From Octopus vulgaris (lineage: Eukaryota), in NCBI GenBank assembly GCA_951406725.2, contig OX597818.1, positions 77,376,001-77,440,000 of the forward strand: a DNA stretch of 64,000 bases, written 5' to 3'. Positions within the stretch are counted from its first letter, which is position 1, and the number at the start of each line of letters is the position of its first letter. Below the pieces are notes generated by a model. That model had not been told where the DNA came from, did not search any database, and saw nothing but the letters and a program-made list of their open reading frames with translations. Below are positions 1 to 64,000 of the stretch, in pieces. The position numbers were made by a program, and so were the translations under genes.

Positions 1-116
1 AAGACACCTTATAAATTATTTTCTTCAATCTTAACTATATTTGATACTTGCTACATGATTAGTTTTCTTAATGATTTTATTAACTTCATATTTAAACAAA
101 GATAAAAGGTTCAATT

Positions 117-493
117 TGCAGGGACGAATGTGTGGTTAAGAAGTTCACTTTGCAGCCACATAGTTTCGGGTTCAGTCCCACTGTGTGATAGCTTGGCCAA
201 ATGTCTTCTACCATAGCCCCCGACCAATGTGAGTGAATTTGGTAGATGGAAACTTTGTAGGAGCTCATTGTATATATGCATGTGTGTATGCTTATGTTTG
301 TCCCCTACCACTGCTTGACAATTGGTGTTGGTTTGTTTATGTCCCTGTAACTTCATGGTTTGGTAAAAGAAACTGATAGAATAAGTAGCAAACTTAAAAA
401 GAAATAAGTGCTGGAATCAATTTATTTTACTAAACCCTTCAAGATGGTGTCCTACCATGGCTGCAGTCTAATGACTGAAACAAGTAAAAGATA
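117..493 (+). mobile_element. tRNA-derived SINE, family A (CORE-like middle, ...GTCTAATGACTGAAACAAGTAAAAG tail)
   Basis: A-box/B-box-like head (GTGTGGTTAAG ... GGTTCAGTCCC), then TTGGCCAAATGTCTTCTAC. The same layout recurs at 47090-47515 and many other sites in the window. Confidence 0.85.
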
Positions 494-2069
494 AGTTTAT
501 TGCTTGAGATTTATTTACATTGTAATTTGATTTCATTCTTTAAATGATGATCTGCAATGGATTCTTGAACAAATTTGGGCATTTTTGCTTCATAAAAGTT
601 GAGATGAAAAGGTGCATAATTGGATAAAATGAAGAACAGCTTCAAGCGATTTTAATGATAGACTTGTGGTTGTGAGGGAATTCTTTGAACAATTGGTAAT
701 TCATAACTAATATTTAACAACTGAGCCTAGACTAAGTGCTGAAATATCTAAAAGAATTTATGACTGCAGTAAATGATAGATTTTGATTATTGTGCAATTT
801 CAAATTATTAAATAATTTTCTTAATGTCTGTTTTTCGCACTTTGGCATTAGACACACATTTCTCTTCCATTTTCTTTTTACTAGTGCTTATTCTGAAGTC
901 AGCATTCATTATTTTTTTTCACATTTCTTTTTAATTTTTCTTTCTGTTCTTGTTATGCAACTCTTATCTTTCATATAGTATCTCCCTAATCTTCTCTGTT
1001 GCAAAAATTTTATGCTTTTGCTATTTTATATCTTATCCCCTTTGATCCTTAGTCTATCTTTTAGTTTCATATTTCATATCAAGTATATCAAATTTCTCTC
1101 AGTTTTGTTTTAGTTTTCATAAATATTTACTTGCTTCACAGCCATACAAATGATATATTTCCGACATCAGCATCACAACTGTTTTCCTTTTGAAAACTTG
1201 TCAGCCTAGATACACCTCTTCTAGCTAGAAAACTTATTCATACTCTTCTCAGTGACTTCTCATAATCTATTAGTTTGTTGGTGGAGAGAGCAGTTAACTT
1301 GATTTTACAGATTTTTTTTGACAACCTTTTAAGAATTAAAGTGTGATTTATTGGAAAATGATTGAAAGAGTTGATTAATACAGATTTCTGAGTTTTCAGT
1401 TTACAGACATTTTAAGATTTCTATTTTAGCTAATTCTTCATTTGTTTTCCTCCCCCACAAAATCATCAGGCTGCCATGGGTTGGATAGGTTATTACTGTC
1501 TAAGTTGATTCTTATTTGGAGTTACTTGACAGTCTGTGTAGCTCAGAGGTCAGGGTGTTTCTTCAAGTCAAGCTGCTACTTCTCTGCATTGAGGGGGTCA
1601 TGTGTCTGGTACTAGGGATATGTGATTAGAATGTCAAGGAAAGGGTTGCAAGATGGATTCTTCCAACTGAGACTTCTACTTCTGTGACTCTGTCAGGAGT
1701 AGCAGGTAGAGAAAATGGATGGATGGTTACTGCCCTCCTGTATGGTTCAAAGGACCACATCTCATAAAGTCCATTTTAGACATGGTTTCTACAACTGGAT
1801 ATTCTTCCTAATACCAACCACTTTATGGAATATACTGCATAAGCTTCATATGGCACCAACACTAAAGAGGTTTTCATGTGTTCAAACAGACTAAAGGGGT
1901 CCTCTTGATCCTAAATTGTTTCTACTTGTTTGCTAACAATTTTATAGAGTGTACTGGGTATGTTTTATCATTGCACCAGCACTAGTAAGGTTACCATAAA
2001 ATAAAATAATGAGTCCTCTATTCTGTTACGCTTTTGCTCATTCAAAGCAATATGACCAAGAGGGTGAAT

Positions 2070-2126
<57 letters not shown>

Positions 2127-2696
2127 ATGTATGTGTGTGTGTTATGTATATATAGAAAGAATGACAGAAGAGCTAAGGTTAGTGGGTAAAGGTAATTAGA
2201 GGATGATAGAAGAGAGAGTATTGGAAGCGGGATAGTAAAGATGGGACTGGTGGCTAGCAACACAAAAAGGAGAATGTTAGAGTATATTAAATATAAGCAA
2301 GTCAGATGGAATCCCTCATAAGTGTCTTGATATGAAAGAGAGAGAGAGAGGTAGAGATAACGATAATGGTAGGTGCTGTCTTGAATATAGTCAAGCCCAA
2401 TTCTGTTTCTTGTTCCAAAAGTGGCATGGTATAGTGATTAGCTCTCCACTGCCATCAGGCAGCATTGTGTGTAGGTTAGATGTGTGATAGAGAGATGAGT
2501 AGTTATTAAAATGTCTAAAGCGTGCAATCACTCATACTCAAAAAAGCATAGCTGAGTTGACATTTCAAATATTGGTTTTAGCAAGAGCTATCTCATAAGA
2601 GAACCAAACCCAAGTCCAATAATAGAAGTGTAATGGACCTAAAGTTGAAAGCAAATATTTATTTTTTAAATAATCCATTTAGAATTATTTCTGAAT

Positions 2697-2982
2697 ATGA
2701 GCAGAAATAGTTGGGGAGCATCATAACCATGTGTTGAGAGGAATTCTTTGGGGTTTGAATAATCCATCTGTGGAAACATGAGTGTTTCATTCAATATCCT
2801 TAAACCACCCTTACTTGGTCCCCACCTGCAAGGTCATGCGCTGTTTATCTTGATATGAGATTACCATGTTGCGCACATATGATTGTGATGCATGAGCCTG
2901 GTGTATTAAATGGGTAATCATGATGGATATGTTGGGCTTCATGTAACCCCAGTGTTACTTTAATGGCACACACTGCTCTCTC
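2697..2982 (-). repeat. Partial inverted copy of the interspersed repeat at 37765-38322
   Basis: The reverse complement aligns by eye with 37765-38110 (e.g. CCCACCTGCAAGGTCATG, CTGTTTATCTTGATATGAGAT). Abuts an (AAT)n tract. Confidence 0.85.
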
Positions 2983-4626
2983 AATAATAATAATAATAAT
3001 AATAGATCATTTTAACATCTGCTTTTCTATGTTGTATGGGTCAGATGAGAAAATGTTTAGAGTTTTCTACAACCAGATGCCCTTCCTAATGTCTGTGTAC
3101 TCATATACACACATATACCCGTGTGTGTATACACAAGTTTTTGGTTACAATGAAAGACAGAATACTTAATACACGTTGTGAAGTCATCTAGTGATGGAGA
3201 CAAATTTTGAGCTTCATGCAGCAACCAACTGACCTTTACATTACCTGGTGGTCTGTGTGCAACTTTTGATGATGCAGTAGGGAGCCAAAGCAAATCTGGT
3301 ATAATCAATGATGGATCTAGATAATTGTATATGAGCATTAATTCTTAATGTTGGCCAAATGTGGTACCTGTGAGAAGTATGTGTTGTTTTGATTCCTCTC
3401 TACATGTTCTGTGAATGTTGTAGAGGTATTGTATGTAGTTATATCTATTTTTATCTTCAGTGTTTGTGTGTGTGTATAATATATTTATGTTCAGTGTGAT
3501 GGCTGGCAGTTAGAATAGATGAACTGGTAGATCTGGTACTTCATTGGGGGAAATTACAGATTCTTTATATCTTTTCTTATTTATTTATTTATGTTTTGTT
3601 TTTGTTTGTATTTGATTATTCACTACAAACTTTGGCAACATGAGGAATAGTTTGTTAGCCAGTGTTTTGTGTGGCTGAATGTAAATTGGTGGCAGGGAAT
3701 GGAGTCAAAAGCTTTACTGACACCTATAGTAGTTACAGTAGTGCAAGTAGGGACTTTGTTGCTGCTGAAACCATCATTATTCTTTGTGTCAAGGTTGTTG
3801 AATGTAGTGCTTTGAAATCATGTGAGTTGGGAGAACAATGTGTAGGTTTGTTATATTGAAGATAAGCCTTGAATTTTTGAGGGAGTGTCTTTGAAGGTGG
3901 TGAGTCTGTGTTGCTACTACTTTGGTTTAATTTTTGTTGGAGTTTATAATTAATGACAAGTAAAATAATTGTATATACTGGGCAATTGTCTGTTGGTCAT
4001 TATGATACTATCTGTGGCTGAAGCTTTAGATCAAAGATTGGATTCCAAAGTCATTTAAGAAGTTGTTCTTCAACTTCTTCCATTGCTGCTCTTCCATGGT
4101 CTGCTATATCTATAGGTGCCACCATATCCATCCTTAATTTAAGACAGCACAGTGTGACTTGTGGGAAATTCATCTGTTGTGTCTTGCAGGTCATGTACTT
4201 GCACAGAGACCTTCCTTCATTAACTCAAAGTAAACTTTGGTGTTATTGTGTTGTCAAAAACTGTTATGAATTGTGTTTTAACCACAACAATCCTATTGCT
4301 TGTATTTCAGCTTTTGTTTAAGGGTATGATTTATGAGAGCTTTGGCTGCTATTTTCAAGAGATTGAGTGACAACTAAATTGTGTGTGTGTTTCTGAAACC
4401 CTGACATGTATGAGTGTAAATGTGTATGGGGTATAGAAGTTTGTCACTGCTGCAATACATCTGTTATCTTGGCATAAATATATATATATATATATTGTAC
4501 AATAATCTAAAACATGTAAAAGAAAGGTATAAATTGTATAAAAATACAAACCAATTATTTTATTAATTGCTTTTTAATTCTGAATTAGTTCTTTTACTTT
4601 ACCAATTATTTACTGTATTTCATTAG

Positions 4627-4658
<32 letters not shown>

Positions 4659-4659
<1 letters not shown>

Positions 4660-5280
4660 GGGAGAATTCACAAAAAAACAAAAGTCGACAGGTGATATAG
4701 ACAACAAACAGATGTATTAGTATAACGCTCAGGAAGTGAAAAAGTCTTTAACATTTCGAGCCTATGCTCTTCCTCAGAAAGGAACACGGAAAGAAACAAG
4801 CAGAGAAAATAAAGAAAGTGTAGTGGCGAATGCCGGACAGAAGGGTCACACAGGAGAGCTAGGGAGAAGGGAGATAATAAAGTAGTGGTGATCCCACAAC
4901 GAAGGTGCGTGTGCGTGTGGAAGAGGGCTAGTGGTCTCGACATGTGCGTGTGTGTATGTGTAGGTGTGAAAATGTGTGGGAAGTGGTCAGTGCTGGTATA
5001 TGCGTGGTGGTGTTGTGTAGTATGGTGTAGTGGTGTGATTGTGTTGGGAGTGGGGGAGGTGAGAGTGGGGAAAGCAAGGGTAGGATGTGGGTTAGGCTGA
5101 GGGTGGAGGTAGAGGTGGGGTATGTGCGTAGGGTGAGGGTAGAGGTGGGATATGTGGGATTGGGTGTAAGGGATGGGGTGGGGTGGGATGGGCGAAGGAT
5201 AGGGAAGGTAGGGGCGGAATGTGTAGGGGTGGGATGGGCTTACGAGAGAGGGGTGCCGATGAAGTGGGGATATGTATGTA
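4659..5280 (-). mobile_element. Penelope-like-derived repeat with minimal hammerhead motif and G/T-rich low-complexity body
   Basis: Begins right after (TA)n. The minus strand of 4746-4781 reads CTTT-CTGAGGA-A-GAGC-ATAG-GCTC-GAAA-TGTT-AAAG. Minimal hammerheads are a known feature of Penelope-like elements, so the family call is an inference. Confidence 0.6.
4746..4781 (-). ncRNA. Minimal type I hammerhead ribozyme motif
   Basis: CUGAGGA and GAAA core boxes, stem II GAGC/GCUC, stem I CUUU/AAAG, near-palindromic stem III AUGU, GUU cleavage triplet. Confidence 0.6.
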
Positions 5281-6329
5281 TATTTACGTTAGCAAAATAT
5301 TCTCATTTTATGACATAAAAAATATTTTTAAAAAATTACAAGTTCATTCACAGAAAATCAAAATAGTTCAGTTGGATGAATGTTGTTTGGCTGAAAACTA
5401 AAGGTCTCATGTTCAAGCCTAGGTTTCAGCACGTTGAAAAGTTTCTTGAAATTATTACTAATCAAAATCTTTGCAGTTTGGTTGACTTAGGGAGAATGAT
5501 AGAGGGGAAGTTTTACTAGTCACATATTTACATTTTGGCATATAATCAGCATTATAATAATATTGTAATGTTCTAATTACAAAATATATGTTAAGGCTAT
5601 TTATAGGTGTAGGTACAGGTGTGTAGTTAAGAAGTTGACTTCCCAACCATATGGGTCTCAGTTCAGTTCAACTGCATGGCACTTAGGGCAGATGTCTTCT
5701 ACTATAGCCCCAGGTCAACTTAAGATAATGATGGCTGTATGGTTGAGAAGGTTGCTTCACCACCACTGCTTTTAAATGCAGTCATGCTGAAAATTCACTC
5801 ATCACCCTGGACAATGAATAAATTTGTATGAGAGCTGAGTGAGTGAATTTGGTAAACAGCAACTGTACTAAGCCCATTACACACACACATACACATGATG
5901 TGTGTAAGAATGTGTGTGAATGTGGATATTTCACTTGTCACTGTTTAAATAATGTGGTGTTGATGTATGGTGACCTTCCTTGTTGGCATTATGACCAATT
6001 GTCCTGTGATTTCATAGACTCTGTAGAATATATGTCTGTAAAAGTCCTTTACTTGAAAAACAGGTGGGGGTTAGTGACAGGCAGAGTGCCAGCAGGAAAA
6101 TCCTGCCTCAAAATCAATTCCTGTTCAATCTATGTCAGCAAGGAAAAAACTGATGTTAAATAAAATGAACAAGCAAAGACACATTTGTGGAGTAAGAGGA
6201 GGAGAGTGACGGAGAAATAATGAATGTTATATTAATAAAACTAATTGCTGTTTTTATCTATTTTTATTTATATTTTATTCTTTTATATTTGTCAATCATT
6301 TACTTGAATGATAAATAACAACAACAACA

Positions 6330-6910
6330 ATAATCCTTTCTACTAGAGGCATAAAGCCTAAAATTTTGGGCGAGTCAATTATATCGACCTCAGTACTCAA
6401 CTGGTACTTATTTTATCAACCCTGAAAGAAAAAGTAGGCTCACAAAATTTGAACTCAGAATGTAAAGATGGAGAAAATGCAGCTAATCATTTTGAATAAT
6501 GATGATGATAGCAATAATAATAATAATAATAATAATATAATAATAATAGTTTCAGATTTTGGCACAAGGCCAGCAATTATAGGGGAGGAGTTAAGTTGAT
6601 TACATTGACCCCATCGGTACTTTATTTTATTGACCCTGAAATGGTGAAGGGCAAAGTTGACCTTGACTGTATTCAAACTCAGAATATAAAGAGCTGGATG
6701 AAATGCTACTAAGCATTTTGTTTGATGAAGTGGCAATTCTGTCGGCTTATTATTAATAATCCTTCTATTGGCACAAGGCCTGAAATTTTGGGGGAGGGGA
6801 CTAGTCGATTACATTGACCACAGTGCGTAACTGGTACTTAATTTGTTGACCCTGAGAGGATGAAAAGTGAAGTCAACCGTAGCACAATTTGAACTCAGAA
6901 CATAATGACA
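6330..6910 (-). mobile_element. Three tandem tRNA-derived SINEs, family B, separated by (AAT)n
   Basis: GGTACTT...TT(A/G)T(C/T)(A/G)ACCCTGA...TTGAACTCAGAA-like motif occurs three times. It is the reverse complement of the units at 43431-44365. Confidence 0.85.
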
Positions 6911-7769
6911 GGTGAATTATTATTATCAATAATAATAATAATAATAATAATAATGTTTCCAGCCTTGTTTGTGTGTACCCTTGTCTTGACATCACATGAT
7001 GGTTGTGAACAAGCATCACAAGCAGTGTTTATTTTTCCACAAATTTCTCAGTTGTGGACCAAAATTGTATTGAAAGAAAAATTTGATTTGATGAAGATAT
7101 CAAGTATAATCTGTTTCAAGACGTCACATTAGTTTCCATGCAATGAAACTAAAGTTTGAAGTAAGTCTCGTTGAAATTTAGAAGGGAAGTTTTACAGTTC
7201 TTGATGAAGACACCCTAGTGAAGTAAGTTTTTACTGTAAGGAATTTTATGGAGTAAATTTAGTTTGTCAGAAATGCTATGAGTTTATGTAATTTACCAAG
7301 ACACCAAATTAGGTAAGAACTGAAAGTATTGGTTATCAAACAAAGATTTTATTGTAGTTTGACTTTATTAAAAATATGATTCATAATAACTTTCTGCCAG
7401 TCTAAATTACATCACTATGTGTAAGAATTAAAACACAGGTTGTACCAATGTCTAAGATATTCTGCCATGACACTTTTGTATAGGAAAAAATGTATTGTTG
7501 ACCTCTATTCATATAATTGTCATCATCTTACTCAGCTTTAAACTAATGCTTAATTGTAGTCCATTTCTCGGTTAGTAGGTCTGAATTGAATATTATTTTC
7601 GTTTTGTGAAGGCTTGGTTGTTTCCTTTTTATCAATTTGTAAACTTTTAGCACACAAAACTGTTCCTTTTATATTGCAGACGTGATGCTATTTTCAATTT
7701 GTTGCTTTCGTCTCAATGGCTTTATTGTTTCCTTTCTCTGGCACAAAATACTTGATATGTCTATATATA

Positions 7770-8150
7770 TTCTTTTACTTGTTTCAGTCATTTGACTTTG
7801 GCCATGCTGGGGTACTACCCTGAAGGGTTTATTTAGCCAAGCAAATTGATCCCAGTAGTTAGTTTTAAGTCTGCTGCTTATTCTACTGGTTTCTCTTTGC
7901 TGAACTGCTAAGTTTCAAAGATGTAAACAAACCAACACCACCTATCAAGCATTTGATGTGTGTGTGTGTGTGTGAATGGCGAGTAACACAAGTACACACA
8001 CACACACACACATCTATCCATATATGTATGCATGCATATGTATGTATATGTGTGTATGTATGTGTATATATGTATAGTTTCTGGCTATCAGTACTGAACT
8101 GATAATCACATGGCTACAAAGTAAACTTTTTTAACAATGCAGCCATGTGA
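7770..8150 (-). mobile_element. SINE family A, degraded
   Basis: Starts with CTTTTACTTGTTTCAGTCATTTGACT, the reverse complement of the family A tail. Confidence 0.75.
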
Positions 8151-8763
8151 AATTAGTTCTTATTTTTTTTGTTTCTTTTTCAATAATTCCTTAACTGTGT
8201 GATTCTTTTAGCTTGTATGATTAGACATATATCTTATTTGTCATCGATTAAGGACATATTTACATTCAGTTGTACAAATAAATCTATAAATTTGAGGCTT
8301 CATTGAAATTGCTGATTAGTACCTCTGATTCTTTCTGGACTTCCTAGACTGCTTTGTTGATGTACTTGACAATTGGTGTTTTTGCTTTTTCTATCTAGTT
8401 AATATAACAATGGGCTTTAGACTTTAGTACATAATTAATATTTTAATACAGAATTTACTGTCTTGCTTTTTGCTGTCGACCTTTTAAGAATGACACTTTT
8501 TTCTTCAGTGTTTTTTTTTTTATATTTTCGTTTCCTTTTTGGAAAACTATTGCCAAATTTAAAAATAAAGTGAGTATAGTCAACTATTGTTTATATCATT
8601 CTGATTTCATATATAATTCTAAGAAAGAATACTTTTCTTTCTATTGTTTAAAGAATGGAAGTGCATTTATGATTTCTCATGGAGTTAATTCTAAACACAA
8701 TAAATATTAGTACTCTTTTCTATCAGTATTCATTCTTCATACATTTGAATAACTATTCCAATA

Positions 8764-9276
8764 TCTATATATATAAAACTGTAGTTGTGTGAGTGTCTGT
8801 CTCCTACAATTTAGATTCCTAACTCCTCCCACATTTTGCGGTGCAGTTTAACCAAATTCGGGTATCTTATAGTCGTGATTAACATCAAGCCCGTCTGGCT
8901 ATTAGCGCGCGTCTACGATGAGTCTACGATTTTAAAAATAATTTACCATTATTTTTTATTCCATTTTAATGCATAATTTTTCGTGTGTCGATGGCGGCGG
9001 AGTTGGCGTCCATGGTCACACCTGCACCTGTTTGCTTCTCCCCCTTCTTCCCTCCCTCGTGAAGCTGTGGGGAAGGGAGTGTAAGGAAATCAACGTCGTA
9101 AAGCGTTGTCAAGGAGACCAGCGTTCTTTTAGAACAACGACTTCATGGCTTGAAGACACCAAAACAGAAATGGCTAAGAAAGCCTGAATTGGCATCTATA
9201 AGGGAAGTAACTCTCTAAAAATGCTTATATAGTTATTTCCCTTACAAACCCGAGCAACGCCGGGCGATACTGCTAG
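8764..9276 (+). mobile_element. Non-autonomous Helitron
   Basis: 5' TC terminus (TCTATATATATAAAAC), 3' CTAG terminus, subterminal hairpin CCCG-AGCAACGC-CGGG, inserted between A and T with no TSD. CpG-rich compared with the flanks. Confidence 0.8.
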
Positions 9277-10066
9277 TTTATAATATATTTCTAACACATT
9301 TGTCCACTCTGTAAGGTTGTTGGTAAAAACCATGTCAAAACAGACAGTGAAGCCCGGTGCAGTCTTCTGGTTTGCCAGCTCCTGACAAACTGTCCAACCC
9401 ATGCCAGCATGGAAAACAGATGTTAAATGATGATGATGAGTGAAAGCTTCATTCCAAAGAATGGATCTTTACAATGTTTAGTAAATAATACTGTTAAATG
9501 ACCAGTTATTAGTTTCCAATATTTAAACTAAAATTCCTTCAAATTTGGTTGAGTCAGCAGAAAGAAGATCTCACAGGTTATGGAGCAAGAAAGAGAAGTT
9601 ATGCTGGAAGCCAGGAGGAGATGAGCAGTGAGATGGCCACCTCTGGTGCCCCCCAATAGGAGGGTGTTATGATTCAGGGTAGAAACACCCAATGATCATT
9701 TGATACTGTCTGATGATATCAATACCTCCTGGTTAAACCCTAATTTACCAAAAATCAGTGCTGAAGAAGCATCTTCTTTTAAATGTTATTAATATCATAG
9801 TGCTGGTTAATTAACAAATTCTATATTAAAAATGGAGGATCCTCTATTTTTCGTTATTTCTATTGATTTAATTTTGTAGTTTATATTATGCTCTGGACCA
9901 CACTAACTTCATAAGATTATCATGTTTCTGGCTATTAACCTCATCTTTGCCAGTGAGAGTTTTAATGTTTATATCTGTACTATGTTTTGATTAGATGGAT
10001 TTAAATTAGGAACTGTTATTTTTAAACTAAGGATTATACACTCATACACTCAATATAAACAATTAA

Positions 10067-10265
10067 CCCTTTAGCATTCAGGTTTCTTTATCAGATGTAT
10101 TGCTTATTTATTTACATTGTTTTGAATTAATCACATTATTTTGTGGTTTCAAAATTTTAATGTTCTGCTTGTATATTTTTAGTAGGTTAGGTGTGAGAGG
10201 TTGGGTATGATCATTTTTAACATAAAACAAATAGACTACTTGGGTTAGATATAGCTGGATTAAAG
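10067..10265. mobile_element. piggyBac-like MITE, degraded copy (same family as 42223-42443 and 21372-21592)
   Basis: TTAA-CCCTTTAGCATT start. Internal sequence shared with 42223-42443 (CATTGTTTTGAATTAAT, GGTGTGAGAGG). Confidence 0.65.
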
Positions 10266-11546
10266 ATTGGCTCTGAATATTTTTTTAAAACTAAGTGTTA
10301 TATACTTGGAAAGTGTAATGGTGGTTGCTTCTGAGGGAAGGAACCCTTTGGAAGAGGTACCAGAAGACTCTACCTCTGTGACTCTTCCAGGAACAGTGGG
10401 AAGCAAAAATGGATGGATTATACACTCTTATACATTGGGCCATAGTGCATGTACAATTAAAGTTACATTTTTACGTTATGCTTATCCTTTAATAAAGGCA
10501 GCTATATTGAACTGGCAGCCATATTGAACTGATGTCAGCACTGGACTTACTTATTGGGTTATCAATGTTTTATATGTTTCCTTTTTTGTTTTTTTTAAAT
10601 TTCTTTTTTTATTAAGTTTTCGCGGTGGTTCTGTATTCTAGAAATTTCATCTCATAGCAAAATATGATTTCCTCTATCACTCCATGGATATTCATGTTAT
10701 AGACATTTATTCTCTCTTTAAGGTTTTCCAATGCTCTATAAGAACTTCTTCAAATATGTGGAATGTTATAGATACAGTTTTTATGTATTTAGAGCATTAT
10801 TACCCTTGGTTTAGAAATGAAGGATTCTTGTTCAAATCTAATTTGGTTCTATGTGTATATTTAAAAATAAGATATCTGATGATAGTTGAAAATGAAACTA
10901 ATCGAAATGTAACCTAGATGTAAATGATAAAAAAAAAAAATCATCTCTAAAAATGAGGTTAGGAATTTGAGAAATGATCATCTTATTAACAACTCATCTC
11001 AGGCATTTAATCAACTAAACTACATACCTTCACATGAGCTTCTTCACTAAAATACCATTTTCCTGTTATTGTCACTTTCTATATATAAATGATTAAATGA
11101 TCTACTGAAAGCTTCATTTGTTTTTCTCTAAACAATTTAGTATTCATTTCTATCCACATTCGCCACCCCCTACTTAAATGCTGAAATTAAGTGTAAAAAA
11201 ATAAAATGAAATGAAATTTATTTATTTCAGAATTTCTAATTAAAGCTTAAAGGTATAAAATTTTCATGAATTAAAATTTATTTCAATCAAAATAATTTTC
11301 ATATCTTGTAATTGGTATATTTATATATATATAAATTATAATTAACTATTCATCATCAATAAAATTTAATATTGTTGAATTTTCAGCATTTGTATTAAAT
11401 CATATTAAAATTTTATTTTGTTTAGATTTTGAAATCACTTGTGTTATTCATCAATAGATATATATATATATATTTAATATTTTATTTTGTGAATTGTTAG
11501 TTTGATGACTTTATATGCCTTTCTTCATTTCTTTTCTATACAAAAG

Positions 11547-11591
11547 CAAGCGTACCAGTGTCGGCCGAAAGTCCAGTTTCAGGGGCCTAAG
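11547..11591 (+). CDS. Candidate 45-nt frame-preserving cassette exon of an unidentified host gene (QAYQCRPKVQFQGPK in phase 0, or KRTSVGRKSSFRGL in phase 2)
   Basis: Pyrimidine tract CTTTCTTCATTTCTTTTCT then AAG acceptor at 11545-46. AAG|GTAATG donor. Length is 15 codons, two frames are open, and the GC/CpG content is far above the flanks. Confidence 0.6.
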
Positions 11592-11598
11592 GTAATGC

Positions 11599-11838
11599 AA
11601 ATGCACAGCTGCCTTTATGTGCAATGGACGGTTATTGATAGCTTACATTCAGCTTCTTTGAATATCTAAGGAATGGTCTCTAGTCTTTAACATGCTGGGT
11701 TAGAGAGTTAGATTCCATCAAGCTTAAGGAAGTTATTTCCTAGGAATGTTAAGCTGAAATGCAACCCTCCATTGACTAAGCAATCGTGGTTCATATTGCA
11801 ATTTTCACTCAAAGCAACTTCGTGCAAGCTGTTCATTT
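11599..11838 (+). promoter_or_regulatory. Long intronic RNA secondary structure directly downstream of the candidate exon donor
   Basis: Nested complementary segments: 11599-610/11827-838, 11622-628/11768-774, 11630-633/11763-766, 11640-650/11744-755, 11651-661/11724-734, 11670-674/11712-716, 11677-686/11697-706. Six G-U pairs. Confidence 0.65.
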
Positions 11839-11911
11839 TAAAGTTCGAGCATGCCTTATAGTTGATTCAATAGCTTCGATCATTTTTTAACTCATATTTA
11901 TATATATATAT

Positions 11912-11944
<33 letters not shown>

Positions 11945-14900
11945 CATATTCACTTCAGTGATCTCCAGTTGATTTTCTTGCTATATTGTTGCTTCCTGAA
12001 TAGAAAATACTAACATTTTTCTGATATTGTTTTCTCTTCTTCATAGAAAAGTTATACAACACAGTTTATTGAAAATTGGTATAATCTATTTATATATTTA
12101 TTTGTCAGATAAACATTTCTTTTTTTGTATACCTCAGTTATGCAAAACATTGGCTTATACGATTTGGATGATGCTTCTGATTATAATGATTATAATGATT
12201 GTAGCCTTGTTTGTTTTGCTTCTTTTTTCTTTTTTTTTCTGTACAAAATAATGGCATTTCAGTTTTGTTGATGAAATTTGGTCTTTGAAATGAGTAAAAT
12301 AGGTCTGAAAGTTTCTGGCATTTAAAATTACAAACTGTTCAGTCAATTCACGAAGCATGAATGAAATGCTGTGTAAATATTGTTTGTACTAAAGCAGTGG
12401 CTTGTTTTATGGTCTTTCTGTTTTCTTATAAAGTAGAAAAACTCACTGAAAAAATGTGTGTGAACATAGCATGGAAGGCGGACGTTAAACAATGATGATG
12501 ATTATTTATATATATATATATATTTATTTATTTATTCACTTACACGTACATGCATACATCATTGTTATAGAGTTTAAGTCCTTTATTATCTATTGTATAA
12601 AAGTAAAGAATTTAATTGATTAGAATTGACTAAGATAGGAAAGAAAGAGCTAATGTTGCTATACGGAAGATACTTTCACTTTATTTGCAAATGGTCTTAA
12701 TCTTTATTTTTGCTATTAATTATATTTTAAAATTTTCTTTATTTTTTTCTAAAACTTCAAGTCAAAATTCATATTTCTGTATAAATGCATAAGTGATATT
12801 AATGAATAAATAAATATTACATAAGCGCCAGGTACCCTCTCTAATCGACACATTGTGGTTAGCTAATCTTGGAAACACTTATTTTCAACAATTTACTTTA
12901 TAAAATTTTTATCAGATAAAATATATAGGAATTATAAGTACAATTTTAAGGTTGCAGTTTTTTTTATTTGTATGGTTTTATTTTAATATTTTAATAAGGA
13001 ATTTTTATTTTCTCCTCAAAATTTGATTTAGTTTAAAGTCAAATGAAATAAAGGAAGCCAATCATTAATTGTATAAATTGGAGTTTGAACATTCTTGATA
13101 AGTGGTTTGTTGGTCTCATTTTATCTTTTCCACTGGGAGAAAAAAAAATTATATTTTGTCATGGTTTAATGTTTTTTAATCTCAGGTAATCTCTGCTTTT
13201 TTGATAAAATGTTTTACTAGTAATTTCATTGTTAAACCTACTTGAGTTTAATAAGTCTATCATTATAAATTCAAATTAATTAAATAGAACCAAATTAAAT
13301 CTAAGAGTGCAAGAAAAAACTCTGTTTGTGTGTTGCAAGCTTGATATATATAAATATTTTACTGAGGCTTTGACAATGTTTTCATCCTTTAAATATTCTT
13401 TGCACGTGCATATTTGTTACTAAGATAGTTTTCAAATAACAACACCTTGATGGCTCTTCGTCATTGACATGCATGATTTCGAAGACATTCTAAAGGTAGA
13501 TTTATTTTAACATTTTCATGAACTTTTCTTGCTATTGTAAAAGTTCATATTTCTCTAATAGTTCTGACTTGATTGTTTTTTTTCTTTGCTTGACAAAGCT
13601 ACCTTAAGGTTTCCGTGTTAAATCTGTACTTAATCATCATCTCTCATACTTCATTGCTTTGGTTTAGAGCAAATAGGCTTGGCAGCTGTCTAGATATAGC
13701 TAGTTATTTTAGTGGCTAATAATATTATTACACTTATTATTATTATTATCATCATCATCATTATTATTATTACTGCTACTACTACATTTGTTTGAAATTT
13801 TCATCTGATACCATCTGATATCTTTATTGTGTATTATTGTATTAAATTGTTGAAACTAATCTGTTCAAAGCATGATTATTAACCATTACATATTTTTCAA
13901 TTATATAGTTGAGTACTTAAAAAAAAAAAAGATGTAATTAATTTATAAAAGAACTTCATATTTCATAATTTATTAAAGTAAGTTTTAAATTTATCTGAAA
14001 TGTCATTCTTTGTGTTTTTAGGTTGTTTGGGATCTTTTAACATTTTTACTTATGGAGATGATGGATTTCTTAGTTTAAACACCAAGCAATACTTATAATT
14101 TGTTGTTTGTTTATTATTATTGTAACTGCAAAAGAAGAGCACTTTGTTTTAAAGAGTCTAAAATAGATTGTTTTCTCTATTGATTACAGATATTTAATCT
14201 ATTTTAGTTAGTCTTCTTAGAACTTGATATGTTTTTTTTTTTCTTTTAGGTATTTTTGAGATTTGTAACTTTTCTAAAATATAACTGCTTTTACTTATGG
14301 ACAGGAAGATACTTTTGTATATTGCAAATTTCTTTGTCAGAACATTGCTGTGAGAGAATTCAAAAGATTTTTCACTTATATATAACTGAAAGAATATTTG
14401 AATTGTGTATCTATTTATTTAACAAAGCAAATTATTAACGAAAACATATTAATATTTTGAATTAGATTAGACAAAAGAAGTTATTTTGGTATTATTGGTA
14501 CTGCAAGACATGGTGACAGTAGTGTATTTAATGTATTTATGGCTTCTTAGGAGTCAAGTCAGGACATTTGATGTAATTAGGTCATTTCTTTTTAGCTAGG
14601 TGGCACTAATAGTGGTTGGTGGTTAACTTGGCAATGTGTTCCATAATATCCAAAGTTCAGTGTTTCAAATTTCTGAGATCAAATCCACTTTAGATGAATT
14701 TACCTTTTACTCTGTCAGCATCAATGAAATAATATTTGTGATATAACAGTGTTTGATATTTTTTCTCTTTAGGAAGGTCCTTGTGCTTTTAGGGCAATGG
14801 AAAGCCATTATATAATTTGAAATATCTGAGTTTGGTACACTTATACATTATTGAGGTAAACCAGACTGGATTAGATATTTCTCTAGTTTCTATAAGCATG

Positions 14901-16726
14901 ATATTTTCTGACAAATAGAAATTAATAAAACATACTTGTCTGATATTTTCAAAATTTTGCCAGTCTAAAAATAATAATTTTATTTTTGTCACAGAAGGAG
15001 GCAGGGATCTTGCAATCCTATAGGTAAAATATATATATATATATATATGTGCAGCACTGTTGGTGGTTGTGGTGAAGAAAGTTGCTTTGGATAGAAGATT
15101 GTGTGCTGTGGAATAATGGTGGTTGAAATATGTTGGTAAATGAGCCTTTGCCTCTTAGATATGATCTTGATATATTGAGCACTGGATTGGGTAATATAAA
15201 TGTCACCCAAACAGGGTCAATAGCTGGTTAAGACTTGAAGTACTTTCTCACTCTAAAAAGGAAGACTAGTCAGGCAGTTTTGACAATGTTACAATATATA
15301 TATCCGCTCTGTTTGTTTTTTTACATTCATCTTTTTTCTGTGCTTGCATGGGTTAGATGAATATGTTATCAAGCCATTACTTTATGGCTGGATGCACTTC
15401 CTGATGCTAACCCTTACTTGTTTCTGAACTAAGGGCTCTTTTATTCTGTTTGGTTTTGAAGGTGCAAATTGAGCAGATGACTTGTTGACATGCAAAGCAA
15501 CAAGAGTTCTTGTCTATAAGTTGCAACCTTCATCAAAACAAACAATATGTGAGCATATTTACACACACGCACACGCACACACGCACACAAACACACACAC
15601 ACACACACAAAAGAGGGATTTCTTTCAGTTTCTATCCACTAAATTAATGGGCTTAGGGGTAGCTTTCTGTAGTAGTACCTGAACATTTTAATATATTTTT
15701 TATACTATTATATAGCAACCAAAAATTGTTTATTTGTTTAGTGTGTTTATGTGTTCTACACATGATATGACTGAATAATCTGCAGTACCTTGGAACAGTT
15801 TATGTGTAGTGATGGCTTTATATTATGGGTGTGGGATGGGTGTCAGCATAACTTTGTAACCATGATTTTTGTGCTGGTAACATTTAGACTTAAATGTAAC
15901 CTGCTTAATAAAGTAGTTTGTGCCAAACTTAATAAATCAGTAAAACTTTGTATTGGTAATTCTTAAGAAACTATACCAGTAATCATCTAAGATTTTAGTG
16001 TTATTTGGATTATTACTTGCAGCTCTAAGAATATTTAGATGGAAGTAAGTTTTAAGCTAAATGTATGGGTTCATTAGTAAAAGACTTGTTATGACAGTGT
16101 GGATTAAAATATATCCCCAAAGCAATAATGTTTTGGTCAAATGAAAGTCAAAACATAGGGGATGATCTTTTGTGTGAGATTTGAATTGAATTAGCTAATT
16201 AGATTTGTAATGTTGATAAGTTTAAATGCTTTAGGATGAAACTATCCAATTATGTTAATTGTAATTATAAAGCTTTTGGAATATTCCAGAATTGATTTAG
16301 TTTCTTCTGCAGAGTCAGCCTCTAAGAAGGAATGTAAGCTTGTGGATTCTATGTTAAATAACTGAGTGGGGGGGAAAACTGAAATATTTTGGAATATTTA
16401 TCTCTGGCTAATTATTTATTTGTTAATGATCTAATTTGAACATCTGACAAAAATTGACTGAAGCATTTCTTAGTTTTGTAATAGTAAAATTATAAAGCTT
16501 AGTGCTATGTTGCTAAAGAATTAGATGGTTATCTTGAAACACTTGAAAATATTGAAGATAGATAATTGCTTATGCAAGTCAACAACAGGATACATGAATG
16601 CAAGTTATTGTATTGCAAATATTACAAAACTATATCATTGCCAAACTGTTTGAAAAAAAATGGTTTACTGGAATTTTTATATTTTATTATTCTAGTTTCA
16701 GAAGTTTATTGCTCAATCAATATTAA

Positions 16727-17057
16727 CCCTTTTGACACCAACTCATCTGAAATCATTCCTATTTCTATGGCACAAATTTCTTCTTTTTAAATATCTAAAT
16801 TTAAGCCTTCCATCAAAATTTCATGTTAATATATTTTCCAAGCACCAACTTAACTTTTTCATTATCATATTTCTGTTGAAATACATCAGTTTCATTTCAA
16901 AAGAAGAATTTAGTAAAATAACTTTGTCATTAAGCTTGTGTTTGAAATATAAATCAGTATGAAATTTTGATGGACGGTTTTAATTTAGTTCTCTTTAAAA
17001 GTGAAAGCTTGTATCATAGAATCAGAAGTAGTTTCAGGCGAGTTGGTATCAAGAAGT
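16727..17057. mobile_element. TTAA-flanked (piggyBac-like) MITE, second family
   Basis: TTAA on both sides. Imperfect TIR CCCTTTTGACACCAACTCATCTGAAA / TTTCAGGCGAGTTGGTATCAAGAAG. A related shorter copy lies at 22233-22442. Confidence 0.7.
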
Positions 17058-18359
17058 TTAATAATGACAAGTTTATTTTAATAAAATGTATAAAAAAAAA
17101 AATAAAAAAAAATGAAATGTAACAAAAGTAGTTCAGCAGAATTACATGATAAAATGGTTGAACTTAAGATTGGCAATGAATGATTGAATCCTGTGGAACT
17201 TATTGATTTATTATATTCTGTATGAATTTTACAATAATAAATTGAGAATAAAATGGCAACCTAAGTTTAAAAAGAAATAAACAAGCAAAACACAAATGTA
17301 TATTAATTCTTAATTCTGAAATCAGTCATTACATATTTTTAATTTTTTTTGTTAGATGTTACAGCAAATTAGATTGTTTCATCCAGTACTGAAAAAAGTG
17401 TTTGTAATTACTAAAACAGTAAGATTTTCTATGTAGTCTGGAAATAAAACACTTTTTGGAAATATTAAAGAAAAAGATAGGCAGTACCTCAGCATGGCTG
17501 CAGTCAAATGACTGAAGCAATTAAAAGGTAAAAGATAAAAAGATTTTCTTTGAAGCCAACTGGTTAAAAACAATTAGACCACCTTAGGAAGTGGTATGGT
17601 AAACAAAACCTGTATACTGCTTTTATTATTTCCAGCTTGACAAAGCTTTGCACGCACCAGCAAGTTTATTATTTGCTGTTTTCATATAAGAATGGCAGTT
17701 CTTAGTGGGCTATGAACAACAGTTTCAGTGTTTGTAGCTGATGAAGCATAATGATGCAGAAGCACTTCCTACAGTCTGATGATGTTCACAACTCAGCTCA
17801 GTGTGTTTTCACACACATTGTCTTTTAGGAGAATTTCACTTCCATGACAGTTACTGCAGCAAAGGTCTTTCTACATTTGAGTGTACACAAATGTGTTAAA
17901 TATAAATGCAGACAGCTTTGTTATATTCACTATTAAACGACATTTTGTAGAAATATCTTCCAGAATAATTAATTGAAATAGCATTAATTTCATTAAAGTA
18001 CTTAAAATATATTGTTATATTTAGATGCAAAATATAGAACCTTCACAAAGATGCAGTGATGAGTGAAGCTGATTTATATGGAATAATCTTGGAATTTAAA
18101 TGACTAACAGCTAGACAAAGTGTAAGATTAAGGAATAATCTTAGAATTTAAATAACTAACTGCTACAAAAAAGTGTAAGATTATGGAAAGCAAAATTTCT
18201 CAATTTTAAATGTGAATGTGCTGTAAACTGGTCAGGAAGCATGTACTTTATGTATGAAAGTGTGTGTGTGTGTGTAAATGTTTGTTACAAAAAAGGCAAC
18301 TCTTGATCGTAGAAATTGGAACTAAATATTTCTCTAAAAATTGCTTATCTTCATTTAGT

Positions 18360-18755
18360 ATCTTTTAACTTTTATTTGTATCAGTCATTGAACTTTGCCA
18401 TCTGGAGTGCCACCTTTAAGGATTTTAGTAAAACAAACTGACCTCAGTACATATTTTTAAAAATTCTGATACTTATCCTATTAATTTCTTTTGCTGAACT
18501 ACCAAGTTATATGGATATAAACAAACCAACACTGGTTGTTAATTGGTGTAGGAGGACAAGTTCAGACACAAAGACACATACACACATATATATCATTGAT
18601 GTCCACACAGTTTTTGTCTACCAAATTTACTCTCAAAGGTATTGGTTGGCCTTTGACTATAATAGAAGGAACTTGCCCAAAGCACCATACAGTGGAACTG
18701 AACCTAAAATCACATGGCTGCAAAGTGAGTTTCTTAACCATTCAGCCATATGTGC
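18360..18755 (-). mobile_element. SINE family A
   Basis: Reverse-complement tail and head (CTTGCCCAA...GAACTGAACC...TTCTTAACCA). Confidence 0.75.
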
Positions 18756-18902
18756 AGTTTGTTTTAAACAACTGTCAACATAGCTTCTATAAGATTTGTA
18801 GTAGTATTATGTAATTTTTTAAGCTGTGTAAAACTTGATCAGAGGAAGCCATTCCTTTATGATGGGAAACCGTTTAAGTAATAATATATTTATGCTGCAA
18901 AT

Positions 18903-19118
18903 AAGGCGGTGAGTTGGCTGCATTGTTAGCATCCCAGGAAAGTTGCTTAGCAGCATTTCATCTATCCTTTTGTTCTGAGTTCAAATTCCACTAAGGTTGA
19001 CTTTATACCTTTCATCTTTCAGGGTTGACAAAATAAGTACTAGTAGTGTATTGAGGTTGATAAAATGGACTTACGCCCTCCCCCAAATTGCTGGCCTTGT
19101 GCCAGAATGTGAAATCAA
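18903..19118 (+). mobile_element. SINE family B
   Basis: GGCGGTGAGTTGGC head, GAGTTCAAATTCC B box, GTTGACTTT..CCTTTCATCTTTCAGGGTTGA central domain. Confidence 0.8.
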
Positions 19119-19564
19119 TATATTTATGAATCAAGTAAAAGTAATATTTTGGTATTTTGGTTTTTAAGAAGATTATTTCTAGAAGAAATGTTTAATATTA
19201 AATAGTGGAGAGAGAAAACTAAAAAATTTGGTTTCTTCAGCACCTTAACTCTCCCCACATCACCATCTCTTTTCAATCCTAGGCATATACATAAAATTGA
19301 GGTTACTATTGCTTAACCACAACAATTCAATTTCCTGAATATTTAACATTCATTTTTGGTTTCCTAGTATCATTTGAGTCAAAGGAATATTTGAAAGATA
19401 TTTTCATGGATGCTTTTCTTGCTTAAATGGCTTTTTTTTGTTACATGATTCATTTAATTCCTTTGATTATGGAAGTATTTTTGCCCAGGTAAAGAGTAAC
19501 TTAGAGTAAATAGAATGAAACAATATCTTCCTGTTTTGAATGATTTACACACAATTCCAAAAGT

Positions 19565-19740
19565 AGGCATGGCTCAGTAGTGAAGAAGTTTGCTTCCTAA
19601 CCAAATGGTTTCAGGTTCAGTCTCACCATGTGGCACCTTGGGTAAGTGTCTCCTAGTATAGCCTCAGGCTAACTAATGCCTTATAAGTGGATTTGGTAGA
19701 TGGAAACTGAAAGAAGTCCATTGCATATATGTATCTGTGT

Positions 19741-19791
<51 letters not shown>

Positions 19792-20170
19792 AATGTATTT
19801 GTCTATATGTATGTATATATGTATGTGTATATACATATATGCATATATATATATATATGTAAATGTAAAAAAATACAAACTTGGATAAGTACATGAAACA
19901 TTTAGAAGACGATACAAAAAACACGGACGGGACATTCGAAGCGTTCAATCTTCAGTCAAGAACCGGATCATCTTCGCAATTTCGGCTATATATATATATA
20001 TATATATATATACTTGTGTGTGTCCTTTGTTTTCAATCTTCTATGATCACATGTCTGGCCATGAATGGGGAAGTATTACCTTATTTGGAAATAGATGTGG
20101 GTTGGCAACAGGAAAGGCATCTGGCCATAGAAAATTCCCCTCAACAAATTCTGTCTTACTGATGTTAAAA
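19565..20170 (+). mobile_element. SINE family A with RTE-type tail, interrupted by microsatellites and a nested repeat (19860-19987)
   Basis: Head 19565-19720 (GTGGCACCTTGGGTAAGTGTC). Tail GTTGGCAACAGGAAAGGCATCTGGCCATAGAAAA. Confidence 0.75.
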
Positions 20171-20269
20171 ACTAGGCCTGAAAATGGTGAGGAATTTATT
20201 GAAATATACTATAATCACTTGTTTGCAAAGATTTTAATTAAATCATCTATATTGAAAACTTAATTTTAT

Positions 20270-20500
20270 CTTTTATCGTTTACTTGTTTCAGTCATTAGT
20301 CTGTGGCCATACTGGGACACCACCTTGAATTTTTATTCAATGAATTGGCCCCAGGATTTATTTTTTAAACCTGGTCCTTATTCTCTCAGTCTCTTTAGCT
20401 GAGCTGCTAAATTATGGGGAGACAAATACACCAACCTGGGTTGTCAAGTGGTGGTGGTAGAGACAAACTACAAAGACACACACATAGATATAGATGTGTG

Positions 20501-20545
<45 letters not shown>

Positions 20546-20712
20546 ATACACGATGGGCTTCTTTTCAGTTTCTGTTCACAAAATCCTCTCACAAGGCTTT
20601 GGTTGGCTCGAGGCTATTGTAGAAGATACTTGCTCAAGGTGGCATGCAATGGGACCGAACCTGGAGCCATGTAGCTGAGGAGCAAGCTTCTTACCACATA
20701 GCCACACCTATG
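20270..20712 (-). mobile_element. SINE family A, near full length
   Basis: Reverse complement of the 47090-47515 layout, including the internal (TA)n/(CA)n. Confidence 0.85.
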
Positions 20713-23241
20713 TCTAATTGGTAAAGTTTCTTTATATGTTTTAGAATAAAACAATAGTGCAGTTGTGTAAGTTGTTATTTTAAGATTTTAGAATATAAAA
20801 AATTCATTTAGTTTCTTAAGTAGTTCTTTAGGAATTGTTGTAAGCATGTAGATTCTATGTTGAGTTATTGAGAAAATGCAAATCTTCTGAAGTATTTATC
20901 TCTGGCTAATTTGCCTATGATCTAATTTGAAGATCTGACAAAATTGACTGAAGTGCGTCTTTTAGTGATTGTATAAAAAAAAAATCTAGTGTTATATTGC
21001 TAATAAATTAGATTGTTATCTTGTATTAGAGATAATTATTTGTTATCACAATAACAATATTGGTTTTGTTTTATTTATCAATTAATCAATATTTATAATG
21101 TTATGAACCAGATATAAAATCTGCCACAGGCACAGCAATCTCACTACAGCAATTTTGAATATTTGATCTGTCCAGCGTAACAGTGAAATTTCCCTTACAA
21201 ATGTTTTGCTGTCTTTAAAATATGAGTCAGCATGTTATTAAGTTCTTAAAATTTAGGTAAAGTAAAGACAAGATAGTCTTGGTCAGAGAAGTTAATGAAA
21301 TACTTTCTTTCATTGATGATAGTTAACTTAGGTTATCTATCCAACCACAGCATTAAACACTAGCTGTCTTTAGCTCTTTACCATTCAGATTACTCTCTCA
21401 AAAGCATTGTGTATTTATTCACATTATTTTGAATTAATCATGCATGATCATGTAACTGTGAGTTTTAGACAATATGATTGCTTATATTAGAATGACATTG
21501 TAAGTTGGGTGTGAGAGGCTGGATCTGATCAGTTTCAACGTAAAATGGGTAGAATATTTGAGCCAGATATGGCTAGTTTATTTGCTAAAAAGAGCTAGTT
21601 TTCAGTATTTCTGACCTAAAATTCTAAAGGCTTCTTTTTCTCAATAAAAGTTGTTTCCTAAGTTACTTCATTGTTGCCTTATGGAACATTAGAAAAAAAT
21701 TATTGCAGGAAAATAATCCTTATCAATTCAGACATGTTATTCAAAAGTGCTTTAATTAATCATCTTTTAGTAGTCGAAAGTTTTCAATGACCAGAATTAG
21801 AAACCTAGTGAAGCAACCATAAAAATCCCCATTATTTTTGTAGTGTTTGGTATGCAACATTTCGTAGAAAGCTTGTGCTACAACTGTTGTTAGGTGGTGA
21901 AGTAGGTAAAAGTGGGAAGCACTCTTCATGTTTGAAAAGAAGCCAAATTTTTGCATAAAACGTTGGCAACATTTGGGTTGTAAGTGCAGTAAAAGGAATT
22001 TGTTGAAATACAGCTAGTGATTACTTTAATATAGTAATGTACTGGTTATGAAGTATACAGACATACACTTATGGTCTTGATTGGATAGTTGAATAAACTG
22101 GGCAGAATTTTTTTTGTTTTTGAAAGGCTGATATATGATATGGAAGAGACCTGGAAATAAAGTTGTGCAGATGTTATAAAATATAACTTCAGAAATGAAA
22201 TAACTATTTGAGCAGTAATAAACTATATTTAACCCTTTTGTTGAACTACACTTGCCATTGTTTCAATTAATTTTGAAAAGAAAGAGGAATTTAGTAAAAT
22301 AACTGTCTTTATTAATTTGGTGTTTTGAACATAAAATAATGGACTTTTGATGGAAGGTTTTAAATTAGATCACTGTGAAATAGGATGTTTGTATCATAGA
22401 ACAAGGGGTAGTCTGATATAAGGTGCATCAGTTTTAAAAAGGTTAAGTTGATAATAGCTAGAATTACTTTTGCTCATTATCACCTCTATTATAAAGCATT
22501 ACATTTAAGAAAAATACTTGAATATTGTAATGACATAATTTTATCTCTGACTTTTGTAAATACCGATAAGACAGGTGTGTGTGTGTGAAATATTGATTAC
22601 TTTAGTCCAGTTATTATGTTAATATCTGTGAGCATGTATGTGTTTTTATATGTAATAAATATATATGCATATAACAAAACTGCTGTAATTAAAGACATCT
22701 ATACGATTAATGTACTTGAATACTTATTGCCAGAAAATTCATTCCCATTTTGCTACAAACATTACAATTTTTATTAACTACTATATTCCAATCTTAGGGT
22801 AGGTATACTGTGTACTTGTGTGTTGTAAAAGGCAGCTAAAAGGATCAGAGGCTGGAAGGGAATCTAGTTGTAAAATTCTGCTTCAGAAAACCTCTCCAAC
22901 TCTCGCCAATATAAAAAATCAAATGTAAAATGATTATGATGACTCAGAGGCTCAGAAGTTTTGTAGGTGCTTCTAGGTAGGTGAGGTTGATGCTATGATG
23001 ATCAGTTTAAACTTCTGTAGGTTGAGAGCTGTGAGGAAAAAGCAATGTTGCTAGGGGAGACATTTTAGAGGATTAAGTGTTCAGTATAGGTCTTAATTGA
23101 ACTTTGCTGATGGTCAACACCTGATGAGGATTGAAGAAGAATTCTACTCTTTGCAATACAATGTGATGGGGGTCATCACAAAATACCAAATAATAAAACT
23201 TAATATTTTCCCTCATTTTGAGGTGTTATTTTATTTTGCTT

Positions 23242-23278
<37 letters not shown>

Positions 23279-24316
23279 CTGTGAGTGTGGAGATAAAACT
23301 TGTGGTTCAAGACTGTTTCTTTGATAAATGTGGAGATTGTCTTTGTCCTTCTGAAGGAAAGTAGGACATCTATCTACACCATTGTCATTACATAAAATGA
23401 CGAAAGTAATCAGGCTTGTTGTAAACCTTAAGGGCAGGCCATGCTATTTCAAACATTTATTCTCAGGTGTGGTAGGGATCTAAGATTATAATTACAACCC
23501 ACTGCACTGATAAATAATTTGTTGGGTTTCAACTTTGAGACTTCATCTTATTTTTTGATTAACAAATATGTATAGTGACATATAAAAGACATCAATTTTT
23601 GGAAATTTGTATATTTATATTGATTAAGTTTACTTAAGTCTGGCCAATTGTCAGCACTAGAGTTTATTACTGTGTCCATTGGAGTAAATAGATGATGAAT
23701 ACAATTTCTTCTGAGTAGGTTGTTAATCTTTCAATTATACAAATACTTATAGAGAGATTGGTCTAATTTCTCTCCAGGCTTGTACTCTGTTGATCCTCTT
23801 GGGATGAAAGTCTAAAATAGTTTAGGTGTGATTTGAACTTGCTAACAGTCTCGTGGATGAGAAACTTGCATTTATGAGATAGAATAGCTGAATTCTTTTT
23901 TTAAAGATACATTGCTGGAATAGATAATAGGTTTTTGACAGGATAAAAACTGTTTTATGTTATGAAGTAGCTCTTTAAACTGTTACAAACATTGAATTGT
24001 ACCTTGGGGCAAGGAATGTTACCAAAACATTGATGCAAATTACTTTTACTATGCAAATGAGTATCAAGAATACTGCTTCTCAAAGTGGATGATACTGCCC
24101 TTTGGGGATGTAAGATTTTATATGGGGACTGGGAATAAAGGGGCAATAGATCATCTGCACCACTTTTAATCTTATGTTTAAATAACAACTTCAAAAAAAA
24201 AATTGATAAATGTAATATTAAAATAAACTGCTTATTGTATACAATTGCAATGAAAATTACATCATCCATAACATAACAACAGATTTTATAATGTGAATAA
24301 GTGAAAAACAACAAAA

Positions 24317-24354
<38 letters not shown>

Positions 24355-24896
24355 ATACACACATACACTCATGTACACACCACCTATGTTTGTCAACCAT
24401 AAACAATAAACAAAAGCATAATTTTAAAGACATTGCCAAAATTTGTTGGTATTTCCATTCATGCAATAAATGACCTCTGTACCTGTAGCATTAAGTACAT
24501 GCATATACCTGACTTGTTTATGAATTTAATTTTGCAGAATTGTAGCTAGAGAGTAGGGCAACGGAAAAAGTGTTAGTAAAAGAAAAAGGGCAATAGTGAA
24601 AATAGTTTCAAGATATTGTGATCTAGTATGAGAACTAACATTAAAAAATTTTTTAAAAAATAAATCAGGTATTAAAAATCATTTCTACAATATGAAATTA
24701 TATGTTCCTTTTATGTGAAGTTTTCAATGTAAATTTAAAATTTCAGCATTTCATTGAGGAGTTTGTGTATGCTATAATTTGGTGATGCCTGGAATTTAAA
24801 TATAGACTTGTGCTTGATTCAACATTCAAGTCTCTGACCTACATTCTTTACATACATTGTTTATAGTCATTTTTTTCAGCCAAGTACAAAAACAAT

Positions 24897-24933
<37 letters not shown>

Positions 24934-24959
24934 GTATATGTTTATATATGTGTGTGTAT

Positions 24960-25033
<74 letters not shown>

Positions 25034-25100
25034 CATACACACACACATGTGTGTATGTCTATATGTGTCTATATATGTATATAGAAATGTATATGCATCT
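24897..25100. repeat. Compound (TG)n/(TA)n/(CA)n microsatellite, representative of dozens in the window
   Basis: Directly visible. Explains the [12 protein letters not shown] ORFs. Confidence 0.95.
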
Positions 25101-26084
25101 ATTTCTAGTATAATTTCGTGGTTTTGGATGACAGTAGAAGAAAAGAACTTGACTAGCAAAGAAGCCTTTGTGGATATTGATTCATATGAAATTGTTTTAC
25201 ACTATTGTTGTACATTTCATTTCCCATCATTCCTTCTTTATTACGTGAGCTCTCACATCATGCATACACATAACTTCAGTTAAAATAGGTCTAAATAGGT
25301 AAATTACTGAAAGTATACTGTAACATGAACAGAAAATAGATTCCTGTAATAATACAAGAAAACTGATACTTTTACATTTGTTTACACTAAAAAGTTTTAG
25401 TTTCCCTGTTCATGCCTCATGCACATTCAGTTTTCATCAGATTTGTATGTTTGAATGCGTGTGTGTGTGTGTGTAGCTGGAGTGTGTGTGTGTAGCTGGG
25501 GTGTGTGTATGTGTGTATATATATATATTCACATAAAGATGTATGTATATATGTATGTATGTATATCAATAGATAGATTATATATATTCTTTGAATGTCC
25601 TCTTTTCTATGCATGCTCACATGTGCTGAATAGAATATGTTGAGTTATGATGACCAGATGCCCTTCCTGTCACCAACCCTTCTTGTTTCCAAGTGAGGTA
25701 ATATTACCAGACATGATTTCATAGAAGATTGGAAACAAAAGATACCACCACTTTCATGATGGAGACATTTGTGTGCAATTGTCATGCTGTGTTAAGGCAA
25801 GAAGACAGTAAAACACACACACACACACCCCTTTTAGTTTCCATATCCACTCAGTAAACTTTAGTCAGGCTGGAACTATAGTAGAAGACACTTGGCTAAT
25901 GTGCCACACAGTAGCACTGAACCTGAAAACATTTGGTTAGAAAAGAAACACAGGTGTGCACACACACAACTATATATTTTATGTGTATGGAAGGTCAAGT
26001 AAACATCAGAGAAGCTCAGTTCCATGCAGAAACTGCAAGAGCTTCTAAGGGGTTTTGCATGCTCTTCTAAATCCATTGCAATGC

Positions 26085-26660
26085 TGGAAACCTTTCCATA
26101 TCATCAGCAGGTATCTCTGGGTCACAAGTGTTTTGCCCCTAGCCTGTGTGCTTCACCTGAGTGGAGCAGTGCAGATTGAGCTAGTCTTCCTCTATGGAAG
26201 AGTTCAACTTGTAGTCTTTTATCAACCATAGCTATCTTGAGCTAGTTTCAGCTGCCGTGCCTATTTCCTTGATGACTTTCTTTAGTTGTCTGGTTTCCAG
26301 ACCTATCATCTACAGGAGTATAGCTCACTGATCTTGATAGAGAGTTGTGGCAGCTGAATGAGGATTTGAAGAATGAGACTGCATGCCAGCTCCTGACTTG
26401 GGCCTCATTGACTAAGTCCTGATATTTTGACTTCTTTACATGGTGGGAAATATTGAGTCTGTCCTAGGACACTGTGAGTTCGATCATGATGATTGTTTTT
26501 GTATTCCTGGAGAGCTGGAACATTTCTGGTTGGAGTGATGTTACCACTATCTCCTGGGAAGACAAGCCAAGCCTGTCCCTGTGGTCCACTTGCATCTCTC
26601 AGTCTGAGGTTGAACCCTTGTTTTAACATTATGTGGTAGTTGTAAATGAGCATCATCTCC
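26085..26660 (-). pseudogene. Degraded 3' end of an R2/Hero-like (restriction-like endonuclease clade) non-LTR retrotransposon
   Basis: Minus-strand translation gives ALQEYKNNHHDRTHSVL (RHD-like motif) and IKEIGTAAETSSR*LWLIK, resembling the Hero C-terminal AAE.AS.WLW.KR. Followed by a TGACCC...CTGATGAT tail. Recognised from memory of the family. Confidence 0.55.
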
Positions 26661-26815
26661 AGTCCTCAATGAAAAACATTCTGGTCATGGGAAATATTAC
26701 TTTGTTCTTGGAAACAAGTGTGAGTTGGCAACGAAGTCATCTGGCTGTAGAAAATCTGCCTCAACAACTACTGTCTGCTTCATAGAAGCATTGAAGTGTA
26801 GATGGTAATTGATGA

Positions 26816-26898
<83 letters not shown>

Positions 26899-27909
26899 TG
26901 GTAATATGCCCCATGCATGTACTCTTGTGTCACTGTTCAGTGTATGCTATTCTTTGACCCAATTTCATTTCTTAGTTCATTTCAGTTACTTTATCTTGGA
27001 TGAAAGATATGAATTTCTCACTTATCACTTCTATTAGATTATACACTTAACTGTATAAGGTAGTGAGAAAAACCACATATTGCTGTCGAATTAATAGAAC
27101 AGCCAGAGAGTGGAAACAGTTCATTTGTGAGCTTGATTTTGTAGTATGTTTGTAACTAAATGTTTGTCAATCAGTTCAATGTTGCTGCTTTGGCTGTGGT
27201 GAAACATATTTGTGTGTAACAGCATCACAGTGTCCTACATATGTGAGCAGTACTCTGGAGGCCTTGCTTTACATTTTGTAGTGAGTCAGCAACTAATAAA
27301 TGGCCCAAGATGGCCCTGAAGTGGAAGCTTAATTGCTTGGATGTAATCTTGGTTATGCTATATACATGAGGCCGTCTTGAAAGAAAATCAGAGATTTTAA
27401 GGTTTGGCATTTGTATTGATTTTGAGGGTTTTACTTGTGTGTTGTTGGTGAATAGAGAAGGTGATGTACAAAACTGTTTCTTGGAAGGACATAGTAAGTG
27501 GGGGGCAAGCTTTTTGTGTGTCTCTTTATGAAGAGTTTGATGTTTACATAGACTCTGTGTATGTCTAAGTTGTGTGGATACTTGTATGCAAGATGTTAAA
27601 GAGTGCAGGCTAGTGTGTGTGTGTGTGTGCATATACAAGTAGATATTTTAATTTTTTATTTGTTTCAGTCATCAGACTGAACCAAGGATATTAGTCTTGC
27701 AAGAGTGACCTCACTAGTGCCATGAATAAAAGCACCCAGTACATGTGATAAAGGTGTTGGTATTAAGAAGGGTACCCAGCTATAGAAACCATGCCAAAGC
27801 AGACAGGAGTATGATGCAGCCTTCAGACCTATCACACTGTCCAACTCATGTGAGTATAAATGTGAACATTAGATGATGAAGATTGTAAGTACATGTGTGT
27901 GTGTGTGTG

Positions 27910-27996
<87 letters not shown>

Positions 27997-28069
27997 GCAG
28001 AAGGGGGAGAGGGATAGGTAGATAAATATATTTACATATACACACATTTATATTTTCATGTTTATACTA

Positions 28070-28376
28070 CTTTTACTACTGTGAGTTCCACCTGTGAGTG
28101 TATTGGGTTTTTAGGCAATTTATGCCTGAAAAATGATGGAATTTGTACATCTGTATGTTGGCTTCCTGTCATAGCATGTGTGGTAGGTAGAAAATACGAT
28201 GAAAGTGGTGGAGAGAAGAAACAAGGAGATTTTTTTTCCTTTTTATCATATCTTTTCCCTATTGCCACACTCTATAACAGGAAACCTTTATATTGGTGTG
28301 CCAGTTCTGTCATTTTTCAGTCATGACCTGCCTGGTGATCATGTGAACCCACAGTTGGAACTCAGAGTAGCAAGAG
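28070..28376. mobile_element. Fold-back / MITE-like element with long imperfect inverted arms
   Basis: CTACTGTGAGTTCCACCTGTGAGT vs ACCCACAGTTGGAACTCAGAGTAG, TATGCCTGAAAAATGA vs TCATTTTTCAGTCATG, GGCTTCCTGT vs ACAGGAAACC. Confidence 0.75.
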
Positions 28377-28483
28377 ACTGACTTAACCAAAATAAAGTAT
28401 ACTAATAATCTCTATTATGGTATTGAGTACTCTTTTTTCTGACTGTCAGCGTTAAATGTGTATACACATATATGTATATATAT

Positions 28484-29138
28484 GTGAATGTAGGTATAAG
28501 CAAATTAAATAGATCAATATATAAAGTATATTGCATACATGAAATACAAAAATTTATAAATGCATACATATGAAAAGGTCCAACTTACACAGAATACAAA
28601 TGATATAGAGAATTAAAGGGGTGAAGGAAAAAAAATTACAAATCCTACAGCTGTTTCTGGGGGGGCTTGGCGGTTTATAGATTGATTCCATCATAAGATG
28701 AGATGAGCCTCTGTCTTCATCCATTCATCACCTCTTCTCCCTACTTTCTACTACTACTACTTAATAGCCTCTTTATTAACCCCTCACTCTAGAACTGTTT
28801 TCTCCTCTCACTATCCCCTACCTCCCCTTCCCCCACAGTTCTCCCCTCTAATACACTTAGCTTTCCACATTCAATCATTCCATCTTTTCCCTGAAGATGG
28901 GTCTCATCTCATCTTATGATGGAATCAGTCTACATACATTATTATGGACCTCCAAGTCCCTAGAAACTGCTGTTGGATTTGTAATTCTTTTCCTCCACCC
29001 CTTTAATTCATTATATCATTTGTACTCTGTGTAAGTTGGACCTTTTCATATGTATGCATTTATACATTTTTTTGTATTTCAGGTATTTAATATACTTTAT
29101 ATATTGATCTGTCTAATTCGCTTATCCCTACATTTACT
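28484..29138. mobile_element. Long inverted repeat (~240-bp arms, 28484-28719 / 28892-29138), Penelope-like inverted pLTR arrangement
   Basis: The arms are reverse complements (ATAAATGCATACATATGAAAAGGTCCAACTTACACAGA / TCTGTGTAAGTTGGACCTTTTCATATGTATGCATTTAT) and carry (C)TGAAGA...GAAAC hammerhead-like boxes. Confidence 0.75.
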
Positions 29139-29219
29139 TCTGTACCTGCTCAAGCTTAAATCTTTTGAGTACTACTAAGTGTATTCTATATGGAGAATAT
29201 CTGAATTTCATCTATGAAC

Positions 29220-29290
<71 letters not shown>

Positions 29291-29459
29291 TTGTATGCAT
29301 GTATGTAGTCATGATAAAATACTCCCATGCCTAGCTGTAAAGTAGTGCAGGAATAAAGGATAGAGATAGGATAAAAATCCTTTCTGAGTTATGGATCCTA
29401 TGAGTTCATAGAGCTAGTTTCCTGGTTTCTATGACAACTATTTTTTTCCTCAAATGAAA

Positions 29460-30168
29460 GGCGTGACCTCTAGGACAAAATTCCTCATCTATAAAATGTG
29501 GCCCCAGTAGACCCGAATGAAATCGGGTTATATTAACCAAAATGTGAAAAGGGGTCTAAATGGGGCTGGAAGAGGATTAAAATTTAAAGGAGCGAGTGTT
29601 TAGGAATCCTGTTACATCAAGCTAAAAAATTTGCGCCAGCCTTTTAATCGTCAATGTGTTGCCGTCCATGATGAAGAAGTTTTGAATGCTTGCCATGGTG
29701 AGTCTACTGTCGTGAGAAAGAATCACTTCAAAACTTGGTGTTTACGATTTTTCTTTTACATCAAGTTCAAAATTTTACGCCAGCCGTTAAACTGTCAATA
29801 TGTTGCTGTCCGTCGTTAAGAAAAGCCAGCCATGGTGACTCTACTATCCTCACATTCTATCCCTTCAATCTTTGGTTTCCAATATTTTATTATTTTTATT
29901 CAGCTCGCAAGTTCGTCTGTCCCTTTTAAATGTTAGCGTTTTGCTGTCTGCCTTGAAGCAGACCTTTCCGTTGCCACTGCCTGATATTTATGATTGATCT
30001 TTCTAAATATTTTATTTCTCAACTTACTCAAGATCTTTTGTTGTTTATAAATGGGAGAGAGATAGATAAAGATAGAGAGTAAGAGAAAGCGAGGGAGAGT
30101 CCGAGAGAAAAGAAAAGTAAGATAGTGGGAAAGTGAGAGAGAAAGGAGAGAGAAACAAAGAGGGAGAA
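29460..30168. repeat. CpG-retaining unclassified repeat fragment with an internal ~145-bp-period duplication
   Basis: TTGCGCCAGCC..GTCAATGTGTTGCCGTCC..GCCATGGTGAGTCTACT (29631-29709) recurs as TTACGCCAGCC..GTCAATATGTTGCTGTCC..GCCATGGTGACTCTACT (29776-29846). Confidence 0.55.
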
Positions 30169-31195
30169 TCATCATCATCATTTATTGTCCGTTTTCCGTG
30201 CTAGCATGGGTTGGTGCAGCGGCAACGATCGGTTGGTGCTTTTTACGTGCCACCGGCACAGAAGCCAGTCAAGGCGACGCTGCAATCGGCCACGTTCGGA
30301 TGGTGCTTTTTACGTGCTGAAAGGAAGCAACAGAAAGTAACAACCACACTCTTACCTGTGCATAGAGCGGATCACCTTCAGCTAGTCTACTTATTAAAAC
30401 TGAGCATTTCATTGTTACTTGAATTTCATGCTTGGGTATTGATTACTTTAATGAACGACAACTAATTATTATGCATATTTCAACTTTGTCTTCCATCCTT
30501 CTAGGGTTAATGAAATATGTACCACTTGAGCACCGGAGTTGATGTAATTGACTTACCCCGCCACCCCCCCCGAAATTTCTGGCTTTGTGCCAAAATTTGA
30601 AACCCTTACTATAATACAAATTTTCAAAAGACTTGTTTAATGCACAAGTTTTGATATGTTTCCACTTTTGGATTGTGCCAGTATTAAATGAGACAACTGA
30701 GAACCTTTTTAGTATCATTTAACTTCAAGTCTGTTCAAACAATACTTTACAATAAGAAAGGAAATATATGATTAAATAGTGTAATCGTAGATGTTCTGTC
30801 TAAATATATATATATATATATATATAATAAAAGCCACTCACTTGCTCACAGCTGAGATATGTTCGATCATAGAGCTATTGAATCGGGGCTGGCTCAAAAA
30901 CAATTCACAAATTGATATTGTTCATGCTATGAGAGATCTGTTGTTATATTACTTAATTATAAGAGCATTAGATTTCTTTATTCCTTTGTTTGTTTCAATC
31001 ACTTGACAAGAGCCATGCTGTAGTACCACCGTAAATGATTTAGTCAAATAGACTCCTGTCCTTTTTTATATTTTCAAGTCTGGTACTTATTCTGTCAGTT
31101 TTTTTTGCGAAACTGCTAAGTTACTGGGATGTAAAGAAAGCAATATGGCTTGTCAAGTGGTGATGCAATAAACAGAAATTCACACACACACACAT

Positions 31196-31470
31196 GTATC
31201 ATCATCATCATTGTCTGCTTTAACGTCTACTTTCCATGCTGGCGGGAGTTGGACAGTTTGACTAAGAACTAGCAAGCCAGAAGGCCGTACCAGGCTCCAG
31301 TCTGATCTGGCAAGGTTTCTACAGCTTGATGCCCTTCCTAACGCCAACCACTCGGAGAGTGTAGTGGTGCTTTTTATGTGCCAGTCAGGCGGTCCTGGCA
31401 TTGACCACGCTTGAATGATGCTTTTTACGTGCCGCCAGCACAGCAGCTAGTCAGGTGGCACTGGCAACAG
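31196..31470 (-). mobile_element. RTE 3'-UTR/tail copy nested in a family A SINE (31000-31630)
   Basis: Reverse complement matches the LINE 3' UTR at 59100-59292, including the (GAT)n tail. Confidence 0.8.
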
Positions 31471-34400
31471 CTGTGTGTGTGTATGCACGTGATGGGCTTA
31501 GGACAGTTTCCATCCATAAGTCATTGGTCATCTTGGGGCAATAGTAGAAGATACTTGCCTAAGGCACCATATTGTGGTGTCTGAAACCACATATTTGTAA
31601 AGTAATCACACTGCATTGCCTGCACCTGTATGATAAATAAATAAAGGAAAGTAACACAGTTGATATTCCAACCTCGATTGATGAATACCAATTTTTATTT
31701 TTAGCTTATTGATATGAGACATTCTTAGTGTTTATCTGACAAGGTTTAAAGCAGGCTAAAGATGGTAAAATTTGGCTTCTGGAAAAACAGCTTTTGTTTT
31801 TAATTATATTTCTACTTAGTATGCACATAAACACATAGACAAATGTATACACAATTTTGTCAAAATTTATTGAAGAATAACTAATTATGGAGAATTTTTT
31901 TAGGAAGTTATCATTATCAACATTTTAGTGTCCACTTTTCCTGGCTCACAGGGATCAGACAGAATTTGTTGGGGTGGATTTTTCTATGACTGGATGCCTT
32001 TCTTATCACCAACTGTTAACTGTTTCCTACTAAGATGATATTTCCCCATAACCAGATGTGTTCTTTCACTGAAGTTTGGAAATGAATGACACTACATGCA
32101 TAGCAGTAGTAACATCCATTTTACAACTTGCACATGAAGTCAAGGTAAGGTAACAGCAACACACACATGCACACACACATACACATATGGCAGGGTTCCA
32201 CATAGTTTCCTTCTATCAAATTCATTCACAAAGCATTAATTAACCTGGGACCATAGTAGAAGGCATCTGCCCAAGGTGTCACTTGATGGAATTGAACCTG
32301 AAACCATGTGATTGGGAAAGCCTCAACAAGTTTGAAATTGTACAAAGGGAAAATGAGACTTCTTCAGATATTTTAATTCCATAGGCATGGCAATAGTTAA
32401 GGTTTTTTTTCTTTGTAACCAATTGGAAACATGAGGGTTGGCTACAGGAAGAACATTCAGTCTTAGAAAATCTGCCTCAAGAAATTACATTTGCCCCATG
32501 TGAGCATGGAAAAGTGTTCATTAAAATGATTGACAATAATGACTTTCTACAGGAACTCTGAAATAATTTCTCAATATTCCAAAGAAATATCTTATGTATA
32601 AAATATTTCAAAAATTTCCATTATATTATATTTGTTTTGTGTGCATTCATATTTACTACATTGATTCTAATCACCTTCCCTGCATAATATTGCTGTTCCT
32701 ATCTCAGAAGTTAAAAAGCTAAAGATTCTTACAGTCATGTGTATATATGTCTGTCTCTTTTTTTAATCTTTTATTTTTATTATTTTTTTAATTTTCTTTT
32801 ATTTTTGCTTTTTTTGGTGTGATCTACTTTAGTGAAATATTTACAACATATCTTTGAGACATGTTTGAAATTCCTTACTTTCCCTGGTTCTCTAGAAGTA
32901 TGTAATGAAAAAAATATTTTTTTCCCTTTTTCTTTTTTACCATGTGTGATAAATAACCTGGTGCTAATATGTTGCTTCCTCTTGCATCATAAGCATTATA
33001 TGGATGGAATAATCTGCTCACACATTTCTTTAGCTCTTGGATTGGCAGCTGTTTAAGTTAGCATCTCTCTTGTTTTTTTTATTTGTTTTTATTTTTCTTT
33101 GTATTTGTTCATACCTAGAACCTTATATAACTTGGGACTTGCTGTGCAATGAAAAAATCAAGAATAAAATAACTGAAAAATCTGGAATATAACTCTTGTA
33201 ATGATACACAAATAAATAAATAAAATTTTGTTTTGCTTGAATAAGAGACAAGAAAATAAGTTAGAAAGAATGGCTGTGATAGAATACTTGGTTTGTTGAC
33301 TCAGGTTCTATTTGAAATACTAAAATGCCTTTCGATGTTTATTCTGGCTCTTTATGTTCTGAGTTCAAACCCTGCTGAGGTCAGCTTTGCTTTTCATCCT
33401 TCTGAGTTTGGGAAAATAAAGTATGAGCTAAGTACTAGGGTTGATATGATTGACTATACTACATTTTGGCTGCTTGTCTGTCTGTGGAATGATTAACTAT
33501 TTAAAGAATATCATGTCTTTTTTTTACTACTCTGTGACTCAAAGAAATACAACTTCTTATCACAGACATTGGGTTTAGGGACTTTTTATGCTTGTTTGAT
33601 CTGTTAGATGTAGCAGCCAATTTTCATTCAAATAACATTTTTGTGTCTTTAGAAGAATAACATATAGAATTATGTAGTCCAAGATAGACTGTCTGGAGAA
33701 AAAAAAAAAAAAGAAAATATTTGGGATTATGGTAAAATACATTTGAACATAAGTCTGTTTGATCTAGCTGATCTGAAGCTGAGCTATATGTTCTCTTTTT
33801 TTTTTGTTCTACAGTAAACTTCCTGCCATTTTATTTAGTTTTCATGCTCATTTAATAAATCTGTCTGTGTCTTGTGTAGCAATGATAACTTTTTGAGAAA
33901 CCAGAATATTCCCTTTTTCTACTGAAAGTTGTATTCCATGCACAGGCATGGCTTCTTGATTAAGAAGCTTGCTTTGCAACCATGTGATTTGAGGTTCAGT
34001 CCCATTGCATGGCACTTTGGCTGTTTTCTACTATAACCTCAATTTGGTAGACATAAACTGAAAGCAGCCCGTTACATGTATGTGTGTAGGAATACTTTTG
34101 CCATGATATCATGTACTGATTATAAATGAACATCACCATCATATAAGTGATCATGTTTTGTTTCCAGTTATCTGGCCATGGCAAAAAATTACTTTGCTTG
34201 GAAATAGGTGAGGGTTGCGGACAATAAAGGAAATGAATTTTGTCTGGCATGTGAACTTTTAACGATGACGATGAAAACCTTTTTGTAGAATATGAGTTAA
34301 ACACCCAAAATCTGAATCCAGCCTATCAACTGTTATGCCATAATAGTTACATTAGCCTGAAATGATGGAGAATCAAACTGTATGACTTTACTTCTGAAGG

Positions 34401-36499
34401 ATTGACTTATTAATGAAGTCAGTTTACATCGTGTGTTCTTATATATTAACATTCTCTTGTTACACTATTATGCTCTGTCAAAGTTTAGTCATTACAACTG
34501 AGAAAGCAGGATTGGTTCTGTATATATGTTTATATATATATCTTAGCATATAGTTGTCATGTCATTTTTTACTAGATTGAAACCCCACAAAAAAAAGATA
34601 AATGAAGAACAATCTTACAAAAATCTCCTAGAGGACCTTTTTGTACTTCTTCAACAACTTTTCTGATAGCATTTTCTGCTACTTAACTTAAATACTTTCT
34701 TTTTGTTAGTAGGTGCTTTACAGTAACACTACTTACTAATATACATGCTTGTTTTTTTAACCCCAGTTCTTCTTTGATTTAATAGAACTATGACCATCCT
34801 GTCTTTTTGTATATTGTACTAGATGTCTTTCCTTTTTGAAGATGGTAGGGTGTGACTTGTGGAAATTTGGGTGCTACTTCTAGTATGTCAAATGACAATG
34901 TAGAAAGATTTCAGTAGCTTAGTTTATATATATATATATATGTATTTATATATAATGTACATACGTTCTTGTTAGCTTTGGTCATTGCCTCAATTATAAT
35001 ATGGAATTACTAATTATAAACTCTTTATCTTAATTAGAGATGACACACCTCAGGGATAGATTGTTACCAATGGGGCTTTCTGGTGTTGTTGAACTGGCTA
35101 ACATACCATCTAGTGCTCACCCAAAGTTATGTTTATTTGTGTTTCTGTTTCCAATCCCTTTAACATGTACAACTTAGGATGGTCAGAACTGAAAAGTTAT
35201 GCAAACATAGTGTTAAAATGACTATTATTGGCTCAGTAGCAGAACACCAGACTAGACTATGTGTAGAAATTATGTAGGGATGTCATTCCCAGGAAATGAT
35301 AATTAAATAATCATATACTCAATGAAGTGTGCCAGAAAACATCGGTTAATTAAAACTGACTTTGCAGTGAAACATAAAATTCAGTGACCAAATGTTAATG
35401 GAATCTAATTAAGGCAAAGGTGTGACAACTCTGAAATTTTAATTAAATTTGAATTAACATGCATGGAGTGGGAGGGAAACAATAACTTGTGGGTTAATGT
35501 TCATTTAAATTGGTCTTGGGTAAATGTAGTTGTTTTGGTTACGTAAGACCTCCTTAGCAAAACATGACATTTTCCAGAGATTGTGTGAAATTGTTTAGTG
35601 TTTATTGAATAACTTGAAATCAGTCTTGATCAGGTATGTTTCTTAATCACACTCTAAAGTCAATAAAATCATCCCCATCATTGTCATTTCAACAACTCCA
35701 AGCAATGTAATACTTCCCTATGGTCCAGTAGGCTTCCATAGAGGATTGGAAATGAATGACACTGCTTGTATGGTGATGCTCATTTACTTGCTTTTCTTTT
35801 TTATATTTTATTTAAGATTGACTGGGTTTATTTAATTGGTGGTAGATTAAACTTGTCACCTGGTTTAACACCATGATCTGGCACCTTCACTGTTTTTAGC
35901 AAGTCTCCACTTTGTTGTAAGCGCCTAGGCAAAGTCTCTGGTTTGAGACTGCATTTCGCCCTCTCTCTCCTTCTACTGAAACCCTGAAAAGGGTCATGGA
36001 CATGACTTTCCCTCCTAACTAACCACAAAAAAAAAAAAATCAAAGTAAAACAAAGAACAATCCTGAATCAATCATATTTGATTTACTGAAATTATGTATT
36101 GGTATGTATACGTCTGAAGTTTTAAGAGAAACTGTTTTAGATGTTATTCAAGACATCATGCAAACTTAGTTAACTTTAATATTAACTTGAGTTTACGTCT
36201 GTCCCTTTATTTCCCAGAATATTAGGGTGCCTGAACAAATAGTTTATACCTAAGTTATAGAGCAGTTTTAAACTTAATTTCACTTTGTTTCTGGTTTGGC
36301 ATTAATAAAATTGGATTTCTAAAGAGACTAATGGAATGATAATGGAAACAGTTTAATAATTTGAAGAGATAGTGTTATTTAAATTTTTTTAGTCTGGAGG
36401 AAAGGCAGCATCCATGACTTCTGATACTGGAAAGAAGGGGGAGGAAGGTATCTTCAAACTGGAAGCCTTGCCCAAATGCTTGTAAGAGAGTGGATTTTG

Positions 36500-37720
36500 C
36501 TAAAGGCACAAAAATGGCAAGTTGCAGTGTTAAACCATGATAGGACTTGAACTTAGAATGCAAAGAGCTGTAACAAACACCACAAGGCATTTACTCCAAC
36601 ATTCTTATTGCATTAAGTTGTTACATCTTTTTATAGTGCCCTAAAGGATGAAAGACAAAGTTGATTTTGGTGGTATTTGAACTTAGAACACATGGAGTCA
36701 GAACAAATACCACAAAGCATTCTATCTAATACTTTAATGACTCTGCCAATTCATATGCTTGTGTATTATTATTATTGAAGCTGGCAGAATTATTAGCACA
36801 TCAGACAAAATGCTTAGTGGCATTTCTTCTGTCCTAACATTCTGAGTTCAGTTGCCACTCAGGTCAACTTTACCTTTCATCCTTTCAGGGTCAGTTAAAT
36901 AAGTACCAACTGAACACTGCGGTCAGTGTAATCAACTTGCCCCCTCCCCTCAAATTGCATGCCTTGTACCAAAATAAGAAAGATTATTTATTTATTTATT
37001 ATTATTAAGGCAGCAAGCTGGCAGAATCATTAGTAAGCCAAGTGAAATGCTTAGCAGCATTCATCCATCTTCACGTTCTGAGTTCAAATTTCACTGATTT
37101 CAACTTTGTTTTTCACCCTTTTGGGGGTTGATCAAAATAAGCACCAATGGAACTCTAGGGTCAGTGTAATTGACTTACTCCTCTCCTGAAATTGTTAGCC
37201 TTGTGCCAAAATTTGAAATCATCATCATCATCATCATTATTATTATTGATTTGACTCAGGTTTGTTCCTATTCCTGGTAGAATTTATGTGGGTAGTTGGT
37301 TACTACTTGTAACCTTAGGTATCCACAAGCTTTCAATAGTCTTTCACGTACTTAAAACTCTTCTAATAATCTTTCCTGTCCCCAAGAGGCAAACTCTCTT
37401 TAGAAGCTCCACAGGACATTCTATTCCAATCTTCTTTCAACCATTTGTCTATATCTTTAATCACCGTTTATTATTATTATTATTAAGGTGGTGAGCTAGC
37501 AGAATCGTTAGTACACTGGGTAAAACGCTTAGTGGTGTTTCATCTGCTGCTACATTCTGAGTTAAAACTCCTCTGAGGTCAACTTTGCTTTTGATCCTTT
37601 TGGAGTCGATAAATTAAGTACCAGTCAAGTACTTGGGTCGATGTAATCAACTATCTCCCTCCTCCAAATTACAGGCCTTGTGCCTATAGTAGAAAGGATT
37701 ATTATTATCATTATTTATTA
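36500..37720. mobile_element. Cluster of family B SINEs (inverted copies 36500-36750; + copies 36778-36985, 37008-37220, 37486-37700)
   Basis: Repeated GCTGGCAGAAT..TTAG..GAGTTCA..AACTTT.C.TTTCA.CCTTT units joined by (ATT)n. Confidence 0.85.
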
Positions 37721-37764
37721 TTATTGTTATTATTGTTGTTGTTGTTGTTGTTATTATTATTATT

Positions 37765-38322
37765 GAGTGAGAGAGCAGTGCATGCCATCAAAGTGACACT
37801 GGGGTAAAATATACGAAGCCCAATATACCCATCATGACTACCCGTCTGATAAGGGTACACCAGGCACATGCATCACAACCATATGTGCGCAACATGGTGA
37901 TCTCATATCAAGATAAACAGCACATGACCTTGCAGGTGGGGCCCAGTTAGAATTTTCTTCAGGTTGAGTAACCCATCCCACTCAAAAGGTCCCTGAATAA
38001 GGGTTGTTTAAGGATGTTGAACAAAGCACCCATGTTTCCAGAGGTGAATTATCCAAACCTCAAAGAATCCCTCTCAACACATGGCTATGATGCTCCCCTA
38101 CTACTTCTGCTCGTGACCAGAGATGCACATATAGTCAGCCACTAAGGGACATGCTCAACTGGTTAAGGTCAAACAACTGACAAGCAAATCTGTGGTATTG
38201 AGCAGAATATTTGCTGTAGCCCATCTTTTATACCAAGACAAAACAATGTACATGATAACACTTCCAATCAGTTAAGATCAGAAGCCATGAGAGCCACTGC
38301 CTGGTACTGCATCAGGGCATTT
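37765..38322. repeat. Interspersed ~560-bp repeat inserted in (ATT)n
   Basis: Flanked by (ATT)n on both sides. A second, inverted copy lies at 2697-2982. Confidence 0.8.
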
Positions 38323-38326
38323 ATTA

Positions 38327-38359
<33 letters not shown>

Positions 38360-39077
38360 GTTAATCTAAAGATGGGAACATAGTTGAGCTACAGAGAAGG
38401 GTTATTTGGAAATTTCAGTAATGGTAATGGTATTTTTATAGATGGAACGGGTCCATGCAGTCAGAAGTTTAGCTTTACCTTCACATGTGAGCAAAAGGAA
38501 AATTAATAACATAAAAGAGTAGCCCTCATTAATTAAGAAAAGCTTCTTGTTTTTGACCTCCTCTCTACTTGATTTGGAAGGTATTTTATTGAATTAAATT
38601 CTTTAAATATTTCTAATACAAATATAATATGCTTGGCAGTGATTCCGAATAAAAAATGACATAGGATAGAGGGGATGGTTTAGTCCTACCTTACACAATC
38701 TCTCTAGTGTTGGTGGCATGATAAAATGCACCCCACCCATGCTGTATCACTTGAATAATTAAAAATTAAGCATAAAGAGGAAAATAGAAATAATATCAGT
38801 ATTTCATTTGTGTCTAGGATTTACGAACTGATAGACTAGTAAAACAGAAATATTTAGTTACTGAAGTACATTTTTGTGTACATCTGTTAATAAAGAACAC
38901 ATTTTTCACATACTTTTTACCCTGCTATGCTCAGTTTTATAGATTAACATCTATAAAATTTGGATTCAGTGATATTTTAGCTATGTCTTTCAGTCTGTAT
39001 AACAAACAAAACTTTTTATGCTTAATATGCAACTCATTAAATATTTTTATATTTACATATTTATTATTATTTTAATT

Positions 39078-40095
39078 AGGGTGGTGGATTGCCAGAATCC
39101 TTAGAATGCTCCAAGGAATGCTTTATGGTAATTCTTCTGGCTCTACATTCTGAGTTCAACTTTGTCTTTAATTCCTCCAGGGTTGATCAAATAAAATACC
39201 AGTCGAGTACAGGGGTTGATGGTATCGACTAACCCTTCCCTTCAAAATTGCTGACCTTGTGCCTTAATCAGAAGCCATGATAATAATAATAATAATAATA
39301 ATAATCTTTTCTACTCAAGGCACAAAGCCTGAAAATTTGGAGGAGGGGGACTAGTTGATTACATCAACCCCAGTTTTTCACTGGTACTTAATTTATCGAT
39401 GCCAAAAGGATGAAAGGCAAAGTCGAACTCGGCGCCGTTTGAACCCAGAATGTTGTGACAGGTAAAATACTGCTAAACATTTTGCCTGGCGTGCCAGCTT
39501 GCCACCTTAATAATAAAAATAACAATAACATCTACTGCTATTATTATTATTGTTATTACTATGGTAAGCTGTTGGAAATGCTAGTGTGAGAAAAAGTGCT
39601 TTGTGATAGTAATTTCAGCCCTTCACAGTCATCAGTTCAAATTTTATTGATGTTAGCTTTGCTTTCATCTCTCTGGGATTGGCAAAATAAAGAACCAGTC
39701 AAGTACTGGGGTCAGTGGTATCAACAAACTCCTTCTCTAGAATTGCTGGCCTTGTGCCAATGTTAGGAAGAATTATTATTGTTATTCTGCCAAGGACAAC
39801 TTTGCCTTTCATCCTTTCAGGTCAGTGAAATAAGTACAAGTCGAGCGGGGGGTGGGGTGATGTTACCGACTAACCCCTTCCCTCAAAGTTTCAGGCCTAG
39901 TGTCTTTATTAGAAAGAATTATTATTATCCTGACTTTACATTTTGAGTTCAAATGCCACCAAGGTCAACTTTACCTTCCATCCTTTTAGAGTTGATAAAA
40001 TTATACTAACCCCAGTTGCACATTTGGGTTGGTGTAACTGACTTCCTCATCCCTCAAAATTTCCTGGCTTTGTGCCCAAATAAGAAAAGATTATC

Positions 40096-40140
<45 letters not shown>
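39078..40140. mobile_element. Cluster of family B SINEs (+ 39078-39280, - 39305-39510, three + copies 39560-40090)
   Basis: Repeated central domain and GCCTTGTGCC-like ends, separated by (AAT)/(ATT)n. Confidence 0.8.
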
Positions 40141-40514
40141 GTAGTCACTATGAAATGTTCCTAGATGGAATGAATAGAATCTTCATTTTCTTGTTATTGT
40201 TCTGCAACATTCTTTCCTTGTTTAGGTTATTGTTTGGTGTAGTAGAGAGCTTAATGAGAAGGCATCACTCTAAAGGTTGTGAAGTAAGAATATGCTAAAG
40301 TACACTAATTGGTGGCAAAACTACTTGAAGTGGTCTTTATTGCAGTTTTATTTCTGGAATTTTGTCTAAAAATACATGTATTTAGCTATATACATCCTTT
40401 CCTAGTTGTGGTCTTGTCTTTCTGTAGGAGATAAAATACTTGACTATGTAAGAAAAGTAAGTTATACTGCAAAAATTATAATGTTGCTGTTGCTGTCGAT
40501 CACTTGCATTCATA

Positions 40515-41747
40515 TGAAGTCTGATCGATAAGTATCCGGACTGTTACCATAGTAACGAAGCTGAAGCATTTGGCACAGATTGACTGACCTTGAACTCTGC
40601 TCTCCAAATGCACTAAGTTTTAATGTTCTAGCTCACTTGCACGTTTGTAGTAGCAGTGCTGGGAACGAACATGTGTAGCGTGTGATTGTTGTATTGACCA
40701 TGACAGAGAAGTTGAGCAGAGAATCTGCATCAAATTTTGCCAAACGCTTGGCAGTACCTGCTCAGAGGCCTATGCAATGTTGTAAAAATTGTAAGGAGAG
40801 GACTGTATGAACTATACACAAGTGTACGAGTGGTTCAGATGCTTCCAAAATGGCCGAAAAATGTCAATAATGATGAATGTTCTTGGAGACCCACAACCAG
40901 CATAACTGAGAAAACATTGCAGCTGTGAGGGGAAATCGTTGAATCGTCTTCCATGAGTTATCAGAGGATGTGCAGATCAGTTACGGTTCAGTTCGGTCTA
41001 TTATCACTGAAGATTTGGGTAAGAGGTGTGTGTCTACGAGGTTTGTGCCAAAACTCAGGTTTCACTTGCACAAGATCTCCTTGACTGTGTTGAGAACAAT
41101 GAAAACTTTTTGAAAACTGTCATAACAGGTGATGATTCGTGGGTCTCTGGCTAGACCCTGAAACAAAGGCTCAGTCTTCGCAGTGGAAGACCCGCAACTT
41201 CTCTGAGACTGAAGAAAGCACGAGTGAATCAAAGCAACGTGAAGACACTGTTGATTGTTTTCTTCAACTACATAAGCATTGTTCATCATGAGTATGCTCC
41301 ACCTGGTCAGACAGTAAACAAGTACCACTCTAACGTTTTGCAGTGTTTGCAGATGCTATTTGTTGGAAAAGGCCATAATTGCATGTGTCCATGACAATGC
41401 ACCTGCCCATTCAGTGCAGCCTGTGGAGAAGTTGTTGGTTAGGCACAGCATTCCCTATATCTGAAAGCTACCATATTCCCCAGATCTCGCCCCATGCAAC
41501 TATTTCCTCTTTCCAAAAATTAAATCTCTTGAAAGGAAGATTTCAGGACATTGAGGAAATGTGACTAGGCAGCTGCTGATTATCCCAGAAAATGAGTTCC
41601 AGGAATGCTTCCATCAATGGAAACAGCACTGGATTAAGTGTGTGGTTTTCGAAAGGGACTACTTTGAAAGAGATTAAATGCCAAATTGGTATGTGTTGTA
41701 GTTTTGTTTTTATGGCACCAGCCCAGATACTCATTGATCAGACCTTG
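40515..41747 (+). mobile_element. Full-length decayed mariner DNA transposon
   Basis: TA TSD at 40513-14 and 41748-49. TIRs TGAAGTCTGATCGATAAGTATCCGGACTG / CAGCCCAGATACTCATTGATCAGACCTTG. Length ~1.23 kb. Confidence 0.92.
40700..41677 (+). pseudogene. Mariner (DD34D-type) transposase pseudogene
   Basis: Motifs in shifting frames: EQRICIKFC, ITGDDSWV, HDNAPAH, YSPDLAPCN, GDYFERD*. Several frameshifts and stops. Confidence 0.9.
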
Positions 41748-42222
41748 TATGTGCTTATTTAACTCTCATCGTTTAGGTATTACTATGATGGGCTGTGGAT
41801 GGTCATGAAATTAATGTTATGTTTCACCATCAGCTTAATAATTGTTTCTAACATAGGCACAAACCCAGAAATTTGAGGAAGAAGTTTAATTGATTTTATC
41901 TTCCCTAGTACATGATTGATACTTTATTTTATCAACCATGTAAGGATGAAAGGCAAAGTTGAGTTGTGAATTTGAACTCTGAATGTGAATACATTCTATT
42001 ATTAATAATAAAATAAATGAGCTGTAGCCACTAACACCATGCCTACTCATAACTGTGGGTCACTTTCTGTAGTCTGCCTTGGCATTGAAATTTATTTGTG
42101 CAAGAGATGTTATGTAAAATACTGTTTTTGATGGCATATAAAATGCACATTTTTTTCAAAAATGCCTTTAAAAATCACCTAGCATCCTATCTGTGAAGTT
42201 AGTCCTAAATTACATGCTTTAA

Positions 42223-42443
42223 CCCTTTAGTGTTCGGATTACTTTGTCAAATGTAATACTTATTTATTCTCATTGTTTTGAATTAATTGTGCCTTGTCTC
42301 ATAGCTTCAAGATTTTGATGATGTGATTATTTATTTTTAGAATGACATTGTAGGGTAGGTATGAGAGGCTGAATATTCATAAGTTTGAACATAAAAGAAG
42401 GATAATATTCTGGCCAGATGTGGCCGGTTTAAACACTAAAGGG
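42223..42443. mobile_element. piggyBac-like MITE
   Basis: TTAA TSD on both sides. Perfect 12-bp TIR CCCTTTAGTGTT / AACACTAAAGGG. Confidence 0.85.
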
Positions 42444-43430
42444 TTAATACACTAAAGACTTTTTCATTCCTGAGTATTCATTGCTGAAATTAAGTGCATC
42501 TAATATGCCTGTGTCTTTTATGCCATCAGATATGGTATGTGCTGCTAACAGGTTATAGAAAACTGACTGACTGTTTTCATTGGTGTTTGTCTTAGTTGGT
42601 GCATATGCACTGATTATTCTCACCTTGCATTTCCTTGTCTTATTGTGGTAACTCTTGTTACAGTATTGGTGTACACATTTTGGTGAGCTTTGGTGGATCC
42701 TACTTCTGAAGCTCTCTGTGTTCCTTAACCTTTGGGTATGTCATTTCAGAAGAATTCATTTTCCAAAATAAGATAGACTACATAAAACAAGATATATTAC
42801 ATAAAATACTACCTGACCCCCTCCCCCAAAGCAACAACAACAGAACAAAACAAAACAAAGCCACTGGAGAATCAACAATTGTTTTTATGAAGTCTGTTCT
42901 TTAATTTCTCTATCATCAAATAAATTAGAAGTAACATTATACTTTGAGAACTCATTTGTTACCAGATAACAATACTATTAGTAAGCTGAGATCAGGCCAC
43001 CTCCAACCTGCTTCTTCTTTATTGCTACTATGACCCGATAGCTATTTCAACTGTTGGTCTAGACCAGCGCCTGGCTCCTTAATCGGTGGTGAGCTATCAG
43101 TGTCTGAAATTGAACCTGTTCTTTATTTTATTTTTCTTTCTTTCCTCATTTCTTATCTTTATTTCATGCTATTCCCCTAACAACTGTCTAATAAAACATT
43201 ACTGCAGCATGATGGTGGAGATATGAAAATTGTCAATAAATAAAATTCAGTAAAAATATAGAAAATACAAATAAAATAAGTGAGTAAAGCTGTACTTTTA
43301 GCTTTGGTATATAGTAAGTTTTCATTAAAAAAACCCAAAACATTTGCTTTCTTTGTTGATTAAACATTGTATGATTGTTGTTGTTCTTATTTGTTCTTAT
43401 ATGTTGTTCTTATTATTCATATTATTATTA

Positions 43431-43867
43431 AGGCAGTGAGCTGGCAGAATTGTTAGCACACTGGGCAAAATTCTTAGCAGTATTTCACCCATCGTTACGT
43501 TCTGAGTTCAAATTCTGCCAAGGTTGACTTTCATCCCAGTGGGGTTGATAAATTAAGTATCAATGAAATATGGGAGTCAAAGTAATTGACTAGGCCCACC
43601 TAAAATTTCAGGCCTTGTACCTATAGCAGAAAGGATTATTATTATTATAATACAAAGTAGAATCGTTAGCTTGCTGGACAAAATGCTTAACAGTATCTCG
43701 TCCTCGCTCTGTTCTGAGTTCAAATTCTGCTGAGGTCAACTTTGCCTTTCATCCTTTCGGGGTTGATAAATTAAGTACTAGTTGTGTAATGGAGTTGATA
43801 CACAATCTAATCGACTGCCCCCCCCCCCTCACCCCAAATTTCAGGCTTTGTGCCTATAGTACAAAGG

Positions 43868-43902
<35 letters not shown>

Positions 43903-44365
43903 GGTGGTGAGCTGGCAGAACCATTAGCGTACTGGATGAAATTCTTAGTGGTATTTTGCCTGTCGCTACATTCTGAGTTCAATTCCACCAAGTCAACTTT
44001 GCTTTTCATCCTTTCAGGTTGATAAAATAGGTAACAGTTGAACACTTGAGTTGATGTAATTGACTCATTCCTTCCAGCAAAATGGCTGCAGTTGTGGCAA
44101 AATTTGAAACCATTATTATTATTATCATTATCATCAGTTAATGGCAGTTAGCTGGCATAATCTTTAGAGCATTAGAATAATGCCATACAGTATTTCTTCT
44201 GCCTCTTTATGTTCTAAGTTCAAATCTAATCGAGGTCAACTTTGCCTTTCATTATTTTGAGGATTGATAAAAAAAATTACCAGTCAAATGCTGAGGTCAA
44301 TGGTATTGACTAATTCTCTCCTCACTAAATTACTGGACTTGTGCTAAAATTAGAAACAATTATTA
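43431..44365 (+). mobile_element. Four head-to-tail family B SINEs joined by (ATT)n
   Basis: Units start near 43431, 43658, 43903 and 44143. Each has the GAGTTCAA(A)T B box and GTCAACTTTGCCTTTCATCCTTT-type central domain. Confidence 0.9.
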
Positions 44366-47089
44366 TTTGTGGTCAAATTTATGTCTGAACTATTGAAATG
44401 AATTTTTATTCATATAATGTTTAGTAGTGTTTTTCTTATGTTTTGTTTCACCTATAACAAGAAGTGGATTATGTACAATATTTTTGCTAAAATTAGCATT
44501 TATGATTTTTTTGTTACGTGTACAGTACATCACCTTGTTGTATGCAATATTAAGGTACCTTATGAGTTTGAGGAAACAACATTATATTTAGTTGTTTGCT
44601 GCAATAATGAGGACAAATTTGATGTGTTAGTGGTCAATATGTGATAGCAGGAGTTTGGTGCCATCTGTTTGTAAGTAGGAGTGAAGTGTTTGTTTAGAAG
44701 TGAGGAGCAAATATAATTTTAGTACTAACCTTCCAGTGACTTGTTTGTTTAATCTTTGGCTGTTTTCCTAAATATCCAAGGCTGATAGTTTATACATTTA
44801 CTGAGTTTCAGTATCTTAAAATAAAAGAAGAAAAAAAAAAAAGAAAGAAAAAAAAGACAAAAATCTCTACAATTCAAGAAGAATACAAAAAATTTATATT
44901 AATATTTTGCATAATATTGGAAATGCAAACACTATCATCATCATTTAACTTTATAACTCCATGCTGGCATGAGTTAGATGGTTTGACAGTATTTGCCAGG
45001 CTGCAGCACTGTGCCTACCCCAGTGTCAGCTTTGGCATATTTTCTACCATTGGATAACCTTCTTAATGCCAACCACTTTACAGAACATAGTTTTTTTTTT
45101 GTTTTTTTTTTGTGATACTAGTGAGGTCGCTCAGTAACTTGCAAGACAAGAATAGTAAAAGCACCCCCAAACTGAGTGAGAGTGTATTTGAGAGAGAGGA
45201 AGTTGTTTTGTGCCAGATATTGAAAGGCTAAAGTATGATAGGACAAACATAGACCTCTTGCTATTGAGCAGGTAGATGGCTATCCTGCATTATAAAAGAG
45301 TAGCTGGAAAGAAGATAAAGATGGTAGTGATGAGGTGCCAGAAGGTACTATCAAGGTACAAGAAGTTGAGTGTAAGTGAGAATATGAACTGTGGATCAAA
45401 GGAGAAGGAGGGGGTGGTTAATTTCATAAGAGTCAAGACTAAACTGCTAAGATGTCCTTCAATTGAATAATGCTATTATCTCTGGAAATGCTCTGTTTTT
45501 ATTCACATCATGTAAACAATCTTTCTGATTTCTTATAACTTTAATCTGTGTTGTTCTACCATCTTCCTGTATCTTCTACAATGATTAACTTGCTTTACTA
45601 GCTGTACTCCAGTTACATTTGAGTCCACCTGTTGCACCTACATCACTGCTGTCACACCACTTCATTTGATCAATAACTGCTTGTCAGAGCCTACACTAAA
45701 GTCCCCAACTAGTCAGAAGAATGATAGATTTGTAGATTACACCTAGTTGTTTGGTCATCTATCTATCTATAAACCATTGGTATGATCAATCAAAGCTGAG
45801 CAAGCTGTACGACAATAGCAACTTCACTGTTTTACAACTTCTACTCTCTCTCGTTTACTTTTCCCTGATATTTGAGTTTAAATCTTACCTAGCTCACTTT
45901 CCATTTTAGTTCCTGTTGAGAATTAATCAAATAAATATCAGTACTTTTGAGGTCAAATCAATTGACTATACTTCCTCTTTACAAAGCAACTTCACATCTA
46001 TTTTGCTGCTTTAAAATAACTCTTATAATTTCAATAGTAATTAATGGAGGGAAATCTGCCAAACTGTAAATATGTAAATATATAGTAGATATATTCTGAA
46101 GAATAATTATTTTTCGTATTTCTCAAACTGGAAACTTCATGTTGAAAATGCTAAAGTATTCTTATTTCTCTGCCTGTCTATCCACACACAGACATATATG
46201 TATGTGTTTACACACACACACACACACAATCGTCTCTATGTCTGCCTATCTATCTCTCTCTTCATATGCTGGTAATTTCACTAGCTATGTTATACACAGT
46301 TTCTTATCAATTAAGGCAAATGACTGTGTAAGGAAATATCAGTCATTCTGTTGTAGTACAGGATTGGTGAACTTAAACATAATTTTCTCATAATTCTTTT
46401 GTATTAACTGCTCATAATTCTGAAATAACAATGTATAAAGTAGGAGCAAGTTTAGATGGAAAGTTTAGCTTCATTTTTCTCTTTAAAATTTTTTTATTAC
46501 CTCTCACTTTTGAATTGGTTAACCTATATAAAACGTATATGTATACCGTATTTGACAGTAGCTCACATTGTAGCTTTATTATTACAATTATAATGCACAT
46601 ACTTTCAAATGCTACATAAAAAACAATGCTTTATGTTATTGTCTAATCCTCTGTCATCCACCACAAATGTTCTTTTAGATTTAAAATTTGTATGGCTTCT
46701 ATTTATTTATTTTCATTTTTATATACTGGGTGGTGTTTGTACTGATATATGTCATGTTTTGCTTATATGAGACTACAGTGATGTAGGACTAAATCCTGGG
46801 CTTCTGATTTCTTTGTAACCCAGAGAAGCCAAGGCCAGTACATTGTTGTGTAAACATGTGTTTTCCAGGAAACTGTTTCCTGTATGAATAACATTGAAAT
46901 ATCCTAAAATATTTGGTAGAGGAGAATGCAGTTTGTCTTGCCTTTCCCTTGAAGCAAAATACAGATTTCAGTTTAGCGGACCATCTGAAATTTTTAAGAA
47001 TTTTCTTGGCAGTGTAGACTTGAATAAATGCGTTCTTTTTGTAAAAGTTACATACTCAATGCTAATTAATAAGTAGCTTTCTTTATTAT

Positions 47090-47251
47090 AGGCATAGTCA
47101 TGGCTGTGTGGTAAGAAACTTGCTTCTTAACCACATGGTTCTGGGTTCATCCCCACTGCGTGGCACTTTGAGCAAGTGTCTTCTACTATAGCCTCACACT
47201 GACCAAAGCTTTGTGAGTGGATTTGGTAGCCAGAAACTGAAAGAAGCCTGT

Positions 47252-47287
<36 letters not shown>

Positions 47288-47515
47288 TGTGTCTGTGTTT
47301 GCCCCCCCCCCCATCACTTGACAACAGATGTTGGTGTGTTTATGTCCCTGTAAGTTAGCAATTTGGCAAAAATAAAAAAAAGACCAATAGAATAAGTACT
47401 AGGCTTACAAAGAATAAACCCTGGGGTTGATTTATTCAACTAAAAACCTTTCAAGGTGGTGCTCCAGCATGGCTGCAGTCAAATGACTGAAGTAAGTAAA
47501 AGAATAAAAGAATAT
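47090..47515 (+). mobile_element. SINE family A, well-preserved full-length copy
   Basis: TGGCTGTGTGGTAAG A box, GGTTCATCCCC B box, GTGGCACTTTGAGCAAGTGTCTT middle, GCAGTCAAATGACTGAAGTAAGTAAAAG tail. Confidence 0.9.
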
Positions 47516-48149
47516 TGATAAAGTAAGAGATGTTTTTTTAATTGGTTATATGAAAATAATAGAGAGAAATTCTATAATTTTTGTGGTTAACATTAAAAAA
47601 TGTTGATGGTAGTTATGATTTATTTTGTATCAGGAATCATATAGAAAATACTTGCTTTGTTCATGTTTAGCTTTCAGACAAAAGGATTGAATTAGTCTAT
47701 CTCAGTTGGATCCTTTCCTGTAAAGTTACTCTTCCAGATCTGTTCAGACAAGTGTTGTGCTACTGTGTGGAGCATATTTACTTTGTAGGAGTTGTACTTG
47801 GTGACCCCATCAATGCTAGAGCTTTGAAAAAAATACCCTGTACACTCTGTCAACTGGTTGGCATTAGGAAGGGTATCCAACTGTAAAAATCATGCCAAAA
47901 CAGACGTAGGAGCTCATACCAGCATGTTAAATGATGATGAGTTCTGATAAATATTTATAATGCTTCACATGATATCATATGGATAGGTACCTTATTAGTT
48001 TTTTTCATAGCCATGAGACTTATTTTAATGTTACGCATTAATTTAAAAGAAAAAAAACTATTGGAATTAGTTTATGGTCAATGTGCTAATTAATTTGAAA
48101 TTTATCCAATTACGTTTTTTTTTGTTATATATATATAATATATATATGT

Positions 48150-48478
48150 TGAGACCCCCTTCAGTCATGACTGACCATGGGATTGCACCTAGAAAGCTAC
48201 TCTCCCAGGTGCAAGTCCGGGCAAGGCTGTTTATGGAAGACAAGCAGTCGCCCATGCTTACTGGCCTCCCCTCTCCATGCCACCAGTGTTATCCAAGGGA
48301 AAGGCAAAGGCTGATACAGCTTGGCACCTGTGATGTCGCAACTCATTTCTACAGCTGAGTGAACTGGAGCAACATGAAATAAAGTGTCTTGCTCAAGAAC
48401 ACAACAGGCAGCTAGGTCCGGGATTCAAACTCACAACCTCACGATCGTAAGCTCGACGCTCTAACCACTGAGCCATGC
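48150..48478 (-). mobile_element. tRNA-derived SINE, third family, inserted in (TA)n
   Basis: Minus strand reads GCATGGCTCAGTGGTTAGAGCG (A box), GAGTTTGAATCCC (B box), TGTTGTGTTCTTGAGCAAGACACTTTA central domain. Confidence 0.85.
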
Positions 48479-48491
48479 TCAGTGGTTAGAT

Positions 48492-48537
<46 letters not shown>

Positions 48538-51500
48538 CAATGTACACCTGGCTTCTCTCTCAGATTACTGCAAGTCTTCATTCATTGTCTGTATAATATT
48601 ACATTTCTGTAGCCTTGCTCTGAGCTCAGGTTAAACAGATCCAGTATATGTAGGTTGTCAGTAAAATACATTACAGCAACATACATAAATACATATCTGT
48701 CTGTTTACATGCACACACACAAACATACACACATTACAGTATACACACATACACAAAACACACCCTGCAATAGCCTGCAAATAGGTCATTTAACCAAATT
48801 GAATTGAGAGTGTACTTTAAATGAAGCGCACGTGTTCACTGTTATTGGACAGCCTGTTCATGATGAAGTCAGAATAGTTAGTACCCTAGTTGAACAATGT
48901 AGTTCAAACTACATTATTACATAACAACATCTTAGTCTGTTAAACTGGTGGTGAATTGCCAAGTCATTAGTGCTGGATGAAATGTTTTGAGGTATGAGTT
49001 CAAATCGTGCTGAAGTCTTCTCTACCTTTTTATACTTCTGTGGGTCAATAAAGTACTCATCTAGAATGATGGACTAACAAGGCTGTAGGTTAAGATACCT
49101 TGTAGTATTTCTTTCAGGTCTCTGCATTCTGAGTTCAAATCCCACTGTCTCCTGTTTGGGTAGTAGACTTGCTATTTAGCCTGTTTAACACCAACACTAG
49201 ATTCTTAGGTGTTTTGGTGGAAGAGTTCACTCTGTTGCAAACATTGACAGGTCTTTAATTTGTGTTTACCTTTCTTTCTCTTACTGGTCTTAGAGGAGTT
49301 GAAGAAAGCCATGGATACTGCCCTTCTTTCTGACTGAAAAATGAAATAAACCCTTATTAGCAACAAGAATAGCTGCTTTCTATGTCTTAATAGTAGAGTT
49401 TGAAGAATGTCCTTAATTGGTCTCCTAGTTTTCCTGAGCAGTATTTTCTCTTGTCATGTATATGATTCCTATTTTACTTTTCTTGAGTTGATCTAACATC
49501 TAAGTCAGAGACAAGGAGATTATTCCTTTTATATAATTAAGATAAATATTTTCTCATTAAGAATGGTCAGTCATTCTTCTCTACTGTGTTCATTTCTTTA
49601 TATAGGTTGCAGGTAGGTCAGTCAGTCCAGTTCACATGATGTTCATTAACATATTTCTATGACAGGATATTTGCAATTGGAGCAGAAACTTATGCTTGGA
49701 TAAACTAGCACACCTGTTAAACTAAATTCCTTGTTATTACTGTTTCTCATATCAGTACACTTTCTATGCAGATAATCTAGCTAATTTCTGTTTTTTGTAC
49801 CAAAAGTATAGAGTAATATTTTTAGTTATACAGTAGAAGAGGCCATCAAGAGCTAAACATAAAAATTTTGAATTCATGATTTCTGACCTGCACAAGTTCA
49901 AAAATTTGTAAGGAGGAGATGTCAGTAAAATCTAATTTCAGTACATTACTGGTACTTATTTTTTCTTTCATCGTTATCCTTTACCTCAAACAAGTACCAT
50001 AAATGCACAAGGATTAATTCAGTCAGCTGTTTTCCTACTCTAAAAATATGTGCTGATGTTAGAAATCAATTTGGTAATTTCAACAAAAGATTAAAAATTT
50101 AGTGCCGTGTAACTTAAGATTTAGTATGAAGAAAATAGCTGTGTAGGATGTAAAGATATTATTAACTTGTTGAATGAATAACTTATCTGTTTCATGTCTC
50201 TTGTACATTATTGGTATTTTATAAATTCATGTGGGAAGGGATGGAAGGGTGTGTGTGAGAGGTGGATGATGAAATATTTTTCCTTCATTTTCCCTCCTGG
50301 CTTGTTTTGCTAACTGAAATCAAGCCTATTTTCTTGCTTCATTAGTTTATTGATTAATTTCCATTGAGTCCCCATTATAATTTGGGACTTGTTTTATGTC
50401 TGTTTTTCCATGCTAACATTGGTTTGATGAATGCATATTGTTAAAGCATTGTTTTGCAACCAGATGCCTTTTGTACCACTAACCCTTACCTGTTTTTCAA
50501 GCAAGGGAGTTTTCATTTCACTAGACTTCAAAAGTGCAAAGATGCTGGATAAATTGTCGGCAGAGAAATGACAATAGAAAACACCACCATAGCTCAATGA
50601 TTAAAAAAAAAAATTTCTTTTATGCAATCGCAAACTGTAAGTGCTCCTACAGACACACACACACACATATCATGGGCTTTGTATAGATTCTCTATACCAA
50701 TTTCATTCACAAGGCATAGTTGGTTCAGGGCTATAGTAGAAAATACATGTCCTATAATGCAGTGCATTTGGACTGAACCCAAAACCATGTAGTTGTGAAG
50801 TAAGCTTCCCAACTACACATCCATGCCTGTGCTTCAGTTTGATAATTTTATTAGTGACTAAACAGTGAACTCTATCCTTTTTAGATAATTAGATAAATAT
50901 TGTATTAACTCACTGGTGTTATCATTGCAGCTAATTGCAAAAGTTTGCAGCAGTTATTAAATTTGAGCTACAATATTACTGACATACAGCCTGCATGCTC
51001 AATAAAAATATAGAAAACAGTTGTATCTAAAGTACCACTTTCCCCCTGCCAATGCAATAGTTATGTATTGTCTAATATCAACTTGAAATCTGAATATGTT
51101 AAATAATACATCCTCAGTATCCCAAGTCACATTTAAAGAGCAATTGGTTTGTTCTCTTTGGTATATGATAACATTTAGATTTCTTCTAATTTAGACCATT
51201 TTTTCTTCATTTTTTTCAGATTAATTAGGTATTTGAAAATTTTTATAAATTACATCCATTTACTAAATCTTATTTAACCATTACTTTAGATTAAGTTGGA
51301 TGTTCTTAGGTCAATAATACAATGAGGAAAATAATGGCTTTCAACTTTAAAATACTCTATCTTCACTTCATATTATTCATTTACTGTGCACTGGTGGAAT
51401 GTCTGATCAAATTTGGTGCCAGATTCTTGACCCATCAAGCACATATCTTCTTTTGCTGAGGTGGAAGATTAATTCATTTTTGTCTTGTGTAGACAAACTG

Positions 51501-52430
51501 GTGGCATTTGTTTGTATTCTTCTGGATTGCAACTGTGAACTTGAAACACCCTTATCTCTTGGCAACAAAGTTTCATAATGACATAAAATTGCGCATTTCT
51601 TGCATAGTAAAAGACTTGTACCATTGATACACAGAATTGGGTATAGTTACTAATATGGGAATCTTGGTCCCTTGTAACTACACCAATGGACTCATTATTT
51701 GTTTAGTTATATTCCACACAAAAAGAGAAACAAAGTCTTAGGAGGTTTGTGAGATGTTGGACAGTCTGCTCTGTTGGCAAGTTAAATCCAAATTACAAGG
51801 TCAAAGACAGAAGTGTGTGCATCTTAGTTCTCTATCAACATCCATTTAAATATCCATAATTCCATGCTAAAGTGGTTTAAGATGTCTGGCCATACTTGGC
51901 ATTTTCTCAAACACTTGTAATATTGGTGTAAGCTTAGTCTAACAGACAGAATGTCTAACAGAAAGTGTGTTAGGTAATAATATAGGTTTTCATGGTTAGA
52001 TACTTTTCAATGCACCAACTATTTTATGTATCAATCATTTTGGAAAAAATATATGAAGAAAAAATTTCAAATTTTTATTATAAGTTGGACAGGTTTAAAA
52101 ATATAAATATTTACATGAGCTATCACAAGTATTTTTACAGCTAGCTATTTTAGAGTTATCGCTGTTTTATTTTACAATGACTAGGAACAGTAAATTGTTA
52201 TTGATCTCCAACACAAAACCCTTAAAAATTTGTCAAAATGCATGAACAGAAAAAGAAGAGAAATACACTGGATAAATGGGCGTATATATTTTTATCTGAA
52301 GTTGATTTACTGGACTAATATGAAATCTTGCAAAGAAATTTACAGCTGAATATTGATCTAAAATATTGGAAGTCTTATACTAATTACATTATGAAAGTGT
52401 CATAAAACTGTGAGGAATATAGAACACCGG

Positions 52431-52603
52431 TACTGTATTTGATGACATAAAAAATGCACCTCAATTTGAGCAGTGCATATTTGGCAAAAGAATTTTCAGT
52501 GTATTGAAGCTTATGGGAGGTCAACTTCACATATAAGGGTGATTCTTTTTGGAGACAAGTTTTGGAGAAAAAAAGTGCATATTATATGCCATGATATACA
52601 GCA
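52431..52603. mobile_element. Old Tc1/mariner-superfamily (pogo-like) MITE; duplicated at 55972-56144
   Basis: Imperfect 29-bp TIR TACTGTATTTGATGACATAAAAAATGCAC / GTGCATATTATATGCCATGATATACAGCA. Confidence 0.6.
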
Positions 52604-53311
52604 GGTTTCACTTTAGTATTCAACTGTCGGTGAGCCTGACTTCTTGTGGTTATGTGAGAAACCTATAAAATGACATTCCTAGTTTAATATGAAATATTAC
52701 TTGATTGAAATTTTAATGACAACTACTTCTGATTAGTTTGTAAAGAGAAACTTAATTCATATAAAACATAAATGAACTGCTCTATCAGTTCATTTGGGTG
52801 GTGAATGTGTTTTTTAAATATTAAAAATTTTTAAAAAATTTTTGTCTTGACATTCAGGTATTTTTTTAAATAGAATTTTAAATAATTATTTTAATTCACT
52901 TTTCTTTTGTGAAAATGGTCTGTTTGTCCTTGATGTAGAAGTATTAGTAGACTTGGTTACCAAAGAGTTTGAATTAGTATTCCACCTCCTTGTTTCAGTC
53001 TTCCATTTGAAATCCTTAATTAACTCCAATTTTTGAATTTATCAAAAGTTATTACTCTCAGAATAATGAGGTGTTTTTGCTTTAAAACAATCCAGTTAAT
53101 TTGATGTGTGTGTGTGTGATTGTGTAGATGGAAACTGAAAGTTATTGTCCCCTTGCTTTGATATCACATGATAGTTGTAAACAAATGTTAATGTCATGGG
53201 GAAATATTACCTTACATGGAAACGACCGGATTGGTCATAGAAAAATCTTCCTTAACTAAATTCTTTCTGACTCATGCTAGCATTGAAAAAGGGGATGTTA
53301 AAATGATAATG

Positions 53312-53364
<53 letters not shown>

Positions 53365-53631
53365 TCTAGAGTGTTATCAGTCATATGATATAACTTGGGA
53401 AGTATACTTTAGCCGTTGTGGGTAGTATCAAGAAATATTATATATTTTCTTTTAATTTCTTACAGTTATAATCAAACTTTTATGAAATTTCTTGCTGCTT
53501 ATACTAAATGCTGAAGTGAAAACACAAATGAAATTAAAAGCAAATTTCTCATTTGTGTGACCCTTCTTATAACTATTCTGTCTTTACTCACCCTCTTCTT
53601 CTTACTCTGTCTCTATAATTCTTTCTATCTC

Positions 53632-53664
<33 letters not shown>

Positions 53665-54814
53665 GGAGGCACTATTTTACTCATTGTCTGCCACCATGCC
53701 AACTATGTGCTCTCATCCTTCACCTTTTGTGTTAAGTATTTGTATCTCTCTTTTATTGTCTCTTCCCCCTCTCTCCATATGACTGGAGAAATCAACTGGC
53801 TAACATGTATATTGACTATTATTATATCGAGGTCCTTTACAGATCCCAAATAAAGCTAATCAACTCATCATATATGTTAATGTACAAATTTACATATTTG
53901 TATATTGTTGGATCTGCTGGTTTTGTCAAGATGTTCTTATTAACCACACAGTTTGGATTGGCATTTTTTAATAGAGAAAAACTGACATTAAACAGTAATG
54001 TAATTTATCTCAGAGCACAACTTGAGAGGTAGTGTTTCAACCTGATAGAAATAGCAGCAACTCTCATGAAAATTACACCTTACCATCTTATGAAAAAGGG
54101 CACATTAAAATGTAACTTTAGATACATTATGGTTGATAAAAAAATAGAATGGATATGGCTATCTTAGGGTAAATAACAGCAGTTAACAAGGCTTGCATTC
54201 ATGACCATATAATCATTAACCAACCTTGCACTTTAACCTTATATCAGCTGTGTAGATATCTTTACAGTGAAATCTCTGATACTAATGGAAGTTTTTCACA
54301 TAGTTTTCAATCTTGTATGCTATCTACATTCCTTGTAGTCATAATACAATTTTTTTTTTTGGTGCTAGGATTCATAAAGCTGGTTGCTTCACTTCCATAA
54401 TGTATAATTGACTGGAATTACGACATTCCCTCAGAACGGGTTTGTTGTAAGATTCAAGGTTAGCAATTTTGAGGGGAAGGGGAAATACATCAACCCCAGC
54501 ACTTGACTAGTACTTTATCAACCCTGAAGGGATTGAAAGGCAAAGTTGACAGTCTGTAAAAAAACAGAAATGCTGCTGAGCCTTTTATCTAATGGTACTG
54601 CCAGCTTGCTGCCTTTTGTATGATATGATATATATGATATGATGTAATGTGATGATATGATATATGATGTGATATATGATATACTAGCAAGTCCTGCTCT
54701 TGACAAACAAACTCTACTGTAGATCTTACAGATATTTTTAAGCAGAAAAATGTCTGGGATTGTAATTAAGTCCTATCTGCAAAGTGCTCATTTCAAGATA
54801 GATTGTTCAATTCT

Positions 54815-55345
54815 TCAAGCTTCAAATGCTTTACATCTATTGTAGATCATTTGTTTCCAAACTGATTGATTTTGCTTCATCTGCTCCCAGTCTTCAACTT
54901 TCACATTAAGAGCCTTAAGGTTGCTTTTAACAGCACCCCTAAAATGTTTCTTAGGTTTATGTCTTGGATGTTTGCTATGCTGTAACTCCCTGTAAAACAA
55001 CTGCTTTGGCAACCTGTCATCCTGCATCCTTGCTGTGGTGCTGATATGTTATCCAGGTCTCAGAAGAGTACAGGAGGACAGTTAAAATGCAAGATTCATA
55101 GATACTAAGCTTGGTTTTGGAAGGTGATACCTCTGTCAGACCACACATGTTTTTCAAGCCTTCCAAATGCTGGCTTTTTCAATTCGCAGGTTTATTTCAG
55201 AATCAAGGGATCCATCTCTAGAGAGAGTGCTGCCAAGGTAGATGAACGAGTCAACCACATCTAATCTTGTACCCTGGACAAAGATGGTTAGGTTCCACAT
55301 AGGGTTGGCCTGGTGGCTGAGAGAACATGATCTTTGTTTTCTTTA
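54815..55345 (-). pseudogene. RTE-clade LINE fragment (RT C-terminal region), degraded
   Basis: Minus-strand peptides DVVDSFIYLGSTLSRDGSLD and MQDDRLPKQLFYRELQHSKHPRHKPKK. Confidence 0.85.
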
Positions 55346-55378
55346 TACACATGCACACACACATTATATATATATATA

Positions 55379-55796
55379 CAGGGGTTCAACAAAATAATGG
55401 AAACACCTAGCATCATAGCATTATAATTTTGAAATATCTATAAAACCATCAAAAGTTTGTTTATTTTTATTGTTACTGAATGGCACGAGGTACATTCTAG
55501 TGAAGTTGAACAACTTATCTGGCCACCACAGTCCCCAGATCTCAACATTATGGAACATTTATGGTGTATTTTAGAAAAACAAGTAAGGAGTCAATATCCT
55601 TCACCATCATCACTACAAGAACTGGAGACTATTTTAGCTGAAGAATGGACAAAAATTCCTTTGGAAACAATTCAAACTTTGTACAAGTCCATACCTCGTA
55701 GAATTCAAGCTATAATTATTTTCAAAAGTGGTCTTATCCCATATTAAAATAAATTTGTTTGAAATTTTTAGGTGTTTCCATTATTTTGCCCAACCC
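55379..55796 (+). mobile_element. Internally deleted Tc1-like transposon retaining the transposase C-terminus
   Basis: TIRs CAGGGGTTCAACAAAATAATGGAAACACCTA / TAGGTGTTTCCATTATTTTGCCCAACCC in (TA)n. WPPQSPDLNIMEHLW DDE motif in ORF 55457-55747. Confidence 0.9.
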
Positions 55797-56534
55797 ATAT
55801 ATATATATATATATAAATGGGCGTATATATTTTTATCTGAAGTTGATTTACTGGACTAATATGAAATCTTGCAAAGAAATTTACAGCTGAATATTGATCT
55901 AAAATATTGGAAGTCTTATACTAATTACATTATGAAAGTGTCATAAAACTGTGAGGAATATAGAACACCGGTACTGTATTTGATGACATAAAAAATGCAC
56001 CTCAATTTGAGCAGTGCATATTTGGCAAAAGAATTTTCAGTGTATTGAAGCTTATGGGAGGTCAACTTCACATATAAGGGTGATTCTTTTTGGAGACAAG
56101 TTTTGGAGAAAAAAAGTGCATATTATATGCCATGATATACAGCAGGTTTCACTTTAGTATTCAACTGTCGGTAAGCCTGACTTCTTGTGGTTATGTGAGA
56201 AACCTATAAAATGACATTCCTAGTTTAATATGAAATATTACTTGATTGAAATTTTAATGACAACTACTTCTGATTAGTTTGTAAAGAGAAACTTAATTCA
56301 TATAAAACATAAATGAACTGCTCTATCAGTTCATTTGGGTGGTGAATGTGTTTTTTAAATATTAAAAATTTTTAAAAAATTTTTGTCTTGACATTCAGGT
56401 ATTTTTTTAAATAGAATTTTAAATAATTATTTTAATTCACTTTTCTTTTGTGAAAATGGTCTGTTTGTCCTTGATGTAGAAGTATTAGTAGACTTGGTTA
56501 CCAAAGAGTTTGAATTAGTATTCCACCTCCTTGT

Positions 56535-57059
56535 TTCAAATGCTTTACATCTATTGTAGATCATTTGTTTCCAAACTGATTGATTTTGCTTCATCTGCTC
56601 CCAGTCTTCAACTTTCACATTAAGAGCCTTAAGGTTGCTTTTAACAGCACCCCTAAAATGTTTCTTAGGTTTATGTCTTGGATGTTTGCTATGCTGTAAC
56701 TCCCTGTAAAACAACTGCTTTGGCAACCTGTCATCCTGCATCCTTGCTGTGGTGCTGATATGTTATCCAGGTCTCAGAAGAGTACAGGAGGACAGTTAAA
56801 ATGCAAGATTCATAGATACTAAGCTTGGTTTTGGAAGGTGATACCTCTGTCAGACCACACATGTTTTTCAAGCCTTCCAAATGCTGGCTTTTTCAATTCG
56901 CAGGTTTATTTCAGAATCAAGGGATCCATCTCTAGAGAGAGTGCTGCCAAGGTAGATGAACGAGTCAACCACATCTAATCTTGTACCCTGGACAAAGATG
57001 GTTAGGTTCCACATAGGGTTGGCCTGGTGGCTGAGAGAACATGATCTTTGTTTTCTTTA
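56535..57059 (-). pseudogene. Duplicated copy of the RTE LINE fragment
   Basis: Matches 54821-55345. Confidence 0.85.
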
Positions 57060-57092
57060 TACACATGCACACACACATTATATATATATATA

Positions 57093-57510
57093 CAGGGGTT
57101 CAACAAAATAATGGAAACACCTAGCATCATAGCATTATAATTTTGAAATATCTATAAAACCATCAAAAGTTTGTTTATTTTTATTGTTACTGAATGGCAC
57201 GAGGTACATTCTAGTGAAGTTGAACAACTTATCTGGCCACCACAGTCCCCAGATCTCAACATTATGGAACATTTATGGTGTATTTTAGAAAAACAAGTAA
57301 GGAGTCAATATCCTTCACCATCATCACTACAAGAACTGGAGACTATTTTAGCTGAAGAATGGACAAAAATTCCTTTGGAAACAATTCAAACTTTGTACAA
57401 GTCCATACCTCGTAGAATTCAAGTTATAATTATTTTCAAAAGTGGTCTTATCCCATATTAAAATAAATTTGTTTGAAATTTTTAGGTGTTTCCATTATTT
57501 TGCCCAACCC
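57093..57510 (+). mobile_element. Duplicated copy of the deleted Tc1-like element
   Basis: Matches 55379-55796 except for one A>V codon change. Confidence 0.9.
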
Positions 57511-57904
57511 ATATATATATATCCGAAAGGCTTTTGTCCATTTTATATGTACATGTATAATTCTATTTTTTATGTTACATTTGTCCAATAGTTGAAAGAC
57601 TCTTTCTGCTTGTTATTTCCTTGTGTTTGTATATTGTTTGTATATGTACATTTGTTTGCCTTGCTCAGGGGCTTAATGCCCTCAGCTTAAGCCCCTGGCC
57701 CAACTGATTTTGAGTAGTATCAGAGAGGATTGGGCAAAACTACGTAGACACTCCAGACTCCGACTGAAGAAGCAATTGTGTGTGAATGATCCATGTTTCT
57801 TGTTTTGTCCTGTTTGCCGTTGTTGTGTTATCATCCTTTTCCTGCTTGTTATGTTTTGACCATTTCCGTTTGTTGTTTTTGATTTACATATATATATATA
57901 TATA

Positions 57905-58936
57905 TTCCGGGTAGAAGTAGGTGTGCACCAGGGCTCAGCCCTCAGTCCCCTTTTATTCATCATAGTCCTTCAGGCAATAACAGAGGAATTCAAAACGGGA
58001 TGCCCCTGGGAGCTCCTCTATGCCGATGACCTAACTCTCATAGCAGAATCACTACCGGAACTAGAAGAGAAATTTCGGGTGTGGAAGCAAGGGTTGGAAT
58101 CAAAGGGCCTTAGAATAAATGTAGCAAAGACCAAAGTATTAGTAAGCAGCAAGAGGTACTCAGCACACACCCCCTCGGGTAGGTGGCCCTGCTCAATCTG
58201 TAGGAAAGGTACAGGTAGAAACTCCATAAGATGCACCCAATGTAAGTTATGGACACATAAGAGGTGCAGCAACATTAAAGGGAAATTAACAGATAAGATA
58301 GCTTTCATGTGCGGCAGATGCACAGGGACAATAGACACAACAGACACTCAGAAAACAGATTCCATCACACTCCAGGGAGAGAAACTAGAAGTAGTTGATA
58401 GTTTCCGCTACCTGGGTGACCAAGTTAGTAGCGGAGGTGGATGCACAGAGAGTATCACCACTAGAATACGAATAGCCTGGGCAAAGTTCAGAAAGCTCCT
58501 ACCCCTACTGGCAACAAAAGGTCTCTCCCTCAGAGCGAAAGGTAGATTGTATGATGCATGTGTGCGAACTGCCATGCTTCACGGTAATGAAACATGGGCA
58601 GTGACTGCAGAGGACATGCGTAGACTTGAAAGAAATGAAGCTAGCATGATCCGCTGGATGTGTAGTGTCAGTGTGCACGCAAGACAGAGTGTAAGCATCC
58701 TAAGAGAAATGCTGGATATAAGAAGCATCAGATGTGGTGTGCAAGAGCGACGCTTGCGATGGTATGGTCATGTGCTGCGGATGGATGAAGAGAGATGTGT
58801 GAAGAAGTGCCACTCCCAAACAGTTGAAGGTATCAGGGGGAGAGGTAGACCCAGGAAGACATGGGATGAGGTAGTCAAGCATGACCTCAGAGCATTGGGC
58901 CTCACTGAGGCAATGGCGAAAGACCGAGATCTCTGA
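57905..58936 (+). pseudogene. Reverse transcriptase C-terminal half (QGSALSP, YADD) with embedded PHD-type finger
   Basis: Uninterrupted frame with GVHQGSALSPLLF, LLYADD, INVAKTK, FRYLG, RRLRWYGHVLRM and GRGRPRKTW. The TGA at 58934 is probably a mutated TGG (DRDL*RYAV). Confidence 0.93.
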
Positions 58937-59289
58937 AGATATGCTGTGACTGCAAAGACCCGGGCTGCTTTCTGCAGCAATTCCACATACCCCCTACCCA
59001 TTCAAAGTACCCCGGATCCCCAAAGTACCCCGGACCCAGTTGCCCCCGTGCCGCTGGCACGTTAAAAGCTCGAACCGATCGCGACCAATGCCGGACCCCC
59101 TGGCCCCTGTGCAGGTGGCACGTAAAAAGCACCCAATCCACTCACGGAGTGGTTGGCGTTAGGAAGGGCATCCAGCCGTAGAAACTCTGCCAAATCAGAC
59201 TGGAGCCTGGAGCGGCCCCTGGCTTCCCAGACCCCGGTCGAACCGTCCAACCCGTGCTAGCGCGGAAAACGGACGTTAAACGATGATGA

Positions 59290-59293
<4 letters not shown>
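57905..59293 (+). mobile_element. 5'-truncated young RTE-clade LINE inserted in (TA)n, with 3' UTR and (GAT)n tail
   Basis: Starts abruptly at FRVEVGVHQGSALSP after (TA)n and ends ...GGAAAACGGACGTTAAACGATGATGATGAT followed by (TA)n. Confidence 0.95.
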
Positions 59294-59372
<79 letters not shown>

Positions 59373-59509
59373 TACATTATATATATGTGTGAGATAATAG
59401 TTTCACTTCAATAGTTTCAGTATTAATAGCATTATGAAATTTTAAAAAGGCTATTGAAACAAATAAATCTGGTCCTGTGCAGACTATGTACTCGTTAAAT
59501 TAAATTATT

Positions 59510-59880
59510 TGATCCCTTTGCCTCCTATGGGGCATAATCCATTGATAACTTTTCTCTAGGCTGTCTTTAATGCTTTTCTCTAGTTGGATCCATGCTTTTT
59601 CAGCTCTGTCTCAATATTTTGCTTCATATGTTTCTCTAGAGGGAAGTCATTCTCTCCCAGGTCTTGTTGGTTTTGAATTGTCATTGAATCTTCTGTATCT
59701 TTTGTTTTCCTAGACAGGGGTGTTGGCCCTACACAAACCCAGTGGTCGATATTAGTCAGGCCTCTATCCTTTGGCCTGTCAAGCACGAGCAGCCCTGTCC
59801 AGAGCTTGTGCTCTGCTGGCATAGCTCTCAGGGTCATTGAGACACACAAACCACCATATTGCAGTAAGGAATGGACCTTG
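59510..59880 (-). mobile_element. Short non-autonomous RTE derivative (5'-UTR-like part joined to a 3' tail)
   Basis: Minus strand reads GGTTTGTGTGTCTCAATGACCCTGAGAGCTATGCC, resembling RTE/Expander 5' UTRs as recalled, and ends TATGCCCCATAGGAGGCAAAGGGATC. Confidence 0.55.
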
Positions 59881-60230
59881 TGGCAGTGGTTAAATTAAGG
59901 TTGAAGTAAAATATAGCATAAATATAAACAGAACTATTTTTAACTACATATAATTTTTTTTATTCCAAAGAAAAGATATAGTCTGTTCTATCATATAATT
60001 TCTTCCTTTACTTCACACGCCCTACTTTTATTTTTGCCTACTCTTGGAAGAACTGATGTTGAATACATAAAATACACTTCAGTTTGACTGATTTAGCAAT
60101 GTAGGTGTTAAATATACACAGGAAGATATATTTAGGTGCACACTGAACAAAAGGAACCATAGTTTTACATAATTTATGCAAAAATTATCAGGAAATCTTT
60201 TAGTCATGTTTGATAATGTTTAGTTTGTCT

Positions 60231-60262
<32 letters not shown>

Positions 60263-60675
60263 TTAATAAGTGCAGTGTGTATCGTTGAGTATCGTTCAAA
60301 TTACCTTTTATCATTGTATCCTGACTTTTCAAGCATATTATTTGTGAGTAGTTGATAGCTATTATATCAGCTGCACAAACAACAGGTTGTAAATAGTATG
60401 AGGAATATCTCTTGGTTTAATGGAAGGCAAAAGATCTTTTTTTATGAGAAACTTTTGTGCATACCACTACTATCACTATCATCACTACTACCACAACAAC
60501 CACTATCACAACTACAATAACCACTACCACCTCCCCTTATTTTCTCTCTTGGTTTGGGTTGCAAGGCAGTGGATGGATAATGGTACAATTTTATATTCAT
60601 TGTAATTTTTTGTAAATTATATTACTTCTTAGTTTTTTTTAATTCTCTTTACAGTAACCAAACTTGAAATTAACC

Positions 60676-60733
<58 letters not shown>

Positions 60734-60949
60734 TGGCCTAAGCAGAGGAAAAAGGGCAATATGTATGGCTCCTTTTAGAAGCTTTTTAAGATAAATGGGA
60801 AGAGGTTGTGCTCAGACCAGAGACTTGATCTGACCTGAGTAATTGAAGCAGTGGACTCTGTAAAAGTACCTAGGGGTCAGGTGTTGGCGTTATAAATCAG
60901 GCGACAGATTGTTTTCCATCCAATAACAGGAACAGTTTGCTTGACAGGC

Positions 60950-60995
<46 letters not shown>

Positions 60996-61946
60996 TGTCT
61001 ATCAGATTTCACTTGCATGTGAAATTTGGGCTGACCCCCAAGGTTGTAACAGATATTACTTGCTCAAGATGCTGTGCAGTGGGATTGAGCCACCATCATC
61101 ATCTAATGACTGTTTTCCATGCTGGCATGGGTTGTGCAGTTAGATAGGATCTGATTAACCAAAGGATTATGTCAAATTCCAATATCTGCTTTGGCATGGT
61201 TGCTACAGCTTGATGCCCTTCCTGATACCAACCACTTTACAAAATATACCAGGTGCTTTTTTTTCATGACACTGACAGTAATGAGGTTTCCAAATAACTC
61301 ACAAGATAAGACCCCTTGATCTTTGCCAAGTGATCTTCTTAATATAGTTTCACTTTCACCCATATAAACCCATTGTACTAAATGGTGTTTACTTTGGCTA
61401 TCCTAGTTGGTTTCTCAGTGATACTGGAATTCCATGAAGTTTTTTTTAAAAATTATCTCAAAGTTCTTGAAATGTTTTTCTTAATACATTTTACTTAAAT
61501 CCAATACTTTACTTTATGGCTGATAAAAGTTTATTAGAAAATTTGCTTGTTTGTCATGTAGCTATCTATATACTGGCATTCTGTTGGTTTCGATCATGAG
61601 GTTTCCAGTTGATCCAATCAATTGAAGAGCCTGTTTGTGAAATTAACAGGCAAGTGGCTGAGCACTCCACAGATATGTGTACTCTTAACATAGCTTTCAA
61701 GGAGATTCAGTTTGACATAGATTGTGACAAGACTGCTCAAAAACACAAAAACACAATGAACTGATGATCTTATGGTCATGAGCCAGATACCTTGGCCACT
61801 AAGCCATGTGTTAAGGAGTGATATCAACGATAGTTTTAGGACTGATTGTACAGTTATATATTATTACTGACAATGTTATGATATACTGATTTGAGAATCA
61901 TTACTGCAGTTCAGTGACTAAAACTACTAAAAGAATAGCTTAAATG

Positions 61947-62195
61947 TTGGATTGGTGCATAATTATTGTGGCTTTTTTTCCAACAAATTTTATTCAACAA
62001 TAACTATAACATGTAACAAAAATATCTTTAAATGATTATTCTGGAGCATATTCACCATCAACTTCAATTACTGCTTCCCATTTGTTTGGCAGACGGCCAG
62101 ACCATCATTTAAAGATGTTTTTGTTAAATATTGTTATTGTTTTTGTTGAATAAAATTCGTTGAAAAAAAGCTGCAATAATTATGCACCAACCCAA
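61947..62195 (-). mobile_element. Mariner-derived MITE with long TIRs and a transposase C-terminal remnant
   Basis: TTGGATTGGTGCATAATTATTG..ATTTTATTCAACAA / TTGTTGAATAAAAT..CAATAATTATGCACCAACCCAA-TA. The minus strand encodes RLPNKWEAVIEVDGEYAPE*. Confidence 0.85.
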
Positions 62196-62289
62196 TAGAT
62201 TTGTAATTACCTTTCTTTGTGTGTGTGTTCTTGGTTTCAGTTTTGGGGATTTAGCCATCTTAGAGCACCATATTTATTTATATTCATAC

Positions 62290-62680
62290 TTAGGTACATA
62301 GGTACAAAGTTCACTTTGTAACCACATGATTTGAGGTTCAATTTGACTGCAAGACATTTTGGGCAAGTGTCTCTTCTACTATAGCCTTAGGTCAAACAAT
62401 ACCTTATGAGTAAATTTGGCAGGGAGAAACTGAAAGAAGCCTATTGTGTGTGCGTGTGTGTGCATATGACTACATGGTTTGATGTTGTACTCTGATTGTA
62501 ATAAGTCCCCATTATTCATGTAGCCACTATGTAGTTCATGTTCAAAGGACTAACAAGAAACATCACCTTGCTTGGAAAACAGGTGAAGGTTAGTGATAAG
62601 AAGTGTCCAGTCATGGAAAATATGCTTCTACAAATTTTGTCTTACCCATGCCAGCATGGAAAGTAAGCATTCAAATGAGA
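62290..62680 (+). mobile_element. SINE family A with RTE-type tail
   Basis: TTGGGCAAGTGTC..TTCTACTATAGCC head and CCCATGCCAGCATGGAAA tail. Confidence 0.8.
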
Positions 62681-64000
62681 AATAATGTCTTTTGCTGTAC
62701 AGTTATGACTTGTTTTTCTTTCTTATTGTCCTGAACACTCAGATTACTTTCTCTGTATTAGAAAGTAGAAAAGTAAGATACAATGAAAATGAGTAAATTT
62801 AGTCTTAATTTCTATCTTTTCTACAAAACATTTTTTATCCCAATTAAACCTGCTTATTAACATCATTATGAAACAATTTGGGAACACAGATCAGGCAATG
62901 TAGGTCAATTAAGCTACATCCAATGCCACTAATCTCACTCATTCTTTGTTTACCTAATTTGGTCAATTTTGATTATGAATATGGAGATAGAACAGTTTTT
63001 TTTTTAATGTCTCATATGATAATTTCGTTTCTGTATTTGGTTAGCAAGATTCTTTATTGAATTTGTGTGTTGAAGCATATTTTATTGTGTCTGGGGAGAG
63101 TCATTCTCTTTTAGTGCCTTATTATTTAACACACTTGCTGGTTTGATTTCCACTCATTTAGTTATTTATTTTTTCTAAAATTTTTTTTGTTTTGCAACCT
63201 TTTCAATAGACATTATCTCTGTCCATTATCAGCGCTGCATTTTTGTTTGTGTGCATATATGTGTCAGTGTGCATGTGTATACACATGTATGCATGCATGT
63301 GTGTATGCACATATATTATGTGTGTGTATATATATATATATGCATGTGTGTGTGTGTATTTGTGTGTGTTCCTGTCTTCTTGTATGTGCATGTTTGAGTG
63401 TGTGTATAGGTTTGTGTGACAATGTACATGCGTCTGTTATGTATGGATGTGTGTGCGCGTGTGTGAAGTGTGTGTGTATACGAACATGTGTTTCAGTCTT
63501 CATTTGTGTATGTGTGTGTGTATTTCTGCTGTATTACCTTTGTGCCTATCTATCTAGTTATCTGTTTATGTATATGTCCATTTACCGACACACACACACA
63601 CGTCTACATAACAGCCTACTAAGAACTCTACCTGTGTATATATAAACTGTAGGTATTGGGGTATGACTACCTTCTACGTATATTTCCTATTTAGTACTGG
63701 GGATGTTTCATTTATGAAGACATACTCCTGTATTTGTCTGAGTGTCAGGTCCTTCGGGTGCTTGGATAAAATGCGGATGTTAGGTTGACCCAGTGTGCCT
63801 CCATGTTGGCAAAGTATGGAGGACTATTTTTTGTTGTCATATTGTCTAAAATGTTCATTTAGTCTCTCTGCAATGCTTCTAGATGTCTCACCTATGTATA
63901 TCATGTTCTTGTTTTTACAAGCACCCTCTATGCACCTTATGTTGTAGACTACATTTCTAGTTCAACAGTTAATGCCAGGGTTAATCTTACATACCATGCA

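Follow-up and report, generated by a model that had tools for sequence, protein, structure and literature searches.

The window, i.e. the whole stretch of 64,000 nucleotides of Octopus vulgaris DNA analysed here (C5:77376001-77440000), is the interior of the octopus PDZ-RhoGEF (ARHGEF11/12) gene. Downstream exons on the + strand, found in a scan of 464 kb, encode a PDZ domain. The PDZ exon used as a query retrieves ARHGEF11/12 proteins and shows 100% identity to records of O. vulgaris and O. sinensis. In the full-length protein of O. sinensis (P0127), the PDZ domain begins at residue 58 and is accompanied by RGS-like, C1, RhoGEF and PH domains. PDZ, RGS-like, DH and PH domains are thereby found in one protein, and the exons encoding it flank the 45-nt element that is the subject of this study (Table 1). 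A profile search of the genome with PF09128 returned 0 matches, the control being equally silent. Coding exon 1 ends with AG and the next exon has a single leading base, hence both introns are phase 2. Since exon 1 ends with AG, the codon completed at the junction is Ser (AG+C) when the element is included and Arg (AG+G) when it is skipped.

No other convincing coding exon is present in the 64-kb window, which otherwise contains repeat-derived frames only. A frame of 358 amino acids at 57860-58936 on the + strand resembles, as we assume, a retrotransposon reverse transcriptase. Two near-identical copies about 1.7 kb apart lie nearby on the - strand (54815-55747 and 56427-57461) and presumably are LINE-like and Tc1-like fragments. 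Outside the window, exons of a membrane transporter, which we take to resemble SLC37A, are located on the - strand at C5:77267315-77310319, head to head with the PDZ-RhoGEF gene.

Table 1. The 45-nt exon, its splice signals and the flanking parts of the PDZ-RhoGEF gene (window positions unless C5 is given)
Feature	Position	Strand	Remarks
Coding exon 1 (coding part)	C5:77339128-77339144, outside window	+	ends GAG AG/GTAAAT
3' part of 48.4-kb intron after coding exon 1	1..11546	+	
Branch-point-like TGATGAC	11503..11509	+	putative branch A at 11508 (-39); from sequence only
Sole upstream TGC, overlapping ATG	11515..11518	+	TGC at 11516-11518 (-31 from exon start); ATG at 11515-11517 in frame with the exon, MPFFISFLYK running into SKRTS
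Polypyrimidine tract, then 9-nt A-rich end ATACAAAAG	11518..11537	+	18/20 pyrimidines at -30..-11
Weak AAG 3' splice site	11544..11546	+	position set by the Ser codon (AG/C) in including models
Cassette exon, 45 nt, phase-2/phase-2	11547..11591	+	adds SKRTSVGRKSSFRGL at residues 6-20 of PDZ-RhoGEF (ARHGEF11/12); from sequence and joins matching RefSeq N-termini
Second AG	11549..11550	+	use would give a 41-nt exon, MSLPESVPVSAESPVSGA and then a stop inside the exon
5' splice site GTAATG	11592..11597	+	donor context AAG/GTAATG; AG/G = Arg of RLGSL in including models
5' part of 60.4-kb intron before next exon	11592..64000	+	
Next exon	C5:77447972-77448057, outside window	+	one base, then TTG GGA AGC

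An earlier note on this DNA had proposed a small cassette exon at this place, announced by a TGATGAC, a TGC, a pyrimidine tract and an AAG acceptor, comprising 45 GC- and CpG-rich nucleotides and ending in AAG/GTAATG. All of these signals are present in the sequence. The GC content of the exon is 58%, with 3 CpG, as compared to only 16% GC in the 300 nt upstream. Its phase 2 and phase 0 peptides are both open, the third frame being interrupted by TAA. In a home-made weight matrix the acceptor scores -0.8 and the donor 2.9, both under the matrix's own cut-offs. The acceptors of 14 comparison exons from the 464-kb scan (5 matching the host protein and 9 from the neighbouring transporter gene, as judged by translation) are without exception CAG or TAG, none of them AAG. 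Regarding pseudo-exons, 477 AG..GT pairs that are 27-60 nt apart and open in phase 2 occur in the two flanking introns (69.5 kb after masking); 55 of them have a pyrimidine tract, 2 have in addition a GC content of at least 50%, and the candidate ranks first, by criteria picked after it had been seen.

No unusual RNA structure was detected over 11490-11890 (z = 0.40). TGCATG is absent within 300 nt on either side of the exon, and one GCATG is found downstream. The 300 nt past the exon (11592-11891) have a GC content of 37% and contain 9 TGC, a count reached by 1 of 132 unmasked intron bins, which probably is the same stretch; the region is possibly regulatory. A second ATG, located within the branch-like motif, opens a short frame at 11505-11592 that closes at the TAA in the exon and is probably due to chance.

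An in silico transcript made of exon 1, the 45 nt and the exon that follows translates to MSLPESKRTSVGRKSSFRGLRLGSL, and one lacking the 45 nt to MSLPERLGSL. Both joins reproduce RefSeq N-termini exactly, with the insert SKRTSVGRKSSFRGL placed between MSLPE and RLGSL. Of the octopus protein cluster (22 members, 15 of them listed), 4 listed members contain the exact peptide, i.e. the O. sinensis models X2, X8 and X9 (XP_029636188.1, XP_036358640.1, XP_036358641.1) and O. bimaculoides XP_052824019.1, all of which splice from the MSLPE exon. The O. sinensis models X4 and X5 (XP_036358637.1, XP_029636189.1) use the same exon 1 and skip the 45 nt; among the rest of the listed members 2 have another first exon and 7 begin past the PDZ domain. 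XP_052824019.1 is the sole PDZ-containing O. bimaculoides model seen, and it includes the exon. The two O. vulgaris GenBank models reaching the junction (CAI9723053.1, CAI9723054.1) skip it, as do one Argonauta model and three cephalopod-like sequences. This isoform evidence consists throughout of predicted protein models, not of reads.

With the exact peptide contained in octopus models, the frame and the two boundaries are settled, and a cassette exon is very likely. The element is bounded by AG and GT, its length is a multiple of three, its open frame fits the phases of the flanking exons, and both forms arise from the same upstream exon. We conclude that 11547-11591 is very likely a real, ordinary cassette exon, already modelled in RefSeq for two related octopus species. 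The cassette exon of the earlier note is thus borne out in its boundaries, by the included and skipped forms of the gene models, and in its phase 2 reading, which the flanking exons require. Its alternative reading in phase 0 has to be rejected, since both flanking exons are phase 2; the corresponding motifs AYQCR and KVQFQ occur in none of the 174 proteins examined. A frameshifting 41-nt form, suggested to arise from the second AG, is rejected as well because of the premature stop within the exon and the lack of any evidence for its use. That the exon would be missed by annotation is true for the two O. vulgaris GenBank models, but not for the RefSeq models of O. sinensis and O. bimaculoides, in which it is included. 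Concerning annotation, the O. vulgaris models seen therefore lack an isoform present in the RefSeq models of two sister species. Our literature search found no paper on this exon.

Two observations on other parts of the gene emerged from the same models. At the junction at C5 ~77463967, the O. sinensis and O. bimaculoides models are one Ala apart (DSDSAGQ vs DSDSGQ). The acceptor at this position is AAACAG with no tandem AG, and the 15.9-kb intron C5:77448058-77463966 contains no convincing 3-nt exon. The one-Ala difference may be a species or allele difference; alternatively, an AG might be created by A-to-I editing. In addition, a 35-nt element with a good acceptor, ending ATG GGA AG/GTAGTA, is found at C5:77346286-77346320. 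No other element in 128 kb matches the Met-Gly N-terminus of the O. sinensis isoforms X6 and X7, and this one may be a frameshifting exon providing a new start codon.

The peptide is identical at 15/15 residues in O. sinensis, O. bimaculoides and the O. vulgaris genome. At a protein-wide identity of 95.3%, such agreement is expected with a probability of 0.49, and hence no extra constraint on the peptide is shown. Homolog searches with the included N-terminus gave no match to the phase 2 peptide outside Octopus, in databases whose 90% and 50% clustering hides isoforms, so that this negative is weak evidence. Contigs of 3 presumed RNA runs (of 21 listed) do not span the exon and have no bearing on its use. 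In one run of unknown kind with another species label, two contigs cover 11347-11885 with 0 differing letters, which was not counted as conservation. The exon could be regarded as functionless, the outcome of low-level splicing or of a modelling error, or as unused in O. vulgaris, as its weak acceptor, its skipping in the O. vulgaris models seen and the failure to find a homolog outside the genus Octopus might suggest. However, the identical in-frame peptide is contained in models of two other species, including the sole PDZ-containing O. bimaculoides model seen, and the exon is first by GC among the 55 pseudo-exon candidates. We consider this reading highly improbable.

We favour with high confidence the reading that 11547-11591 is an in-frame PDZ-RhoGEF cassette exon which is likely skipped in part owing to its weak AAG, and which is predicted to add a basic patch with kinase-type sites in front of the PDZ domain. 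A weak acceptor and a short exon placed between introns of 48 and 60 kb would rather probably lead to partial skipping, with a tissue-dependent factor aiding inclusion. The insert contains 5 K/R and no D/E and is located outside any Pfam domain; the catalytic domains are the same in both isoforms. Counted by the PKA and PKC consensus patterns, the N-terminus has 2 PKA-type motifs with the exon and 0 without, and 4 PKC-type motifs with the exon and 2 without. The RLGS site adjoining the insert is kept in both isoforms. We tentatively propose that, together with the R-x-x-S site with which the next exon begins, the insert would form a cluster of PKA/PKC-type sites. If phosphorylated, these might offset the charge of a basic patch that binds the membrane or a partner and, conceivably, tune where the GEF activates Rho. 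Two PKA-type motifs appear in 9.9% of 20,000 shuffles of the peptide, which counts against the phospho-tuning step. In biological terms, the exon is one among many small alternative exons in GTPase regulators.

The ATG overlapping the upstream TGC is in frame with the exon and would start MPFFISFLYKSKRTS..., reminiscent of the alternative first exon of other molluscs, of which the octopus exon could represent the 3' end or a descendant. In gastropod, bivalve and chiton models an alternative N-terminus is joined at the same junction, as deduced from the proteins. Most mollusc versions begin with Met-Pro and end alike, with KSSFRA/RL in Pomacea, RSFKF/RL in Mytilus and RSLRS/RL in scallop vs KSSFRGL/RL in octopus. 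An in-frame Met-Pro is found in just 5 of 378 background sites in a post hoc comparison, even though an in-frame ATG before a stop is found in 102 of the 378. The K/R-W-R-S motif of the mollusc first exon (MPLxK/RWRS...), however, has no + strand match in 464 kb, and MPFF is present in 0 of the 174 proteins examined. In ungapped comparison with 390 proteins, the peptide agrees with no non-octopus protein at more than 6/15 residues. Moreover, splicing from the MSLPE exon in all 4 including models argues against an origin as first exon, which we regard as very unlikely.

Regarding the control of this cassette exon, the earlier note had pointed to the UGC near the acceptor as the SRRM3/4 (eMIC) signal of neural microexons; on this reading the exon would be controlled in neurons by the eMIC domain of octopus Srrm234. 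An SRRM_C (PF15230) exon is indeed found in the genome at C25:37317492-37317626, scoring 32 bits vs a cut-off of 27. It is probably part of the octopus Srrm234 gene, so that an eMIC regulator is probably available. The acceptor is weak, with AAG in place of the YAG of all 14 comparison exons, and a UGC at -31 lies downstream of the putative branch point and ahead of the AG. TGC at -40..-6 is found in only 1 of the 14 comparison exons; of 378 background AG sites, however, 139 have one at -40..-5, which makes it weak evidence. UCUC and CUCU, as well as any CUAAY branch point, are absent from the 300 nt upstream, and UCU and CUC from the 50 nt before the UGC. Among the 14 comparison exons, 8 have an AG-free zone at least as long as the 44 nt found here. 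Microexons usually measure 3-27 nt. With its 45 nt the octopus exon is longer than this range and longer than the fly median of 31 nt, even though the fly median does not exclude it.

Fly eMIC exons have, according to the accessible part of 10.1101/2021.02.24.432780, a median length of 31 nt; their 3' sites are very weak, and they show UCUC tracts, CUAAY branch points and long stretches free of AG. For SRRM3/4 targets, the accessible part of 10.1101/2024.09.17.613571 reports a UGC between branch point and AG in 74-79%. There the UGC is part of a UCU/CUC...UGC enhancer, tested between pyrimidine tract and AG; it is placed after the 3' end of this tract and before the AG, whereas the octopus UGC at -31 precedes the tract. 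Zebrafish arhgef11 contains a 15-nt eMIC-dependent microexon, according to the accessible part of PMC12626424. The octopus exon thus resembles the SRRM3/4 and Srrm234 microexons in being short and in-frame, with a weak 3' site, a UGC before the AG and an encoded regulator domain. It differs from them in its length of 45 nt, in a UGC upstream of the tract and in the absence of UCUC. We do not class the exon as an eMIC microexon, and its dependence on the eMIC domain appears unlikely from these sequence features. Our literature search found no paper on octopus eMIC targets. If neuron-specific inclusion were true, the exon would offer a specific candidate for an eMIC target among cephalopods.

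Other animals have optional or variable segments at this junction, too. In ticks it is a basic insert of 33 aa, with included and skipped forms in the Rhipicephalus microplus models X3 and X6. Weddell seal ARHGEF11 (XP_030895950.1) has an 11-aa basic insert as compared to the ARHGEF11-like sequence P0062. In vertebrate ARHGEF12 a basic segment of 7-8 aa is located at the junction and is missing in some fish sequences, which does not imply alternation within one gene. A 19-aa optional segment of ARHGEF12, which we take to be exon 4, is located one junction further on than the octopus insert. In bilaterian PDZ-RhoGEFs, the first coding junction might be a hot spot at which an optional basic segment would have evolved separately in octopuses, in ticks, in mammals and in other molluscs; such segments would act, probably in neurons, as switches of N-terminal phospho-control over Rho activation. 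A remnant of the molluscan alternative first exon, namely its 3' end, would then perhaps survive as an internal exon, the octopus cassette, with the old Met-Pro start still in frame within the pyrimidine tract. We regard this scenario as quite unlikely. Should the unrelated basic inserts of ticks, mammals and molluscs share a job, they would allow convergence in the splicing control of Rho signalling to be put to the test.

Several known systems can be compared with the octopus exon. According to the accessible parts of PMC10178952 and PMC12221596, exon 4 of ARHGEF12 is regulated by NOVA2 and is located in a predicted disordered region adjoining the PDZ domain; ESRP-regulated isoforms of ARHGEF11 are described in the accessible part of PMC6371790. 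These are regulated alternative exons of the same family, but they are different exons with no sequence match to octopus. The supplement of PMC8797185, in which 4 of 5 RhoGEF2/Arhgef11/12 places are shown, has no row at this junction among those four. Type I convergent neural exons, in which orthologs have gained distinct exons within one shared region of the protein, are described in the accessible part of 10.64898/2026.09.05.749416, which includes O. bimaculoides and lists GTPase-regulation terms among the enriched functions; ARHGEF and RhoGEF are absent from its main text. Type I convergent neural exons are neural-specific, whereas the octopus exon is known here from sequence and predicted models. 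The same exon, with the same boundaries, frame and peptide, is represented by the octopus models X2, X8, X9 and XP_052824019.1, for which, being automatic models, neither a tissue pattern nor a function is described. The inserts of ticks, seal and ARHGEF12, the exon boundaries of which are inferred from proteins alone, are unlike the octopus peptide in sequence. They are like it in being basic and in following the first exon and preceding the R-L-G/S-S with which the next one starts.

Follow-up and report, generated by a model that had tools for sequence, protein, structure and literature searches.

Folds in pre-mRNA that mask a splice site are established in human genes. In SMN2 intron 7, the ISTL1 strand is base-paired to the 5' splice site, and the 279 nt looped out between them carry modules of their own (PMC3783185). 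In GAK exon 7, an RNA kinetic switch sequesters the 5' splice site in a duplex and favours skipping, and the timing of the downstream arm matters (PMC12519161). Rbfox bridges at exon 11a of ENAH and exon 5b of SCN9A rely on pairing that brings a distal GCAUG near the regulated exon (bioRxiv 10.1101/2025.08.16.670673, citing Lovci 2013), and in the GluA2 R/G hairpin an exon-intron duplex covers the donor, with an Arg-codon A at donor position -2 (PMC3553983). Splicing of ARHGEF12 is regulated by NOVA2 (PMC10178952), the regulated exon being mouse exon 4 (PMC12221596), which is taken to be different from the 45-nt octopus exon described below. The literature covered, mostly outside subscription journals and in part as excerpts, holds no splice-site-masking fold for this exon or for cephalopods and no description of the octopus ARHGEF11/12 cassette exon or its fold, and the portion of PMC9068888 that was covered has nothing on the RhoGEF locus.

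The locus described here belongs to Octopus vulgaris (assembly GCA_951406725.2) and lies in a stretch of 64,000 nt, positions 77,376,001 to 77,440,000 of the forward strand of contig OX597818.1, hereafter the window. We propose with moderate confidence, on the basis of modelled folding, that a cis-acting pre-mRNA structure at ~11588-11858 controls a 45-nt ARHGEF11/12 exon by donor masking of the SMN2 ISTL1 kind. As in ISTL1-ISTL3 of SMN2, the 5' splice site of a skipped exon has a predicted pairing partner in a downstream intronic strand, further stems adjoin, and independently folding modules are looped out (279 nt in SMN2, ~250 nt in octopus; PMC3783185). The downstream strand is complementary to the 5' splice site, with a predicted pairing probability of 0.37-0.95 depending on context. 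Unlike ISTL1, which has been probed and mutated, the octopus fold is a prediction and its helix also takes in four exonic bases; the likeness is drawn without a claim of homology. The GAK switch resembles the octopus fold in the sequestering duplex and the skipping that it favours, and its timing effect may have a counterpart in octopus (PMC12519161). As in the Rbfox bridges, predicted pairing brings a GCAUG (11849-11853) near the exon, this being a common motif; unlike in the bridges, the octopus GCAUG sits inside the donor-masking strand and is preceded by A instead of U. With GluA2 R/G the locus shares an A at donor position -2 that is the first base of an Arg codon and lies inside a predicted exon-intron duplex. 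Unlike in GluA2, where editing is documented, the octopus pairing is long-range and broken by a 10-nt bulge, and the likeness is one of geometry (PMC3553983).

The gene that hosts the fold encodes a PDZ-domain RhoGEF. Its + strand exons were found in the stretches flanking the window, and its best protein matches are ARHGEF11/12 of Octopus vulgaris and O. sinensis. The start-codon exon is ~36.9 kb upstream of the window, the next constant exon begins at window-relative 71972, and PDZ exons are at window-relative 87966, 119665 and ~132818. The fold therefore lies in the sense strand of a ~60-kb intron, and its strand is assigned by the host gene, not by the fold itself. Near window-relative 87966 (77463966), a single Ala ahead of the PDZ domain is present in some octopus models and absent from others (DSDSAG vs DSDSG), so this exon may have tandem acceptors separated by 3 nt. 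Exons on the - strand at approximately 77291600-77300800 (L003-L004) are presumably those of an SLC37-type sugar-phosphate transporter, arranged head to head with the RhoGEF.

The candidate exon donor that the initial annotation had placed beside the fold is real: gene models include the 45-nt exon. This adjoining exon is alternatively spliced, as models exist with and without its 15 residues. The exon and the intron before it are as follows.

11347..11546, + strand: conserved intron upstream of the exon, with a pyrimidine tract at ~11519-11543 and an AAG acceptor at 11544-11546
11547..11591, + strand: 45-nt cassette exon 2 of ARHGEF11/12 (PDZ-RhoGEF/LARG-like), from gene models with the flanking exons mapped

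The exon adds SKRTSVGRKSSFRGL between 'MSLPE' and 'RLGSL'. It is in phase 2 at both ends, with an Arg codon split across the donor; in phase 1 it would meet a stop at 11588-11590, but the gene models use phase 2, and a reading of it as a poison exon was therefore rejected. Judged from its sequence, the insert appears basic and serine-rich and would lie ahead of the PDZ domain, and it carries motifs that may resemble PKA-type sites. Inclusion and skipping are known here from gene models or contig translations, not from read counts. The insert is included in P0126, P0127, P0134 (O. sinensis) and P0129 (O. bimaculoides), and it is skipped in P0123 and P0131, in P0001 and P0002 (O. vulgaris), in P0135 (Argonauta) and in three further proteins (P0003, P0009, P0139). 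Among the 15 cluster members listed (of 22), six start with the same first exon, four of them including the insert and two skipping it.

Basic inserts at what is apparently the same pre-PDZ junction were also seen elsewhere: 33 residues long in ticks and 7 residues long in fish, with a further one in a bivalve. This comparison was made at the protein level (P0080/P0083, P0104/P0107 and P0174/P0208 vs P0131/P0126), the members of a pair coming from different species. The tick, fish, bivalve and octopus inserts look unrelated in sequence, and it may be that ARHGEF11/12 genes have acquired alternative exons at this junction more than once.

All eight arm pairs of the initial annotation and its side hairpin are present in the sequence at the positions it gave, with 6 G-U pairs and one C-U mismatch. 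The structure built from them has a folding energy of -56.9 kcal/mol, compared with -65.8 kcal/mol for the minimum free energy (MFE) structure. Of the nested helices that it described, the five outer ones stand (pair probability 0.91-0.99, side hairpin included), whereas the three inner ones are probably wrong. The inner helices 11651:11734, 11670:11716 and 11677:11706 have mean pair probabilities of 0.20, 0.02 and 0.01, variants at 11732 break one of them, and they were rejected. In the modelled ensemble a four-way junction is preferred over unbranched nesting, the unbranched form having a probability of <=0.2 with the reference sequence and ~0 with the alleles of two other sources, organisms E and F. 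The start of the fold also had to be moved. It had been set at 11599, 7 nt after the donor; the donor was right, but the predicted start is 11588, with an extra helix that covers the donor. The parts of the predicted structure are these.

11588..11598, + strand: 5' splice site (exon end 11591); also the 5' arm of the helix predicted to mask the donor
11599..11612, + strand: 5' arm of helix H1, pairing with 11824-11838 (pair probability 0.95)
11622..11650, + strand: 5' strand of the central ladder H2-H5, which has ~28 bp interrupted by small internal loops (probability 0.98-0.99)
11655..11672, + strand: predicted hairpin A of the junction, its loop containing the variable site 11663 (probability 0.60)
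11673..11718, + strand: predicted hairpin B of the junction, in a register unlike that first described (probability 0.90-0.99)
11727..11741, + strand: predicted hairpin C, its loop end containing the variable sites 11732 and 11735 (probability 0.75 with the reference, 0.96-0.97 with E or F alleles)
11744..11774, + strand: 3' strand of the central ladder H2-H5, from folding prediction
11780..11799, + strand: side hairpin, as first described (pair probability 0.91)
11824..11838, + strand: 3' arm of H1, from folding prediction
11849..11858, + strand: 3' arm of the predicted donor-masking helix, unchanged in organism E

The basal helix, 11588-11598:11849-11858, is predicted to extend H1 across a 10-nt bulge and to cover the donor from -4 to +7, that is, the last four bases of the exon and the first seven of the intron. 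The split Arg codon begins with A11590, which occupies donor position -2. Over nine scored pairs in a 332-nt fold the mean pair probability of the helix is 0.95, a value that is unchanged with the E and F alleles. For its main stretch the probability is 0.87 when 332 nt are folded, 0.66 with 401 nt and 0.37 with 601 nt, the drop to 0.37 arising because the exon's own 5' part competes. This part, 11550-11556, is a second predicted partner of the donor (0.47 in the 601-nt fold), and the donor stays paired; in these models the donor may thus be masked in two alternative ways. The duplex between the donor and 11849-11858 has an energy of -10.1 kcal/mol. Sites that bind the donor at <=-10.1 kcal/mol number 7 in the 60,350 nt of intron 2, with 11849-11858 included, and 5 comparably good sites occur in 48,350 nt of intron 1. 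In favour of a splicing switch, the masking strand sits 10 nt past the end of H1. It also contains an Rbfox-type core, the only GCAUG in 11400-11900, with A as the preceding base. Complementarity to the donor already accounts for four of its five bases, and GCATG is common, with 59 occurrences in intron 2, which weighs against the motif, so that the GCAUG of the masking strand is a lead only.

Measured against chance, the fold is moderately better than expected, and its modelled stability is moderate. The initial annotation had called the fold strand-specific, which is not borne out, as the - strand (shuffle z = -3.14, 1 of 200 shuffles as good) folds as well as the + strand (z = -2.56, 2 of 200). 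It had also taken the G-U pairs as a sign of selection on RNA. The data refute this: the + strand MFE structure has 7 G-U pairs, whereas shuffles average 10.0 and 139 of 150 of them have at least 7, and its mirror-strand penalty is smaller than in 147 of 150. What stands out is the number of long-range contacts. The stretch 11588-11858 has 35 confident pairs spanning >100 nt, compared with a shuffle mean of 5.8 and with no shuffle out of 150 reaching 35; among real intron sequence, 2 of 255 windows reach it, the 255 being the GC-matched, non-simple windows out of 799 examined.

Other comparisons speak against a splicing switch, and they bear on a reading that we consider rather unlikely, in which the region is conserved in the way usual for sequence beside an alternative exon, because of protein-binding motifs in its primary sequence, and the fold is a by-product. 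That both strands fold alike fits such a flank. The MFE is matched or beaten by 11 of the 255 GC-matched windows. After adjustment for composition it is beaten by 70 of the 1522 intron windows left when 288 simple-repeat windows are taken out of 1810 folded. These ranks are in the top 4-5%, even with boundaries chosen in the element's favour. When the stretch is extended to 11575-11870, z is only -1.36 and 20 of 200 shuffles are as good. Many long-range pairs were also predicted downstream of five other donors of the gene (27, 6, 32, 33 and 21, vs 39 here, three of the five control donors being set one base off), and the exon-1 donor is predicted to be equally paired (unpaired probability 0.14, vs 0.13 for the cassette exon donor). 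On the other side, the region ranks within the top 1% of matched windows for long-range pairs, and a donor-complementary site as good as this one occurs about once per 9 kb, yet one is found in register with the ladder. Simple motifs are few for a flank kept for protein binding (1 GCATG, 0 ACTAAY and 4 YGCY, counts taken without a null). The case for a splicing switch rests more on position and conservation than on thermodynamics alone.

The element, or part of it, is present in 20 of 24 sequencing runs under six organism labels. Sequences for comparison came from four runs, including X12 (DNA of organism E), contigs of X15 and X20, and raw RNA of X24. Organism E DNA has 2 substitutions and no gap over 11486-11888 (2/403), compared with 12 substitutions and 3 indels over the control 10951-11305 (12/355); the substitution counts differ at p=0.005 (Fisher), in a test with one comparator organism and one AT-rich control stretch. 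Conservation is not confined to the fold. In the upstream intron of organism E there are 0 substitutions and 1 gap over 11347-11443, and 11486-11546 is without listed differences, the comparison skipping a repeat at 11444-11485. The upstream flank, for which no fold is proposed, is thus equally conserved, which counts against a splicing switch; that flank and exon are as conserved as the fold is what an ordinary conserved flank would give.

The distribution of the variants points the other way. The organism F contig from X20 (11612-11804, depth 4.3) differs at 5 positions and has 1 gap; the gap and 3 of the differences are listed, and the other two could fall in helices. The listed variable sites, 11663, 11732 and 11735, are in or at the edge of predicted hairpin loops and none is in the ladder, whose 5' strand (11622-11650) shows no listed difference in organisms E or F; this avoidance of the ladder is not what a by-product fold would lead one to expect. 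Site 11663 has a substitution and a 1-nt insertion in organism F. Site 11732 is A in E and T in F, and either base breaks a C-G pair of the sixth helix of the initial annotation. With the E or F alleles the probability of that helix falls to ~0 and that of hairpin C rises to 0.96-0.97, the ladder and the donor helix being unchanged. No compensatory changes were seen in organism E DNA, where the arms are unchanged, or among the listed differences of the organism F contig, and the lack of covariation in this comparison agrees with a conserved flank. Protein and pattern searches gave no distant homolog. A protein search with the exon-including N-terminus gave 3 matches among 6 candidates, all from octopus, which is weak evidence of absence elsewhere, and when metagenomes were scanned with a pattern meant to find a squid homolog, the 2 matches look bacterial and agree in the pattern alone.

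The initial annotation had found the sequence once in the window and without TIR or TSD, and that it is not a MITE holds as far as tested: two DNA searches of the 2.8-Gb genome gave one match at E<=10 (such counts being lower bounds), and the arms are short. Dispersed copies and the long terminal inverted repeats of a MITE were absent from the genome search, within the same lower bounds. A decayed inverted-repeat transposon remnant, possibly co-opted, is accordingly a very improbable origin. Relative to shuffles, the fold has a larger share of Watson-Crick pairs and greater strand symmetry, as such a relic would, and MITE-like inverted repeats occur elsewhere in the same intron. Yet besides the single genome match, an 18-nt pattern allowing 1 mismatch has 3 matches, the same as a control pattern; the longest ungapped inverted arm is 12 nt, vs 30-68 nt in nearby MITE-like folds; and the element is strongly conserved. 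The MITE-like folds are long imperfect inverted repeats at 36643-36885, 61947-62195 and 28070-28376, which fold more strongly than the element. Two identical 300-nt copies, 54821-55120 and 56535-56834, lie 1714 nt apart within a local duplication and represent a recent duplication or an assembly artefact. The duplication around 54821-56834 includes what we take to be a Tc1/mariner-like frame, and a 358-codon open frame at 57860-58933 (+) is presumably a LINE reverse-transcriptase fragment.

We regard it as similarly far-fetched that the fold is an independent intronic non-coding RNA released from the RhoGEF intron, such as a stable intron RNA, a snoRNA-like RNA or a microRNA precursor. The longest contigs of two guessed-RNA runs lie on the fold alone (X15, 11631-11878; X20, 11612-11804), which would fit an RNA of this kind; however, they have a depth of 3-4, were picked for holding the element, may be DNA and cannot show RNA ends. 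Rfam 15 gave 0 matches at gathering score within the window, and the 5 weak matches at E<=10 in 11400-12000 are all at 11895 or beyond, none in the element. The sequence thus belongs to no family recognised by the Rfam scan, as had been supposed, and an independent structured RNA finds no support there. A tRNA scan found none. The dominant fold is the branched four-way junction, without the long unbranched hairpin of a microRNA precursor.

Recoding is abundant in coleoid neural tissue (PMC8382921), and the geometry at the donor recalls GluA2 R/G, with its edited A at donor -2 and its intronic complementary sequence (PMC3553983). On these grounds 11849-11858 could be the editing-complementary sequence of an ADAR substrate of the R/G type, with A11590 as its target; editing there would make the donor weaker and turn the Arg codon, whose bases lie on both sides of the intron, into one for Gly. 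In the predicted helix A11590 is base-paired. We nevertheless think this improbable. There are only 2 pairs 5' of A11590, a 10-nt bulge follows the 10-bp helix, and chance alone often gives exons that end in AG and have a split Arg codon. A helix of 10 bp is short for ADAR. The X15 contig (11631-11878) differs only where DNA of the same organism differs: it has no A>G besides that at 11735, which appears in guessed-RNA contigs and also in organism E DNA and is thus genomic in E, although contigs hide minority edits. Three RNA or guessed-RNA runs have no read or contig over the exon (11547-11591). Raw RNA of X24 (~6%, 12.9 million records) gave 0 reads on 11014-11895, which has no bearing on inclusion, and 20 reads at 10972-11013 that are partial matches. 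No ARHGEF11/12 editing sites are listed in one small supplement each of PMC8382921, PMC9068888 and PMC4384741, large tables excluded.

The splicing switch, as proposed in the initial annotation, gains support from the cassette exon, the conserved block and the predicted donor-pairing helix. In the model that we prefer, the nested ladder ending in a four-way junction would place 11849-11858 beside the donor; the predicted pairing there takes in the last 4 bases of the exon and the first 7 of the intron. This basal pairing would block U1 and make skipping the default, and inclusion would require the helix to be opened or outcompeted. The likeliest opener would be an Rbfox-type single-strand RNA-binding protein acting on the GCAUG in the masking strand; alternatively, U1 could bind before the far arm is transcribed ~260 nt later. 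The outcome of inclusion would be the 15-residue basic, serine-rich insert ahead of the PDZ domain. A more speculative version, which we think doubtful, is that the octopus RhoGEF independently evolved an R/G-like device, in which the fold masks the donor and offers the -2 A to ADAR and the masking strand is of Rbfox type. If so, a single 10-bp helix would link exon choice to both editing and protein binding.

If the fold is incidental, what remains is a conserved cassette exon that is absent from the O. vulgaris models examined. If the donor is masked as proposed, the locus would provide a small model, open to testing, of how RNA structure controls exon choice in an animal that edits its RNA very heavily, and A11590 would be a defined place to ask about the coupling of editing and splicing.
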